In this document: positions 1 through 64,000 of the stretch, piece after piece | How positions within the stretch are numbered: the stretch's first letter is position 1 | Layout: every line of letters begins with the position of its first letter | Notes under the pieces: model-generated | Database searches by the model: none | The model's input: the letters and a program-made list of their open reading frames with translations, nothing else | Told to the model about the DNA's origin: nothing | Made by a program: the position numbers and the translations under genes | Origin: Gemmatimonadota bacterium | Lineage (GTDB): Bacteria; Gemmatimonadota; Gemmatimonadetes; Gemmatimonadales; GWC2-71-9 | DNA length: 64,000 bases | Direction of reading: 5' to 3' | NCBI GenBank assembly: GCA_037440225.1 | Contig: JBBIUN010000017.1 | Span: 4,703-68,702, forward strand

Positions 1-1
1 G

Positions 2-325
2 CTGGGGATCATCTACGTCTCGATTCGCGAGTTCGCCGAGCTGGCCGATCAGTTCATCATCGGGATCTGGCCGTTTTACGCCTTGGGAGTCGCGGCTACG
101 TTCGTGCTGCGCCGAAAGCGGGCGGACCTCGAGCGGCCCTATCGGGCGTTCGGCTACCCCGTGGTTCCGGCACTGTTCTTGCTCGCGGCCCTGTACTTGC
201 TGGGGAACTACATGGTATCCGAACCCGTGCTGTTCTTTGCCGATGTGGGGGTGATCTTGACGGGCATTCCCGCCTACTTTTGGTGGGAGCGCCGCAGCCG
301 CCGCGCTCACGCGATCGTGACTTGA
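2..325 (+). CDS. Amino acid (APC family) permease, C-terminal fragment; 5' end lies outside the window
   Basis: The frame is open from nt 2 (LGIIYVSIREFAELADQFIIGIWPFYALGVAATF...), so the gene starts upstream of the 83 start in the track. Hydrophobic TM segments and an RPYRAFGYPVVP-type loop are typical of APC permease C-termini. Confidence 0.5.
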   Translation: MGIIYVSIREFAELADQFIIGIWPFYALGVAATFVLRRKRADLERPYRAFGYPVVPALFLLAALYLLGNYMVSEPVLFFADVGVILTGIPAYFWWERRSRRAHAIVT

Positions 326-404
326 CGGATACCAGCCAGGGGGTTCTTTTTGGCGTGCCCTTGGTTACCTGTAGGACCCATCCCTGAAGGAGACAAGCGA
401 AGCT

Positions 405-3400
405 ATGCGTAACCCAGTTCGTGCGCTCAGCGCCACGGCGGGGGCGGTGATCGGGCTAGCGGCTTGGGTCTCGTCGCTGGCCGCGCAGGGTGTCACCACC
501 GCCTCGGTGCGAGGGCGGGTCGTGGACGAGCAGGGTGCCCCGGTGGAACAGGTCACCCTGGTGCTGTTGAACACGGCTACCGGCCAGCGTTTCCAGACGG
601 TCTCCCGCGCCGGCGGCTTGTACAACCTCGAGAACGTACCCGTGGGCGGCCCTTACACCCTCACCACCCAGATGATCGGCTTCCAGCCGGTGCGGCGGAC
701 CGACATCGTGCTGCGCCTGGGACAGGCCCTGGACCTCGACATCCGGCTCCAGCGCACTGCGGTGCAGCTGCAGGAAATCGTGGTGACGGCGGTGGAGCAG
801 GACCCCCTCACCAACAAGTCTCGGACCGGTGCTTCGGCCTTCGTCAGCGATACGGCCATCAGCCGCCTGCCCGCCTTCAGTCGCAACTTCACCGAGTTCA
901 TCCAGACGGCCCCCCAAGTCGTGGGAACGTCCGTAGCCGGGCAGAACAACCGGTTCAACAACATCCAGATTGACGGCGGGGTGAACAACGATCTCTTCGG
1001 CCTGGCAGCCAGCGGGGTGCCGGGAGGTCAAGCCGGCGCCCGGCCCATCTCGCTGGAGGCGGTCAAAGAGTATCAGATTCTGATCGCACCCTTCGACGTA
1101 CGGCAAGGCGGATTCACCGGCGGGCTCATCAACGCGGTGACCAAGGCGGGCACCAACGACCTGCACGGGTCGGCCTTCTTCTACTACCAGAACAAGTCGC
1201 TGGTGAGTTCGTTCGTGGACTCGACCGGGACCAAGATCCCCTTGGCCGACTTCAAGCAGGCCCAGTACGGCTTCACCCTGGGCGGCCCGATCGTCCGCGA
1301 CCGGGTGCACTTCTTCGTGGCCACCGACCTCAAGGCCCGCAACGCGCCGTTCTCGGGTATTACCATTGGGCCCGATACCACGGGCGGCAAAGACTCCGCC
1401 GGCGTGGGCATCCGGCAAGCTACGGCCAACCGGGTGCAGCAGATCCTCACGACCAAGTACGGCTTCGATCCGGGTTCGTGGGAGGCGCCCACCCTCAACC
1501 AGCCGGACGCCAACGTGTTCGGCAAGCTGACCGCGCAGTTGGGCACCAACAGCCAGCTCGAAGTCTCGTACAACCGGGTGCAGGCTTCCGACGACAACCT
1601 CATCCGCAACCCCACCGCCACGGGATTCCGCGACGGCTACCAGCTCAGCAACAGCGGCTACGACTTCAAGTCGGTGACCAACACAGTGCGGGCCAAGTGG
1701 AACGCCGCCTTCGGCACCCGACTGTCCAACGAGGTGATCCTGGGCTACCAGCGGGTGCGGGACCACCGCGAGCTGCCCAACCGGGTGCCGCTGATCTTCG
1801 TGGGCGGCGACCGGGCCGGCACCAACATCGCGGCGGGCGCCGAACGATTTTCGCACGACAACCTGCTGAACCAGGACATCTTCGAGGTCACCGATAACCT
1901 CACCCTGGCCTACGGCAGCCACCTGGTGACGGTGGGAACGCACAACGAGTTCTTCCACTTCGAGAACCACTTCTTCCCGGCCTCCCTCGGCGTGTGGTCG
2001 TTCAGGAACGCGGACTCCCTGGAGGCCGGCAAGCCCAACCGCTACGAGCGCGCCCTGCCCGGCACCAACAGCCCCAATGCGCTCTGGAGCGTGCGGCAAG
2101 TGGGCTTGTACGCGCAGGACCAGTGGCGGATCCAGCGCTTTACGCTCACCGCCGGCCTCCGGGCCGATCTGCCGATCCTGGACCGGCCCACCCGCAACCC
2201 GGCCCTGCAGACCGCCCTGCTCATTGACACCCACGCCTTCCCGGCTCACAACATCCTCTGGTCACCCCGACTGGGCTTCAACTGGGACGTGACCGGCAAC
2301 CGCGAAACCGTACTGCGCGGCGGTGTGGGAGTCTTTAGCGGGCGGCCGCCCTACGTATGGGTGTCCAATGCCTTCACCAACACGGGCCAGGAACAGCTTA
2401 CCCTGGTCTGCACCGGCGCCAGCGTCCCGACCTTCACGGTGGACCCCAACGCCCAACCGACCACCTGCGGCGGCGGCGCCGTGGCCCCCACGCCGGCCAT
2501 TGTGTACTTCGATTCCACCTTCAAATTCCCCCAGAACCTGAAGGCGGCCCTGGGCGCCGACTACCGGCTCCCAGGCGACGTGATCGCCACCGTGGACTTC
2601 GTCTATACCCGGTGGCTCAACCAGTTCTACCTCACGGATACCAACCTGGTGGGCCAGGTGGGCACGGCCGCAGGCGAGGGTGGCAGGGTGCTGTACGGCA
2701 CCATCAACCCGGCGACCGGGGCAGCGAGCCCCACGCGCCGCAGTACCAGCTTCAGGGACGTGATCTTCCACCGAAACGAGAGCCAGGACCGCTCCTACAG
2801 CCTGACGCTCCAACTCCAGCGTCGCTTCGGCGGCCTGGAGTTCAGCGGCGGCTACACCTACTCCCGGGTGGAAGACCTGATGTCGCTGACCTCCAGCATC
2901 GCCAACTCGAACCTCAGGTTCGCTACCCTGGACGGCACGCTCTCCCGGCGCAACCTCCGGCGGTCGGTGTTCGATATCCCCCACAAGATCACGGTGAGCG
3001 GTACCGCCACGTTGCCCTTGGACGTGCGGTTCGCCCTGATCTACACCGGCCGGTCCGGCTCGCCGTTCACCTACACCGTCTCCAACGACGCCAACGCCGA
3101 CGGCCTGAGCGGCAATGACCCGGTGTACGTGCCGCGCGACACCAACGACATCACCATGAGCACGGGCGCCAACTTCACCGCCTACAACGCCTATATCAAC
3201 GGCGAGAAGTGCCTGAGGGAGGCGCGCGGAACCATCCTGCGCCGCAATACCTGCCGCAACCCCTGGGTCAACTTCCTGGACGCGCGGCTCACCAAGGTGG
3301 TGCGCACGGTTTCGAACCAATCGCTGGAACTCAACCTGGACGCCTTCAACGTCCTCCGGCTCTTCAAGTTCCTGGACGAGGACCTAGGGCTGGTCCGCCA

Positions 3401-3560
3401 AACCGCGGCCTTCGAAGAGCAGTCGCTGCTGCGCGTGACGGGTTTCGACACGGTGAACAACCGGGCCCGCTACGCCTTCGCTCCCGGCAACCCCAAGGAG
3501 CGGATAGATCCCATCGCCTCGCGCTGGCGGATCCAGTTGGGCGCGCGGTACGTGTTCTAG
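405..3560 (+). CDS. TonB-dependent outer-membrane receptor with N-terminal carboxypeptidase-regulatory-like domain
   Basis: 1051 aa. Signal peptide (…SSLAA|QGV). CarbopepD_reg-like segment (VRGRVVDEQGAPVEQVTLVLLNTATGQRF…GGLYNLENVPVGGPYTL). Plug-like region, long beta-barrel, and a C-terminal …GARYVF aromatic terminus. SD-like gaaggag sits upstream. Confidence 0.8.
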   Translation: MRNPVRALSATAGAVIGLAAWVSSLAAQGVTTASVRGRVVDEQGAPVEQVTLVLLNTATGQRFQTVSRAGGLYNLENVPVGGPYTLTTQMIGFQPVRRTDIVLRLGQALDLDIRLQRTAVQLQEIVVTAVEQDPLTNKSRTGASAFVSDTAISRLPAFSRNFTEFIQTAPQVVGTSVAGQNNRFNNIQIDGGVNNDLFGLAASGVPGGQAGARPISLEAVKEYQILIAPFDVRQGGFTGGLINAVTKAGTNDLHGSAFFYYQNKSLVSSFVDSTGTKIPLADFKQAQYGFTLGGPIVRDRVHFFVATDLKARNAPFSGITIGPDTTGGKDSAGVGIRQATANRVQQILTTKYGFDPGSWEAPTLNQPDANVFGKLTAQLGTNSQLEVSYNRVQASDDNLIRNPTATGFRDGYQLSNSGYDFKSVTNTVRAKWNAAFGTRLSNEVILGYQRVRDHRELPNRVPLIFVGGDRAGTNIAAGAERFSHDNLLNQDIFEVTDNLTLAYGSHLVTVGTHNEFFHFENHFFPASLGVWSFRNADSLEAGKPNRYERALPGTNSPNALWSVRQVGLYAQDQWRIQRFTLTAGLRADLPILDRPTRNPALQTALLIDTHAFPAHNILWSPRLGFNWDVTGNRETVLRGGVGVFSGRPPYVWVSNAFTNTGQEQLTLVCTGASVPTFTVDPNAQPTTCGGGAVAPTPAIVYFDSTFKFPQNLKAALGADYRLPGDVIATVDFVYTRWLNQFYLTDTNLVGQVGTAAGEGGRVLYGTINPATGAASPTRRSTSFRDVIFHRNESQDRSYSLTLQLQRRFGGLEFSGGYTYSRVEDLMSLTSSIANSNLRFATLDGTLSRRNLRRSVFDIPHKITVSGTATLPLDVRFALIYTGRSGSPFTYTVSNDANADGLSGNDPVYVPRDTNDITMSTGANFTAYNAYINGEKCLREARGTILRRNTCRNPWVNFLDARLTKVVRTVSNQSLELNLDAFNVLRLFKFLDEDLGLVRQTAAFEEQSLLRVTGFDTVNNRARYAFAPGNPKERIDPIASRWRIQLGARYVF

Positions 3561-3592
3561 CAGCACCTGAATCTCGAGCGAAATGCTTGCGG

Positions 3593-3628
3593 CCGGGGCT
3601 CTCACCGCGAGAGCCCCGGTCCGTTTTA
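3593..3628 (+). terminator. Intrinsic terminator after the TonB-dependent receptor gene
   Basis: Perfect 11-bp stem ccggggctctc(3593-3603)/gagagccccgg(3609-3619), 5-nt loop, followed by tccgtttta. Confidence 0.7.
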
Positions 3629-3655
3629 CCAGCCGCCACGTGATATATTCTGGTC

Positions 3656-4609
3656 ATGATCCCGCCCACCGCCACCGATCTCGTTGCCGAAATCCGGGAA
3701 CTCAAAGCCCGGCGCGGCGCCGCCATCCTGGCGCACAACTACCAGCGACCCGAAATCCAGGACCTGGCCGACGTGGTAGCCGACTCCCTGAAGCTGGCCC
3801 GCCAGGCGACCACCACCGAGGCTCCGATCATCGTGCTCTGCGGCGTGCACTTCATGGCCGAGACCGCGGCCATCGCCAACCCGGACAAACGGGTCTTGAT
3901 CCCGGACCTGGAAGCAGGATGCTCCCTCGCGGCGACCATCCAGCCCGAGGACGTCCGCGCCTGGCGGGCCCAACACCCCGGCGGCGTGGTGGTGGCCTAC
4001 GTGAACACCAGCGCCGCCGTCAAAGCCGAAGCCGATTACTGCTGCACCTCGGGAAACGCGGTGGCCGTGCTCCGCGCGCTGCCCCCCGACGTGCCGGTCC
4101 TCTTTGTGCCGGACTTCTTCCTGGGCAACTATCTCCGGCAGGTGACCGGCCGCCCCATGGACGTCTGGCTGGGCGAATGCCACGTGCACGCGGGGCTCAA
4201 GGCAGAAGCGATAGCCGCCAAGCGGCGAGAATACCCCGACGCCGAGTTCTTGGTCCATCCCGAGTGCGGCTGCGTCTCGCAGACCCTCTATGGCCTGGCC
4301 ACAGGGAACGTCGCGCGGAACGGCACGCACGTGGTATCCACCGAGCAGATGATGGAACGGGCCCGCTCCTCGCCAGCCCGCCGCTTCGTGGTGGCTACCG
4401 AAACGGGCGTCCTGCACCGGCTGCGGCGCGAGAATCCGGAGAAAACGTTCTACCCGCTCTCCGAGGAGGCCCAGTGCGGCTACATGAAGAAAATCACGCT
4501 GGAAAAGCTCCGGGACTCGCTTCGCGACCTTAAACACGAGGTCACCGTACCTCCGGCCATCGCGGCTCGCGCCCGGCGCGCGATCGAGCGGATGCTGGCC
4601 ATCGGGTGA
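3656..4609 (+). CDS. nadA: Quinolinate synthase NadA
   Basis: 317 aa. HNYQRPEIQDLAD…VLCGVHFMAETA…VAYVNTSA…CTSGNAV…HPEC motifs are typical of NadA. Confidence 0.9.
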   Translation: MIPPTATDLVAEIRELKARRGAAILAHNYQRPEIQDLADVVADSLKLARQATTTEAPIIVLCGVHFMAETAAIANPDKRVLIPDLEAGCSLAATIQPEDVRAWRAQHPGGVVVAYVNTSAAVKAEADYCCTSGNAVAVLRALPPDVPVLFVPDFFLGNYLRQVTGRPMDVWLGECHVHAGLKAEAIAAKRREYPDAEFLVHPECGCVSQTLYGLATGNVARNGTHVVSTEQMMERARSSPARRFVVATETGVLHRLRRENPEKTFYPLSEEAQCGYMKKITLEKLRDSLRDLKHEVTVPPAIAARARRAIERMLAIG

Positions 4610-4685
4610 GCCGGCGTCTCCAGAACCGGCCCCGGGCCCGATCGAGCCCGGGAACAAATGTGGCCAAGCACCCAGCGCCGCCCCT

Positions 4686-5528
4686 ATGCTAACCGAGCCG
4701 GCCCCGGGCCTCGCCGAAATCCGCCGGGCGCTCGCCGAAGATCGGGCCCGCCACGATATCACCACCCGTCTCCTGGGCCGGCGCGCCCGCCGGCGGGTGA
4801 CCGGCCGGCTCATCGCCGAGGAGCGCCTGGTGGTGGCTGGGCTGAGCCTCGCGGGGGCGGCCTTTCAGGAGCTGGATCCCGGCATCGCCGTCCAGTACCT
4901 GGTGGAAGAGGGCGCATGGGCCGACCCCGGGGCGGTACTCGCCAGCCTGGCGGGCAGCGCCGCCGCCCTGCTCGGCGCTGAACGCACCGCCCTCAATTTC
5001 CTGCAGCGACTCTCGGGCATCGCCACCCTCACCCGCCGCGCGGTCGAAGCGGTGGCCGGCACCGGAGCCGTGATCACCGACACGCGCAAGACCACACCCG
5101 GCCTCAGGGCCCTGGAGAAATACGCCGTGCGCGTGGGCGGCGGCCTCAACCACCGCACCTCTCTGGCCGACGCCGTACTCTGGAAAGACAACCACTGGAC
5201 GCTCCTCGGCGAGGGATCGCTCGCCGAGGCTCTGGCCCAAGCGCCCTCGGGAGTGCCGGTCATCGTGGAAGTGGAAACCGAAGCCCAGCTCGAGCAGGCG
5301 CTGGCGGCCGGGGTCAAACGCATTCTGGCGGACAATCAGCCGCCCGAGCGCATCGCCCAGTGGGTGCGCCGCGCGGGCCCGGGCGTGGCGATCGAAGCCT
5401 CGGGGGGGATCGGCCTCGAAGCGGTGCGGGCCTACGCGGAGGCCGGAGCCCGTTACATCTCCATGGGCACGCTCACCCACTCGGTGCGTGCCGCCGCCAT
5501 CCGGTTCGATCTCGACGCGGGCGCTTGA
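4686..5528 (+). CDS. nadC: Nicotinate-nucleotide (quinolinate) phosphoribosyltransferase NadC
   Basis: 280 aa. ERTALNFLQRLSGIAT…DTRKTTPGLRALEKYAVRVGGGLNHR…LWKDNH. Adjacent to nadA. Confidence 0.9.
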   Translation: MLTEPAPGLAEIRRALAEDRARHDITTRLLGRRARRRVTGRLIAEERLVVAGLSLAGAAFQELDPGIAVQYLVEEGAWADPGAVLASLAGSAAALLGAERTALNFLQRLSGIATLTRRAVEAVAGTGAVITDTRKTTPGLRALEKYAVRVGGGLNHRTSLADAVLWKDNHWTLLGEGSLAEALAQAPSGVPVIVEVETEAQLEQALAAGVKRILADNQPPERIAQWVRRAGPGVAIEASGGIGLEAVRAYAEAGARYISMGTLTHSVRAAAIRFDLDAGA

Positions 5529-5673
5529 CGCAGATCCGCCCCTCGCTCCCCCGGGGTTCCTTAAGACATAGACCGTGCGGCGACCGCGGACTGGATCTAC
5601 GTGCCCGTCTTTTGGCCGCCGGAAGTTTGGAGGCGCTCAGGATCGGGGCCAGCGTGCGGCACCGCCGTGGGGC

Positions 5674-6756
5674 TTACGTGGGCGCCCGCTTGACCAGCCA
5701 CAGGCCGGCCCCGCCAAAGATCAAATTCGGCATCCATGCCGCGAGGGTGGAAGGCAACAGCCCGCTCGCACCCACCGCCTTGGACAACTGGACCAGGGTG
5801 AGAAACACCACCGTGATCGCCAGGCTCAGCCCGATGCCGAACGCTCCGCCCGCCCGCGGTGCCGTGAGCGCCAGCGGCGCGCCAAAGACGGCCACCACGA
5901 GACAGGTGAGGGGAATCGCGAGCTTGAGCGCCAAGTCCACTCGGAGCTTCCGGGCATCACCCCCCGAGCGCTCCAGCCACTCGATGTAGCGCTCGAGTTC
6001 GCCGTAACGCATCTCCTCGGGGTCCTTGGGCTCCGCCAGCAGAGCGGCGGGCGTCTCCACCAGGTTGCGCATCCGCATCGAGTCGAAAGCGAACGTGAGC
6101 GCCTCGCCCGGCCCCGGCACGATCCGGAACCGGCCCGCGGCCAGGGTCCAGCGACCCGTCGTGTCCGCGTACGTGCCGCGCTCGGCCTGCACCACCAGCG
6201 TGGGATAGGCCGCGCTGGTCCCCTCCCGCTCCAGCACCGGGTCGCGCATGGCCCGCTCCGGTGCATCCAGGGCGCGGACGGCGTACACCCAGCCTTCATC
6301 CGCCCGATACACGAAGTTGTATCGGCTGGTGATGGAACGAATCTCGCGCTCCCCCAACAGCTCCGCCTGGCGTCGCTTGACGATGGGAGAGACTTCACCC
6401 AGCACGAGCCCCAACAGCGCCGCGAGCCCCGCCGCCACCAGCGCCGGCAGCGCCAGGCGGTGAAAGCTCTGCCCCGAGGCCTTGCCCGCCACCAACTCCG
6501 AGTGCCGGCTCATGCTCCCCACCGTGAACACCGTGGCAAACAGCACCGCGGCCGGCAGGATGAGAAACACCTTTTCCGGCAGACTATAGACGTATCCCAG
6601 CGCGATGGCGGAGGGCGCCAGGCCGCGAGCGAGATACTCGTCCAGCTTGTCGGTTAGTTCCAGGATGATGGCCACCAGCGGGAAGCCGAGCGCGCTGAGC
6701 AGGAAGATCTTGCCCCACTCCCTCAGGAAATAGCGGTCCAGCAATCGCACCCGCAT
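5674..6756 (-). CDS. LptF/LptG (YjgP/YjgQ) family LPS export permease
   Basis: Start trimmed to the ATG at 6756 (MRVRLLDRYFLREWGKIFLL…), a typical family N-terminus. Six TM segments with a periplasmic insert. This ATG shares 1 nt with the upstream gene's TGA (tgatg). Confidence 0.75.
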   Translation of the reverse strand: MRVRLLDRYFLREWGKIFLLSALGFPLVAIILELTDKLDEYLARGLAPSAIALGYVYSLPEKVFLILPAAVLFATVFTVGSMSRHSELVAGKASGQSFHRLALPALVAAGLAALLGLVLGEVSPIVKRRQAELLGEREIRSITSRYNFVYRADEGWVYAVRALDAPERAMRDPVLEREGTSAAYPTLVVQAERGTYADTTGRWTLAAGRFRIVPGPGEALTFAFDSMRMRNLVETPAALLAEPKDPEEMRYGELERYIEWLERSGGDARKLRVDLALKLAIPLTCLVVAVFGAPLALTAPRAGGAFGIGLSLAITVVFLTLVQLSKAVGASGLLPSTLAAWMPNLIFGGAGLWLVKRAPT

Positions 6757-8264
6757 CACGACTGCTCCTGCCTCCGGCCGATCCTCTTCCACCGCCGCCA
6801 GCGCCAGGTCAGGCTGGTGAGCCGCCCGGCGGCCAGGGGCCGGCGAAGCTGCCATAGACCCACGAGTCCGATCGCCGTGAACAACACGTTCGGCGTCCAC
6901 ATGGCCCAGAACGCGGGAATGATGAGGCGGTTGGCCAGCGACTCGCCGCCGATCAGTCCCACGTAGTAGATGGTGAACACCACCAGGCTCACCCCGATGA
7001 CGAACCCCGTCCCGCCGCCCGCAAATCGAACCGCGGCCGGCACTCCCACCAGCACGAACACGATGCAGGCCGCCGCGATGGCGTACTTCTTGTGGAGTTC
7101 CACGAGGTAGTTGGCCGCCCGGATCTCGGCGCTCCGCTCCCGGTCCCGCCAGGTCAACAGGTCGGGCAGCCGCGGGCGCTCGAGCTTCCCCGTGGTAAAA
7201 GCCCGCCGGCCCGGCTCGTTGAACCGCTCCAGCATGGCGCTATCTGGCCTGCTGGGTGGGCGGCGGCGCTCCTGGGCTCTGAGTTCCAGCGGCAAGAGCC
7301 CGGCGGCCACCCGCCGCAACAGCTTGCAGTAGGGACTGTAGTCCCCCAGAGGGACTACCGTATCCGGCGCCACCGGCTGAAGCCCGACCAGCGCCCGGAC
7401 CCCGTTGTCCCGCGCCGCCCGGTTGCGCCGCGCCGAGATCTCGGCCTCCCGGCGCGCCGTCCGGATGATGTGCTCCATTTCGCAAATCCCCATCTCCCGG
7501 TCGCCCTTGTAGTCATCTTCGGCAGTCCGGGTCAGCACGTTCCCCACCCCTTCCACCCGGATCACGTTGCGCCGGAACTGCGCCTGCTGGAACGTCCGGG
7601 CGTCGCTCCGGCTCAGCTCGTGCAGCACGCCGTCGTACAGCGTGAGATAGAGCACCTCCTGGTCGGGCGAGAGCGCCATCCGGCCGCTATCGGCATAGAT
7701 GATCCGCTTGCGGTCCTGGTCCGAGAGGTCGTAGATCGTCACGTCCCGCAGGGCGAAGGTGGATTGGTTGATCCGGGCCGCGCGCAGGAAGAACCGGTTG
7801 CGCTGCACCTCGTTGATCGCCTGCTCCTTGAGCGAGAAGGTGGGCTTCTTGCGGCTGATGTCGGTCAGCAAGGTGCGGAGCCGGTGGTTGGAACGGGGTA
7901 ACACTTGGTCGCTGAACAACAGGGCCAGCACCGCGAGCCCGGTGGCCGCGGCGAGCAGAGGGGCCATGATCCGGCCGAGGGAGACCCCGCCCGCCTGCAT
8001 GGCCGCGAGCTCGTGCTCGGCGGCCAGCCGGCTGACCGCATACAACACCGCCATGAGCACGGCCATGGACAAAGTCGTGGTGACGATGAAGGGTATGGAG
8101 AGGGCAAAAACCTCGACGATGACGCTCCACGGCAGGCCTTTGCCCACCAGATCGCCGAAACGGCGCGCAATTTGGTTCAGCAACTGGAACGCCGTGAGCG
8201 CCGAGAGGGCAAACACGAATGGAACCAGGTGCTGCTTGAGAAGGTACCGGCTCAGAATGCGCAT
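6756..8264 (-). CDS. LptF/LptG (YjgP/YjgQ) family LPS export permease with enlarged periplasmic domain
   Basis: Start trimmed to the ATG at 8264 (MRILSRYLLKQHLVPFVFALSALTAF…). The 249 upstream codons of the 751-aa track ORF are Gly/Arg-rich antisense of the neighbouring gene. Confidence 0.75.
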   Translation of the reverse strand: MRILSRYLLKQHLVPFVFALSALTAFQLLNQIARRFGDLVGKGLPWSVIVEVFALSIPFIVTTTLSMAVLMAVLYAVSRLAAEHELAAMQAGGVSLGRIMAPLLAAATGLAVLALLFSDQVLPRSNHRLRTLLTDISRKKPTFSLKEQAINEVQRNRFFLRAARINQSTFALRDVTIYDLSDQDRKRIIYADSGRMALSPDQEVLYLTLYDGVLHELSRSDARTFQQAQFRRNVIRVEGVGNVLTRTAEDDYKGDREMGICEMEHIIRTARREAEISARRNRAARDNGVRALVGLQPVAPDTVVPLGDYSPYCKLLRRVAAGLLPLELRAQERRRPPSRPDSAMLERFNEPGRRAFTTGKLERPRLPDLLTWRDRERSAEIRAANYLVELHKKYAIAAACIVFVLVGVPAAVRFAGGGTGFVIGVSLVVFTIYYVGLIGGESLANRLIIPAFWAMWTPNVLFTAIGLVGLWQLRRPLAAGRLTSLTWRWRRWKRIGRRQEQS

Positions 8265-8333
8265 GGCGGGACGTAGGCGCGTTGGCGTATCCTCCGGCGG
8301 GTCAGTATAGCCTACCCCGCCCCCGGCTCGAAA

Positions 8334-11300
8334 GTGTCGCTCCTGGTTCTGGCATGGCTGGCCGCCACCCCCGCCACCCCCGCCACCCCCGCGAGGTCCG
8401 CGAGCGCGTGGGGTGCTCCCTCCGCCGTGGCGGACACCTCCCTCCTGGCCGGCAGCGCCGAGGCGGCTGCGCGGCGCTGGGCGGAGGAGATCCGGGCCTG
8501 GATCCAGGCCCGCCGTCGCCAGCGCTGGACCCTGGCCGGCGGCCAGGCCGATCGCCCGAGCCCTCCGGCCGGCAACCCCGCCGGCCAGCAGCAGGCGGGA
8601 TTGGCCGAGCTGGGCATCCAGTTCCGCGGCCGCTTCGAACTCAAGCTCGACCGCCTGCGCAACCAGCGTTGCAGCGCGGCGGACATCGGCAACCCCGTAA
8701 CCGGCTGCGCGCCCGGCTTCCCCACCCCGTTCCTGGACCAGCAGTTCAGCCTCCGCGCCGGCGGCGTGGTGAGCCAGCGCATCCACCTCGACCTGGACTA
8801 CGACAGCCAGCGCGAGTTCAGCGCCAACAACGACCTGCGCGTCTGGTACCAGGGAGCAGAAGGAGACTTCCTCCAGCGGGTGGCGATCGGCAACGTCACT
8901 CTCCAGGCGCCGGCCTCCCGGTTCATCACCGCCGGAATTCCGGCCAATTCGTTCGGCGTAGAGGCCCAAGCCCGGATGGGCAACCTGGAACTCACCACGG
9001 TGGTGGCCCAACAGCGGGGCTCCGCCTTGCGCACCAGGGTGTTCACCCTGGGCGACCGGGTCAGCCAGCCTGTCGCCTTCGAGCTGAGGGACCTCGACTT
9101 CGAACCCGGCCGGTTTTTCTTCGTGATCGATCCCCGGGCGATCCCGGGTTATCCCAACCTCGACGTCCTGAACCTAGCGGCTGTGCCGCTGGCGCCTGCA
9201 CGTACGCCCGTCGCCGTTCGGGTGTACCGGCTCCGGGCCTTGGGCGGGACCGCAGGCGCGAATCCTAACTTGGGAGGCATCAATGCCGTGGCCCTCCGGC
9301 GCGACAGTCCACAACGCGTGGGCCCGCTCCCCTGGGAACTGCTCATCGAGGGCCGGGACTACTACCTCGACCCTTCCGGCCTCTGGTTCGCCCTGGCGGC
9401 GCGCGTCGGCACCGAGGATTTCCTGGCCGTCTCCTACGTGACCGCTGCGGGAGATACCATCGGCACGTTTCCCGATGCCGGCCGCGGTCGGGCCGACACC
9501 CTGGAATTGATCTACGAGCCGCGCCGCGGACCCGAGGTGCCGACCTTCGCCTACGAGATGCGCAACGTCTATCGCCTAGGCGGGCCCGAGATCGACCGCG
9601 CCTCGTTAGATCTGACCATCGTGCTCAACCAATCGGAACGCCCCCTCGGAGCCGGGGCCACCTACCTCGACGCCTTGGGACTCGCCGCCTCGGGCAACCC
9701 GTCGGCCCTGGACCACTACAACCGGGTCTTCCCGCGCGAGCGCGACCCCAACGGCGGCGCTCCGGTACGCGATCTGTTCCTGGTGTTCCCTCATCTTGAG
9801 CCCTTTGCCGATTCCCTGCGCCTCACCGCCGCCGAGCGCAACGACTCGCTCTACCGCACCCCCGTGTACCTGATCCAGTCCCAGGGACCCGCACCGCGCT
9901 TTCGGCTCCGGCTGCGCTACGAGACCACAGGCGGCGGTGACCGCACCGCGCTCAATCTGGGCGCCCTCCAGGTGCGCGAGGGGAGCGAGCGGATCTTCCT
10001 CGGCGACCGGCAACTGGTCCGGGGGCGGGACTACGAGATGTTTTACGACGTGGGCCAGGTGACGTTCCTCAACCCGCAAGCACTGGCGGTCGAACCCGGT
10101 ACCCAGGTGCGGGTCCAGTTCGAAGAGAACCAGATCTTTGACGTGGCCCCCAAGACCATCGCCGGCCTCGCGGGCACCTACCGGCTCGGCGCCGCGGGAT
10201 ATCTCAACGCCCTGGGACTCTTCCAGCAAGAGCAAAGCGTCTTCACCCGGCCCCAGTTGGGCTTCGAACCCCGCACCCACTTGATCGGCGGGCTCAGCGG
10301 GGACCTGGGCTTCGAGTCCGCCGGCCTCAGCCGGGCCCTGGATCGCCTGCCTTTGCTCCGCGCCAGCGGCCCCTCCTCGCTCCGGGTGAGCGGCGAGGTG
10401 GCGCTCTCCCAACCGAATGCCAACCAAGCCGGCACCGCCTACGTCGAAGAGTTCGAAGGAGCGAGCGGCAGCCGCGCGATCTCCTTGAACGAGCAAGCCT
10501 TCCAATGGGGAAGCCGCCCCTCCTCCGGGCGGGGCCTGCCGGCCAGCCTCCTGGCACCGGACGGAAGCTTCGACCCCAAGAACGCGGTCCCGTTGGTCTG
10601 GCAGAACGGGGTGGAAATCGGTGGCCGGCCGCTCGAGTTCGAGCCGCGGGACATTGACTCGAGCATCGCCTTGACCGGCACCGCCCGCCAGCTCGAACGG
10701 GTCTTGTGGCTCTCGCTCAAGCCCGACACCGTGGGTGGAGCCCCTCATCCGCTTACCGGTCAACCCCGCTGGCTCCGCCCTCACCGGCCGGGCCCGCGCT
10801 GGCGCTCCATCACCCAGGCTCTCGATCGCGCCGGCCTGGGAGTGGACCTCTCCGCGGTGGAATTCTTGGAGTTCTGGGTGCTGGAAGACGAGGCCCGAAC
10901 GGCCGCGGCGAGCGGTACTACCCTGGTGCTGGACTTCGGCACCGTGTTCGAGGACGCCGTCGCTCCTGCCCCGGACTCCTTCCGCGTGGTGGGCGCGGAC
11001 ACCGTCTTCACCGGCCTGCAATTCGTGGGGCAGGGACGGCTGGATACCGAAAAAGACTCCCTCACCAACGTCTTCAACGCCTCCGCCAACGACCTGGGCA
11101 TCCTCGGCGACCGCCCGGACTCCTTGACCGAGGCCGGCACCGGCCGCGTGGTCCGTTCGCTGCCCCTGTGCCACGGCACGCTCGCCACCACCCTCCCCAT
11201 CTTCCCGCTCGGTGACCTGGCGGCTCGCTGCACCAGGGGCAACGGCCTCTTGGACACCGAAGACTTGAACGGCGACAACCGCCTGGACCTCACGGTAGGC

Positions 11301-14300
11301 GGTCTCGCCGAAGACGCAATCCGCTACGTCTTCCCGATCGGCAATAGCCGGTACTTCGTTCGGCAAGGGGGCAGCACCACGGACGCCACCGGCCGCCGCT
11401 TCACCTGGCGGCTCTATCGCGTGCCCTTCCGCCGGGATTCCCTGCTCCTGGGCCGGCCCGATTTGCGCCACGTCCGAGCCCTCCGCCTTACGGTGGTGGC
11501 GCCCGAACAGAGCGGCCCGGCCACCGATGTGGTGTTCGCGCTGGCTCGCATGCGTCTGGTAGGCGCGCCATGGCTCAAACGCGCCGCCACCCCCTTGGCG
11601 GGTCTCGCCGGAAGCGAAGCCCAGCCCCACGGCGAAGTCACCGCATCCACCGTCAGCACCGACAACCAAGAGCTGGGTTACACCCCGCCGCCGGGCGTGC
11701 TGGACCAAGCCGACCGCCGCGGTGCAGCCCTGCAATTCACCACGCAGCAGATCAATGAGCACGCCTTGCGGCTCGTGGCCCGCGACCTGCGCTTGGGGGA
11801 GCGCGCCGAGGCGTTTACCCGCTTCGTGCTGGAAGGCGATCGCAGCTTCCTCAAGTACCGCCAGCTCAGAGTGTGGGCCCAGGGGCGCGGGGCGGGCTGG
11901 GACAGCGGGGACCTCGAGTTCTTCGTCAAGGCCGGCACCGACGAGCACAATTTCTACCTCTATCGCACCCGCCGCGCCGCCGGTACCTGGGAGCCGGAAA
12001 TCGTGGTGGACCTGGCTCGCTGGATCGCCCTGCGCGGCCAGATCGAAGCGCGGTGGTTGGCTGGAGAGCCGCCCGCCGGCGCCGCCCAGTGCGGCGGCGA
12101 CTCCACCGCCTACGTGGCGTGCGACGGCCCCTACCTGGTCCAGGTCCGTGACCCCGCCGTAGCCCCCCCGAACCTGGCTCGCGTCTCGGAAGTGGCCGCC
12201 GGTATCTATCGCGCCGCCGCCAACACCCCGGCGGACCCCGTCGAGGTATGGGTGGATGACATCCGCCTGGGCGACGTGGTCAATCGTGCAGGCTTGGCCG
12301 CTGCGCTGGACGCCCGCTTCACCGCCGCCGACGTGGCCGAAGTGGCCCTGAGCTTCTCCCGGCGGGACGACCAGTTCCGCCAGCTCGAAGAGGACCCGCG
12401 CTACGTGACCGACGCCAACGCCCGGCTCGCCGGCACCCTACGCCTGGAAAAATTCCTGCCTCCCGCGTGGGGGGTCGCCCTGCCCCTCCGCGTGACTCAC
12501 CAACGCGCCGCGGCCGAGCCCTTCTACCTGCTCGAGACGGATGTGCCCGCAGGCGCGGTTCGAGACCTCAGGCGGCCCCGCAACACGTCAACCACCCTAG
12601 AGTTCAGTTTCCGGCGCACCGGCCGCGGCGGCGGGCTCCTCCCGAGCCTGCTCCTCGATCCGCTGGCGATCTCCGGATTCCTGCGCCACGGCGATGCCCG
12701 AGCCGAACGCTGGAGCACCAGCACCCGCGACCGCCGGCTGCGAGCGGACTATTCCTATGCGCCGGCTCCCGTGGCCATCAACGCGGCCCCCGCGTTCTTG
12801 CTGCGGCTCCTCGACGGCCTGCCGGGCTGGCTCCGCGAGAGCGAATTCGCCCGCTCCCTGAGAAACGCGCGCCTTAGGCTCAATCCCGCGCAGATCCGGC
12901 TCCAGTCCAGCCTGGTGGATGACGACACGCGGCGATTCACCTTCCGCCTCCCGGTGAGCCTTGCCGCCGACAGCCTGGTCCATCCCTCGCCCAGCCTGTT
13001 CCACCGCTGGACCAACCAGGCTGGGTTGGAACTGAAGCCCTTCGAGACCCTGAGCCTGAGCGCCGCCTGGAGCAGCATGCGCGACCTCCAAGATTACGGG
13101 GACACCAGCACCGTGGCCCGCTTGCTCCGGGGCGACCGGGCGAGGCTCCTGGGTCGCGACGTGGGGTTCGAACGCCAGCGCTCGCTGAACACCAGCCTCG
13201 ACTTGGCACCAAGGCTGAGTTCCTGGCTCAAACCCCGCCTGGCCTTGAGCACCGGCTTCAGCCTGGTGCGCGATCCGAGCCAGCGCAGGGCGGTGGTCAC
13301 CGCGACCGATTCCGCCGTCCCCCTGGCTGCCGCTAACGTCTGGCGCCGGCAACTGGGCGCCGGATTGGACTTGGCCCGCCTGGCGCGGGGCGGGCTGCTG
13401 GGCGGACTCATCGGCGCCCTGCTGCCGGCCGACATCTCCGTCACCACCGAAAGGCGGTCCAACTTCGATCGGCTGGCTGCCGGGCCGGCAGTGCGGTACC
13501 AGTTGGCCCTGGGGCCGTTCGAGGCATTCCGCCAGCAGGACAGCACCCTCGCCGCCACGGCTGCTCACACCCAAACCGTGGCGGCGGCCGGCGGCGCGCG
13601 CTTGCCCCTGGGCCTGAGCATCCGCGCCTCCTATCGCGAGAGCGACGCGACCACCTGGGTGCGGCAGGGCGAAGCCCAGGTCCCCTTGCTGCAGCACAGC
13701 CGGGAATGGCCCTCGGGTTCCTTCTCGTGGAACGTCCGCCCCACGGGCGCACTGGGCCGTGCCATCGCCCGCCTGGAGGCCCAAGCCCAATACCGCGCCA
13801 GCCGGACCACCCTCGAACAGGGCCTGGCTGCGGGATCCGGGCTGCCGGCCGTCACCGACAGCCGCCTGCGTTTCTTCGCGCCATCGGTGGCCGTGACCTT
13901 GAGCGGCGGAGTGACGACGGGTGCCCAGTACAGTTACAGCGTGAGCGATCTCACCGCCGCCGGGAACACCACCCGCAACGAGCGTGCCGAAGCGGCGGGG
14001 AACCTGCGCTTTGCTTTTCACGCCCCGCGCTCGCTGGTACGCCTGCCGGCTCCCATCCGCGCCACGATTTCGGCTTCGACTTCGGACGCCAGGGCGTGCC
14101 TGCGCCCCGCAGGGGAACCGCTCTGCCTCCCGGTGGCGGACAGCCGGCGGCGCCAGGCAGACGTCAGGCTGGATACCGGTGTCGCAGCCGCGGTCGTGGC
14201 CGGGGCGAGTTTCAGCTACATTCTGACCGACCAAAGACACCTCTCGAGCCGCTTCGAGCAGTACGTGTTCACGGTGTTTGCGGAGATCAACTTCCTGGCG

Positions 14301-14315
14301 GGACGGGCTCCATGA
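8334..14315 (+). CDS. Giant (1993 aa) SprA-like outer-membrane protein (T9SS translocon family, tentative)
   Basis: The segment FLQRVAIGNVTLQAPASRFITAGIPANSFGVEAQARMGNLELTTVVAQQRGS resembles, from memory, the conserved SprA N-terminal motif (GNVS…L..G.Q.LFG…L.FG.L..T.V.S.Q.S). The rest is long beta-rich sequence, and the C-terminal …FAEINFLAGRAP is OMP-like. The exact start is uncertain (first GTG at 8334). Confidence 0.55.
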   Translation: MSLLVLAWLAATPATPATPARSASAWGAPSAVADTSLLAGSAEAAARRWAEEIRAWIQARRRQRWTLAGGQADRPSPPAGNPAGQQQAGLAELGIQFRGRFELKLDRLRNQRCSAADIGNPVTGCAPGFPTPFLDQQFSLRAGGVVSQRIHLDLDYDSQREFSANNDLRVWYQGAEGDFLQRVAIGNVTLQAPASRFITAGIPANSFGVEAQARMGNLELTTVVAQQRGSALRTRVFTLGDRVSQPVAFELRDLDFEPGRFFFVIDPRAIPGYPNLDVLNLAAVPLAPARTPVAVRVYRLRALGGTAGANPNLGGINAVALRRDSPQRVGPLPWELLIEGRDYYLDPSGLWFALAARVGTEDFLAVSYVTAAGDTIGTFPDAGRGRADTLELIYEPRRGPEVPTFAYEMRNVYRLGGPEIDRASLDLTIVLNQSERPLGAGATYLDALGLAASGNPSALDHYNRVFPRERDPNGGAPVRDLFLVFPHLEPFADSLRLTAAERNDSLYRTPVYLIQSQGPAPRFRLRLRYETTGGGDRTALNLGALQVREGSERIFLGDRQLVRGRDYEMFYDVGQVTFLNPQALAVEPGTQVRVQFEENQIFDVAPKTIAGLAGTYRLGAAGYLNALGLFQQEQSVFTRPQLGFEPRTHLIGGLSGDLGFESAGLSRALDRLPLLRASGPSSLRVSGEVALSQPNANQAGTAYVEEFEGASGSRAISLNEQAFQWGSRPSSGRGLPASLLAPDGSFDPKNAVPLVWQNGVEIGGRPLEFEPRDIDSSIALTGTARQLERVLWLSLKPDTVGGAPHPLTGQPRWLRPHRPGPRWRSITQALDRAGLGVDLSAVEFLEFWVLEDEARTAAASGTTLVLDFGTVFEDAVAPAPDSFRVVGADTVFTGLQFVGQGRLDTEKDSLTNVFNASANDLGILGDRPDSLTEAGTGRVVRSLPLCHGTLATTLPIFPLGDLAARCTRGNGLLDTEDLNGDNRLDLTVGGLAEDAIRYVFPIGNSRYFVRQGGSTTDATGRRFTWRLYRVPFRRDSLLLGRPDLRHVRALRLTVVAPEQSGPATDVVFALARMRLVGAPWLKRAATPLAGLAGSEAQPHGEVTASTVSTDNQELGYTPPPGVLDQADRRGAALQFTTQQINEHALRLVARDLRLGERAEAFTRFVLEGDRSFLKYRQLRVWAQGRGAGWDSGDLEFFVKAGTDEHNFYLYRTRRAAGTWEPEIVVDLARWIALRGQIEARWLAGEPPAGAAQCGGDSTAYVACDGPYLVQVRDPAVAPPNLARVSEVAAGIYRAAANTPADPVEVWVDDIRLGDVVNRAGLAAALDARFTAADVAEVALSFSRRDDQFRQLEEDPRYVTDANARLAGTLRLEKFLPPAWGVALPLRVTHQRAAAEPFYLLETDVPAGAVRDLRRPRNTSTTLEFSFRRTGRGGGLLPSLLLDPLAISGFLRHGDARAERWSTSTRDRRLRADYSYAPAPVAINAAPAFLLRLLDGLPGWLRESEFARSLRNARLRLNPAQIRLQSSLVDDDTRRFTFRLPVSLAADSLVHPSPSLFHRWTNQAGLELKPFETLSLSAAWSSMRDLQDYGDTSTVARLLRGDRARLLGRDVGFERQRSLNTSLDLAPRLSSWLKPRLALSTGFSLVRDPSQRRAVVTATDSAVPLAAANVWRRQLGAGLDLARLARGGLLGGLIGALLPADISVTTERRSNFDRLAAGPAVRYQLALGPFEAFRQQDSTLAATAAHTQTVAAAGGARLPLGLSIRASYRESDATTWVRQGEAQVPLLQHSREWPSGSFSWNVRPTGALGRAIARLEAQAQYRASRTTLEQGLAAGSGLPAVTDSRLRFFAPSVAVTLSGGVTTGAQYSYSVSDLTAAGNTTRNERAEAAGNLRFAFHAPRSLVRLPAPIRATISASTSDARACLRPAGEPLCLPVADSRRRQADVRLDTGVAAAVVAGASFSYILTDQRHLSSRFEQYVFTVFAEINFLAGRAP
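8364..8390 (+). repeat. Perfect 9-bp tandem repeat (gccaccccc x3)
   Basis: Read directly. It encodes (ATP)x3 in the 5' end of the SprA-like ORF, and lies 100-126 bp from the divergent lptF-like start. Confidence 0.9.
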
Positions 14316-15223
14316 GCAGGGAACGCACGGCCGGCATCCTGGTCCTCGCCGCACTGGGGTGCGGCGCCAGTTCCTGGTTTTCGCGCAAGGAATTCGATGG
14401 CGAGCAGGCCATGGCGTACGTGACCGCCCAGCTCGCCTTCGGTCCCCGGATTCCCAACACGGAAGGCCACCGGCGGGCCGGCGATTGGATCCTCGAGCAA
14501 CTGCGCGCCCGAGCCGACTCGGTCGAGGTCCAGGCGTTCAGCCACGTTACCGCGGCGGGCGACACGTTGCGGCTGCGGAACTTCATCGCCCACTTCCTGC
14601 CGAATCGCCCCGATCGGGTCTTGTTCCTCGCCCACTGGGACACGCGGCCTCGGGCCGATCGCAGTCCCAATCCTGCGGACCGGGAGCGGCCGGTGCCCGG
14701 CGCCAACGACGGGGCTTCCGGCGTCGCCGTGCTGTTGGGCCTGGCCGACGCGCTCAAGCGCCGACCCCCGGCGGTCGGGGTGGATTTGCTGTTCGTGGAC
14801 GGCGAGGACTATGGAGATTTCTCCACCATGACCGACGTGCTGCTGGGCTCGCGTCACTATGCCTCCACGCTCAGCCCGGATCGCCGCCCGCTCTTTGCCG
14901 TGCTGTTCGACATGGTGGGCGATCGAGACCTCCAGTTCCTTCAGGAGGGCTATTCCGTCGAGCGGGCTCCGGAGGTGGTCGAGCGGGTCTGGGCCAAGGC
15001 CCGGGAACTGGGGTACCAGGGTTACTTCCGCCCCACCGTGGGCGGCGGCATCACCGACGACCACATTCCCTTGCTGGATGCGGGCGTGCGGGCGATAGAC
15101 GTGATAGACCTGGACTACGGTCCCAGCAACAGCTACCACCACACGGTCGAGGACACCGAAGACAAACTCAGCGCCAAGAGCCTGCAAGTGGTTGGCGAGG
15201 TGGCCCTGGCGTTGGTCCGCTAG
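14312..15223 (+). CDS. M28-family zinc enzyme, glutaminyl-peptide cyclotransferase-like lipoprotein
   Basis: ATG 14312 overlaps the SprA-like stop (ATGA). Lipobox-like LAALGC. Motifs AHWDTRP, GANDGASGVAVLLGLA, FVDGEDYG, FDMVGD and DDHIPLLDAGVRAIDVID…YHHTVEDT are shared by M28 aminopeptidases and type II glutaminyl cyclases. Confidence 0.6.
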   Translation: MSRERTAGILVLAALGCGASSWFSRKEFDGEQAMAYVTAQLAFGPRIPNTEGHRRAGDWILEQLRARADSVEVQAFSHVTAAGDTLRLRNFIAHFLPNRPDRVLFLAHWDTRPRADRSPNPADRERPVPGANDGASGVAVLLGLADALKRRPPAVGVDLLFVDGEDYGDFSTMTDVLLGSRHYASTLSPDRRPLFAVLFDMVGDRDLQFLQEGYSVERAPEVVERVWAKARELGYQGYFRPTVGGGITDDHIPLLDAGVRAIDVIDLDYGPSNSYHHTVEDTEDKLSAKSLQVVGEVALALVR

Positions 15224-15414
15224 CCAGGGGGGGGCCCACCGCGGGCTTCGCCTCCGTCGCCTGGCGCAGGGATTGCAATCCGGCATTGATCCGCTAGCGA
15301 GGGGGTCGAACCCTGAGGGCAGGTGTCCGCCCGCAGGCCGGCGCGGCGCTCGTCTGTACCATCGCGCAATGGATTGATACCGCTGACCGGCCCTCGGCGC
15401 GGTAACGTGATCTC

Positions 15415-16116
15415 GTGCCCAGCTCCGATGATCGCCGGGCGGCCGCGCTGTTGTTGCTCCTGGCGGCCGCCGGGCTGGTGGTGCGTTTCTGGCAGGCGCC
15501 GGCGAATGCTCCGGGGGCGGTGGCCTATCGTGCGCCCGCCGCCCGGCCCGAGCAGGATTCGGTGGCCGCGCGGGCCCAGCGCCTGGCTCGCCCCCTGGCC
15601 AGCGGCGAACGCGTTGATCTCGATCGGGCGCCCGCCGAGGAGCTGGCTCGACTGCCTCACATTGGGCCGGCGCTGGCAGCCCGGATCGTGCAGGATCGCG
15701 AGGAACACGGGCCCTTCGGCTCTCTGGAGGCGCTGGATCGGGTGCCGGGTGTAGGACCCACCGTCCTGCGCGCGGTCCGCCCCCACGCCGCGTTTTCAGG
15801 TTCGCGCCAAGGACCGGTGGTTCCGGCCTCGCCCGAAGGCGGCTCTCCTCTGATCGGGCCCCCGGCGCCGCCGGCCGGCAAGAGGGAACTAGGGGGTGTC
15901 TCGCAGCGAGGGCTCCGCCGGGGTCTCGATCTCAACACCGCTTCGCAGGCGGAACTCGAAGCGCTGCCCGGCATCGGACCGGCGCTGGCGAAAGCCATCC
16001 TGGCGGAGCGCGCGGCCGGAGGGCCGTTCCGTTCGCTCGAGGATCTTGGGCGTCGGGTCCGGGGCATCGGCCCCCGCATGCTGGAGGCGTTGCGGGGCCG
16101 TGTCGCGGCGCCTTGA
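15415..16116 (+). CDS. comEA: ComEA-like DNA-binding protein with two helix-hairpin-helix modules and an N-terminal membrane anchor
   Basis: Anchor AAALLLLLAAAGLVV. Two copies of the D(L)xxAxxxEL..LP.IGPALA..I…GPF.SLE.L…V.G.GP..L module. Confidence 0.7.
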   Translation: MPSSDDRRAAALLLLLAAAGLVVRFWQAPANAPGAVAYRAPAARPEQDSVAARAQRLARPLASGERVDLDRAPAEELARLPHIGPALAARIVQDREEHGPFGSLEALDRVPGVGPTVLRAVRPHAAFSGSRQGPVVPASPEGGSPLIGPPAPPAGKRELGGVSQRGLRRGLDLNTASQAELEALPGIGPALAKAILAERAAGGPFRSLEDLGRRVRGIGPRMLEALRGRVAAP

Positions 16117-16177
16117 CACCATGGAGGGCTCCGGTACTTTCCCATTTGAGTAGCCATTCCACCCTGCCAGGACCTCT

Positions 16178-17884
<1,707 letters not shown>

Positions 17885-17888
17885 CGGC

Positions 17889-19070
<1,182 letters not shown>

Positions 19071-19085
19071 CCTCGGGGGAACCTC

Positions 19086-20276
19086 ATGCCCGTCTTCGAG
19101 TACACTGCCCGAACCCCTAGCGGCCAGGAACAAACCGGCACCATTGACCTGCCGTCCCGCGATGACGTTCTGGCCCACCTGCGCAAGAACCGCCTCATCC
19201 TGGTTCGGCTGCGCGAAGCCAAGAAAACCAAACGGCGCGGCCGGGTGCCCACCCGCGACATCGTGATCTTCACCCGGCAGTTCGCCACCATGATCAACTC
19301 CGGCCTGCCTCTGGTGCAGGCCCTGGACATCCTCGCCAAGCAAACCGAGAACAAGACCCTCTCGGAAGTCACCCGCGAGGTGGTCTACGACGTCGAAAGC
19401 GGCCACACCCTGGCCGATGCCCTGGCCAAGCACCCCAACGCCTTCACCGAGCTGTACAAGAACATGGTCTCGGCGGGCGAGGCGGGCGGCATCCTGGACA
19501 CCATCCTGCTCAGACTGGCCACCTTCCTCGAAAAGAACGACGCCATCGTCCGCAAGGTGAAGGGGGCCATGATCTACCCGGCCGTGATTTTCTCGGTGGC
19601 AGCCATCGCGGTCGTGGTGCTCCTCATCTTCGTAATCCCCACCTTCCAGAACATGTTCGCCTCGGTGAACCTGGAGCTGCCGCTGCCCACCCGCATCGTG
19701 ATCCTGATGAGCCAGATCCTCCAGCACTACTGGTGGGCCATGGGCGGCGCCATCGCGGGAGCGGTGTGGGCCATCCGGCGCTGGTACCGCACCCCCCAGG
19801 GCCAACTGAAACTGGACCAGCTCATGCTCAAGTTCCCGGTACTGGGTGACCTGCTCCGCAAGTCCGCCGTCTCCCGGTTCACCCGAACCCTGGGCACCTT
19901 GATTTCCTCCGGCGTCTCCATCCTCGACGGCCTGGAGATCACTGCCAAGACCGCAGGCAACCGGGTCATCCACGACGCCGTCATGGGCTCCCGAGCCTCC
20001 ATCGCCGGCGGCGAGACCATCTCCGCCCCGCTGGAGAAATCGGGCGTCTTTCCGCCCATGGTCACGTCCATGATCGCGGTAGGCGAGGCCACCGGCGGTT
20101 TGGACGAAATGCTCACCAAGATCGCCGACTTCTACGACGACGAGGTGGACGCCGCCGTGAGCGCCCTGCTGTCCCTCATGGAACCGGTCATGATCGTGGT
20201 CCTGGGCGTCATCGTGGGCGGCATGATCGTAGCGATGTACCTGCCCATCTTCAGCATGATCAACGCGGTGCAGTAA
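19086..20276 (+). CDS. pilC: Type IV pilus platform protein PilC (GspF family)
   Basis: 396 aa. Two GspF repeats (FTRQFATMINSGLPLVQAL… and FTRTLGTLISSGVSILDGL…) and 3 TM segments. Confidence 0.9.
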   Translation: MPVFEYTARTPSGQEQTGTIDLPSRDDVLAHLRKNRLILVRLREAKKTKRRGRVPTRDIVIFTRQFATMINSGLPLVQALDILAKQTENKTLSEVTREVVYDVESGHTLADALAKHPNAFTELYKNMVSAGEAGGILDTILLRLATFLEKNDAIVRKVKGAMIYPAVIFSVAAIAVVVLLIFVIPTFQNMFASVNLELPLPTRIVILMSQILQHYWWAMGGAIAGAVWAIRRWYRTPQGQLKLDQLMLKFPVLGDLLRKSAVSRFTRTLGTLISSGVSILDGLEITAKTAGNRVIHDAVMGSRASIAGGETISAPLEKSGVFPPMVTSMIAVGEATGGLDEMLTKIADFYDDEVDAAVSALLSLMEPVMIVVLGVIVGGMIVAMYLPIFSMINAVQ

Positions 20277-20297
20277 ATCCCCGGCGCCCGTCTTCCC

Positions 20298-20329
20298 CGC
20301 CCGGCAAGGGCCCCGCGGCCCGCCGGGCG
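20298..20329 (+). terminator. GC-rich compound hairpin after pilC (possible terminator, no U-tract)
   Basis: Outer stem cgcccggc(20298-305)/gccgggcg(20322-329). Inner stem gggcc/ggccc with a ccgc loop. No T-run follows. Confidence 0.35.
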
Positions 20330-20405
20330 AGGTTCGGGCGAACGCCCTCTCGCCCGCGCCGACCCCGAACGGTAAATCCCTCCCCGCAACAATCCGGAGG
20401 CCCCA

Positions 20406-21476
20406 ATGCGCCAATCCCTGCGATGGTTCGCCTGCTGTCTCACGGTCGTCGCTCCGTCCTGGTGGATTCGGGCGGGCGTCGCGCAACAAGCACCCCGCCC
20501 TTTCCGGGTCGGCACCGCGAGCGCGGCACCCGGCCAAACCGCCACCGGCATCATCCCGGTGCCGGCCGGCAGCGATTCGGGCTACGAGATCCCGGTCGCC
20601 GTGGTCCACGGCAGCCGGCCCGGCAAGGTGCTGGCCCTGGCCGCCGGCTCCCACGGGACCGAGTACGCTTCCATCATCGCCCTCGAACAGCTCATCGGCC
20701 GGCTGGATCCCCGGACCATCGCCGGCACCGTGATCATCGTGCCGCTCATCAATCCCGCCTCGTTCCAACGCATGGTACCCCACCTCAATCCGGTGGACGG
20801 CAAGAACATGAACCGCTTCTTCCCCGGCTCGCCCCAAGGCACCCAAACCGAACGCGCCTCCTGGGCGCTGACCCGGGAAGTGATCGAGCAAAGCGACCAC
20901 GTTATTGACATGCATGGCGGCGACCTGGACGAAAATCTACGGCCCTATACCTACTGGACCGTGACCGGCCGCGCTGCCCAGGATTCCATCGCTCGCGAGA
21001 TGGCCCTGGCCTTCGGCTTCGATCACATCATCGTGAGCGCCGACCGCCCCAAGGATCCCGCCGCCTCGCGCTACCTCGAAAACACCGCCTCCACCCGCGG
21101 GAAGGCGTCCCTCACCGTGGAAGCCGGCCGCGCCGGCCGGGTCGAACCGGAAGCTGTCCAGGCGCTGGTGGAGGGCACGCTCAACGTGATGGCCTACCTC
21201 CGCATGATCGAGCGGCGGTTCGCCTTCGCGGAACATCCGGTTTGGCTGGAGCGGGTGCTCACCGTGACCAGCGAGGCCACCGGGATCTTCTACCCCCTGG
21301 TGGACCGCGGCACCTACGTGGCCAGCGGCATGAAACTGGGCTATGTGACCGACTACGTGGGCCGCGTGATCTTCGAACCGCGGGCCCCGGAGGCCGGTGT
21401 GGTCACGTTCGTGCGGGCCGTCCCCTCGCTCAATCGCGGCGAAACCGTCGCCAACATCGGCGTGGTGGCGAAATGA
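20406..21476 (+). CDS. Secreted succinylglutamate desuccinylase/aspartoacylase (M14-like) family zinc hydrolase
   Basis: 356 aa. Signal peptide (…RAGVA|QQAP). Motifs GSHGTEYASI and DMHGGD are typical of the AstE/AspA family. Confidence 0.65.
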   Translation: MRQSLRWFACCLTVVAPSWWIRAGVAQQAPRPFRVGTASAAPGQTATGIIPVPAGSDSGYEIPVAVVHGSRPGKVLALAAGSHGTEYASIIALEQLIGRLDPRTIAGTVIIVPLINPASFQRMVPHLNPVDGKNMNRFFPGSPQGTQTERASWALTREVIEQSDHVIDMHGGDLDENLRPYTYWTVTGRAAQDSIAREMALAFGFDHIIVSADRPKDPAASRYLENTASTRGKASLTVEAGRAGRVEPEAVQALVEGTLNVMAYLRMIERRFAFAEHPVWLERVLTVTSEATGIFYPLVDRGTYVASGMKLGYVTDYVGRVIFEPRAPEAGVVTFVRAVPSLNRGETVANIGVVAK

Positions 21477-21541
21477 CCAGGACGACTAGACGCAGCGCGC
21501 CCAAGCGCGGCAGCGTGGCCCGGCTCGATCCGCGAGGGAGC

Positions 21542-22261
21542 CTACCCTGCCTCCTCACCTCGGCCCTCGGGGCCCTCCGGTTTGCCAGGTCCGCCTCCAC
21601 CCGTGGACTCGCCGGTCTGCGGCCCCTGCCATCCCAGCGATTGGGCCCGAGCGAGCAGCTCGCGGACTTCCTCGTCCGTGGTCTGCGTGAAATCCTCGTA
21701 CCAATACCCCACCGCGCCGAACGCGGGAGGGACCAAAGCGCAGACCACATCGTCGGCCTCGCGGAGCAAGAGATCCCGCGCCTGGACCGAGCAGACCGGC
21801 GCCGCGATGACGACGCAAGCAGCCCCGAGCTGCCGTACCGCCTTGAGCGCCGCCAGCGCCGTCGAACCCGTGGCAATCCCGTCGTCCACGATGACCGCCG
21901 TCCGGTCCCGAACTTGAGGCTTAGCCCCGCCAAACAGCGCCACCCGAGCCTCTACTTCACCGCGCTCCCGCTGGATGACCTCCTCGACGTAACTGCGAGG
22001 TACCCCAAGAAAGCGGATGGTCTCCTCATCGAGCACCGTGACCCCCGGGGCCACGGCGCCGATGGCCAGTTCCGGGCGCCCCGGCGCACCCAGCTTGCGG
22101 ACCACCAACACGTGCAGCGGCGCTTCCAAACCCTGAGCCACCTCGTACGCCACGCACACCCCGCCCCGGGGCAGCCCCAGCACGACCGGCCGCTCCGCGC
22201 GGTACGAGGTCAACATCCCGGCTAACCGGCGCCCCGCTTCCCGGCGGTTGGCGAAGACCAT
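21542..22261 (-). CDS. Phosphoribosyltransferase-domain protein
   Basis: Start trimmed to the ATG at 22261 (MVFANRREAGRRLAGML…VVLGLPRGGV…). PRPP-binding loop AVIVDDGIATGST. The upstream part of the 393-aa track ORF looks non-coding. Confidence 0.7.
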   Translation of the reverse strand: MVFANRREAGRRLAGMLTSYRAERPVVLGLPRGGVCVAYEVAQGLEAPLHVLVVRKLGAPGRPELAIGAVAPGVTVLDEETIRFLGVPRSYVEEVIQRERGEVEARVALFGGAKPQVRDRTAVIVDDGIATGSTALAALKAVRQLGAACVVIAAPVCSVQARDLLLREADDVVCALVPPAFGAVGYWYEDFTQTTDEEVRELLARAQSLGWQGPQTGESTGGGGPGKPEGPEGRGEEAG

Positions 22262-22390
22262 GCGATTTCCCCTCCTAGGCTGCGGTCCCGCCACCGCCAG
22301 GAAACCTAGCTGAAACCGCACCTGGCAGCCTCCCAGCTTCAGCCACGGTGTCTTGCATTTTGCCAGACCGGGCCGGATACTTCCGGGACG

Positions 22391-24070
22391 ATGCGCTGGC
22401 CCGGTGGGAAAACGCGGGAGATACCCCCGCCACGGACGGCCACGTCGCCCCTGGCCTACCACCTGCTTCAGTGGGTTTACGTGGGCAGGGTGCTCGTGGC
22501 CATCGTGGTGTTTGTGGCGGCTGCGTTCTACTTCCGAGCCCAGCCCCCCGAGGCGATCGTGGCCCTGGCCGCGGCCGCGATCGCCAGCGTGGTGATGAGC
22601 AGTTTTTCGGCGTGGTACACCCACATCCGCCGCGCCAGCCCCCGGGCAACCTTTCTGTACCTGCAGTCGCTGTTCGACATCGCGCTCGTCACCACAATCG
22701 TCCATTGGACCGGCGGCGCCCAAAGCGACTTCTCGGCACTGTACATCCTGGTGATCGCGGTCAGTGCGGTGTTGATGCCGGTGGCCTCAGGACTCCTCGT
22801 CACCCTGCTGGCGAGCCTGGTGTACTTCGCCGATATCGTCTGGTGGCACCCCATCCAACTGTCGGTTCCGGTGGGCCTGCAGATTGCCGTCTTCCTGAGC
22901 GTGGCGGTGGCGACGGGGTGGCTGGCCAGTCGCGTGAGCGCTGTCGGCGCCCAGCATGAGGTCCTCAAGAAGGAAGTCACCCGGCTTAGACTGGAGGCAG
23001 GCGACATCCTCCGGAACATCCGCAGCGGGATCGTGACGGTGGATGGCGAGGGCAACCTGCTCTATGCCAACCCCGCCGCGGAGGAGCTGCTCGGTGTGAA
23101 CGCCGGCTCCCTGGTGGGCCGGCCCTTCGAGGAGGTGCTCCGGTCGCGCTCGCCCGAGCTGTGGGATGCCATCCGCGCCGCGCGGCAAGAGGGCCGCCGG
23201 ACGGTTCGCGGTGAGGGCCACCTGGTGGTCAATGGGCGCTCCTTCCCCATCGGCCTCACCACCACGGCCCTGGACGCCGAGCCCGGCGACCGCCCTTCGG
23301 TCACCGCCATCTTCAGCAACATCTCCGACCAGAAGCGCCTGGAGGAGCTGCATCTGCGCGCCGAACGCCTGGAGGCGGTGGCGGAACTGTCGGCTTCCCT
23401 GGCGCACGAGATCAAGAACCCGCTCGCCTCCATCCGTTCCTCGGTCGAGCAACTGGCCCGCTCCGCCCGGGCCGATGAGGACGAGCAGCTCCTGGCCCAG
23501 TTGGTGATCCGGGAGAGCGATCGGTTGGATCGGCTGTTGAGCGAGTTCCTGGACTTCTCCCGGGTCCGCGTCACGCACGCGAGGGACGTGGACCTGCTGG
23601 CCGTGGCACGAGCCGGGGTGGAACTGGTCCGCCGGCACCCCAACACTCCGACGGGCACGAACCTTGCCATCGAAGGCGAGCCGCTGCACGTGGAAGGAGA
23701 CGAAGATCTCTTGCATCGCGTGGTGGTCAATCTGGTGCTCAACGCGGTCCAAGCCTCGGGCCCTGGAGCACGGGTGGCGGTTCGCGTGCGCCGGCCCCAG
23801 CCCGGCCAGGTGCCTCCAGGCATGGCACTCGACGATCCGGTATTGCTGGAAGTGAACGACAACGGGCCCGGGATCCCCGCGGAGCTGCGTACCCGGCTTT
23901 TCGATCCCTTCGTTACGGGCCGCCCCGGGGGCTCCGGGCTCGGCTTGGCCATCGTGCAGCGCGCCGTGCAGGCCCACCGCGGGGTGGTCTGGGTGGAATC
24001 GGCGCCGGGCCGGGGCACCACCTTCAGCGTCGTGCTCCCGTCCCGCCTGGGGGCGGAGGCTCATCCGTGA
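22391..24070 (+). CDS. pilS: PilS-like sensor histidine kinase (6 TM, PAS, HisKA, HATPase)
   Basis: 559 aa. Six N-terminal hydrophobic segments, a PAS-like region (RSGIVTVDGEGNLLYANPAAEELLG), H-box LAHEIKNPLASI, and N/G boxes (VLNAVQA…DNGPGIP…GGSGLGLAIV). Confidence 0.8.
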   Translation: MRWPGGKTREIPPPRTATSPLAYHLLQWVYVGRVLVAIVVFVAAAFYFRAQPPEAIVALAAAAIASVVMSSFSAWYTHIRRASPRATFLYLQSLFDIALVTTIVHWTGGAQSDFSALYILVIAVSAVLMPVASGLLVTLLASLVYFADIVWWHPIQLSVPVGLQIAVFLSVAVATGWLASRVSAVGAQHEVLKKEVTRLRLEAGDILRNIRSGIVTVDGEGNLLYANPAAEELLGVNAGSLVGRPFEEVLRSRSPELWDAIRAARQEGRRTVRGEGHLVVNGRSFPIGLTTTALDAEPGDRPSVTAIFSNISDQKRLEELHLRAERLEAVAELSASLAHEIKNPLASIRSSVEQLARSARADEDEQLLAQLVIRESDRLDRLLSEFLDFSRVRVTHARDVDLLAVARAGVELVRRHPNTPTGTNLAIEGEPLHVEGDEDLLHRVVVNLVLNAVQASGPGARVAVRVRRPQPGQVPPGMALDDPVLLEVNDNGPGIPAELRTRLFDPFVTGRPGGSGLGLAIVQRAVQAHRGVVWVESAPGRGTTFSVVLPSRLGAEAHP

Positions 24071-25437
24071 GCGCGGTCAAACCTGGCATCCTGATCATTG
24101 ACGACGAGCAGGGCATCTTGGAGTCCCTGCGTATTCTCTTCAAGCACCACGGCTTCGACGTGGAGATCGCCCAGGGCGGCAAGGCGGGTCTGGAGGCGCT
24201 CAGGCGCGGCCGGCCCGACGTGGTGCTCGCCGACATCAAGATGCCCGGCGTCTCCGGACTCGACATCCTGGCCGCCGCCAAGGAGCTGGACGCGGAAACC
24301 CCGGTCATCTTGATGACCGCTCAAGCCTCTCTGGAAACCGCTATCGAGGCGGTCAATCGTGGCGCCTTCCAGTACATCCAGAAACCGTTCCCCAACGATT
24401 ACCTGCTCGAGATTTGCCGCCGCGCGCTGGAACACCGGCGGCTGCGGTTCGAGAACCGGAACCTGAGGCCGGTCTCGCCGGAAGGGCGGCTTCCTCTGGT
24501 CCGGCCCATCGGCACCTCACCCGCCTTCCTGGAGGTGCTGCGCCTGGCGGAACAGGTGGGTCCCACCGAGTCCACTGTCCTCATCCAGGGCGAAAGCGGC
24601 ACCGGCAAGGAGGTCCTGGCCCGCCACATCCACCGGCTGTCACCGCGCCGCAACGGGCCCTTCCTCTCGCTCAACTGCGGTGCGCTGCCGGAAAGCCTGC
24701 TGGAATCCGAGCTGTTTGGCCACGTGAAAGGGTCGTTCACCGGCGCCGTGCGCGACAAGGTTGGCCTCTTTGCCGCCGCCCGAGGGGGAACATTTTTTCT
24801 GGACGAAATCGCCGAGATGGCCCCAGCCACCCAGGTCAAGCTCCTCCGCGTGCTCCAAGAACGAGAAGCCCTTCCCGTGGGCGCCGTCGAGCCCGTCCCC
24901 GTGGACGTCCGCGTGATCGCCGCCACCAACCGGGACCTGGACGAAGCGCTCCGCCGCGGCACGTTCCGCTCCGACCTCTACTACCGCCTCAACGTGATCT
25001 CGCTCAGACTGCCCCCCCTGCGCGAGCGGCGCGAAGACATCCCCCTGCTCGCCGAGGCGTTCCTTCGCCGCCTGGCGCAGGAACGCGGCCAGCCGGTCCG
25101 ACGGCTGTCCCAGGCGGCCCTGGACGCGCTCCTCGCCTACCAGTGGCCGGGCAACGTGCGGGAGCTGGAGAATGCCCTGGAGCACGCCGTGACCCTGAGC
25201 CGGGGCGAGGAAATCGGGGTGGAGGCCCTGCCCGCACGCGTCACCTGCCCCAAGCCGGAACCGCTGGTCCAGGAACGCCCCCGCGCCAACCCCACCCTGG
25301 AGGCCATCGAGCGGGCCTATATCCTGTGGGTCTTGCAGTCCGAAGGCGGCAACAAGAGCCGCGCCGCCGAAGTCCTAGGGATCGATCCGTCCACCTTGTA
25401 TCGCAAGCTGGCGCGCTACGAGCAGGAATCGGCCTGA
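24067..25437 (+). CDS. pilR: PilR-like sigma54-dependent response regulator (NtrC family)
   Basis: GTG 24067 overlaps the kinase stop (GTGA). Receiver with an intact phospho-Asp (VVLADIKMPG). AAA+ module with GESGTGKE and GSFTGA. C-terminal Fis-type HTH (GNKSRAAEVLGIDPSTLYRKL). Confidence 0.85.
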   Translation: MSAVKPGILIIDDEQGILESLRILFKHHGFDVEIAQGGKAGLEALRRGRPDVVLADIKMPGVSGLDILAAAKELDAETPVILMTAQASLETAIEAVNRGAFQYIQKPFPNDYLLEICRRALEHRRLRFENRNLRPVSPEGRLPLVRPIGTSPAFLEVLRLAEQVGPTESTVLIQGESGTGKEVLARHIHRLSPRRNGPFLSLNCGALPESLLESELFGHVKGSFTGAVRDKVGLFAAARGGTFFLDEIAEMAPATQVKLLRVLQEREALPVGAVEPVPVDVRVIAATNRDLDEALRRGTFRSDLYYRLNVISLRLPPLRERREDIPLLAEAFLRRLAQERGQPVRRLSQAALDALLAYQWPGNVRELENALEHAVTLSRGEEIGVEALPARVTCPKPEPLVQERPRANPTLEAIERAYILWVLQSEGGNKSRAAEVLGIDPSTLYRKLARYEQESA

Positions 25438-25439
25438 AC

Positions 25440-26180
25440 ATGGCCGGCACCCCCATCCCGCGCGACTGGAACGACATCCTCCTCACCGCCGTCATGCCGG
25501 CCTACAACGAGGAGGCCACCGTCGAGGCTGCGGTGCGCCGACTCCGGGAGGCTCCCCTGCGGCTGGAAATCATCTGCGTCAACGACGCCTCCCAGGACCG
25601 GACGGGCGAGATCCTGGAGCAGCTCAAGGGGCAGGGTCTGGTAGATCGGGTCATCCACCAACCCCGCAACCTGGGCAAGGGCGCCGCCGTGCGAGCCGGC
25701 ATCCGAGCCGCCACCGGCCACGTCATCGTGATCCAGGACGCGGACCTGGAATACGATCCCGCGGACCTACCAACCCTGCTCGAGCCCATCCGCCTCGACA
25801 AGGCAGACGCGGTCTTCGGGTCGCGCTTCCAAGCGGGACCGCGCCGGGTGCTCTATTTCTGGCATTCGGTGGGGAACCGGTTCTTGACCTTGCTCTCCAA
25901 CATGTTCACCGATCTCAACCTGACCGACATGGAAACCTGCTACAAGATGGTGCGGGCGGACCTCATGAAGTCGCTCGAGCTTACGTCCAATCGGTTCGGC
26001 ATCGAGGTCGAACTGACCGCCCGCCTGGCCCAGGCAGGGGCGCGCATCTGGGAGGTCCCCATCAGCTATAGCGGGCGCACCTACGCCGAGGGCAAGAAAA
26101 TAGACTGGCGAGATGGCATGGCCGCCATCTGGCACATCATCAGGTTCAATCTGTTCAGGCCGCGGCGCCGGACTCGGTGA
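25440..26180 (+). CDS. Family 2 glycosyltransferase, polyprenyl-phosphate sugar synthase-like
   Basis: The ATG lies 2 nt after the pilR stop. AVMPAYNEE…ICVNDASQDRT…VIQDADLEYDP…(ED) motifs of a GT-A/GT2 fold. ~246 aa, resembling dolichyl-/undecaprenyl-phosphate glycosyl synthases. Confidence 0.75.
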   Translation: MAGTPIPRDWNDILLTAVMPAYNEEATVEAAVRRLREAPLRLEIICVNDASQDRTGEILEQLKGQGLVDRVIHQPRNLGKGAAVRAGIRAATGHVIVIQDADLEYDPADLPTLLEPIRLDKADAVFGSRFQAGPRRVLYFWHSVGNRFLTLLSNMFTDLNLTDMETCYKMVRADLMKSLELTSNRFGIEVELTARLAQAGARIWEVPISYSGRTYAEGKKIDWRDGMAAIWHIIRFNLFRPRRRTR

Positions 26181-28165
26181 TCGCCCGCCTGACCCGCGCC
26201 GCCTGGCTCGCCATCGGCGCGGCGCTCCTGGTGCTGCCCGCCTTGCCCCTGCCTGCCTGGTCGGGAGCCCCCGATGCTGGCCCCATCTGGACCCCCCAAG
26301 TGGAAGCCTGGGGCATCGGACTCGCCGCGGTGCTTGCCATAGCCCTCACGGCGGGCCGCGCCGCCCGCTGGATGCCAGGTGTCGAGGTACCCTGGCCCCG
26401 GCTGCCGGACAAAGCCCTCCTGGCCGCGGCGGCCCTGTTGCTGAGCGTGGGGGCGGCGTACGTCATGCAGCACCTGTTCGCCGGCAATCCGCACCTGGTT
26501 GACGAGATGGCCCAGCTCTTCCACGCCCGGGTCTTCGCATACGGCCGGCTCGCCGCCCCACGGCCCGAGCCACCGGCTGCGTTTCTCATCACCCACACTT
26601 GGACCACAGAGGCCGGTTGGGTCTCCCAATACCCGCCGGGCCAGACGGCATTGCTCGCGCTGGGTCTCTTGCTCCGAGCGGAATGGCTGGTCAATCCCAT
26701 CCTCGGTGGGCTGAGCACCCTCTTGGTATACCGAGTGGCCAAGGGGCTCTACGGGCGCGCCACCGCCCTGGCCGCAGCACTGCTGTGGGCCCTCTCGGCG
26801 TGGGTGCTGTTCATGTCGGGCACCTACCTGAACCACGTAGGCGCCGTAAGCTTCGCCTTGGTTGCTTGGGCCGTGGTCCTGGGGTCGCGCGAGCATCGTA
26901 CCTGGCACTGGCTGGTCGCGGGCGGCGCGCTCGCCGCCACCGCCGCCACGCGGCCCCTCGATGGACTGGCCGCAGCGCTGCCCCTTCTCGTGTGGATCCT
27001 AGGACACCATCGCCGCCTGGCAGCGTTGAGCTGGATGACCGCAGGCGGCCTGCCCATCATGCTGGTCTGGGGCTACCTCAACTGGCGCATCTACGGCCAC
27101 CCCCTGAGGCTGGGCTACACGGCGCTCTACGGCTCCGAACACAGCTTGGGATTCCATCCCGATCCCTGGGGCCAGCCCTTCACGCCGGCTATCGCCCTGA
27201 GTAACCTGGCCGTAGGCATCCGCCGGCTCCACCTCTACTTGTACGAATGGCCCATCCCGGCCCTCCTCCCCTTGGCTGCTTGGGCCGTGGCCGGCCGCCA
27301 GCGCCGCTTGAGGGACCTGGTCCTCGCCGCCGGAATCATCTCCGTTCCGGCGCTCTACTTCTTCTACTGGCACTCGGGCTTCTACCTCGGGCCCCGGTTC
27401 TATTACACGGCCGCCCCCTTTCTGGTGATCGCTACCGCCCGTGCTTGGCGGGCGGGCTGGCTCTGGGCTCACCGGCGGCGGTCGGGTCCGGTGCGAGCTG
27501 ACGTGGCGCTCGCCGCCGCCGGGCTCGGCGTGGTGCTGTGGGGATCGCTCGGTGTTCTGCCAAGCCGCTGGGAGGTTTACCGCGAGGGCCTGGCCACGCT
27601 CAAGCTCCATCCGGAGCGCGAACTTGCCGCCCGCGGCGTCCGGCGCGCCCTGGTGCTCGTTCCCGAGAGCTTCGGCAGCCGCACCATCGTGCGGCTCTGG
27701 GCCTTAGGAGTGCCTCCAGGATTGGTCGAGCGCGCCTACCGCCGGCTGGACACGTGCGATCTCTATCGCTTCACCAGAGCTGCGGAGGCCGCCGCTTGGC
27801 CCCCGCCGGATGTGACGGCACGCTTGGAACGCCTGGAGGAGGCAACCGGCGATCCACCTCCGCTGCTCAAGACCTGGCCGGACCCCACCGTCCGGTTCCG
27901 GCCCGGATCCACCCCGCCGGAGGAATGCCAGGTAGAACTGCGCCGCGACCTCGCCGGGTTTACCCTGTTCGGCTACCTGGCGTGGCGGAATCCCGTGGGA
28001 CTCTCGGATGGGGTCGTGTTCGCGCGCGATCTCTTCGAGCAGAACCCGGCGCTCTTGGCCCGCTATCCGGGCTGGGAAGTGTGGCGATTCGCCCCCCGCC
28101 CGGATCGGCCCAACGGCCCGCCGGTGCTCACCCGCCTAGACCCTCACCCCGAGGCGCCGCGATGA
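26177..28165 (+). CDS. Polytopic GT-C-type glycosyltransferase (ArnT/PMT_2-like) with soluble C-terminal domain
   Basis: GTGA overlap with the GT2 gene. 662 aa with more than 10 TM segments. First-loop acidic motif HLVDEMAQLFHA and a YPPG motif. The ~200-aa C-terminal domain is non-membrane. Confidence 0.6.
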   Translation: MIARLTRAAWLAIGAALLVLPALPLPAWSGAPDAGPIWTPQVEAWGIGLAAVLAIALTAGRAARWMPGVEVPWPRLPDKALLAAAALLLSVGAAYVMQHLFAGNPHLVDEMAQLFHARVFAYGRLAAPRPEPPAAFLITHTWTTEAGWVSQYPPGQTALLALGLLLRAEWLVNPILGGLSTLLVYRVAKGLYGRATALAAALLWALSAWVLFMSGTYLNHVGAVSFALVAWAVVLGSREHRTWHWLVAGGALAATAATRPLDGLAAALPLLVWILGHHRRLAALSWMTAGGLPIMLVWGYLNWRIYGHPLRLGYTALYGSEHSLGFHPDPWGQPFTPAIALSNLAVGIRRLHLYLYEWPIPALLPLAAWAVAGRQRRLRDLVLAAGIISVPALYFFYWHSGFYLGPRFYYTAAPFLVIATARAWRAGWLWAHRRRSGPVRADVALAAAGLGVVLWGSLGVLPSRWEVYREGLATLKLHPERELAARGVRRALVLVPESFGSRTIVRLWALGVPPGLVERAYRRLDTCDLYRFTRAAEAAAWPPPDVTARLERLEEATGDPPPLLKTWPDPTVRFRPGSTPPEECQVELRRDLAGFTLFGYLAWRNPVGLSDGVVFARDLFEQNPALLARYPGWEVWRFAPRPDRPNGPPVLTRLDPHPEAPR

Positions 28166-29985
28166 AGCGCTGGACGGGCGAGTGGCGCCTGCTCGTTGCC
28201 GCTGCCCTGCTCGGTGCCGGCGCCTACGCCGCCACCGCGGGCTTTCAGTTCGTGTACGACGACGTGCACATCATCCAGAACAAGGCCTTGTTGCACTCGC
28301 TCGCTAATTGGCGAGAGATCCTCCGGACCACCTGGTGGGGGCACTCCCTCTACCGGCCGTTCACCGAACTCACCTTCGCCCTGGACTGGACCCTCTCCCA
28401 TGGCGACCCGCGATGGTTCCACGTGGTGAACGTCCTGCTCCACGGCGCGGTGAGCGCTCTGGTCTATGCGCTGGCCAGAAGCGGCCTGAGCCCGGTGGGA
28501 GCGGGCGCTGCGGCGCTGCTTTTTGCGGTCCATCCCGTGCACGTCGAAGCCGTGGCCAACGTGGTGGGTCGGGCCGAACTGTGGGCTGCCCTGTTCACCC
28601 TGGTCGCAGCCCTCGCCTATCGCTGGGACGGGAGGTTGGCCGCTCGTGGAAACCACACCTGGCGCCGCGCGGCGACGTCGCTCGCCTCCCTGCTCGCGGT
28701 ATTCCTCGGCATGGCTTCCAAGGAGACCGCCTTTGCCACTCCGGGCGTCCTCCTGCTGGTGGATTGGTGGGAAGGCCAGCGCACCGGGGAGGGGGCGGCC
28801 CCCACGTTCCGCCGCCACTGGGTGTTGTGGGCTGCCACGGTGGCGCTGAGTCTCGAGTGGCTGTGGATCCGCGCCGGCGTCCTGGGCGAACTGGCCGGGG
28901 ACCATCCCGCGGCCGGGCTGGAGGGCGAGGGCCTGTTGGGCCGGGCCGTGGTGATGGCCCCGGTCGTGCTGCAGTACGCCCGGCTGCTCTTTTTCCCTGC
29001 GCGGCTCTCAGCAGACTACTCTCCCAACTTTCTCCCAGTGCCCGGGAGCTTTACCGGCTCCGTAGCGGCTGGCTTGGTGCTCGCGGCTGCGGCACTGGCG
29101 CTCGCTTTCCGCGCCCGCCAGCGCGCTCCCGCGCTGGCCTTCGGGATCGCCTGGATTGCCGGCACCCTGTTGATCGTGGCGAACCTGATCGTGCCCACCG
29201 GCGTGCTCCTGGCTGAGCGCACCCTGTACCTCCCATCGGTGGGCGCCGTCGTCATGCTCGGCTGGCTGGCCGCCTGGGCCGAAGCCAACTGGCGCCACGC
29301 CGGCGTCGCGCTGGCGGGGCTGGGCGTGGCGTTGGGTATGGCCCGCACCGCCACCCGCATCCCGGTATGGTCGGACAACGCCCGCTTCTTTCCCCAGTTG
29401 GTGAAGGATGCCCCCGGTTCCTATCGCAGCTACTGGGTGGCTGGGGCGATGGCCTACGACGCCGGGGACCCGCGGCGCGGAGAGGCTCTGCTGCGCCGGG
29501 CCCTCGACATTTACCCGCTGCACCCCCGAATGTGGGAGACGCTGGCCGCCCAGCTCGAACGCCAGCAGCGCTGGCTCGAGGCGGCCCAGGCTTTTCGCGC
29601 CGTCTATACGCTGGACAGCACCAACCTCGAAGACGGCGCTCGCGGAATCTTGGCCTTCCTCCGCGCGGGCATGCCGGACAGCGCTCTTTCCTTGGCCGCG
29701 CGCCTCGGCGCCGCCTACCCGGACGCGCCCGCCTACCTCGCCGCCAGGGCGGAGATCGCGCGGGCCCAGGGAAAGCTGCTCGAATCCATGACCTGGCGCC
29801 GCCGGCTGGCTTGGGCGGACCCCAAGGTCTGGCAGTATTGGTTCCTCACCAGCCAGGCGGCACTGGAGGTCCGCGCCTGCTGGGAGGCTCGCCGCTCCCT
29901 GGAAAGGGCGAAAGCGTTGGCCCCGGCCGAACCCCGCCTTGCCGAACTCGAGCAGCGCGTGGCGAAATCCGACTGCCATGCGTGA
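28162..29985 (+). CDS. TMTC-like GT-C membrane glycosyltransferase with C-terminal TPR repeats
   Basis: ATGA overlap. Start trimmed to MKRWTGEW…. First-loop motif FQFVYDDVHIIQNKAL (TMTC/DUF1736-like). About 9-11 TM segments. C-terminal TPR-like repeats (…YRSYWVAGAMAYDAGDPRRGEALLRRALDIYP…). Confidence 0.6.
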   Translation: MKRWTGEWRLLVAAALLGAGAYAATAGFQFVYDDVHIIQNKALLHSLANWREILRTTWWGHSLYRPFTELTFALDWTLSHGDPRWFHVVNVLLHGAVSALVYALARSGLSPVGAGAAALLFAVHPVHVEAVANVVGRAELWAALFTLVAALAYRWDGRLAARGNHTWRRAATSLASLLAVFLGMASKETAFATPGVLLLVDWWEGQRTGEGAAPTFRRHWVLWAATVALSLEWLWIRAGVLGELAGDHPAAGLEGEGLLGRAVVMAPVVLQYARLLFFPARLSADYSPNFLPVPGSFTGSVAAGLVLAAAALALAFRARQRAPALAFGIAWIAGTLLIVANLIVPTGVLLAERTLYLPSVGAVVMLGWLAAWAEANWRHAGVALAGLGVALGMARTATRIPVWSDNARFFPQLVKDAPGSYRSYWVAGAMAYDAGDPRRGEALLRRALDIYPLHPRMWETLAAQLERQQRWLEAAQAFRAVYTLDSTNLEDGARGILAFLRAGMPDSALSLAARLGAAYPDAPAYLAARAEIARAQGKLLESMTWRRRLAWADPKVWQYWFLTSQAALEVRACWEARRSLERAKALAPAEPRLAELEQRVAKSDCHA

Positions 29986-37910: not shown

Positions 37911-38749
37911 ACCGGCGCGGGTTCACGCTGGCGGAACTCTTGATCGCCCTGGTGCTGTTCGGCATCGTCTCCACGGCGATTTACCAAGTGCTGGTGAACA
38001 ATCAGCGGCTCTACCGGCAGCAAACCCAGCGCATCGAGCTGACGGACAACATCCGGTCCGCCACAGCCATCCTGCAGACCGATCTCCGGGAGCTGAACGC
38101 CGCCGACCCCTTAGGCAGTGACATCGTGGAGATGACGGATTCCTCGCTCACCTACAAGGCGATGCGAAGTCTGTATGTCACCTGCCAGCCGGTCTCCGGA
38201 GGCACCGTGATCCTGGACACCACGATGATCGGCCTTCGAGGGCTCGACGCCGAGTTCGACTCGCTGCTGGTCCTGGCCGACCTCAACACCCAGCTCGCCA
38301 GCGACGATGTCTGGCGGCACGTGAACGTGACCGCGGTCCAGCGGAGCACCTCGTGCCCGTCGGGCCAGCCCAGCATCAACGTGTCGGTAAGTCCGAGCAT
38401 CGCGGGGACCGACAGCGCGCTGGCGGGATACCCCGTGCGCGGCTTCGAGGTCGTGGACGTGCGCCGCTATGCCGATGCCTCGGGGGCCATTTGGTTGGGC
38501 AGCCGGCGCTACAGCAAGAGCACTGGCTGGAGCGCCCTGCAGCCGGCGGTGGGGCCGCTGGCGACTGGCGGACTTCGTTTCACCTACTTCGCCCGGGACG
38601 GGAGCATCACCAGCAACCGGTCGCTGGTCGCCAGGATCGGCATCACCGTGGTGGGACGCACCTCGCAACCAGTGCGGCTGAATGACCGGACGACAGGGTA
38701 TCTGACGGACAGCCTGACCACCTATGTGGCCTTGCGGAATAACAGGTGA
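37904..38749 (+). CDS. pilW: PilW-like minor pilin
   Basis: MLNRRG|FTLAELLIALVLFGIVSTAIYQVLVNNQRLYRQQ…. 281 aa. 7-nt overlap with the pilV-like gene. Confidence 0.7.
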   Translation: MLNRRGFTLAELLIALVLFGIVSTAIYQVLVNNQRLYRQQTQRIELTDNIRSATAILQTDLRELNAADPLGSDIVEMTDSSLTYKAMRSLYVTCQPVSGGTVILDTTMIGLRGLDAEFDSLLVLADLNTQLASDDVWRHVNVTAVQRSTSCPSGQPSINVSVSPSIAGTDSALAGYPVRGFEVVDVRRYADASGAIWLGSRRYSKSTGWSALQPAVGPLATGGLRFTYFARDGSITSNRSLVARIGITVVGRTSQPVRLNDRTTGYLTDSLTTYVALRNNR

Positions 38750-38926
38750 GGCGCCCCCTTGTGGCTGCAGGCCGGGCCGGTCCGCGCCTTCTTTGCAGGT
38801 ACTTGGCGCGGGTCGAACGGAGGTCGGCCTGGGGTTGGAGGCCACGGGAACCGGGTACCGGAGCGACCGAGGTCAGGTGCTGGTAGCAATCTCGTGGCGG
38901 AAATCTCGTAGATCAGGAGCGCGGCG

Positions 38927-40042
38927 ATGAAGCGGATCGGAAACGAAGGCGGCATGGCGCTGGCGGTGGCAATCTTCGCCCTGGTCATCGTGGGCGGCTT
39001 GGTGGCGGGATCGCTCTTTGTGGCCACCCTGGAGCAGCGAGTGGGCCGCAACACCCTGCGCCAGCAGTCTGCCTTCAACGCGGCGGAGGCGGCCACCCAA
39101 CAGGCGGTGCTGGACTGGAGCACCGGGGCGTATAGCAGCTTGGCGGTGGGAGGCTCCGTGACCACCACGGGGACGGCAACCGGCGGGGCCTGGTACCGGC
39201 GCACGGTGCAGCGGCTGAGCCAGATGCTCTTCCTCGTTCGGACCGAAGGGTTCAGTGCCGATTCATCTTCCCGGCAGAGGCTGGGGGTACTGGTGCGGCT
39301 TCGGCCCCTGGCTTTCAACATCAATGCGGCCCTGAAAACCCAGGGCTCGGCGAAGTTTGGGGGATCCTCCTACATCAACGGGGTGGATACCCCGCCTTCC
39401 GGATGGGCCGGTTGCCCCGCCACCCAGCCCACCCAGCCGGCGGTCCGCATCCCGGACCCGAGCCAGATCACCTACTCCGGCTGTAGCAACCAGAGCTGCT
39501 TGAACGGGAGCCCCAAGGTCCTGCAGGATACCAGCATCAACTCTGGCACCCTGACCACGGTGGGGGATATTCCGTTCGACTCCCTCAGGAACTACGCCAC
39601 CAAGGTTGTCTATCCCAGCGGCACCCCCAAGATTCAGCCGTCGCTGACGGGCACGAGCTGCAACACCTCCGACCCGTTGAACTGGGGAGACCCCTTGAAC
39701 CCCGCTCTCCCCTGCGGCAGCTACTACCCCATCATCTGGGTGGACGGGAACGTGAGCATCAACGGGGTCGAGGGTCAGGGCGTGCTGATCGTCAACGGAG
39801 ACCTGAGCGTCCAGGGCGGCTTCGAGTTCTTTGGACCGGTACTGGTCAAGGGGAGCCTGAAGACCACCGGCACCGGGGGCCACTTCAACGGGGGCGTCAT
39901 CGCCGCCAACGTGGACCTGGAACAGAACACCGTGCTGGGCAACGCCGTGGTCAACTACTCGAGCTGTGCCTTGATCCGGGTGCTCACCGCGACGGCGAAC
40001 GGCAGCATCCTCAGGGAGCGAAGCTGGGTGAATCTCTACTAG
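38927..40042 (+). CDS. PilX-like pilus protein with long Cys-containing, Gly-rich C-terminal extension
   Basis: The N-terminus GGMALAVAIFALVIVGGLVAGSLFVATLEQRVGRN resembles the PilX_N domain and lacks a G|F cleavage site. 371 aa. The C-terminal part carries repeats such as VSINGVEGQGVLIVNGDLSVQGGFEFFGPVLVKGSL. SD aggag lies 7 nt upstream. Confidence 0.55.
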   Translation: MKRIGNEGGMALAVAIFALVIVGGLVAGSLFVATLEQRVGRNTLRQQSAFNAAEAATQQAVLDWSTGAYSSLAVGGSVTTTGTATGGAWYRRTVQRLSQMLFLVRTEGFSADSSSRQRLGVLVRLRPLAFNINAALKTQGSAKFGGSSYINGVDTPPSGWAGCPATQPTQPAVRIPDPSQITYSGCSNQSCLNGSPKVLQDTSINSGTLTTVGDIPFDSLRNYATKVVYPSGTPKIQPSLTGTSCNTSDPLNWGDPLNPALPCGSYYPIIWVDGNVSINGVEGQGVLIVNGDLSVQGGFEFFGPVLVKGSLKTTGTGGHFNGGVIAANVDLEQNTVLGNAVVNYSSCALIRVLTATANGSILRERSWVNLY

Positions 40043-40113
40043 GGGACGGGCCAAATGGCCTAACTTACTGCCCAGATGTGAGTTGTTCGCGGTCGGTTAA
40101 AGTAGGTTAGAGC

Positions 40114-40142
40114 TTGACAAATCTGGGGGTGGGCGGTACTGT
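40114..40142 (+). promoter_or_regulatory. Candidate sigma70-type promoter for pilMNOPQ
   Basis: TTGACA(40114-19), 17-nt spacer, TACTGT(40137-42). It lies ~45 bp upstream of the pilM ATG in a relatively AT-rich intergenic region. Confidence 0.4.
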
Positions 40143-40186
40143 AGTCCTCCGCTCTACCCCCTTATGTGCTTAACCTGTAGGGAGAT

Positions 40187-41236
40187 ATGGCGCTTTTTGG
40201 GCTCGGGGGATCGAAAACGACGGTGGGCTTGGACATCGGCAGCGGCTTGATCAAGCTCGCGGCCATTGACCATGGCAAGGGTGAGCCCGTGCTGGCCAAG
40301 GTGGCGGTGGCCCCGGTGCTGCAGGATGCCATTGTCGAGGGCGAAATCATGGACCCGGGGGTGGTGGCCGAGGCCATCCGGGGCGTGATGAGTACTGCAG
40401 CGATCAAGCAGAAGCGGGTAGTGGCGGCGGTGGGTGGGCGCGATGTGATCATCAAGAAGATCCAGGTTGACCGGATGAAGGAGAGCGATGCCGCGGACGT
40501 GGTGCGCTGGGAGGCACAGCAGCACGTGCCGTTCGACATCGAAGGAGTGGCCCTGGACTTCCAGGTGCTGGATCCCGAGGGCGAGGGCGTCCAGATGGAC
40601 GTGCTGCTGGTGGCGGCCAAGCGCGAGCTGGTGGAAAACCGCACCGCCCTGCTGGCCGAGGCCGGGCTCGAGGCTGCCATCGTGGACGTGGACGCCTTTG
40701 CCCTGCACAACGCGTTCGAGGTGAACTACCCTGAGGCTATGCAAGGGGTCGTGGCCCTGATCCACGTGGGCCACGAGGTGACCAACGTGAACCTGCTGCA
40801 GGATGGCGTCCCCTTGCTCACGCGGGACTTGAGCGTGGGAACGCGGAAGTTCCGCGAGGAACTCCAGCGCGAGCGGGGCCTGTCGGCCGAGGAGGCGGAC
40901 CGCCTGATTCAGGGCTTCGAGCGGACGCCGGAGCTGGAGCCGTTCGTGCGGAACTTGAGCGAGGAGGTTGGGGTGGGGGTGGAGCGGGCCGTGGCGTTCC
41001 TGCAGTCCGCTTCCCGGGAAGCGGGCCAGGTGCAGCGGGTCTTCTGTTCTGGCGGAGGCTCCCGGATCCCCGGCCTGGCGGACACGCTGGGGGATCGGCT
41101 GCGGTTGCCGGTGGAGGTGGCCGACCCGGTCCGGGGCTTGAAGGTGAAGGAGGAGGCCTTCGGATCCCTGTCGGTGGACGAGGTGGCTCCGCTGCTGATG
41201 CTGGCGGTCGGGCTGGCGTTGAGGAAGGTCAACTAG
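40187..41236 (+). CDS. pilM: Type IV pilus assembly protein PilM (actin-like ATPase fold)
   Basis: 349 aa. VGLDIGSGLIKLAAI…VDVDAFALHNAF…CSGGGSRIPGL. Confidence 0.9.
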   Translation: MALFGLGGSKTTVGLDIGSGLIKLAAIDHGKGEPVLAKVAVAPVLQDAIVEGEIMDPGVVAEAIRGVMSTAAIKQKRVVAAVGGRDVIIKKIQVDRMKESDAADVVRWEAQQHVPFDIEGVALDFQVLDPEGEGVQMDVLLVAAKRELVENRTALLAEAGLEAAIVDVDAFALHNAFEVNYPEAMQGVVALIHVGHEVTNVNLLQDGVPLLTRDLSVGTRKFREELQRERGLSAEEADRLIQGFERTPELEPFVRNLSEEVGVGVERAVAFLQSASREAGQVQRVFCSGGGSRIPGLADTLGDRLRLPVEVADPVRGLKVKEEAFGSLSVDEVAPLLMLAVGLALRKVN

Positions 41237-41266
41237 GCGCCGGCCGTGGGGCCTGGCGTGGTTGCC

Positions 41267-41968
41267 ATGATCGAGATCAACCTGCTTTCCGGCCAGAAGC
41301 GCAAGACGCGGGCAGGTGCCGGCTTCCGGATGCCGGACGTTGCCGCGCTGGCTGCCCGCATCAAGGACCCCCTGCTGCTGGGCGCGGTAGGCGCGTGGGC
41401 GGTGGTGCTGGTGGCCGTGGGCTTCGTGTACCGCGCCGAGAGTCGCAAGTTGGCGGTGGCTCAGCGGGAGTTGTCTCGTGTCGAGGCCGACGCCCGGCGC
41501 TTTCAGGCCCTCATCAATCAGAAGCGCAAGGAAGAAAAGCTCAGAGATTCCCTGGTCGCGGAACTGGACGCCATTCGGGCGATTGACGCGGATCGGTACG
41601 TCTGGCCCCACATCCTCGAAGAGATCACCAAGGCCTTGCCGGACTACACCTGGCTGGAATCGGTGGGCGTGCTGCCCGGCGGGGGCGCCCAGGGGGCCGG
41701 CGGGGGCGGGCAGCCGGCCGACAGCGCCGCCGCAGCCAAGCCGGTGGTGCGGGTGCTGATTGACGGCAGAACCGCGGACATGGGCGGCTACACTCGGTTC
41801 CTCCGGCAACTCAACGATTCGCCCTGGCTCACCGATGTGGTGGCTGGGCCGACGAAGACCGTGATCGAAAACGACAAGCCGGTGCTGTCGTTCACCGTGA
41901 CCGTGACCTTCCGGCAGGCGGACTCGGCGTTTATCCGGACCGCCCCGGTCCTGGAATCGGTCCGGTAG
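41267..41968 (+). CDS. pilN: Type IV pilus assembly protein PilN
   Basis: Start trimmed to MIEINLLSGQKRK, a typical PilN start. One TM segment, a coiled-coil, and an unusual Gly/Ala-rich insert (GGGAQGAGGGGQPADSAAAAKP). Confidence 0.8.
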   Translation: MIEINLLSGQKRKTRAGAGFRMPDVAALAARIKDPLLLGAVGAWAVVLVAVGFVYRAESRKLAVAQRELSRVEADARRFQALINQKRKEEKLRDSLVAELDAIRAIDADRYVWPHILEEITKALPDYTWLESVGVLPGGGAQGAGGGGQPADSAAAAKPVVRVLIDGRTADMGGYTRFLRQLNDSPWLTDVVAGPTKTVIENDKPVLSFTVTVTFRQADSAFIRTAPVLESVR

Positions 41969-41977
41969 GAGCGCCAC

Positions 41978-42592
41978 ATGCCTCTAGGTGCCAAGGAGCG
42001 CCAGCAGCTTCTGGGGTTCGCCATCTTCCTGGCGGTGATCGGCGCCGTGGCCTTTTGGATGTACTGGCGTTCGCCCAAGGAAGCGGAGCTGGCCAGCATT
42101 CGCGTGCGGGCGGATTCGCTCAGGGCCCGGGTGGATTCGGCTCGGAAGGACCTGGCGCAGGGGACGGTCGAGGCCCTCAGGCAGCGGGTGCGCGACTACG
42201 AAGCCAGCTTGAGGCTGATGCGCACGCTGGTGCCCACGGGGGCCGAAGTGCCCAGCCTGATTGACGACGTGTCGGCGCGGGCGAAGCGGCGCGGCGTGGA
42301 GATTGCCGAGATCACCCCGCTCAGCCCGGAACCGGGCAGCCCCTTCGAGACCCACCGGTATCGGTTTGCGGTGATTGGGCATTACGACGAGATCGGCGAG
42401 TTTCTCTCCGACGTCGCGTCGCTGCGGCGGATCATGGTCCCCTTCGACGTCTCGATCACGCGCGCCAGCCAGACGGCGACGGCGACGTATGCGGACAGCT
42501 CGGGCGCCCTGACGCAAGCGAGCTTCCAGCTGCGGACGTTCGTCAAGTCGGGGGCCCCGGCGGATACCAGCGCGGGAGGGCAGCAGCCTTGA
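41978..42592 (+). CDS. pilO: Type IV pilus assembly protein PilO
   Basis: 204 aa. N-terminal TM segment, coiled-coil, then a ferredoxin-like domain. Lies between pilN and pilP. Confidence 0.75.
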   Translation: MPLGAKERQQLLGFAIFLAVIGAVAFWMYWRSPKEAELASIRVRADSLRARVDSARKDLAQGTVEALRQRVRDYEASLRLMRTLVPTGAEVPSLIDDVSARAKRRGVEIAEITPLSPEPGSPFETHRYRFAVIGHYDEIGEFLSDVASLRRIMVPFDVSITRASQTATATYADSSGALTQASFQLRTFVKSGAPADTSAGGQQP

Positions 42593-43110
42593 GGCACGCG
42601 CTGGTGGCGGCCTGGCTGGCGGCCCTAGTGGCCTGCGCCGGAGAGGGGCCGGCCCCGCAGCGGGGCGCCCCCGCCCAACAGCCGCCGGCGCCGGGGGCGC
42701 AGGCCCAGCCGGCACCGCCCCCGGGGGCTGCTGCGCCGGCGGTCTCCGGTGCGGATACCAGCCGGGTGGACACCATGGCCAGCCGGACCAGGCTGGTGCG
42801 GGAGGTTTTTGCGTATCGCAGCGGCGGGCGGGATCCGTTCCGTTCGCTGCTCACCTCGGGCGACGTCCGCCCCCTGCTGGAGGACCTCCGCCTGATGGGG
42901 ATCTGGTACGATGCGACGTATCCGGCCCGCAGCGTGGCAGTCTTGCGGGATGTGTCGGTGAACAAGCGTTACGACGTGCGCGTGGATGACGAGCTGGGGC
43001 GCATGCGCGTGGTCGAAATCCGGCCCACCGAGATCGTGCTCGCGGTCGAGGAGTTCGGGGTCGAGCGCCAGGTAACACTGGCGCTGAAGAAGCAGGAGGG
43101 GGTTCCATGA
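42589..43110 (+). CDS. pilP: PilP-like lipoprotein
   Basis: TTG start overlaps the pilO stop (TTGA). Lipobox LVAC. Pro/Ala-rich linker, then a beta domain (…YDVRVDDELGRMRVVEIRPTEIVL…). Confidence 0.7.
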   Translation: MRHALVAAWLAALVACAGEGPAPQRGAPAQQPPAPGAQAQPAPPPGAAAPAVSGADTSRVDTMASRTRLVREVFAYRSGGRDPFRSLLTSGDVRPLLEDLRLMGIWYDATYPARSVAVLRDVSVNKRYDVRVDDELGRMRVVEIRPTEIVLAVEEFGVERQVTLALKKQEGVP

Positions 43111-44960
43111 TGCGGTCGCTGTTCCTTGCCGTAGCCGGCTTGAGCCTGATGGCGCCCTGCGCCGCGGCCGGGTCCATCGCGCCGGCCGCCGGGCCCGGGG
43201 CGGTCACCGCGGTCAGCGTGCTGCCCAGCCCGGGCCGTGCCCAGGTGGTGATCGCCGTGAGCGGCAGCGTGAGTGTCCAGGACTTCACGCTGGCGTCGCC
43301 CGACCGGCTGGTGATTGACATCGTGGGGGCCTCGCTGGCGGCGCCGTACGTGCAATACGACGGGCAGAACCGCGGCGGCATCGTCAATCTGCGGTATGCC
43401 CAGTTCCGGCCGGACGTGGTGCGGGTGGTGCTGGAGTTCGAGCGGCTGACGGGCTACGAGCTGGATCAGGCGGACGGAGCCATTACGGTGACGCTGGGCA
43501 CGGACCGGAGCTTTGCCGCCTGGACCTCGGGGGACCCGGGGTGGGCCCGCAGCCTGGCCCGCTACGCGGCGTCGCAGGCCCCGCCCGCGGAGCCTACGCC
43601 GGCGGGCGCTCCGGTTCCCCCGGAGGCTCAGCCGCAGCAATCCCAGCAGCCTGCCATCACCGCTTCTTGGGACGGCGCCTCGATCTCCGACGTCATCGCG
43701 GGCTTTGCCGCCTTCAGCGGCAAGACCATCATCGTGGGTAAGGGCGTTACCGGGACGGTGACTGCCACGGTCAAGAACCAGCCGTGGGACATCGCCTTCC
43801 AGCAGATTCTGCAGTCGCAGGGGCTGGCCGCGCGCGAGGAGTTCCCCGGGGTCATTCGGGTGGACGATCAGGCCCAGCTGGCCAAGCTGGACTCGATCGA
43901 GCCGCTGGAAACCCGCATTCTCCGGGTCAATTATGCTCGCGCCACGTCGCTGGTGCCGGCGCTCGACGCCATCCGGTCCAGTCGCGGCAAGGTGGTGGCC
44001 GACACGGCCACCAACAGCCTGATCATTACCGATGCGGCAAGCCGGATTGACAGCTACAGCCAGTTCTTGAGCCAGCTCGACGTGCGCACGCCCCAGGTCT
44101 CGATCCAGACCAAGCTGGTCTTCGTGGACCGGACGGACCTGGAGAACCTGGGACTCAAGTACGATCTGGGGTCCCAAACCCAGTTCTTCAATCGCTTGAT
44201 CCAGCGGGGAGACCCCAGCACCGCCCAGCCAGTGGACACCAACGGCGACGGTGTCCCGGACGCGGTCCGGCCCACCGAGACCTTCAACCCGGAGGACGTG
44301 GTCATTGACTTGGGTGGCAATTCGCTTTCGGCCATCGCCAATGCGGAAGCCACGGTTCCCAGTGCGGCGCTCCGGCTCATCTTTTCGACCGCCATCGGGA
44401 GCTTCAACCTGACGTCCTTCCTGGAGGCCCTGGAGCAGGTGCAGCTGGCGGATCTCCAGGCGGAGCCCGTGATTTCCACCGCGGACAATACGCAGGCGTA
44501 CATCCTGGTGGGCGAACGCACGCCCATCCGGGTGGTGGATGTGAGCGCTCCCACGACGGGCGGGCAGAACGTGCCGCGGGCCACGGTCAACTTCCAGCAG
44601 ACGGGTATTCTCCTCCGGGTCACCCCGCACGTCACCAACAACCGGCAGATCCTGATGAGCCTGCGGGCGGAGAATTCCAGCGTGGCCTCCGCGCCGGGGG
44701 ACATCGGGTTCACCTTCCAGACCCAGGAAGCGGAGAACCACATCCTGGTGAACGACGGCGAGACGGCGGTGATTGGGGGGCTCACGGTGACCCAGATCAC
44801 GGTGGCGAAGACCGGGATCCCGTTCCTTGTGGACCTGCCCGTGCTGGGGCGGCTGTTCGGATTCACGTCCCGGCGGGAGCAGCGGCGGGATCTCTTGATT
44901 TTGGTGACGCCGCGGATCATGGATCAGCTCCCCGGGGGCGCCGCCCCCGAGCGGCAGTAG
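43107..44960 (+). CDS. pilQ: Type IV pilus secretin PilQ
   Basis: ATGA overlap. Signal peptide, AMIN domain (VTAVSVLPSPGRAQVVIAVSGSV…RLVIDIVGA), N0/N1 domains, and a secretin core (…GERTPIRV…TPHVTNNRQILMSL…NDGETAVIGGL…IPFLVDLPVLGRLF…LLILVTPRI). Confidence 0.9.
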   Translation: MMRSLFLAVAGLSLMAPCAAAGSIAPAAGPGAVTAVSVLPSPGRAQVVIAVSGSVSVQDFTLASPDRLVIDIVGASLAAPYVQYDGQNRGGIVNLRYAQFRPDVVRVVLEFERLTGYELDQADGAITVTLGTDRSFAAWTSGDPGWARSLARYAASQAPPAEPTPAGAPVPPEAQPQQSQQPAITASWDGASISDVIAGFAAFSGKTIIVGKGVTGTVTATVKNQPWDIAFQQILQSQGLAAREEFPGVIRVDDQAQLAKLDSIEPLETRILRVNYARATSLVPALDAIRSSRGKVVADTATNSLIITDAASRIDSYSQFLSQLDVRTPQVSIQTKLVFVDRTDLENLGLKYDLGSQTQFFNRLIQRGDPSTAQPVDTNGDGVPDAVRPTETFNPEDVVIDLGGNSLSAIANAEATVPSAALRLIFSTAIGSFNLTSFLEALEQVQLADLQAEPVISTADNTQAYILVGERTPIRVVDVSAPTTGGQNVPRATVNFQQTGILLRVTPHVTNNRQILMSLRAENSSVASAPGDIGFTFQTQEAENHILVNDGETAVIGGLTVTQITVAKTGIPFLVDLPVLGRLFGFTSRREQRRDLLILVTPRIMDQLPGGAAPERQ

Positions 44961-44979
44961 CCGGAAGGACCTGACCGCC

Positions 44980-47406
44980 ATGGGGCACCTGGGACAGCGG
45001 GGCGCGCTCGCGCTTCTGGTCGCAAGCCTGGTCTTGGCCTGCGCCGAGCAACGCTTTCGACTCGGCTTCGAGACGGACACCCAAGCTCCCACCGTCTCCA
45101 TCGTCAAGACGGCGGGCGATACCATGGACGTCGCCAAGGGCGTTCAGTTCACGGTGTCTGCGCGGGACAACCTGGGATTGAAGACCATCACCATTTCATT
45201 GCGAGGCGGCCTGCTGTTGGACACGGCCATCACGTTCACCAGTGCGGTGACGACCGCGGACGTGGCGGTCAATCTCTCCCAGCCCCCGAACTCGACGGTT
45301 GGCGGCAGGATCACGATCGATGTCACGGCAACGGATGGCAACAACAACTCTGCTACCGCCAGGGATTCGATCTTCGTCATCAACCTCAAGGCGCTGAGCG
45401 TAACGCTGTTCAATCCGACTCCGGGAGCGGTCACGGCTCCGGGCAAGCAGCTTCCCATCGAGGTGTTGGCCACGCAGGCCTCCGGGATTCGCCTCGTGGG
45501 GTGGGAGACTGTGGGTGCGGTGAACGTCAAAGACTCGACGTTTTACGCCAACCAACCGGACACGGTGCGGCTGTCGGATACGCTGGCGATTCCCGCCAAT
45601 GCATCGGCAGGGACGTTCTTGGTAAGCGGCTTTGCGGTGGACTCGGCGGGACGGCGGGTGACCAGCAGCGCGGTGACGGTGACCGTGCAGCTGGTCGTGG
45701 CCGACTCCATCGGACCGGTGGTCAGCTTCTCGGTGCCGCGGCGCGTGGAGGTACGGGATTCTATCACGGTGAGAGCCAGAGACCCGAGCGGCGTCGCTTC
45801 CATCGGCTGGGTAGCGCGCGATGCGGGCGGCACGGTCCTGGGCGGAAAGACCACCACCTTGGGCGGGACGCTGACTGACGTCTCGGTCACGGACAATTTG
45901 AACCTCAGCCTCACCGCCGCCCAACTCCCCAAGCTCGCCGTGATCAAGGCCTTCGCCACCGACGCGGCGGGCAACACCGATTCTGCTCGCGTGGACACGC
46001 TCCGGGTGGCCCCCGTCCGGGCGGACAGCATCACGGTGGTGAACGGCATTACCAAGCCGCTGCCGGCCGGCGGCCGCGTGGCGGACGCCATTTTCAACCG
46101 CAATCAGAACCGGGTGTATCTCACCAACATTGATCTCGACCGGCTGGAGGTCTTCGACGTCAGCGATACCTCGTTCAAGACCGCGATCCCGGTGGGGTCT
46201 CGGCCTTGGGGCATCGCGCTCTGGCCGCGCGATGCGGCCGCCGGGACCAATGCGGACACCGTGATCGTGGCCAATTCGGGAGGTACCGATCTCTCGATCG
46301 TGGACGTGAGCCTGGGCCAGCAGCGCCGGCGAGTCCCGTTGCCGCTTTTCCGGGTCCAAACCGTCCACTCCAAGGTGGATCCCGCCACGGGCGTCATCAA
46401 CCAGGAAATCACCGAATACACGGTCTCGGATCGACCCCAGTACCTCGGTGTGGTGTGCCGCGGTGGCGGCACCTGTAAGCCCGGCGGGACGGGCGACGTG
46501 CTGGCGGTGTATTCCACGACACCCACGGCAGGCCAGAGCAACCCGCTGCCTCGCCGCGGCACGGTCCGCTGGGAGAATCTCACCTCCGCCACACCGCAGT
46601 CGCACCTCTTCTGGGAGCAAGCGGGTGCCACGTTCACCTCGGCCAACGACACCCTGCAGCTCTTCGTCAACCGCGGCCCCACGGTGCCGGAGGAACTGGT
46701 GTTGGGGGCGCTGTGCGGGCGGGTGGTCAACAAGCAGGAGTTGGGATTCCTCGACACCACCTTTGTGCGCAACTCGGGGAACTTCTCGCGGATCATCATT
46801 GGCGAGGGAGGGTCCAGTGCTACGCCGGCCTTGGCGTTCGCCCGCGCCCTGACGTACGACGTGTCCTTGGGCCTCCAGACCAATACGTGTGGTACCCAGA
46901 GTGAGCAGGTGGATCTGGGCATCGCCGGAGCGCTCGAGGTGCGAAGCTTCATCGCCAACACGGCCATCCCCGTACGAGCCGTGGGGATCAATTTCAATGG
47001 GCTGGTGAGCTTGGTCCGTGCCGACTCGGTATACGTGCTGGACCAGAACCTGAGACTCAAGGGCCTCATGTCCATCGGCGGGCCGAACTTCGGCATGGAT
47101 TTGAACTTCAACCACGACTTCGACCCCAACACCGGAGCCTCCGCCAGCGGGACCGTCACCAAGGACGAGCGCGTGGCCTTCGTGGCGAGCCCGGATCCCC
47201 AGATTGACGTCTTCGACACGTTCTACTTTGGCAAACTCGCCAGCATCCCCATGCGGGACCCGGTGATCGGGCCGCTGCGCGTGGCCAAGCTCCCCTCGGG
47301 CGAACAGGTCCTGATCGGCGTCACCGCACGCGGCGTGGTCACGGTGCGACTGCCCGCCATCAGCAATAGCTTTCCGGCCAGCCGCTGGCCGGGAGGCCAA
47401 CCGTAG
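44980..47406 (+). CDS. 808-aa predicted lipoprotein: three Ig-like repeats followed by a beta-propeller-like domain; function unknown, in the pilQ operon
   Basis: Lies 19 bp after the pilQ stop. Lipobox-like LVLAC. Three ~100-aa modules end in …A(R/T)D..GN… (VSARDNLGL, TATDGNNNSA, AFATDAAGNTDSA). YVTN-like propeller strands follow (RVYLTNIDLDRLEVFDVSD…IPVGSRPWGIALWP…VIVANSGGTDLSIVDV). Confidence 0.6.
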   Translation: MGHLGQRGALALLVASLVLACAEQRFRLGFETDTQAPTVSIVKTAGDTMDVAKGVQFTVSARDNLGLKTITISLRGGLLLDTAITFTSAVTTADVAVNLSQPPNSTVGGRITIDVTATDGNNNSATARDSIFVINLKALSVTLFNPTPGAVTAPGKQLPIEVLATQASGIRLVGWETVGAVNVKDSTFYANQPDTVRLSDTLAIPANASAGTFLVSGFAVDSAGRRVTSSAVTVTVQLVVADSIGPVVSFSVPRRVEVRDSITVRARDPSGVASIGWVARDAGGTVLGGKTTTLGGTLTDVSVTDNLNLSLTAAQLPKLAVIKAFATDAAGNTDSARVDTLRVAPVRADSITVVNGITKPLPAGGRVADAIFNRNQNRVYLTNIDLDRLEVFDVSDTSFKTAIPVGSRPWGIALWPRDAAAGTNADTVIVANSGGTDLSIVDVSLGQQRRRVPLPLFRVQTVHSKVDPATGVINQEITEYTVSDRPQYLGVVCRGGGTCKPGGTGDVLAVYSTTPTAGQSNPLPRRGTVRWENLTSATPQSHLFWEQAGATFTSANDTLQLFVNRGPTVPEELVLGALCGRVVNKQELGFLDTTFVRNSGNFSRIIIGEGGSSATPALAFARALTYDVSLGLQTNTCGTQSEQVDLGIAGALEVRSFIANTAIPVRAVGINFNGLVSLVRADSVYVLDQNLRLKGLMSIGGPNFGMDLNFNHDFDPNTGASASGTVTKDERVAFVASPDPQIDVFDTFYFGKLASIPMRDPVIGPLRVAKLPSGEQVLIGVTARGVVTVRLPAISNSFPASRWPGGQP

Positions 47407-47431
47407 AACCGGTGGCCGCTCCCAACGCCTC

Positions 47432-47464
47432 GAACCCGGCCACCCGGCCGGGTTTCGCGTTTGT
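47432..47464 (+). terminator. Intrinsic terminator after the pilQ-lipoprotein operon
   Basis: 9-bp stem aacccggcc(47433-41)/ggccgggtt(47446-54), accc loop, followed by tcgcgtttgt. Confidence 0.6.
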
Positions 47465-47649
47465 GCCCCGCGTGCGGCATCCGGCAGCCGGCAGCAGAAC
47501 CGGCCACGGGTGCCCGGCGGCGCTTCGCCAACCGGCAATGAGGGCTCGAAGACGGGCTGCTAGCCAGGCCCCGGGCCAGGAGCCAGCAGGCCGTGCCACC
47601 CGGCAGACCCGGCAAGGAGATCACGCCCCATGATGTGTGCACCTGCAAG

Positions 47650-48891
47650 ATGATCCGCTTTACCACCGCCGGCGAGTCTCACGGAAAGGCCTTGGTGGCC
47701 ATCCTGGAAGGCATTCCCGCAGGGTTGCCGCTGCTTGCCGCGCAGGTCAATCACGAGCTGCGCCGGCGCATGAGCGGTTACGGCCGCGGGGCGCGGATGC
47801 AAATCGAAGCCGATACCGTGGAGTTCCTGAGCGGGGTACGAGCCGGGGAGACCATAGGCTCGCCCATCGCGATGCTCATCGCCAATCGCGACTGGGAAAA
47901 CTGGGCCGACGTGATGGCACCTGAGCCGGATGCCGAAATGGTTCCCCCCGCCGGCGAGGGACAGCCGGCAGCTGAGGCCGGCGGGCGAGGCCGCCGCCGG
48001 CAGGTCAAAAGACCCCGGCCGGGACACGCCGACCTGGTGGGCGTCCTCAAGTACGATCGCAGCGATGCCCGCGATATCCTGGAGCGCGCCAGCGCGCGAG
48101 AGACCGCCGCCCGCGTCGCCTGCGGCGCCGTCTGCCGGCGGCTGCTGGAAGAGTTCGGGGTCGAAATCGGAAGCCACGTGGTGGAGCTTGGGGGAATCCG
48201 CTCGGAGATCCCGGATCCCTTGCCCACCCCGCTCAACCAGGCGGCGGAGACCTCGCCGGTGCGCTGCCTGGATCCCGCCGCCTCGGAGGCCATGGTCAAG
48301 GCGATTGATGCGGCCAAGCAGGCCGGCGACACCTTGGGGGGCGTAGCGGAAGTGGTGGCGCGAGGGCTCCCACTCGGCCTGGGGTCGCACGTTTCCTGGG
48401 ACCGGAAGCTCGACGGCCGCATCGCCCAGGCCGTGATGTCCATCCCCGCGGTCAAGGGCGTGGAAATCGGCTTGGGCTTCGAAGCCGCGCGCCGGCCGGG
48501 CTCCCAGGTCCACGACGAGATCCTCGCCGGAGGTGGCTCGCAGGCCGGCGGCTTTGCCCGGCGCACCAACCGCGCCGGCGGCCTGGAGGGCGGGATCACC
48601 ACCGGGGAACCCCTGGTGGTGCGGGTCGCGATGAAGCCCATCTCGACCCTCATGCGGCCGTTGGCCACGGTGGACCTCGCCACCGGCGCCACCGCCAAAG
48701 CCCAATCGGAACGCTCCGACGTCACCGCGGTGCCCGCCATGGGCGTGATCGCCGAGGCCATGCTGGCTCTGGTGCTCGCGGGGGCGATGGTGGAGAAGTT
48801 CGGGGGAGATTCGCTGGTCGAAATGCGCGCCAACTACAGCGCCTACCTCGAGCGCCTGAGCCGCCGCTGGGACCGGCTCAAGGGCGAATGA
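47650..48891 (+). CDS. aroC: Chorismate synthase AroC
   Basis: Start trimmed to MIRFTTAGESHGKALVAILEGIPAGL. …RPGHADL…RSDVTAVPA…. Contains an Arg/Gly/Ala-rich insert. Confidence 0.9.
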   Translation: MIRFTTAGESHGKALVAILEGIPAGLPLLAAQVNHELRRRMSGYGRGARMQIEADTVEFLSGVRAGETIGSPIAMLIANRDWENWADVMAPEPDAEMVPPAGEGQPAAEAGGRGRRRQVKRPRPGHADLVGVLKYDRSDARDILERASARETAARVACGAVCRRLLEEFGVEIGSHVVELGGIRSEIPDPLPTPLNQAAETSPVRCLDPAASEAMVKAIDAAKQAGDTLGGVAEVVARGLPLGLGSHVSWDRKLDGRIAQAVMSIPAVKGVEIGLGFEAARRPGSQVHDEILAGGGSQAGGFARRTNRAGGLEGGITTGEPLVVRVAMKPISTLMRPLATVDLATGATAKAQSERSDVTAVPAMGVIAEAMLALVLAGAMVEKFGGDSLVEMRANYSAYLERLSRRWDRLKGE

Positions 48892-49409
48892 AGCGCCACA
48901 TCGTGCTGGTGGGCCTGCCGGGGAGCGGCAAGACCACGGTAGGCCGCCTGGTGGCTGCCCGACTGGGCGCGCCGTTCGTTGATCTGGACGACGCGATCGA
49001 GCGGCGTGCCGGCCGAACCATCTCCCAGCTCTTTGCCGAATGGGGCGAGGCACACTTCCGGATGCTCGAGCGCGAAGAGATGCGCCGCGTGCTGGCCGGC
49101 GAGCCCGCGGTCGTGGCCCCGGGCGGCGGGTGGGCTGCCCAGCCGGGGAACCTGGACGGCTTGGCGGGACTCGTGTTTACCGTCTACCTGGCCGCCAACC
49201 CGGAGCTGGCTGCAGCGCGGGCCGCCCGGGCACCGGAGGGCCGGCCCCTGCTCGCCGGGGCCGACGTGGAACGCATGCGCGAGCTTTTCGCCCTGAGGCG
49301 GGCCTTCTACGAACGGAGCGAGGCGGTAGTCCCAGCCGACGCCTCCGATCCGGATCGAGTGGCTGCCCAGGTGGTCGAACTTGCGCGATCCCGGGCCGGG
49401 TGGTATTAA
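48888..49409 (+). CDS. aroK: Shikimate kinase AroK
   Basis: ATGA overlap with aroC. IVLVGLPGSGKTTVGR…FVDLD..IE…FR..E. Confidence 0.85.
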   Translation: MKRHIVLVGLPGSGKTTVGRLVAARLGAPFVDLDDAIERRAGRTISQLFAEWGEAHFRMLEREEMRRVLAGEPAVVAPGGGWAAQPGNLDGLAGLVFTVYLAANPELAAARAARAPEGRPLLAGADVERMRELFALRRAFYERSEAVVPADASDPDRVAAQVVELARSRAGWY

Positions 49410-49677
49410 TCCCCGCCCTCTCAAGAGATCCCTGCTGCTGTTGCTCGTCGTCGCAACATATTGATCCACAACATGTTACGAAACAAGCCGCAGGGATGCT
49501 CAGATCGGGAAGGGAACCCGCTCGCCGGCCTCACGGTAGGGTGTTGGAAGGACGTTGAGGCCGGCCTGCCAGGATGGGAGGCGGCGCGTCGGTGCCGCTC
49601 GAGTCAGCCTGGTAGAGGGTTGACCGTGGACCACAGAGCACGAGTAGCTACATCGAGGCGGATCGAACCCGCAAACC

Positions 49678-51984
49678 ATGACTGAACGCAAGGCTTCACT
49701 GGTGGTGGTGGAGTCGCCGACCAAGGCGAAGACCATCGGCAAGTACCTGGGCAAAGGCTATACGGTCAAGGCGACCGTAGGCCATATCCGGGACTTGCCC
49801 CAGCGCGAGCTGGGTGTGGACATCGAGAAGGGGTTTGCCCCCAAGTACGTGACCATCCGGGGCAAGGGGAAGACCCTGGCTGAACTCAGACGGGCTGCCA
49901 AAGCGTCGCGGGCCGTGTACCTGGCCACGGACCCGGACCGGGAGGGGGAGGCTATTGCCTGGCACGTGGCCGAGCAGCTTGGTGACGGGGCCAAGGTCCG
50001 GCGGGTGCTCTTTCACGAAATCACCAAGGACGCGGTCCAGGCGGCCATGAAGCATCCGGTGGCGATTGACGACCGGAAGGTGGAAGCCCAGCAGGCGCGG
50101 CGGATTCTCGATCGCTTGGTGGGATACAAGGCGAGCCCGCTCTTGTGGAAGTCGGTCAAGCGGGGGCTCTCGGCGGGGCGGGTGCAGACGGTTGCGCTGC
50201 GGCTGATCGTGGAGCGCGAGGAGGAGATCCGGGCCTTCCGGCCGCAGGAGTACTGGACCATCGACGCCCAGTGCCAAGCGGAAGGCAAGCAGTTCACCGC
50301 GCGGCTGCACAAGATTGCCGGCAAGAAGCCTGAGCTGCACAATCGCGAGGCTGCGGCAGCGGTGGTGCGGGACATCACCGGCCGGCCCTTCGTGGTCTCC
50401 GACGTGGCCCGCAAAGAGCGGCGCAAGCGGCCGCCGCCCCCTTTTACCACCAGTACCCTCCAACAGGAAGCTGCCAAGCAGCTCGGGTTTTCCACGCAGC
50501 GGACTATGCGGGCCGCCCAGCAATTGTACGAGGGTGTCGAGATCGGGGGCGAGGGGGCGGTGGGCCTTATCACCTACATGCGCACCGACTCGACCCGGGT
50601 GGCGCCCGCGGCCATCGCAGCGGTGCGGGGATTCATCGGGCGGGAGTTCGGACCCGAGTATTTGCCGGACAAACCCAACGCCTACGCCAATCGCAAGGCG
50701 GCCCAGGACGCCCACGAGGCGGTGCGTCCCACGGACGTGCACCGCCGGCCCGAGCAGGTCAGGCCCTTCCTCTCGGCGGAACAGTTCAAGCTGTACCAGT
50801 TGATCTGGAAGCGGTTCGTGGCTTCCCAGATGACGCCGGTGGTGTATGACACGACTACCATAGACTTGGAGGTCCAGGGAGCGAAGGGCGGCAAGGGTTC
50901 GCAGGTGAAGGCGCCGGCTGGCGGCGGGCCCTATCTGTTTCGGGCCACGGGTTCGGTGGTGGTGTTCGACGGATACCACGTGCTGTATCGGGAGGGGCAC
51001 GAAGCCGAAGAGGGCGTGACCCTGGATGACTTGGCCCCGGTGCCGGCGCTCGCGGTGGGCCAGCAGGTGGAGGTGCGCGAGATCGTGCCCAGCCAGCACT
51101 TCACCGAGCCGCCGCCCCGCTACAGCGAGGCCAGCCTGGTGAAGGAGCTGGAGCGGCTGGGCATCGGCCGGCCGAGCACCTACGCCACCATCGTTTCCAC
51201 CCTGCGGCAGCGGGGCTACGTGCACACCCTGGCGCGGCGCTTCCAGCCCACCGAGTTGGGCGAGACCGTGGCCCGGGTGATGGTGAGCCGGTTCCCGGAC
51301 ATCTTCAACGTGGACTTCACCTCGGAGATGGAAGAAGAGCTGGACAAGGTGGAGGAGGGCGAACTCGGCTGGCAGAAGGTGCTTGAAGATTTCTGGCAGC
51401 CGTTTGCCGAGGCGCTGGGCAAGGTGGACACCCAGGCCATGATTCGGGAAGCTCACGATGTCGGCGACCTGGACCGCACGCCCTGCCCCGAGTGCGGCGG
51501 CAAGCTCACGGTCAAGAGCGGCCGGTTCGGGCCGTTCATTGCCTGTACCAACTACCCGGAATGCCGCTACACCAAGCCCTTGAAGCGGGACAAAGCTCCC
51601 GATCGCCCCACGGACGAGGTGTGCCGGGAGTGCGGCTCGCCAATGGTGATCAAGACCGGCCGATACGGGGAGTTCCTCGCTTGCAGCCGCTACCCGGAGT
51701 GCAAGCACACGCGGCCCATTCCCCTGGGGGTCAAGTGCCCGAGCTGCGGCGGTGACCTGGTGGAGCGGCGCACTCGGCGCGGCCGTTCGTTCTACGGCTG
51801 CTCGAACTACCCGGACTGCACCTTCAGCACCTGGCACCGGCCGGTGCCGGAGGTCTGCCCGCAGTGCGGTTTCCCGGGAGCGGAGCGGCGCGCCACCAAA
51901 GCTCGCGGGGAGTATCGCAAGTGCCTCAAGTGCGAGCACGAGTTCGCGGCACCGGAGGGAGCGGCGGCGCCGGTCGCACCGTGA
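49678..51984 (+). CDS. topA: DNA topoisomerase I TopA with four C-terminal C4 zinc ribbons
   Basis: 768 aa. Toprim domain LVVVESPTKAKTIGKYLG. YLATDPDREGEAIAWH. Active-site region ITYMRTDS. Four CxxC…CxxC fingers. Confidence 0.95.
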   Translation: MTERKASLVVVESPTKAKTIGKYLGKGYTVKATVGHIRDLPQRELGVDIEKGFAPKYVTIRGKGKTLAELRRAAKASRAVYLATDPDREGEAIAWHVAEQLGDGAKVRRVLFHEITKDAVQAAMKHPVAIDDRKVEAQQARRILDRLVGYKASPLLWKSVKRGLSAGRVQTVALRLIVEREEEIRAFRPQEYWTIDAQCQAEGKQFTARLHKIAGKKPELHNREAAAAVVRDITGRPFVVSDVARKERRKRPPPPFTTSTLQQEAAKQLGFSTQRTMRAAQQLYEGVEIGGEGAVGLITYMRTDSTRVAPAAIAAVRGFIGREFGPEYLPDKPNAYANRKAAQDAHEAVRPTDVHRRPEQVRPFLSAEQFKLYQLIWKRFVASQMTPVVYDTTTIDLEVQGAKGGKGSQVKAPAGGGPYLFRATGSVVVFDGYHVLYREGHEAEEGVTLDDLAPVPALAVGQQVEVREIVPSQHFTEPPPRYSEASLVKELERLGIGRPSTYATIVSTLRQRGYVHTLARRFQPTELGETVARVMVSRFPDIFNVDFTSEMEEELDKVEEGELGWQKVLEDFWQPFAEALGKVDTQAMIREAHDVGDLDRTPCPECGGKLTVKSGRFGPFIACTNYPECRYTKPLKRDKAPDRPTDEVCRECGSPMVIKTGRYGEFLACSRYPECKHTRPIPLGVKCPSCGGDLVERRTRRGRSFYGCSNYPDCTFSTWHRPVPEVCPQCGFPGAERRATKARGEYRKCLKCEHEFAAPEGAAAPVAP

Positions 51985-53378
51985 AGGCCACCGTGGTGGG
52001 TGGCGGCCTCGCGGGCTGCGAGGCGGCTTGGGCGCTGGCCCAGCGCGGCATCGCGGTGACCCTGTACGAGATGCGCCCGCTGGTCTCGACGCCCGCCCAT
52101 CGCACCGACCGGCTGGCCGAGATCGTCTGCTCGAATACCTTCAAGTCCACCGAGCTGACCAATGCCCACGGCCTGCTCAAAGCCGAGCTGACCTTGTTGG
52201 GGAGCCTGCTGCTGGAGGTGGCGACAGGCACCAGGGTTCCCGGTGGGGCGGCGTTGGCGGTGGACCGCGCGCTGTTCAGCGAGGAGGTGACCCGCCGGGT
52301 GCTGGCACACCCGCGGATCACGGTGGTACGCGAGGAGGTCGCGGACCTGCCCTCGCCTGCCGTGGTGGCCACCGGCCCGCTCACCTCGGACCGGCTGGCA
52401 CGAGCCATGGTGCAACGCTTGGGCTCGGCTTCGCTCGCCTTCTACGACGCCATCGCGCCGATCGTGAGCGGCGACTCGCTGGAGTGGGATCGGTTGTACC
52501 GGGCCTCGCGCTACGGCAAAGGCGGCGGCGACGATTACCTGAACGCGCCGCTCTCGGAGGAGGCGTATGACGCCTTCGTGGAGGCCTTGTGCGAGGCGGA
52601 GCAATTCCAGGGCCACGACTTCGACCCCGTGCCCAGGGGCGATGCGGCGGGCCTTGCGACGGCGCGCACCGAGACCGCCGTCTTGTACTTCGAAGGCTGC
52701 CTGCCTATCGAGGAGATGGCTCGGCGCGGCAAGGACGTCTTGCGGTTCGGGCCGATGAAGCCGGTAGGGCTGCCCGATCCGCGCACGGGGGTCGAACCGT
52801 ACGCGGTGGTCCAGCTCCGGCAGGAGGATCGCGCCGGACAGATGTGGAACCTGGTGGGGTTCCAGACGCGGATGACGATCCCGGCCCAGCAGCGGGTGTT
52901 CCGGACCCTCCCGGGGCTCTCCCGCGCCGAATTCCTGCGGTACGGGAGCATTCACCGGAATACCTATCTCAACAGTCCGGCGAGCCTCACGGCCCATCTC
53001 TCGGCGCGCGACGACGAGCGGTTGCTGTTCGCGGGACAACTGGTGGGGGTCGAGGGCTACACCGAATCGCTGGGCACCGGGCTTCTGGCCGGCATGAATC
53101 TGGCGCGCCTGCTCAAGGGCGAGCCTCCGGTCATTCCTCCCGCTGAGACCATGCTGGGGGCCTTGCTGCGCTACGTGCACCAGGCGGACCCGGCGCATTT
53201 TCAGCCGATGAATGCCAACTTTGGGCTTCTGCCGCCGCTCGAGCGGCGGGTGCGGGATCCCAAGCGCCGCAAGCAGTTGCTCGCGGATCGCGCCTTGGCT
53301 GCCATGCGACGGTTCGCGATGGCGGTCGGTGCCGCGGAGCGGGAGGGCGCTGCGCCGGCAGGCAGCACGCTTTGGTGA
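51981..53378 (+). CDS. trmFO: Methylenetetrahydrofolate--tRNA-(uracil-5-)-methyltransferase TrmFO (Gid)
   Basis: GTG 51981 overlaps the topA stop (GTGA). VVGGGLAGCEAAWALAQRG FAD motif. …CSNTFKS…GFQT…AGQ..GVEGY.ES. Confidence 0.85.
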   Translation: MKATVVGGGLAGCEAAWALAQRGIAVTLYEMRPLVSTPAHRTDRLAEIVCSNTFKSTELTNAHGLLKAELTLLGSLLLEVATGTRVPGGAALAVDRALFSEEVTRRVLAHPRITVVREEVADLPSPAVVATGPLTSDRLARAMVQRLGSASLAFYDAIAPIVSGDSLEWDRLYRASRYGKGGGDDYLNAPLSEEAYDAFVEALCEAEQFQGHDFDPVPRGDAAGLATARTETAVLYFEGCLPIEEMARRGKDVLRFGPMKPVGLPDPRTGVEPYAVVQLRQEDRAGQMWNLVGFQTRMTIPAQQRVFRTLPGLSRAEFLRYGSIHRNTYLNSPASLTAHLSARDDERLLFAGQLVGVEGYTESLGTGLLAGMNLARLLKGEPPVIPPAETMLGALLRYVHQADPAHFQPMNANFGLLPPLERRVRDPKRRKQLLADRALAAMRRFAMAVGAAEREGAAPAGSTLW

Positions 53379-53419
53379 GCGCCCGATCCGGCCGGATGCT
53401 TCCCGCGGGGACGCCCGCG

Positions 53420-54349
53420 ATGCCTGCCGATCCGCTGGTCCGCGAGTTCCTCGCCTATCTTTCCAAGGAGCGCAACGATTCGCCCCATACGGTCAAGGCG
53501 TATGGGCGGGATTTGGCGTTGTTCCGGGAGTTCGCGGGCGACTACTATGGCGGTAGCCAGGCGTGGAGCTGGGCCGGCGTGGACCGGCTGGCGCTGCGCG
53601 GGTTCATGGGGTGGTTGCAGCGGCGTGGCCTGGCCAAGCGGTCCGTGGCGCGCGCGGTTTCGGCCTTGCGCACGTTTTACCGCTTCTTGGGGCTGCGGCA
53701 CGGCTTGGAGGTGAACCCTGCCCGCGGGGTGCGGCTCCCCAGGGCGGAAAAGCGGCTGCCCGGCTGGCTGGACCGCGCTGGAGTGGATGAGCTGTTCCGG
53801 TCGGCGGAGGCGCTGGCGGCGAGCGGAGCCTTTGCCGGGCTCCGGGACCTCGCCCTGCTCGAGACCTTGTACGCCACGGGCATGCGCCTGTCGGAGATCG
53901 CGGGCCTCAACCTGGGGGACGTGGACCTGGTGTCGGACCAAGTCAAGGTGCGGGGGAAGGGGAAGAAGGAGCGCTTGCTCCCGCTCGGGAGTTACGCCGT
54001 TCGGGCGCTGAGGCGCTACTATGGAGCGCGAGAGGAGCTGCTGGCGTCCGTGCCGGCAAGTCGGGCGGACCGGCGGGCGGTGTTCGTCTCCCGGCGGGGG
54101 GGCCGGCTCGCACCTCGCACCATCCAGGGCATCGTGCGCCGGCACCTGGCGCGGGTGGATGATCGCCCCGGCCTCAAGACCCACAGCCTGCGGCACAGTT
54201 TTGCGACCCATCTGCTGGACGCCGGGGCGGACCTTCGGGCGGTACAGGAGCTATTGGGTCATGCATCGTTGAGCACCACGCAGGTGTATACTCATACCAG
54301 CGTGGAGCAGCTCAAGAAGGTGTACCAGCAGGCCCACCCCCGGGCCTGA
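53420..54349 (+). CDS. xerC: Tyrosine site-specific recombinase XerC/XerD (CodV-like)
   Basis: …[23 protein letters not shown]… SAM-like N-domain. Catalytic RxxxLxxxGxR…HxLRH…LGH…Y (ATGMRLSE…[12 protein letters not shown]…[15 protein letters not shown]). The start is ambiguous (TTG 53372, ATG 53396 or ATG 53420). Confidence 0.85.
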
Positions 54350-54393
54350 GGAGTCGGGACGGATTGCACCAGCGAGGGGGAGGAGATCGCGAG

Positions 54394-54933
54394 GTGAGCA
54401 GGATGATGCGCGCCACCACCATTCTGGCGGTCCGCAAGGACGGCAAGCTGGCCATGGGTGGAGACGGGCAGGTGACGGTAGGCGAGACGGTGATGAAGCA
54501 GCACGCGGTCAAGGTGCGCGCCCTGGCGGACGGGAAGGTGCTGGCCGGCTTCGCGGGCGCGGCGGCGGACGCGCTCACGTTGTTCGAAAAGTTCGAGGAG
54601 AAGCTGCAGCGCTTTCCCGGCAACCTCCCGCGGGCCGCGGTGGAGCTGGCCAAGGATTGGCGCAGCGACCGGGTGCTCCGGCGCCTCGACGCCCTGCTGG
54701 TCGTGGCGGATGCGCATCACGGGTACCTGATCAGCGGGACCGGCGAGCTGATCGAGCCCGACGACGGGCTGCTGGCGATCGGGAGCGGCGGCCAGTACGC
54801 CCTGGCGGCGGCCCGGGCGCTGGCAGCGCACTCCAGCCTCTCGGCGCGGGATATCGTCCAGCGCAGCCTGGAGATCGCCGCCGACATCTGCGTCTTTACC
54901 AATCACCACATCACGGTCCTGGAGCTGGGATGA
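54394..54933 (+). CDS. hslV: ATP-dependent protease subunit HslV (ClpQ)
   Basis: …[22 protein letters not shown]… catalytic Thr region. GTG 54394 lies 8 nt after the ggaggag SD; ATG 54403 is the alternative start. Confidence 0.9.
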
Positions 54934-55020
54934 GCAAAACCGGCTGCGAAGGTACGAGCCAGGCGCTGGCTCGCGGTGACGGCACACGGTGACTGAAGGG
55001 GAACGGACCGGCGGAGTGCG

Positions 55021-56541
55021 ATGACGGAACCTCAGGGAGTAGGTCCCATCGAGGAGCGGCTGGAAGCGGCGGACCAGGGTCCCCAGGCTCTGCCCTGGCT
55101 GGAGGAGCTGCCGCCCAAACAGATCGTGGCCGAGCTGGACCGCTACATCGTGGGACAGGAAGCGGCCAAGCGGGCCGTCGCCATCGCGGTGAGGAACCGG
55201 TGGCGCCGCGCCCAGGCACCCGAGGAGATCCGGGACGAGATCCTGCCCAACAACATCATCATGATCGGGCCTACGGGCGTGGGAAAGACCGAGATCGCCC
55301 GCCGCTTGGCGCGCCTGGCGGGAGCGCCGTTCATCAAGGTGGAAGCGTCCAAGTTCACCGAGGTGGGCTACGTGGGCCGCGACGTGGAGTCCATGGTCCG
55401 GGACCTGGTGGATGCGGCCATCAACATGGTGAGAGGCGAACGGGAGGACGAAGTGTACCCGCTCGCCGAGGAGCGCGCCGAGGAGCGGTTGTTGGACTTG
55501 CTCTTGCCGGCGCCGGCCCCGGGCCCGGCGGGCCCGCCCGAGGCGGCGTCCGGGCAGGCCGGGGAATCCCCGTCGCCGCCCGGCGACCGGCCGCTCTTCG
55601 TGGTGACGTCCAAGGGCCAAGCCCAACGGGAAGACGTTCCGGAGACCGCGGAGCGGCAGCGGCGCACCCGGGAGAAACTCCGCCAGATGCTCAGGGACGG
55701 CAAGCTCGAGGACCGGGAGGTGGAGGTAGAAGTCTCCCAGCAGAACTTTCCCTTGCTCGAGTACATGCAGCCGCCGCCGGGCATGGAGGGGCCGGACGTC
55801 AACTTCATGGAGATGCTCCAGGAGATGCTGCCCAAGCGCAAGAAGCGGCGTACGGTGCGGCTTTCGGAAGCGCGGCGGATCCTGATTGACGAGGAACTGC
55901 GCAAGCTGGTGGACATGGACGACGTGGTGAACGAGGCCCTGGATCGGGTGGAGAACCACGGCATCATCTTCGTGGACGAGATTGACAAGATTGCCGGGGA
56001 GCGGGGGACCGTAGGTCCGGATGTCTCCCGCGAGGGCGTCCAGCGGGACCTCCTGCCCATCGTGGAGGGCTCGACGGTGCAGACCCGCTACGGCTACGTG
56101 CGCACCGACCACATCCTGTTCATCGCGGCGGGGGCCTTTCACGTCTCCAAGCCCTCGGACCTGATCCCGGAACTCCAGGGACGCTTCCCCATTCGGGTGG
56201 AGCTGAGCCCGCTCACCCAGGCGGACTTCGTGCGCATCATGACCGAGCCGGAGAACGCCCTCACCAAACAGTACGCCGCTCTCTGCGCTGCCGAGGGCGC
56301 CGAACTGGTCTTCACCCCGGACGGGGTGGAGGAGGTGGCCCGCATCGCCTGCCTGCTCAACGAACGCATGGAAAACATCGGCGCTCGCCGGCTCCACACC
56401 GTGATGACCACCCTGTTAGAAGACCTGCTGTTCGAGCTGCCCGATACCAAGGAGAAGAGGTTTGTCTTCGACCAGGCCCGGGTGCGGGAGCGGTTGATGC
56501 GCATCGTGAACGACGAGGATCTCCGCAAGTACATCCTCTAG
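55021..56541 (+). CDS. hslU: ATP-dependent protease ATPase subunit HslU (ClpY)
   Basis: [32 protein letters not shown]…[20 protein letters not shown]…FVDEIDKI…. 506 aa with an enlarged I-domain. Confidence 0.95.
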
Positions 56542-56591
56542 ACCGAATCCGCTAAACCCACATCCTCCCGCCCGCGCCTTTACATCCCCTC

Positions 56592-56628
56592 GACAGGCGA
56601 GTAGAATCACCTCGCCGCCTGTCATTTT
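56592..56628 (+). terminator. Intrinsic terminator after hslU
   Basis: Stem gacaggcgag/ctcgc(cg)cctgtc with a small bulge, followed by atttt. Confidence 0.6.
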
Positions 56629-56649
56629 GACCTACCCGGGTCCGAGGCT

Positions 56650-57555
56650 ATGCCGAAACGAGATTTTCTGGCTCTCAACGATCTGTCCGCCGCCGAGATC
56701 GAGGCGCTGTTCGAGCTGGCGGCGCAGATGAAGGCCGGCCGGTATCGCGAGCGGCCGCTGGCGGGGAAGACCTTGGCGATGCTTTTCGCCAAGAGCAGCA
56801 CCCGGACGAGGGTCTCCTTCGAGGTGGGGATGTACCAGTTGGGCGGCCAGGCCCTGTTCTTGTCCGCCCGGGACATCCAGCTTGGCCGCGGCGAGCCCAT
56901 CAGGGACACCGCGCGGGTGCTTTCGCGCTACGTGGACGGCATCATGATTCGCACCTATGCGCACGCGGAAGCGGAGGAGCTGGCCCGCTACGCCACAGTG
57001 CCGGTGATCAACGGGCTTACGGATCTCTTGCACCCCTGCCAGGTGTTGGCGGACCTGTACACGGTGCGCGAGGCGCTGGGCGGCTGGGAGGGGAAGGCGG
57101 TGGCGTGGGTGGGCGACGGCAACAATATGGCAAATGCCTGGCTGCAGGCGGCCGAAGTGTTGGGGTTCGAGCTGCGGCTGGCCTGCCCGGAGGGCTATGA
57201 GCCGGACCACCGGATCTTCGAGCAGGCCAAGAGCCGCTCGCCGGTAAGCATCACGGAGTTGCCGGAGGAGGCGGTGCGGGGGGCGGACGTGGTGAGCACC
57301 GACGTCTGGGCCTCGATGGGCCAGGAAGAAGAGGCCGAGGCACGGCGCCTGGCGTTTCAGGGCTACACCGTGGACGCCGCGCTCATGAAGCTCGCGGCCC
57401 CCGGAGCGATTTTTCTGCACTGTCTGCCGGCGCACCGGGGGGAGGAAGTGAGCGATGAGGTGATCGAAGGACCGCAGTCGAAGGTCTTCGACGAGGCCGA
57501 GAACCGGCTGCACGTTCAAAAAGCGTTGCTGGCCACCCTCATGGGGGGAGCATGA
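56650..57555 (+). CDS. argF: Ornithine carbamoyltransferase ArgF
   Basis: FAKSSTRTRVSFE, HPCQ, GDGNNMANA, DVWASMGQE and HCLPAHRGEE are OTCase signatures. Confidence 0.9.
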   Translation: MPKRDFLALNDLSAAEIEALFELAAQMKAGRYRERPLAGKTLAMLFAKSSTRTRVSFEVGMYQLGGQALFLSARDIQLGRGEPIRDTARVLSRYVDGIMIRTYAHAEAEELARYATVPVINGLTDLLHPCQVLADLYTVREALGGWEGKAVAWVGDGNNMANAWLQAAEVLGFELRLACPEGYEPDHRIFEQAKSRSPVSITELPEEAVRGADVVSTDVWASMGQEEEAEARRLAFQGYTVDAALMKLAAPGAIFLHCLPAHRGEEVSDEVIEGPQSKVFDEAENRLHVQKALLATLMGGA

Positions 57556-58658
57556 GTTCCGAACTGAAGCGTACGCCGTTTTACGAGCTGCACGTGGCGG
57601 CCGGTGCCAAGATGGTGCCGTTCGCCGGCTTCGAGATGCCGGTGCAGTACCCCACGGGCATTACCCGTGAGCACGAGATCGTGCGGACCGCGGTCGGCGT
57701 GTTCGACGTCTCGCATATGGGCGAGTTCGAGGTGAGCGGTCCCGATCGCAACGCCTTCGTGAACCGGATCACCTGCAACGATGTGGCCGCGCTGGAGGAC
57801 GGGCAGGCGCAATACTCGGCCTTGCTCACCGATGACGGCACGTTCGTGGACGACTGCCTGGTGTACCGGTTCGAAGACAAGTTGATGCTGGTGGTGAACG
57901 CCTCGAACATCGAGAAGGACTGGAACCATGTCCTGGAGCGCAAGGCGGGGATCAACGTTCGCCTGAAGAACATCTCCGATGAGGTGGCGCTGCTGGCGGT
58001 CCAGGGTCCCAAGGCCCAAGAGCTGGTGCAGGCGCTCACCCGGCTCGATCTGGGGCACTTGGGCTACTATCGCTTCGACGTGGGGCAGGTGGCCGGGGTG
58101 GAATGCTTCATCTCCCGGACGGGGTACACGGGGGAGGATGGCTTCGAACTCTATTTCCGGCCGGCGCAGGCCGAGGTCATGTGGCACGCCCTGGTGGGCC
58201 CGGGGCGCGGCTCGCCCGTGGGCCTGGGGGCGCGCGACTCCCTGCGGCTCGAGGCGGGTTACCCGCTCTACGGCCACGACATTGACGAGACGATCAATCC
58301 CTACGAGGCGGGCCTGGGCTGGATCGTGAAGCTCAACAAGGGAGCGCCCTTCACCGGGAGGGCGGCCTTGGAAAGCATCAAGGCACGAGGGGTCAAACGC
58401 CGGCTGGTGGGCTTCCGGGTGCCGGAAAAAGGGGTGATCCCTCGCCACGGGTACGAGGTGTACTTGGGCGAGCACCGGGTAGATATCGTCCGGAGCGGCG
58501 GCTTCAGCCCCACGCTCAAGCAGGCGATCGGTACCACGTATCTGCCCACGCACTCGATCGAGCCGGGCACGCGCTTCCAGATTGACTGCCGCGGCAAGCG
58601 GGTGACGGCGGAAGTGGTCAAGCTGCCGTTCTACCGGGGAAGTGTGAAAAGCCGGTGA
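57552..58658 (+). CDS. gcvT: Glycine cleavage system aminomethyltransferase GcvT
   Basis: ATGA overlap. LKRTPFYELH…GAKMVPFAGFEMPVQY…EH..VR..VG.FDVSHMGE…GYTGEDGFE. Confidence 0.9.
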   Translation: MSSELKRTPFYELHVAAGAKMVPFAGFEMPVQYPTGITREHEIVRTAVGVFDVSHMGEFEVSGPDRNAFVNRITCNDVAALEDGQAQYSALLTDDGTFVDDCLVYRFEDKLMLVVNASNIEKDWNHVLERKAGINVRLKNISDEVALLAVQGPKAQELVQALTRLDLGHLGYYRFDVGQVAGVECFISRTGYTGEDGFELYFRPAQAEVMWHALVGPGRGSPVGLGARDSLRLEAGYPLYGHDIDETINPYEAGLGWIVKLNKGAPFTGRAALESIKARGVKRRLVGFRVPEKGVIPRHGYEVYLGEHRVDIVRSGGFSPTLKQAIGTTYLPTHSIEPGTRFQIDCRGKRVTAEVVKLPFYRGSVKSR

Positions 58659-59191
58659 GGGCGGACGGCGCCACGCGGGAGCCGGAAGCAGCGCGTGCTC
58701 CTTCCGCGGTACGTGTTGGCGTGCTCACCGTTTCGGACCTGGGCGCGGCGGGGCGGCGGGCGGATGCCTCGGGCGATGCCATCACGAGCTGGGCAGTTGC
58801 GCGAGGTTTCGTGGTCGCGGCGCGGGAGATCGTGCCCGACGAGAGTGACCGCATTGCGGCGGTGTTGGCGCGTTGGGCTGACGGTGCGGTGGCCGATGTG
58901 ATTCTGACCACGGGCGGCACGGGGCTGGCCCCGCGCGACGTCACGCCGGAAGCCACCCGCGCCGTGCTCGACAAGGAAGCCCCCGGGCTGGCCGAAGCCA
59001 TCCGGGCGGCGGGGCGGGAGCGTACCCCGCGGGCGGCGCTCTCGCGGGGAGTGGCCGGCGTGCGAGGCCGCGTGCTGATCGTCAATCTGCCGGGCAGCGT
59101 CCCCGCCGTGAAGGACGCTCTGGCCGTGCTGGAACCGCTGCTGGAGCATGCGGTACAGTTGCTGGGGGGAGTGCCAACCGATCATGGGTGA
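58655..59191 (+). CDS. Molybdenum cofactor biosynthesis protein MogA/MoaB family
   Basis: GTGA overlap. VGVLTVSD…DVILTTGGTGLAPRDVTPEAT…EAPGLAE…. Confidence 0.7.
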   Translation: MRADGATREPEAARAPSAVRVGVLTVSDLGAAGRRADASGDAITSWAVARGFVVAAREIVPDESDRIAAVLARWADGAVADVILTTGGTGLAPRDVTPEATRAVLDKEAPGLAEAIRAAGRERTPRAALSRGVAGVRGRVLIVNLPGSVPAVKDALAVLEPLLEHAVQLLGGVPTDHG

Positions 59192-59194
59192 GCG

Positions 59195-60736
59195 GTGACG
59201 GACCGGGTCTTGATCACCATGGACGACCTCGAGACGGCGGTGCGAACCAACGCCGCCCTCGAGCGGGGCGCCTTCCAGACCACGCTGGTCTCTTCGCTGG
59301 ACGACGCGGCCGGCATCCTCAGGCGGAGCGAGCCTGACGTCGTGGTCCTGACCGGGGCACTGCAGGAACCCACCGCCACCGAACTCTTGGAGGTGGCCCG
59401 CGACGAGTCGGTTTCGACCCTGGGGCTGCTCGAACCCGCCAGCGCCGACCCCCGCGGCCTGGCGCACCGGCTGGGGCTTACGGCGTGGATGGTCAAGCCG
59501 GTGGACCCGGCCGACGTGGTGGCGACGGTCCGACGGCTCATCGAGCGGCGCCGCCTCCAGGAGCGGACCGGCATCGTGGGCGAGAGCCCGGCCATCCAGG
59601 AAGTGCTGGTCAAGATCGAGCAGATGGCGCCGGTCTCCAGTACCCTGTTGATCGAGGGTGAGAGCGGGACCGGCAAGGAGCTGGTGGCGCAGGCGGTCCA
59701 CCAGCTCTCGCCGCGGCACGCCAAGCCGTTCATCGCCGTCAACTGCTCGGCGCTGCCCGAGACCCTGCTCGAGTCCGAGCTGTTCGGTCACGAGAAGGGG
59801 GCTTTTACCGGCGCGGCGGAGCGGCGGCTGGGCCGGTTCGAGTTGGCCGACGGCGGCACCATCTTCCTGGACGAGGTGGGGGAGATGCCGCCGGCCACCC
59901 AGGTCAAGCTGCTACGGGTCCTGGAAAGTCGGTCCTTCTTCCGAGTGGGCGGCAGCGAGCCCATCCGGGTGGACGTGCGCGTGATCGCCGCCACCAATCG
60001 CTCGCTCAAGGAACAAGTGGCCTTGGGGGCGTTTCGCGACGACCTGTTCTACCGGCTCAACGTGCTCTACATCTACCTGCCGCCGCTGCGCGAGCGCCGA
60101 TCCGACATTCCCCTGCTCATCAAACGCTTCATCCGGGAATTGTCGCGCGAGCACGGCCGGCCGTTTCCCGGCATTACGCCGGAAGCCATGCAGATTCTGG
60201 TGGACGCTCACTGGCCCGGCAACGTGCGGCAGCTCCGGAACCTGATCGAGTCCATGGTGGTGCTGGCGCCGGGCCGGGAGATCCGGCCCAGCGATATCCC
60301 GGCGGACGTGCGGGAGGGCGGGACCCGGCTGTTGCCCATGCGGATGCCGGGCGCCTCGCCCGAGGTGCACGGCCAGGAACTCCAGTTCATCTTCCACAGC
60401 CTGGTGGAACTCAAGCTCCAGCTCGAGGACCTCAGGCGGCGGATCGAGGAGGCGCCGCAGCGGGTCGAGGTGATTGACATGACCCGCCGGGCGGACGACG
60501 CCGAGGTGGTGGCTGGGACCGCGGTGGACGAGACCGGCAGAGGCCGGGCGGAACCCGGAGGCGGGGAGGAGCCCGCCGTGGTGTATCGCCCGGGCATGAA
60601 GATGAGCGACGTGGAGCGCGCGGCCCTCGAGGCCGCGCTGCGGGAGACCCGTGGCAACCGCCGGCGCGCCGCCGAGCGACTGGGGATCGGCGAGCGCACG
60701 CTGTATCGGAAGATCAAGGAATACGGTCTGAGCTGA
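59195..60736 (+). CDS. Sigma54-dependent transcriptional activator with degenerate (Asp-less) receiver-like N-domain
   Basis: AAA+ module GESGTGKE, GAFTGA, RVIAATN. C-terminal HTH GNRRRAAERLGIGERTLYRKIKEYG. The N-domain reads PDVVVLTGAL where the phospho-acceptor Asp is expected, while the K-P (MVKPV) is retained. Confidence 0.8.
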   Translation: MTDRVLITMDDLETAVRTNAALERGAFQTTLVSSLDDAAGILRRSEPDVVVLTGALQEPTATELLEVARDESVSTLGLLEPASADPRGLAHRLGLTAWMVKPVDPADVVATVRRLIERRRLQERTGIVGESPAIQEVLVKIEQMAPVSSTLLIEGESGTGKELVAQAVHQLSPRHAKPFIAVNCSALPETLLESELFGHEKGAFTGAAERRLGRFELADGGTIFLDEVGEMPPATQVKLLRVLESRSFFRVGGSEPIRVDVRVIAATNRSLKEQVALGAFRDDLFYRLNVLYIYLPPLRERRSDIPLLIKRFIRELSREHGRPFPGITPEAMQILVDAHWPGNVRQLRNLIESMVVLAPGREIRPSDIPADVREGGTRLLPMRMPGASPEVHGQELQFIFHSLVELKLQLEDLRRRIEEAPQRVEVIDMTRRADDAEVVAGTAVDETGRGRAEPGGGEEPAVVYRPGMKMSDVERAALEAALRETRGNRRRAAERLGIGERTLYRKIKEYGLS

Positions 60737-60778
60737 CCTGGCGCCGGGCCGCGCCGCGCCACCGCCCTTCGCAGCGCG

Positions 60779-60807
60779 CCGAGCGGAAACACTGGCCCGC
60801 CGCTCGG
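60779..60807 (+). terminator. Hairpin after the third sigma54 activator gene (possible terminator)
   Basis: 8-bp stem ccgagcgg(60779-86)/ccgctcgg(60800-07) with a 13-nt loop, followed by tt and then the AT-rich vapB upstream patch. Confidence 0.35.
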
Positions 60808-60828
60808 TTGGCATGTAATATATATGTC

Positions 60829-61083
60829 ATGCGACGTACTACGATATTCCTCGACGAGCGGCTCCTCAAGCGGGCGGTCCAGGCTGCCCGGGCCGAGGGT
60901 CGGAGCTTTGCGGCGCTGGTGCGCGAGGCGCTGGCGCAGTATTTGAGCAATCGCGGCGGCAACCGCTCTCGGCTTCCCAGCGTGACCGGTGCCTACGCGA
61001 GCGGCGTGGCGGACACGGCCGAGCGGCACGAAGAGCTGTTGGCGCAACTCACCGGGCGGGATTCCGGCGATCTTGGTCGTTGA
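60829..61083 (+). CDS. vapB: Ribbon-helix-helix (CopG/VapB-type) antitoxin
   Basis: MRRTTIFLDERLLKRAVQAARAEGRSFAALVREALAQYL is a typical RHH N-terminus. 84 aa. Directly precedes and overlaps a PIN gene. Confidence 0.75.
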   Translation: MRRTTIFLDERLLKRAVQAARAEGRSFAALVREALAQYLSNRGGNRSRLPSVTGAYASGVADTAERHEELLAQLTGRDSGDLGR

Positions 61084-61480
61084 CACGGGGGTGGTGTACG
61101 CGTTGCTGGATCGCTCGGACGCCTGGCACGAGCGCGCCCGAGGGGCCTGGGAGCGGCACGGGGAGGCGCTGGTGGTCCCTGCCCCGGTGGTGGTGGAGGT
61201 GTGTCAGCTCTTGGCGTATCGCCTGGGGGCCAAGGCCGAGCACGGCTTCCTGGCGGCCGCAGCGCGGGGCGAGTTCCTGGTCGAGAGCTTGGAGTCCGAG
61301 GATTATCTCCGGGCTGCCGAGCTGGTTGATCTCTATGCGGATTTGCCGCTGGGGTTCGTGGATGCCGCGGTGGTGGCGGTGGCGGAACGGCTGGAAGTGG
61401 ATCGGGTGCTCACCACCGATCGCCGGCACTTCTCGGTGATTCGGCCGCGCCACGTGCAGCGGTTGGCGCTGGAACCCTAG
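61073..61480 (+). CDS. vapC: PIN-domain toxin VapC
   Basis: …LVVDTGVVYALLD… (first acidic residue), …VVEV…, …GFVDAAVVAVAE…, …LTTDRRHF… match PIN acidic positions. The start is uncertain (TTG 61073 assumed, an 11-nt overlap with vapB). Confidence 0.7.
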   Translation: MVVDTGVVYALLDRSDAWHERARGAWERHGEALVVPAPVVVEVCQLLAYRLGAKAEHGFLAAAARGEFLVESLESEDYLRAAELVDLYADLPLGFVDAAVVAVAERLEVDRVLTTDRRHFSVIRPRHVQRLALEP

Positions 61481-61545
61481 TCACCGAGCCGCGCCAGCGT
61501 CGCGCTCAGCGTCGCTCTCCGTCTCTCACCCTCCCTTACGGTCCC

Positions 61546-62385
61546 TCACCGCCCCAACAGTCTTTTGATCCTCTCCTCCGTGGGCGGATGGGTGGAAAAC
61601 AGGCTGACGATCCCCTGGCCCGAGAGCGGCTGCACGATGAACAGGTGGGCCGTGGCCGGGTTGGCCGGCAGCGGAAGCTGTTTGGCGGCGGCGTCCAGCT
61701 TGCGCAGCGCGTTGGCGAGTCCGGCGGGCGTACCGGCGAGGCGGGCCCCGCCCTGGTCCGCGCCGAACTCGCGGGAGCGGGAGATCGCCGCTTGGATCAG
61801 CAGGGCGGCGATGGGGGCCACGATGGCCGTGGCCAGCAAGGCCAGGGCGTTGCCGCCGCCGCGTTCGTTGTCCCGGCTTCCCAGGCCGCCGAAGATGGCG
61901 CCCCAGCGGGCGATGGAGGCCAGCATCATGATGGCGGCCGCGATGGTGGCGGCCACGGCGCTGATCAGGGTATCGCGGTGCTGCACGTGGGCCAGCTCGT
62001 GGGCCATGACGCCTTCGAGTTCCTCTTCGCTCAGCGCGCGGAGGATTCCTTCCGTGGCGGCGACGGCCGCGTGCTCCGGGTTGCGCCCGGTGGCGAAGGC
62101 GTTGAGCGCCTCGGTGGGGATCACGTACACCTTGGGCATCGGGAGGCGGGCCCGCTGGGTGAGCCGCTGGACGATGCGGCTCAAGGGATGGTCGGGCGCG
62201 ACCTCGCGCGCCCGGTACATCGCGAGCACGATGCGGTCGGAGAACCAATAGGAGCCGAAGTTGAGCAAGGCGGCGAACACGAAAGCCACGATGAGGCCCT
62301 GTTGTCCGCCCACGGCCTGCCCCACGAGGAGGAGCAGAGCGCTGAGTACCCCCAGGAGCAGTGCGGTCTTGGCGGTGTTCTTCAT
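61546..62385 (-). CDS. htpX: Membrane zinc metalloprotease HtpX (M48 family)
   Basis: 279 aa. TM segments, [10 protein letters not shown] zinc motif, …[15 protein letters not shown]-terminus. Confidence 0.9.
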
Positions 62386-62531
62386 GGTGATGTCGTCCGG
62401 TCTGGATTGTCGTTCCCTAATTTTACACCGGGATTGTACACCGGGGAGTGCCGGTTTGCACCCCGGGGCGGGTTCCCCCCCCCGACTGGGGCTTCTGCCC
62501 CAGGGCGGACTCGGGGCCGGGGCGTGTGGGC

Positions 62532-63149
62532 CTACCTCTTCGGCTGCGCGATCGCCACGACGGCGAGGTCGAACTGCACCTCGTCCTTCACCTTCACCAT
62601 CCCCAGCGCCGTGCGGTAGGGCTTGATCCCGAAAGCCGTCTGCTTGACGCTAAACGATCCCGAAGCCCGCAGGGTGTCCTGAGCCAGCTGGAGTTGCAGA
62701 TCCACGCTCACCGGCCGGGTGTGGCCAGTCATGCTGAGGTCCCCCGTGACGCGCACCCCGCCGGGGATCGGTATCACCTCCCGCGAGACAAAGGTGATCA
62801 AAGGGAAGCTGTCCACCCGAAGGGTCCGGGTCCGCATGGTCTCGGCGATCTTGGGGATGTCCGCCGAGTCGGACCCGGCGACGACCTCCAAGCTGTCGGC
62901 AACTACGGTGACCGCGACCCGAGATCGGGCGGGGTGGTTCGGGAAATAGACCACCTGGCCGCTAAACGCCCTGGCCCGGACCCGGTGCTCGTGGCCCAGT
63001 CCGGAGAGCAGGCCGGCTTTGCCGACGTGGACTGCGAGGACGCTGGAGGAATCGAGTACGTACGCGATCGAGTCGGCCGGGACTTGGGGCGGACTGGTGG
63101 TAAGGGGGCCAAGTCTGGCAATCGCGCCGGTCATACTGCAGAGGGTCAC
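62532..63149 (-). CDS. YceI-like polyisoprenoid-binding family protein
   Basis: C-terminal ~170 aa: …[38 protein letters not shown]…[16 protein letters not shown]… is YceI-like. The start is unresolved (GTG 63149 or ATG 63134). No canonical start gives a good signal peptide. The rest of the 368-aa track ORF looks non-coding. Confidence 0.55.
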
Positions 63150-63471
63150 AAGCAGAGCCGGCAGCGAACGTTGGGGCCTGGGCGTGGGCGGGCGCCCGGC
63201 CCGAGCGGGCCGGCACAGAGCCCGTGCCGGCCTAGGCAGATCCTGGGCGGGCCTAGGCAGAGCCCGTGCGCGGGGGTTGGAAGCTGATGTATCCCGGCAT
63301 CCCGGGGCGGGATCGGCCTTCGGGGCGGAGGCGCCCAGGCGCCGTAAGTGATGGAGCTTCAGCACGTTGACGCTATGTACACTATTGACAGCCGAACCCG
63401 CAACCCGCATCTTGTCGCGAATCATGTGAACGGCCCAGCGCCCAGGCCCGGCATTCGACGATTCAGGGTAC

Positions 63472-64000
63472 GTGCTTTTCGAGATTCGGGAAGAGAAGTG
63501 CGTTAGCTGCCTGGCCTGTGTGCGGGTGTGTCCCGCCGAGGCCGTCGCAGTTGACGGCGCCCGTGTCAGCATCGTGGATGAAGCGTGCATCCGGTGCGGG
63601 ATGTGCGTGCCGGCCTGCCCGCACGATGCCATCGCCACCAGGGGGGACCTGGCACGGGCGGCCGAGCTGGTGGCCTCAGGCGACGCGGTCCTGATTCTTT
63701 CGGTCGAGGCAGCGGCGCATTTCTACCCCGCGACGCCCGAGCAGGTGATCAACGCCTGTTACCAGGCGGGGTTTCGGGCGGTGCATCATGGGGTGTTGGG
63801 TGACGAGCTGGTAGCCGGTGAGTACCTGAAGCTGTGGAGCGAGCGGCACTGGGGGACCATGATTCGGTCCACGTGCCCGGTGATCGTGGAGACCATCCGG
63901 CACGACTATCCGGAGCTTTTGCCCTATTTGGCGCCGGTCAAGACGCCGGTGGCGGCCGAGGCGGAGTACCTGAAGCGGTTGTACGGGGATGACGTGCCGA
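63472..64000 (+). CDS. 2x[4Fe-4S] ferredoxin domain fused to an [FeFe]-hydrogenase-like domain, 5' part only (runs off the window)
   Basis: This gene is absent from the ORF track because it has no stop in the window. My translation from GTG 63472 is: (M)LFEIREEKCVSCLACVRVCPAEAV…DEACIRCGMCVPACPHDAI… then …ILSVEAAAHFYP…MIRSTCPVIVETIRHDYPELLPYLAPVKTP, resembling a hydrogenase large-subunit domain. Confidence 0.65.
   Translation, partial: MLFEIREEKCVSCLACVRVCPAEAVAVDGARVSIVDEACIRCGMCVPACPHDAIATRGDLARAAELVASGDAVLILSVEAAAHFYPATPEQVINACYQAGFRAVHHGVLGDELVAGEYLKLWSERHWGTMIRSTCPVIVETIRHDYPELLPYLAPVKTPVAAEAEYLKRLYGDDVP

What the first reader, a model, noticed from the sequence alone, without database searches (positions are those of the whole stretch)
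8334..15223. SprA-like 1993-aa protein translationally coupled (ATGA) to a glutaminyl-cyclase-like M28 lipoprotein
The giant ORF carries a segment (…VAIGNVTLQAPASRFITAGIPANSFGVEAQARMGNLELTTVVAQQRGS…) that I recognise as resembling the conserved N-terminal motif of SprA, the T9SS translocon barrel. Its stop overlaps the start of an M28-fold lipoprotein whose motifs (FVDGEDYG, DDHIPLL…YHHTVEDT) fit type II glutaminyl cyclases as well as aminopeptidases. In Bacteroidota, T9SS cargo and many Sec substrates carry N-terminal pyroglutamate made by a lipoprotein glutaminyl cyclase. I do not know of a described direct genetic coupling between a SprA homolog and such an enzyme. No porV/porK-N-like genes are seen in this window.
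Basis: partly seen in the sequence, partly recalled or inferred. Interest (0 to 1): 0.7.

Follow-up and report, generated by a model that had tools for sequence, protein, structure and literature searches.

The report
SprA translocon coupled to glutaminyl cyclase
In this Gemmatimonadota genome, the gene for the giant outer-membrane secretion channel SprA overlaps by four bases the gene for a lipoprotein enzyme that most likely caps exported proteins with pyroglutamate, and this undescribed pairing is kept in 78 of 80 related species and recurs in two other phyla.

Summary
ORF 8334-14315 (1993 aa) is a SprA/Sov homologue: TIGR04189 scores 512.6 bits against a cut-off of 200. ORF 14312-15223 (303 aa) starts inside the sprA stop codon (ATGA).

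The second protein is a lipoprotein with an invariant Cys17. By sequence (E 1e-59) and predicted fold (TM 0.85-0.89) it groups with the bacteroidal type II glutaminyl cyclases, not with aminopeptidases. It keeps the cyclase-type D-G and E-D motifs.

- **Adjacency within the phylum:** 78 of 80 Gemmatimonadota species genomes have sprA directly upstream of this gene. In 60 of them the stop and start overlap by four bases.
- **Adjacency outside the phylum:** the same pairing occurs in Krumholzibacteria and Calditrichota. It is absent in a Bacteroidota-MAG lineage and in Armatimonadota.
- **Likely substrates:** exported Gemmatimonadota proteins, including 48 of 51 SprA orthologues, begin with Gln after the signal peptide. 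This looks like the "Q-rule", so far described for Bacteroidetes.

The most likely reading is a co-translated operon of an outer-membrane translocon and a general periplasmic pyroglutamate-forming enzyme. I found no paper describing this link.

Three things remain untested: enzyme activity, a complete T9SS in this phylum, and any physical SprA-cyclase contact.

The parts
8334..14315 (+). sprA/sov homologue, 1993 aa (GTG start; no earlier start codon after the in-frame stop at 8274-8276)
   Evidence: TIGR04189 scores 512.6 bits (cut-off 200) and Pfam SprA_N 54 bits. PDB 6H3I SprA matches at E 1e-33. The same gene call appears in GCA_037441545.1.
8334..8408 (+). Putative SprA signal peptide (MSLLVLAWLAATPATPATPARSASA|WGAPS). 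It is atypical, with no basic n-region and Trp rather than Gln after the likely cleavage site.
   Evidence: Translation. The same N-terminus is found in a 97%-identical relative. Most orthologues instead end ...AxA|Q.
8880..9026 (+).
   Evidence: It aligns with F. johnsoniae SprA residues ~220-268.
14312..14315 (+). ATGA stop/start overlap (sprA TGA, cyclase ATG), a translational-coupling junction
   Evidence: Sequence. The same 4-nt overlap occurs in 61 of 78 scored junctions across Gemmatimonadota.
14312..15223 (+). Type II (bacteroidal-type) glutaminyl cyclase-like M28 lipoprotein, 303 aa
   Evidence: Pfam Peptidase_M28 109 bits. PDB QCs match at E 1e-59 to 1e-51. The AF2 model (pLDDT 80) gives TM 0.85/0.89 to PgQC, and all top 50 matches are QCs.
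14312..14362 (+). Lipoprotein signal peptide ending in the lipobox Cys17 (LAALG-C)
   Evidence: Cys17 is invariant in 16 aligned Gemmatimonadota homologues. A Cys at the same place is seen in nearly all 78 loci.
14708..15145 (+). Catalytic core: D133-G134 (= PgQC D149-G150), E165-D166 (= E182-D183), D200 (= D218), D249-D250-H251 (= D267-D268-H269), H277 (= H299)
   Evidence: Residue-by-residue alignment to PgQC 7cje/6qql. All of these residues are invariant in alignment A1.
5674..8264 (-). lptG (5674-6759) and lptF (6756-8264), divergent from sprA across a 69-nt spacer. This is context only. The same divergent lptFG|sprA-QC arrangement occurs in Krumholzibacteria.
   Evidence: Pfam LptF_LptG. 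Gene calls in L119, L121 and L130.
15415..16116 (+). comEA-like helix-hairpin-helix protein with an N-terminal membrane anchor. It is the next gene, 191 nt after the cyclase, and is followed by pilB, pilT and pilC. It may or may not belong to the same transcript.
   Evidence: Pfam HHH_3 124 bits. It is conserved just downstream of the cyclase in >=31 loci. The antisense ORF 15220-15786 has no family hit and is a shadow ORF.

Best explanation
sprA and the downstream gene form a two-gene, translationally coupled unit. Ribosomes finishing the 1993-aa SprA homologue terminate on a TGA that sits inside the ATG of the next gene, so the lipoprotein is made whenever SprA is made. The overlap is shown; the coupling itself is inferred.

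Both products are exported by Sec. [quoted passage not shown] The second protein is a lipid-anchored, periplasm-facing, single-zinc type II glutaminyl cyclase of the bacteroidal kind.

The cyclase converts the N-terminal glutamine that signal peptidase I exposes on exported proteins into pyroglutamate. This is inferred from homology and catalytic-residue conservation. In Porphyromonas gingivalis the modification protects envelope and secreted proteins from degradation (literature).

Its clients are general. Outer-membrane and periplasmic proteins of Gemmatimonadota start with Gln after the signal peptide, and SprA itself does so in most species (shown at sequence level on a small sample).

The linkage is old. 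It is kept across Gemmatimonadota and recurs in Krumholzibacteria and Calditrichota. It therefore ties the 'Q-rule' maturation step genetically to the T9SS translocon in the FCB superphylum, most likely as co-expression of envelope-biogenesis functions rather than as an obligatory complex.
For: **Identity of the two genes**
- SprA identity is supported.
- Cyclase identity: PDB QCs match at E 1e-59 to 1e-51, against about 1e-9 for aminopeptidases. The fold search returns only QCs in the top 50, with TM 0.85-0.89 to PgQC and TfQC.
- The zinc ligands and catalytic residues D133, D166, H277, E165, D200 and D249/D250 are conserved. So are Q74, R102, R112, P113, D116 and D158, which match bacteroidal-QC hallmark residues (PMC7948796).
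- The lipobox Cys is invariant.

**Coupling and its conservation**
- The ATGA overlap is confirmed.
- 78 of 80 species loci have sprA directly upstream, with SprA 40-71% identical to the window protein.
- 61 of 78 junctions overlap by 4 nt, 6 by 1 nt, and 6 have gaps of 1-2 nt.
- Outside the phylum, Krumholzibacteria L121 and L130 and Calditrichota L122 have sprA followed by the QC. TIGR04189 scores 483 bits for L121 and 822 bits for L122.
- The Calditrichota locus also carries PorV and Por_Secre_tail genes.

**Substrates**
- 48 of 51 SprA orthologues have a (-3,-1)-rule cleavage site followed by Gln.
- Other exported proteins do the same: window OMP 'SSLAA|QG', the AstE-like protein 'AGVA|QQ', two L008 proteins, and L056 'PASA|QT'.

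**General rather than SprA-specific role**
- Locus L019 keeps lptGF|QC-comEA-pilB but has lost sprA.
- P. gingivalis QC acts on 77% of signal peptidase I substrates and is essential (PMC10653852).
Against: - No enzymology exists for any Gemmatimonadota homologue.
- Three pocket residues conserved in characterised QCs are not kept. PgTrp193 is V176. PgTrp298 is H276 in this window, although it is Trp in most of the phylum. The loop carrying PgPhe294 is shortened. The model is poor exactly there, with pLDDT below 50 for residues 269-277.
- This window's own SprA lacks Gln after its signal peptide.
- The Q-rule sample is small: about 7 signal peptidase I substrate families from syntenic loci, judged with a home-made heuristic. 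The OMP family keeps its N-terminal Gln in very diverse, unassigned metagenome contigs of 31-71% GC, so it may not be independent evidence.
- No other T9SS gene lies in the 64 kb, so the T9SS role of this SprA is inferred by homology only.
- The membrane that anchors the lipoprotein is unknown.
- The adjacency is dispensable. It is absent in P. gingivalis (PG2157-2159 operon, PMC10653852), in a Bacteroidota-MAG lineage, and in L019 and L044.
Confidence: 0.6

Rival explanations
1. The cyclase-like lipoprotein is a dedicated accessory of the SprA translocon. It would either dock physically on SprA or be needed specifically to mature SprA or T9SS cargo, rather than serving as a general envelope enzyme.
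For: The 4-nt overlap is unusually tight and well conserved, which implies linked expression. The adjacency recurs in three phyla. SprA itself carries Gln at +1 in 48 of 51 orthologues. T9SS components and cargo are among the most Q-rich classes in P. gingivalis, at 86% (PMC10653852).
Against: L019 keeps the cyclase in the same locus after losing sprA. Non-T9SS proteins (OMP, AstE-like peptidase, TonB-type receptor) also start with Gln. In P. gingivalis the QC is an inner-membrane enzyme acting on most signal peptidase I substrates and is not encoded next to sov (PMC10653852, PMC7948796). [quoted passage not shown] This window's SprA has no Gln at +1 yet keeps the coupling.
Confidence: 0.2
2. 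The adjacency is inherited synteny without functional meaning. Two envelope genes became neighbours in an FCB ancestor, and the short overlap merely persists in compact, high-GC genomes.
For: The downstream partners differ between phyla: comEA-pil, rimP-nusA-infB and prmA-ppx. The link has been lost repeatedly without obvious cost (PMC10653852). ATGA overlaps are common in GC-rich bacteria; lptG and lptF overlap the same way here.
Against: The junction is retained while SprA has diverged to 40% and the cyclase to 58% identity. It survives across three phyla where all other neighbours changed. The two functions meet in the same pathway, Sec export followed by outer-membrane or secreted proteins.
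Confidence: 0.13
3. The M28 protein is an ordinary di-zinc periplasmic aminopeptidase, as public records annotate it ('M28 family peptidase'), and has nothing to do with pyroglutamate.
For: All five aminopeptidase metal-ligand positions are occupied by H, D, E/D, D and H. NCBIfam gives only weak aminopeptidase/DapE hits, and there is no QC model in that library. The QC pocket residues Trp193, Phe294 and Trp298 are not conserved in this window.
Against: Bona fide QCs keep the same five positions (PMC5837995). Sequence and fold rank QCs far above aminopeptidases. The D-G and E-D motifs are the QC states (PMC7948796). PDB entries first deposited as aminopeptidases (3tc8, 4fuu, 3gux) were shown or argued to be QCs (PMC7948796). 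The genomes show the substrate signature, Gln at +1.
Confidence: 0.07

Closest known systems
[quoted passage not shown]
   Same: It matches the equivalog model TIGR04189 above its trusted cut-off. It is a giant protein of about 2000 aa. The conserved N-terminal motif and the central region align to the solved SprA.
   Different: It is 1993 aa against 2403 aa and shows only remote pairwise similarity (E 1e-33). It comes from Gemmatimonadota, where no T9SS has been studied. No porK/L/M/N, porV, porU or CTD-cargo genes lie in the 64-kb window. Its signal peptide is atypical.
Bacteroidal type II glutaminyl cyclases (PgQC PG2157, TfQC, PiQC, BtQC, PdQC)
   Same: It has the same fold (TM 0.85-0.89) and is 36-38% identical over the structural alignments. 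It is a lipoprotein. It shares the Asp/Asp/His zinc ligands, including the bacteroidal-specific Asp in the E-D pair, the D-G pair, and the catalytic Glu/Asp residues. The genomes carry Gln-after-signal-peptide substrates.
   Different: It belongs to another phylum. Pocket residue PgTrp193 is Val, Trp298 is His in this clade, and the Phe294 loop is shortened. It is encoded overlapping sprA, whereas PgQC is the first gene of PG2157-PG2158-hemG (PMC10653852).
The Bacteroidetes Q-rule (Bochtler et al. 2018; Szczesniak et al. 2023)
   Same: Exported proteins expose Gln at +1 after signal peptidase I cleavage in a genome that encodes a lipoprotein QC. Outer-membrane and T9SS proteins are prominent among them.
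   Different: The rule was described as specific to Bacteroidetes and not general to the FCB group, and Gemmatimonadetes were not analysed. Here the signature appears in Gemmatimonadota and, in passing, in other QC-bearing phyla. Those papers noted a phylogenetic coincidence of T9SS and Q-rule but no genetic link.
Di-zinc M28 aminopeptidases (Streptomyces griseus SgAP, Vibrio/Aeromonas AAP, Bacillus YwaD)
   Same: It belongs to the same Pfam family (PF04389), has the same alpha/beta fold, and keeps equivalent metal-ligand positions.
   Different: These match about 50 orders of magnitude worse than QCs, and none appears in the top 50 fold matches. Aminopeptidases have Asn or Asp after the bridging Asp and an E-E pair. 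This protein has Gly and E-D.

Membership tests
SprA/Sov (TIGR04189, T9SS outer-membrane translocon) | Sequence match to the curated equivalog model above its trusted cut-off | tested here: met
   512.6 bits against a cut-off of 200, in 3 stretches. Pfam SprA_N scores 54 against 27.
SprA/Sov (TIGR04189, T9SS outer-membrane translocon) | Homology to the structurally solved SprA, including the conserved N-terminal motif | tested here: met
   6H3I matches at E 1e-33. The N-terminal motif aligns to residues 171-295 of SprA.
SprA/Sov (TIGR04189, T9SS outer-membrane translocon) | Giant 36-strand beta-barrel architecture | not tested
   The size fits (1993 aa), but the protein exceeds the 1200-aa limit of the structure tool, so no model was made.
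Type IX secretion system (as a system) | Co-occurrence with the other core genes (porK/gldK, porL, porM, porN, porV, porT, porU/Z, sprE) | not testable with these tools
   None were found among the window genes scanned or in the +/-10 kb of the 80 related loci. Whole genomes could not be fetched. The literature only says a T9SS 'may be present' in Gemmatimonadetes (PMC11285876).
Type IX secretion system (as a system) | Cargo proteins with a C-terminal sorting domain (Por_Secre_tail/TIGR04183) | tested here: inconclusive
   No such domain appears in the window proteins scanned. It is present next to the sprA-QC pair in the Calditrichota locus L122.
Bacteroidal type II glutaminyl cyclase | M28 alpha/beta fold closest to solved QCs rather than to aminopeptidases | tested here: met
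   phmmer gives E 1e-59 to 1e-51 for QCs and about 1e-9 for aminopeptidases. The Foldseek top 50 are all QCs, with TM 0.85-0.89.
Bacteroidal type II glutaminyl cyclase | Zinc ligands Asp149/Asp183/His299 (PgQC numbering) and catalytic Glu182, Asp218, Asp267/268 | tested here: met
   The equivalents are D133, D166, H277, E165, D200 and D249/D250. All are invariant in 16 homologues.
Bacteroidal type II glutaminyl cyclase | Gly after the first Asp ligand (D-G; aminopeptidases have Asn or Asp), which is linked to loss of the second zinc site | tested here: met
   D133-G134 is invariant (criterion from PMC7948796). The actual zinc stoichiometry is not testable here.
Bacteroidal type II glutaminyl cyclase | Substrate-pocket residues Trp193, Phe294 and Trp298 | tested here: not met
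   Trp193 is V176, invariant in the phylum. The Phe294 loop is shortened. Trp298 is H276 in this window and its closest relatives, but Trp in most Gemmatimonadota.
Bacteroidal type II glutaminyl cyclase | N-terminal lipoprotein signal with lipobox Cys | tested here: met
   The sequence is LAALG-C17, and the Cys is invariant. Which membrane anchors it is not testable.
Bacteroidal type II glutaminyl cyclase | Measured glutaminyl cyclase activity | not testable with these tools
   This needs recombinant enzyme.
Q-rule organisms | Most signal peptidase I substrates expose Gln at +1 (Q-value above about 50%) | tested here: inconclusive
   48 of 51 SprA orthologues and about 6 of 7 distinct signal peptidase I substrate families in the window plus 80 loci have Gln at +1. 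The sample is small and syntenic, the predictor is heuristic, and there was no genome-wide run.

The most novel reading that the evidence does not exclude
The type IX translocon and the pyroglutamate (Q-rule) maturation system arose or were fixed together in an ancestor of the FCB superphylum as one lptFG|sprA-QC module, and they remain mechanistically linked. For example, the cyclase might act at or on SprA, or N-terminal pyroglutamate might be needed for assembly or use of the translocon. The well-studied Bacteroidota would then be the derived state in which the two genes drifted apart.
Probability: 0.15. Interest if true: 0.8.

Novelty: new variant of a known kind. Interest (0 to 1): 0.6.

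Why it matters
Bochtler et al. (2018) noted a "striking phylogenetic coincidence" between T9SS and the Q-rule, but found no mechanistic connection and treated the rule as specific to Bacteroidetes.

A stop/start-overlapping sprA-cyclase pair gives the first genetic link between the two systems. It is kept in 78 of 80 Gemmatimonadota species and is present in Krumholzibacteria and Calditrichota.

The finding also extends the likely range of the Q-rule beyond Bacteroidota and suggests the pairing is ancestral in the FCB group.

Finally, it offers a simple experimental handle: uncouple or delete the downstream gene in a cultivable Gemmatimonas and look at SprA, the outer-membrane proteome and N-termini. 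As a practical by-product, thousands of "M28 family peptidase" annotations in these phyla are probably glutaminyl cyclases.

Tried and rejected
1. **Convergent downstream gene.** I first took the antisense ORF 15220-15786 as a convergent gene closing the operon. It has no family hit. The conserved gene there is the + strand comEA-like ORF 15415-16116, so I rejected the antisense ORF as a shadow ORF.

2. **Zinc-ligand counting.** I dropped this as a way to separate QC from aminopeptidase, because QCs keep all five positions (PMC5837995).

3. **Metagenome scan with the window OMP.** The aim was to enlarge the signal-peptide sample. Only one close relative came back. The family keeps an N-terminal 'QGVTT' in very diverse, unassigned contigs, so I did not count it as independent Q-rule evidence.

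4. **First signal-peptide heuristic.** It picked cleavage sites 1-5 residues off in Ala-rich c-regions. I replaced it by asking whether any (-3,-1)-rule site is followed by Gln.

5. **Promoter and terminator scan.** The scan of 8100-16300 found nothing above shuffled expectation. It says nothing about operon limits in this GC-rich genome.

6. **Supplements of Bochtler 2018.** I searched them for Gemmatimonadetes, Ignavibacterium and Fibrobacter Q-values. Nothing was held as text.

7. **Other T9SS genes in Gemmatimonadota.** I could not test for them.


Full report
**Observation**

The window is GC-rich (about 68%). Its closest protein relatives are all from Gemmatimonadota.

ORF 8334-14315 (+) encodes 1993 aa from the first possible start codon after an in-frame stop at 8274-8276. 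The next gene starts at ATG 14312, inside the sprA TGA at 14313-14315, and ends at 15223 (303 aa). A 97%-identical public genome (GCA_037441545.1) has the same two gene calls and the same 4-nt overlap.

**The large protein**

It exceeds the trusted cut-off of the NCBIfam equivalog model for the T9SS translocon Sov/SprA: TIGR04189 scores 512.6 bits against 200. It also hits Pfam SprA_N and the solved F. johnsoniae SprA at E 1e-33.

Its barrel architecture was not modelled because the protein is too long for the structure tool.

**The small protein**

It is a Peptidase_M28 domain protein whose best PDB relatives are the bacterial type II glutaminyl cyclases. These are T. forsythia 6qro (E 1.9e-59), Bacteroides and Parabacteroides 3gux and 3tc8, P. 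gingivalis 6qql/7cje (E 3e-51) and B. thetaiotaomicron 4fuu. True aminopeptidases score about 1e-9.

An AlphaFold model built on 16 homologues (pLDDT 80, pTM 0.83) was searched against the PDB. All 50 best matches are glutaminyl cyclases, with TM 0.85/0.89 to PgQC.

I mapped the protein onto PgQC numbering using the criteria of Taudte et al. 2021 (PMC7948796).

- **Zinc ligands:** D133 (= D149), D166 (= D183, the Asp that is specific to bacteroidal QCs) and H277 (= H299).
- **Catalytic residues:** E165, D200 and D249/D250.
- **D-G pair:** aminopeptidases have D-N or D-D here.
- **Hallmark residues:** Q74, R102, R112, P113, D116 and D158.

All of these are invariant in the phylum alignment.

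Three features are not conserved.

- PgTrp193 is V176.
- The PgPhe294 loop is shortened.
- PgTrp298 is H276 in this window and its nearest relatives, but Trp in most others.

The model is also unreliable in residues 269-277.

QCs retain all five positions (PMC5837995), and this protein does too. Cys17, in a lipobox-like LAALGC, is invariant.

**Is the adjacency conserved?**

I scanned one genome per GTDB species with an alignment of the cyclase. The scan found 342 relatives, and the best 80 loci were kept. All 80 belong to Gemmatimonadota by sequence and synteny (two record titles say otherwise), at 58-75% identity.

tblastn with SprA found sprA directly upstream on the same strand in 78 of the 80. 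Of these, 59 are full length and 40-71% identical to the window SprA. All but one of the remaining 19 are cut by contig ends.

Counting the window, 78 junctions could be scored:

| Junction | Number |
|---|---|
| 4-nt overlap (ATGA/GTGA) | 61 |
| 1-nt overlap (TGATG) | 6 |
| Gap of 1-2 nt | 6 |
| Larger spacing | the rest |

Five of the six junctions with a 1-2 nt gap also carry an in-frame ATG that overlaps the stop.

There are two exceptions. L019 keeps the flanking synteny lptG-lptF | QC-comEA-pilB but has no sprA. L044 has the cyclase in another context.

**Beyond the phylum**

An exhaustive HMMER search of 1.84 billion cluster representatives found 4758 homologues. A profile of 14 of the more distant ones retrieved named proteins from other phyla. 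Their genomic contexts were as follows.

| Lineage and locus | Arrangement |
|---|---|
| Krumholzibacteria, GCA_030630165.1 (L121) | lptF/G divergent, then a 2173-aa SprA (TIGR04189, 483 bits) overlapping the cyclase, then rimP-infB |
| Unnamed long contig with the same arrangement as L121 (L130) | Same, with sprA split into three ORFs |
| Calditrichota, GCA_013150955.1 (L122) | 2082-aa SprA (822 bits), 266 nt, cyclase, prmA, ppx; PorV and Por_Secre_tail genes nearby |
| Bacteroidota-MAG lineage (L123; L124, L128, L129 share its synteny) | QC-prmA(-ppx), no sprA |
| A 36%-GC genome (L125) | No sprA |
| Armatimonadota (L126) and two similar unnamed contigs (L127, L131) | No sprA |

In P. gingivalis the QC heads the PG2157-PG2158-hemG operon (PMC10653852). 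The pairing therefore spans at least three FCB phyla and has been lost in others.

**Do these organisms have the substrates?**

Bochtler et al. (2018) showed that most signal peptidase I substrates of Bacteroidetes expose Gln, which PgQC cyclises. They described this as not general to the FCB group and did not analyse Gemmatimonadetes.

In the window plus the 80 loci, 48 of 51 SprA orthologues with a recognisable signal peptide have a (-3,-1)-rule site followed by Gln, for example ...PVAA|QQD...PLVA|QEP and ...LRA|QGD.

The other clear signal peptidase I substrates found also have Gln at +1: the window OMP (SSLAA|QG), the AstE-like protein (AGVA|QQ, and AAAA|QE in L008), a TonB-type receptor (IIRA|QE), a 383-aa protein (PASA|QT) and a 202-aa protein (SAVG|QA). 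PilQ does not.

This window's own SprA does not either (…ARSASA|WGAPS), and the same N-terminus is found in its close relative.

The sample is small and heuristic, and the OMP family keeps Gln in very diverse, unassigned contigs. I therefore treat the Q-rule in Gemmatimonadota as likely but not established. Similar A|Q signal peptides appear in the Calditrichota, Bacteroidota-MAG and Armatimonadota loci.

**Surroundings**

- Upstream and divergent lie lptF and lptG.
- Downstream on the same strand are a comEA-like gene, then pilB, pilT and pilC.
- Further downstream are pilS/pilR-type regulators, pilins and pilMNOQ.
- No T9SS gene other than sprA was found.
- Promoter and terminator scans were uninformative.

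**Interpretation**

The best-supported model is a translationally coupled sprA-QC unit. The second product is a general, lipid-anchored periplasmic glutaminyl cyclase that matures Sec-exported proteins, SprA included in most species.

- **Shown:** the identities by homology, the overlap and its conservation, and the Gln signature.
- **Inferred:** the coupling itself, enzyme activity, zinc stoichiometry, the anchoring membrane, and the T9SS function of this SprA.

The rivals are a dedicated SprA accessory (0.2), meaningless inherited synteny (0.13) and a plain aminopeptidase (0.07).

**Novelty**

SprA homologues in Gemmatimonadetes have been mentioned before (PMC11285876). Type II QCs outside Bacteroidota have been crystallised from Fimbriiglobus and Acidobacteriales.

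I found no paper linking SprA or T9SS genes to a QC gene, and none extending the Q-rule to Gemmatimonadota. The finding is a new genetic arrangement of two known kinds, of moderate to high interest to T9SS and envelope-biogenesis specialists.

Noticed in passing
window 8334-8450; L119 4023-4200: This window's SprA, and that of its 97%-identical relative, has an atypical signal peptide. It has no basic n-region, a Thr/Pro-rich c-region, and Trp instead of the Gln found after the cleavage site in 48 of 51 orthologues.
   Followed up: partly
window 15137-15142 (codons H276-H277): The residue equivalent to PgQC Trp298, conserved in all characterised type II QCs, is His in this window and its closest relatives (SYHHT). 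It is Trp in most other Gemmatimonadota (YWHT). Whether this changes substrate binding is unknown.
   Followed up: partly
L019 7234-13391: A lower-GC (57%) Gemmatimonadales MAG keeps lptG-lptF | QC-comEA-pilB but has no sprA between lptF and the cyclase. This looks like a clean loss or relocation of the translocon gene.
   Followed up: partly
L025 6534-9971: In this complete chromosome (CP070792.1) tblastn finds only the C-terminal 1100 residues of SprA upstream of the cyclase. The N-terminal half is missing, frameshifted or much more divergent.
   Followed up: no
window 5674-8264 (-); L121 72-1472; L130 686-3212: lptF/lptG sit divergently next to sprA-QC both in Gemmatimonadota and in Krumholzibacteria. 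An LPS-export / translocon / cyclase neighbourhood is thus kept across phyla.
   Followed up: partly
L122 10001-12731; L123, L124, L128, L129 around 10001-12900: QC-prmA(-ppx) synteny is shared by Calditrichota, where sprA lies upstream, and a Bacteroidota-MAG lineage, where it does not. This suggests an older sprA-QC-prmA-ppx order. Multihaem cytochromes with T9SS C-terminal sorting domains lie nearby in the latter lineage.
   Followed up: no
L122, L123, L124, L126, L128 (gene N-termini listed): Signal peptides ending A|Q are also frequent in the few exported proteins near the cyclase gene in Calditrichota, the Bacteroidota-MAG lineage and even Armatimonadota. The Q-rule may track this cyclase clade well outside Bacteroidota.
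   Followed up: no
window 15415-47406: There is a long type IV pilus / competence cluster on the + strand directly after the cyclase. It comprises comEA-like, pilB, pilT, pilC, a PilS-like kinase, sigma-54 response regulators, several prepilins, pilM/N/O, a secretin pilQ, and an 808-aa lipoprotein (44980-47406) with no Pfam hit.
   Followed up: partly
window 15220-15786 (-): A 188-aa antisense ORF with coding-like GC3 overlaps the QC-comEA spacer and comEA. It has no family hit and is not conserved as a gene, so it is a GC-rich shadow ORF that could mislead gene callers.
   Followed up: yes
window 405-3560; L081-L118: The CarboxypepD_reg/OMP beta-barrel protein family keeps a mature N-terminus 'Q(G/V/E)(V/T)TT' in metagenome contigs of 31-71% GC. 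Its N-terminal Gln is therefore a family trait.
   Followed up: partly
L122 10001-10140: As called, the Calditrichota cyclase has no lipobox Cys in its N-terminus (MKTIFQVLLVLVAGIGDIPAEPPP). It may be a signal peptidase I substrate or membrane-anchored differently, unlike the Gemmatimonadota and Krumholzibacteria lipoproteins.
   Followed up: no

Follow-up and report, generated by a model that had tools for sequence, protein, structure and literature searches.

Is the large gene found immediately downstream of pilQ in an uncultured Gemmatimonadales bacterium a component of the type IVa pilus, a machinery whose parts list is treated as well catalogued, mostly in Proteobacteria, Myxococcus, and Thermus? 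In the window, i.e. the whole 64,000-nucleotide stretch of DNA analyzed here, the type IVa pilus supercluster is complete: it includes pilB, pilT, pilC, pilSR, and genes for both pilins and minor pilins. A ComEA-like gene adjoins pilB, and a role of the cluster in DNA uptake is therefore possible. The gene of interest, designated X, follows pilM, pilN, pilO, a pilP-like gene, and pilQ (Table 1).

Table 1. Positions in the window of the predicted operon genes, gene X, its predicted domains, and flanking signals.
Feature	Position	Strand	Basis
pilM, first operon gene	40187..41236	+	PF11104 (PilM_2), E 4e-64
pilN	41246..41968	+	PF05137 (PilN), E 1.6e-07
pilO	41978..42592	+	PF04350 (PilO), E 1.4e-17
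pilP-like lipoprotein, lipobox LVAC	42589..43110	+	pilP position; lipobox in sequence
pilQ, secretin (AMIN, N0, Secretin_N, Secretin)	43107..44960	+	PF00263, E 7.9e-41; PF03958, E 5.1e-14; PF11741, E 7.9e-13
Shine-Dalgarno-like GGAAGGA	44964..44970	+	Inside the 19-nt pilQ-X spacer; direct sequence reading
Gene X (target), 808-aa predicted lipoprotein, three Ig-like domains and a beta-propeller	44980..47406	+	ORF, coding composition, homologs, AlphaFold2
Predicted lipoprotein signal peptide, residues 1-21, lipobox LVLAC (17-21), Cys21	44980..45042	+	Sequence, conservation
Ig-like domain 1, residues 38-134, Big_7-like	45091..45381	+	AlphaFold2 beta-sandwich; Big_7 at residues 37-94, E 0.022
Ig-like domain 2, residues 140-236	45397..45687	+	AlphaFold2; weak match to bacterial Ig domain 9KVU, E 0.039
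Ig-like domain 3, residues 247-337	45718..45990	+	AlphaFold2; found family-wide by custom domain HMMs
Beta-propeller, residues 349-790, 7 or 8 blades	46024..47349	+	AlphaFold2, closed propeller; YVTN-type blades 1-2, later blades divergent
GC-rich hairpin, probable operon terminator	47432..47465	+	10-bp stem 47432-47455, weak interrupted U-tract

The + frame at X is the coding one. The ORF, which starts with ATG, has a codon-position composition (GC3 0.84, GC2 0.50) similar to that of the neighboring genes, has more than 1,200 homologs, and encodes a protein for which AlphaFold2 returns a confident fold (pLDDT 81.5, pTM 0.68). A 780-aa antisense ORF (45196-47538) failed the composition filter and was dismissed as a high-GC artifact.

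Pfam analysis confirmed the identity of pilM, pilN, pilO, and pilQ. The gene in the pilP position has no Pfam match, the only hit being a weak GspC_delta (E 1.9e-06) below the cutoff. The initial annotation placed X 19 bp past pilQ, as the last gene of the pilMNOPQ operon, and both points stand: the two genes are on the same strand, they are separated by a spacer of that length with no terminator, their adjacency is conserved (see below), and a hairpin lies 3' of X. These sequence features make X the final cistron of the predicted operon. As for PilQ itself, the idea that it might be a self-piloting liposecretin was rejected because its N terminus (…LMAPCAAAG) has a Pro at -1, and hence no lipobox. 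The hairpin downstream of X, previously described as a good intrinsic terminator, lives up only in part to that description. Its stem contains seven G-C pairs, and a strong hairpin, of unrelated sequence, is found 13-92 nt past the X stop codon in all nine related loci inspected. However, its U-tract is interrupted (CGCGUUUGUG), its z-score is -1.7, and it was not called by a consensus terminator scan.

How widespread is this arrangement? Relatives of X were detected in the genomes of 538 species; all 80 that were inspected belong to Gemmatimonadota. Among the complete Gemmatimonadales chromosomes with a copy of X are OZ252244.1 and CP070716.1. The family has no above-threshold match in Pfam, NCBIfam, or PDB, a full-length profile retrieved nothing significant from PDB sequences, the source databases label its members "hypothetical protein," and a literature search returned no description of such a protein, which agrees with the earlier claim that the arrangement is undescribed. 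Conservation of the position next to pilQ, put forward as a check at the time, was extensive. Indeed, pilQ is directly upstream of X in 72 of 73 assessable genome loci, divergent subfamilies included, and in all nine protein look-ups, among which are divergent members matched at E 1e-58 to 1e-75. The gap between the two genes is 7-24 nt in nine of the ten places with gene calls, and in the tenth (L005) X overlaps pilQ by 23 nt. The pair is intact in locus L004, where pilMNOP are absent at that site, as well as in locus L016, where the downstream aroC-aroK are missing, and no family copy away from pilQ was seen among the loci and protein look-ups examined. The refuting outcomes named at the outset that could be examined, orthologs unlinked to pil genes and a fold without Ig or propeller architecture (see below), did not occur. 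Considering that X directly follows pilQ across Gemmatimonadota genomes, it is probably an undescribed pilus accessory part.

Across the phylum, synteny extends from the pil genes through aroC, aroK, topA, trmFO, xerC, and hslVU, so pilQ-X adjacency alone is weaker evidence than it appears, and this synteny counts against a role of X as a partner of the secretin. X could instead serve the envelope in a way that has nothing to do with pili, e.g. as a periplasmic binding protein or enzyme, and simply be located in a frozen syntenic block. The positions of the downstream genes are almost equally conserved (aroC is 3' of X in 71 of 74 loci), and the propeller contains many invariant polar residues that might make up an active site. 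However, the X-aroC spacers are 83-335 nt long and contain the hairpin, in contrast to the short pilQ-X gaps, the pilQ-X pair outlasts local rearrangements on both sides, and, in the loci and protein look-ups examined, no copy of the family turned up away from pilQ. We regard an envelope function unrelated to pili as improbable. Sequence divergence was also compared within the cluster. The median identity to the respective protein of the window is 43% for X, 49% for PilN/PilO, and 38% for the PilX-like minor pilin. Identities of X correlate with those of PilM (Spearman 0.84), PilQ (0.66), and AroC (0.49), values that are too confounded by phylogeny to serve as a proxy for co-evolution. By eye, there is no correlation between the lengths of X (808-1286 aa) and PilQ (593-682 aa).

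Next to its genomic position, the architecture of X bears on its role. A lipobox was recognized as a positively charged N terminus followed by a hydrophobic stretch and a [LVI..][..][AGS]-C motif within the first ~35 residues (PROSITE PS51257 type). In X, R7 is followed by ALALLVASLVLA and then by C21, with a hydrophobic stretch ahead of LVLAC. At least 90% of 33 aligned homologs share Cys21, and 101 of 110 near-full-length homologs, distant subfamilies included, display a lipobox, so that the LVLAC motif noted previously does qualify as a predicted lipidation signal. An acidic residue is present at +2 or +3 after the Cys in 49 of 53 X proteins, versus 1 of 29 PilP-like lipoproteins from the same operons, and could be a surface-export signal.

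The remainder of the protein was expected to consist of three Ig-like modules and a YVTN-type propeller, and the AlphaFold2 model displays an Ig-plus-propeller architecture, with three beta-sandwiches followed by a closed propeller. The Big_7 domain (PF17957) scores 15.8 bits in X, below its gathering cutoff of 24.1, and is matched by 17 of 33 family members (best E 3e-07). As assessed using custom domain HMMs, the number of Ig domains in relatives is usually three but can reach at least eight, with a constant order of lipobox, Ig stalk, and single propeller. The YVTN character is restricted to the first part of the propeller. A propeller-only profile matched the YVTN propeller of a Methanosarcina mazei surface-layer protein (1L0Q) at E 8.7e-11, over blades 1-2 only, and the Leptospira lipoprotein Lp49 (3BWS) at E 0.0016, over a single blade. 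The YVTN repeat TIGR02276 is found at residues 377-413 with 20.4 bits, below the cutoff of 27.85. Foldseek comparison of the whole X model with the PDB was uninformative, returning only Ig arrays (complement C3, alpha-2-macroglobulin) with a query-normalized TM-score (TMq) of at most ~0.3, and the propeller was therefore modeled alone and searched again. This identified 7-bladed WD40 propellers with a target-normalized TM-score (TMt) of ~0.70, a generic similarity, with PilY1 absent from the top 50 matches. Two other assignments were discarded. The name "YncE family," given by NCBI to a partial homolog (P0105), corresponds to an hhalign probability of 3.4% against E. coli YncE, over only 25 aligned columns, and X is not a type IX secretion system (T9SS) cargo because it has no C-terminal sorting domain, ending 18 residues past the propeller. 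Finally, the family conservation profile is even along the protein, with no hypervariable region, and is highest in the propeller, where the majority of the invariant polar positions (R, D, E, H, and N) are located.

This architecture is compatible with X being a stalked adhesin or ligand receptor at the cell surface, co-expressed with the pilus genes without contributing to the structure of the machine. In that case, the lipid anchor would be in the outer leaflet, and the Ig stalk would carry the propeller past the LPS, where it would bind a substrate, a partner cell, or DNA. A lipobox followed by tandem Ig domains in variable number and one terminal domain is typical of surface proteins, the nearest propeller relatives in sequence are the surface-layer protein and Lp49, the acidic +2/+3 signature, unlike PilP, could direct export to the surface, and DNA as a ligand would suit a cluster with a ComEA-like gene. 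However, there is no obvious need for an adhesin to be coupled so tightly and near-invariantly to pilQ rather than to pilin genes, the absence of a hypervariable region and the fact that conservation peaks in the head are at odds with this role, and we know of no documented surface export of lipoproteins in Gemmatimonadota. We consider a cell-surface adhesin or receptor rather unlikely.

The initial annotation also suggested that X might replace PilY1. Its premise is accurate locally: the minor-pilin operon of the window (37009-40042) consists of four genes, none of which encodes PilY1, and its largest product (371 aa) belongs to no Pfam family. Like this operon, those of seven related places lack pilY1, all of them ending with a gene for a PilX-like protein (289-412 aa). 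A scan covering most candidate ORFs of the 64-kb window gave no match to the PilY1, TsaP, or pilotin families. X would be a non-homologous functional analog, i.e. a pilus-associated adhesin or anti-retraction factor priming assembly together with the minor pilins, and both proteins do end with a beta-propeller. The proposal did not hold up, and we find it highly improbable. The conserved predicted lipid anchor would tether X to a membrane, a misfit with riding on the pilus tip, X is encoded after pilQ and not among the minor pilins, PF05567 (PilY1) has no match in X at E <= 1 or in any of 33 family members at E <= 0.1, and the Foldseek likeness is that of WD40 propellers in general. Moreover, PilY1 is missing from many type IVa pilus systems in any case. 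PilY1 homologs have been reported in Gemmatimonadota in a 2026 paper (PMC13190605), and the phylum is therefore not devoid of this protein. The supplements of that paper contain no Gemmatimonadota entries.

The reading we favor, with a likelihood that we would put at close to even, is that X is a membrane-tethered accessory protein of the secretin module of the type IVa pilus, in line with the outer-membrane secretin partner that the initial annotation offered as an alternative. Lipidation at Cys21 would anchor X next to the PilQ channel in the outer membrane, with the Ig stalk acting as a spacer, and the conserved propeller head would be an interaction module that binds PilQ, the emerging fiber, or an envelope or external ligand. 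Such binding would help to assemble, stabilize, or gate the secretin, or would assist the pilus where it exits. X would thus resemble TsaP- or pilotin-class secretin partners in its role, while being built from unrelated domains, and its head could face either the periplasm or the cell surface. The tight spacing to pilQ, a linkage that survives rearrangement, the lipobox, the signature at +2/+3 after the Cys, the predicted fold, its constraint, and the pilus context all point in this direction. On the other hand, in addition to the phylum-wide synteny, a stalk that varies from three to at least eight Ig domains is a poor fit with a fixed periplasmic geometry and is commoner in surface adhesins, and X is much larger than TsaP and the known pilotins, whose folds are different. 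A bolder version, which is possible although doubtful, is that X is an obligatory, unrecognized structural subunit. Lipid-anchored stalks would form a ring or cluster with the propeller heads at the secretin, doing the jobs of pilotin, TsaP, or PilY1, or X would be a surface receptor that passes DNA or other ligands on to the pilus as it retracts.

Whichever applies, the predicted pilMNOPQ operon gains in X a sixth gene whose coupling to the secretin is as tight as that of any core component, and which is spread through a poorly studied soil and sediment phylum with neither a family assignment nor a solved relative. Should X bind PilQ, this would be a new way of assembling, anchoring, or gating a secretin, based on unrelated domains. 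Exposure at the surface would instead make X a novel adhesin or receptor linked to the pilus. In both cases X offers a concrete starting point for functional studies of Gemmatimonadota pili, which would be the first, and a new protein-family model is justified for annotation.

In comparison with known systems, X shares with PilY1/PilC a large size, a link to the pilus, and a C-terminal beta-propeller, but it has a lipobox where PilY1/PilC have a plain signal peptide, is encoded in another operon, lacks PF05567, and displays only a generic propeller likeness. The best sequence-level relative of its propeller, 1L0Q, similarly combines a propeller with an Ig-like (PKD) domain, but it is an archaeal S-layer protein from an unrelated context, and the YVTN repeat is kept only in blades 1-2 of X. 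Lp49 is a lipoprotein in which one or more Ig-like domains precede a beta-propeller. The similarity of X to Lp49 and Lig-type lipoproteins is limited to one blade, and these proteins have no link to pili. BamB is an outer-membrane beta-propeller lipoprotein that serves a trans-envelope machine. The same holds for PorE of the T9SS, whose domains include TPR, OmpA_C, and a beta-propeller (PMC12773672). The likeness of X to both proteins is one of analogy only, without demonstrated homology, and X does not have the TPR and OmpA_C domains of PorE. Pilotins (the TPR proteins PilF/PilW/Tgl, and GspS/PulS) are lipoproteins dedicated to secretins, and several are encoded beside the secretin gene. Whereas these are small proteins with TPR or alpha/beta folds, X has 808 aa, is all-beta, and has a variable Ig stalk, with no TPR match in Pfam for X or 33 family members. 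An interaction with PilQ and a role in preventing leakage have been described for SlkA and SlkB (bioRxiv 10.1101/2021.09.13.460190). Together with TsaP, they are periplasmic accessory proteins acting on the PilQ secretin, a role of the kind proposed here for X. X shares no domains with these three proteins, neither X nor 33 family members match LysM, and X differs from the three by its predicted lipid anchor, its all-beta Ig and propeller architecture, its much larger size, and its location within the pilMNOPQ operon.

A gene that we refer to as X lies directly downstream of pilQ and begins with an ATG. The genes ahead of pilQ are, in order, pilM, pilN, and pilO, identified by a Pfam scan, and a gene for a PilP-like lipoprotein. 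The spacer between the pilQ stop codon and the start of X is 19 nt long and contains GGAAGGA, so the ORF call and the reading of the spacer bear out the initial annotation of an 808-aa ORF at this distance from pilQ. The gene in the pilP position gave no PilP match in the Pfam scan. Because the genome has a G+C content of 68%, long chance ORFs are expected. The + frame of X was judged to be coding since its composition (GC3 0.84, GC2 0.50) follows the codon-position pattern of neighboring genes, its homologues number over 1,200, and its structure is predicted with confidence. A 780-aa ORF antisense to X was rejected as a high-GC artefact, having failed the codon-position composition filter. 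By sequence criteria, X belongs to the pilMNOPQ operon. The "good intrinsic terminator" previously placed after it was only partly confirmed in the window: the hairpin is real, with a 10-bp stem, but its U-tract is interrupted and a terminator consensus scan does not call it. In nine of nine related loci, a strong GC-rich hairpin, unrelated in sequence, is found 13-92 nt past the stop codon of X, which therefore is the operon end across the family.

Coordinates of features in the window
Feature	Position	Strand	Description
Outer-membrane barrel gene	405-3560	+	CarboxypepD_reg and outer-membrane barrel
lptF, lptG		-	between the genes at 405-3560 and 8334-14315
SprA_N gene	8334-14315	+	1993 aa, resembling the T9SS translocon
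ComEA-type gene	15415-16116	+	233 aa, two helix-hairpin-helix domains (HHH_3, E 2e-36); immediately 5' of pilB (16178)
Type IVa pilus supercluster, remainder	16178-25437 and 33514-40042		pilB, pilT, pilC, pilS, pilR, two pilins, four minor pilins
Polytopic membrane proteins	26177-33309	+	four consecutive genes, after pilSR and before the pilin pair
Two pilin genes	33514-34352		one with a ComP_DUS-type Pfam match (E 3e-06)
Second histidine kinase and sigma-54 response regulator	34238-36999		within supercluster
pilP-like	42589-43110	+	lipobox LVAC; only a weak NCBIfam match, GspC_delta (E 1.9e-06, far under cutoff)
pilQ	43107-44960	+	Secretin, Secretin_N, AMIN, N0 domains
X	44980-47406	+	808-aa lipoprotein
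Antisense ORF (rejected)	45196-47538	-	780 aa
Hairpin	47432-47455		3' of X
aroC and aroK	47593-49409		after pilus operon, as in related loci

The position next to pilQ is kept in related genomes. pilQ is directly upstream of X in 72 of 73 assessable fetched loci, the exception being an N-terminally truncated match, and aroC is downstream in 71/74. Protein look-ups, covering homologues of 43-54% identity and forms that are long or very divergent (P0148, P0183, P0263, P0158, P0221, and P0100), found pilQ followed by X in all nine cases and aroC next in eight; the ninth contig (L089) ends too early. Ten places, window included, have gene calls; the pilQ-X spacer measures 7-24 nt in all but locus L005, where the call overlaps pilQ by 23 nt. 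X-aroC spacers are 83-335 nt. Because the block from the pil genes through aroC-aroK-topA-trmFO-xerC-hslVU is syntenic as a whole, adjacency alone could be inertia; that X has an unrelated envelope function within a frozen syntenic block is a reading we consider quite unlikely. Two rearrangements argue for a specific bond between pilQ and X. In one Gemmatimonadales contig (L004/L038; JBFHWR010000001.1, about 2300-11534), minor-pilin genes adjoin pilQ without pilMNOP at the site, and the pilQ-X pair is unbroken, with an X of 1286 aa. In locus L016 (8484-9124), topA directly follows X, the normally intervening aroC and aroK being lost. Among the X loci examined, gene order couples X to pilQ phylum-wide. 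In Proteobacteria, pilMNOPQ is linked to aroK-aroB, which the Gemmatimonadota pilus operon followed by aroC and aroK recalls, with X seemingly inserted after pilQ and ahead of the aro genes.

The N terminus of X (MGHLGQRGALALLVASLVLAC) is a lipoprotein signal. Among 33 aligned homologues, at least 90% keep its Cys21, and a lipobox is present in 101/110 near-full-length relatives, in agreement with the lipobox-like LVLAC noted initially. Of 53 distinct N termini of X from the fetched loci (L001-L089), 49 carry an acidic residue at +2 or +3 relative to the lipobox Cys, which may act as a sorting signal. The PilP-like lipoproteins of these operons differ systematically, with Gly-Gly at +2/+3 and an acidic residue in 1/29. 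These residues suggest that the two lipoproteins may be sorted differently.

An AlphaFold2 model of X based on the 33-sequence alignment (pLDDT 81.5, pTM 0.68) predicts three β-sandwich domains (residues 38-134, 140-236, and 247-337) followed by a β-propeller (residues 349-790), the architecture of Ig-like modules and C-terminal propeller proposed earlier. X has no match at curated Pfam/NCBIfam thresholds; the bacterial Ig domain Big_7 scores 15.8 bits (cutoff 24.1) and the YVTN repeat TIGR02276 20.4 bits (cutoff 27.85). Big_7 is matched by 17/33 family members (best E 3e-07). Against PDB sequences, a propeller-only profile matched the Methanosarcina mazei surface-layer YVTN propeller 1L0Q at E 8.7e-11 and, at E 0.0016, Lp49, a lipoprotein from Leptospira. 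Only blades 1-2 of X align in either match, pairing with each target repeat; the later blades, judging from these alignments, are diverged past sequence recognition. One partial homologue is labeled "YncE family", a name judged generic because hhalign to Escherichia coli YncE gave a probability of only 3%. The strand pattern of a propeller-only model (pLDDT 70, pTM 0.77) would fit seven or eight blades, and Foldseek paired it with common 7-bladed propellers of the WD40 type, WDR5 among them (target-normalized TM-score ~0.70, E ~1e-9). PilY1 was not among the top 50 matches. The suggestion that X is a functional analogue of PilY1 is highly improbable: the top Foldseek matches show no specific fold similarity to PilY1, X has a predicted lipid anchor and is encoded after pilQ instead of with the minor pilins, and neither X nor any of 33 family members scanned gives a signal for the PilY1/PilC family PF05567. 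Gemmatimonadota sequences have also been placed in a PilY1 clade (PMC13190605).

At E <= 1e-30, the family profile retrieved 322 cluster representatives. When one genome per species was scanned, relatives turned up in 538; the best 80 all carry the label Gemmatimonadota, Gemmatimonadales, or Gemmatimonadaceae, and so do those members of divergent clusters that have names. Domain order is constant (lipobox, Ig stalk, one propeller). Counted with domain HMMs from the family alignment in 152 members with a near-complete propeller, Ig domains number three in 125; about 19 members have more, from four up to at least eight, the extra ones being inserted between the lipid anchor and a conserved Ig3-propeller unit. 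Conservation is spread evenly over the protein, with mean top-residue frequencies of 0.57-0.59 for the Ig domains and 0.66 for the propeller, no hypervariable region in the aligned sequences, and many invariant polar residues, mostly in the propeller. Over 49 loci, median identity to the corresponding window protein is 43% for X, compared with 71% for AroC, 68% for PilM, 57% for PilQ, 56% for PilP, 49% for PilN/PilO, and 38% for the PilX-like minor pilin.

We tentatively favor, as plausible if short of probable, the reading that X is an accessory protein that is tethered to a membrane and belongs to the secretin module. Lipid-anchored beside PilQ, probably at the outer membrane, X would have its Ig stalk for a spacer and the conserved propeller for an interaction head, possibly contacting PilQ, and might help to assemble, stabilize, or gate the secretin, or act in pilus function where the pilus exits. 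A stalk of variable length, the surface proteins among its propeller relatives, and its resemblance to lipoproteins that have Ig-like domain(s) and a propeller, such as Lp49, are points for the main rival, which we think somewhat unlikely: an adhesin or receptor displayed on a stalk at the cell surface and only co-expressed with the pilus genes. Both readings could hold if X is exposed on the surface beside the secretin.

The type IVa pilus supercluster in the window is complete and, given the ComEA-type gene next to pilB, may serve DNA uptake. The four polytopic proteins, each with 5-7 hydrophobic segments and weak matches to PMT_2 and GT87, are candidate pilin-glycosylation enzymes.

Literature searches found no description of such a pilus component, in line with the initial annotation, and X is therefore regarded as an undescribed, lineage-specific component of a known machine. 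It lies outside all families compared (TsaP, SlkA/SlkB, pilotins, Lp49, 1L0Q, PorE, and BamB). Tests for defining features found no PF05567 or LysM match, no TPR or pilotin fold, and no homology to E. coli YncE. It resembles PorE and BamB, propeller lipoproteins of other envelope machines. In build, it is nearest to lipoproteins and surface proteins in which Ig-like domains are combined with a propeller, such as Lp49 and the 1L0Q surface-layer protein. In proposed role, it is nearest to the secretin partners TsaP, the pilotins, and SlkA and SlkB, which interact with PilQ (bioRxiv 10.1101/2021.09.13.460190).
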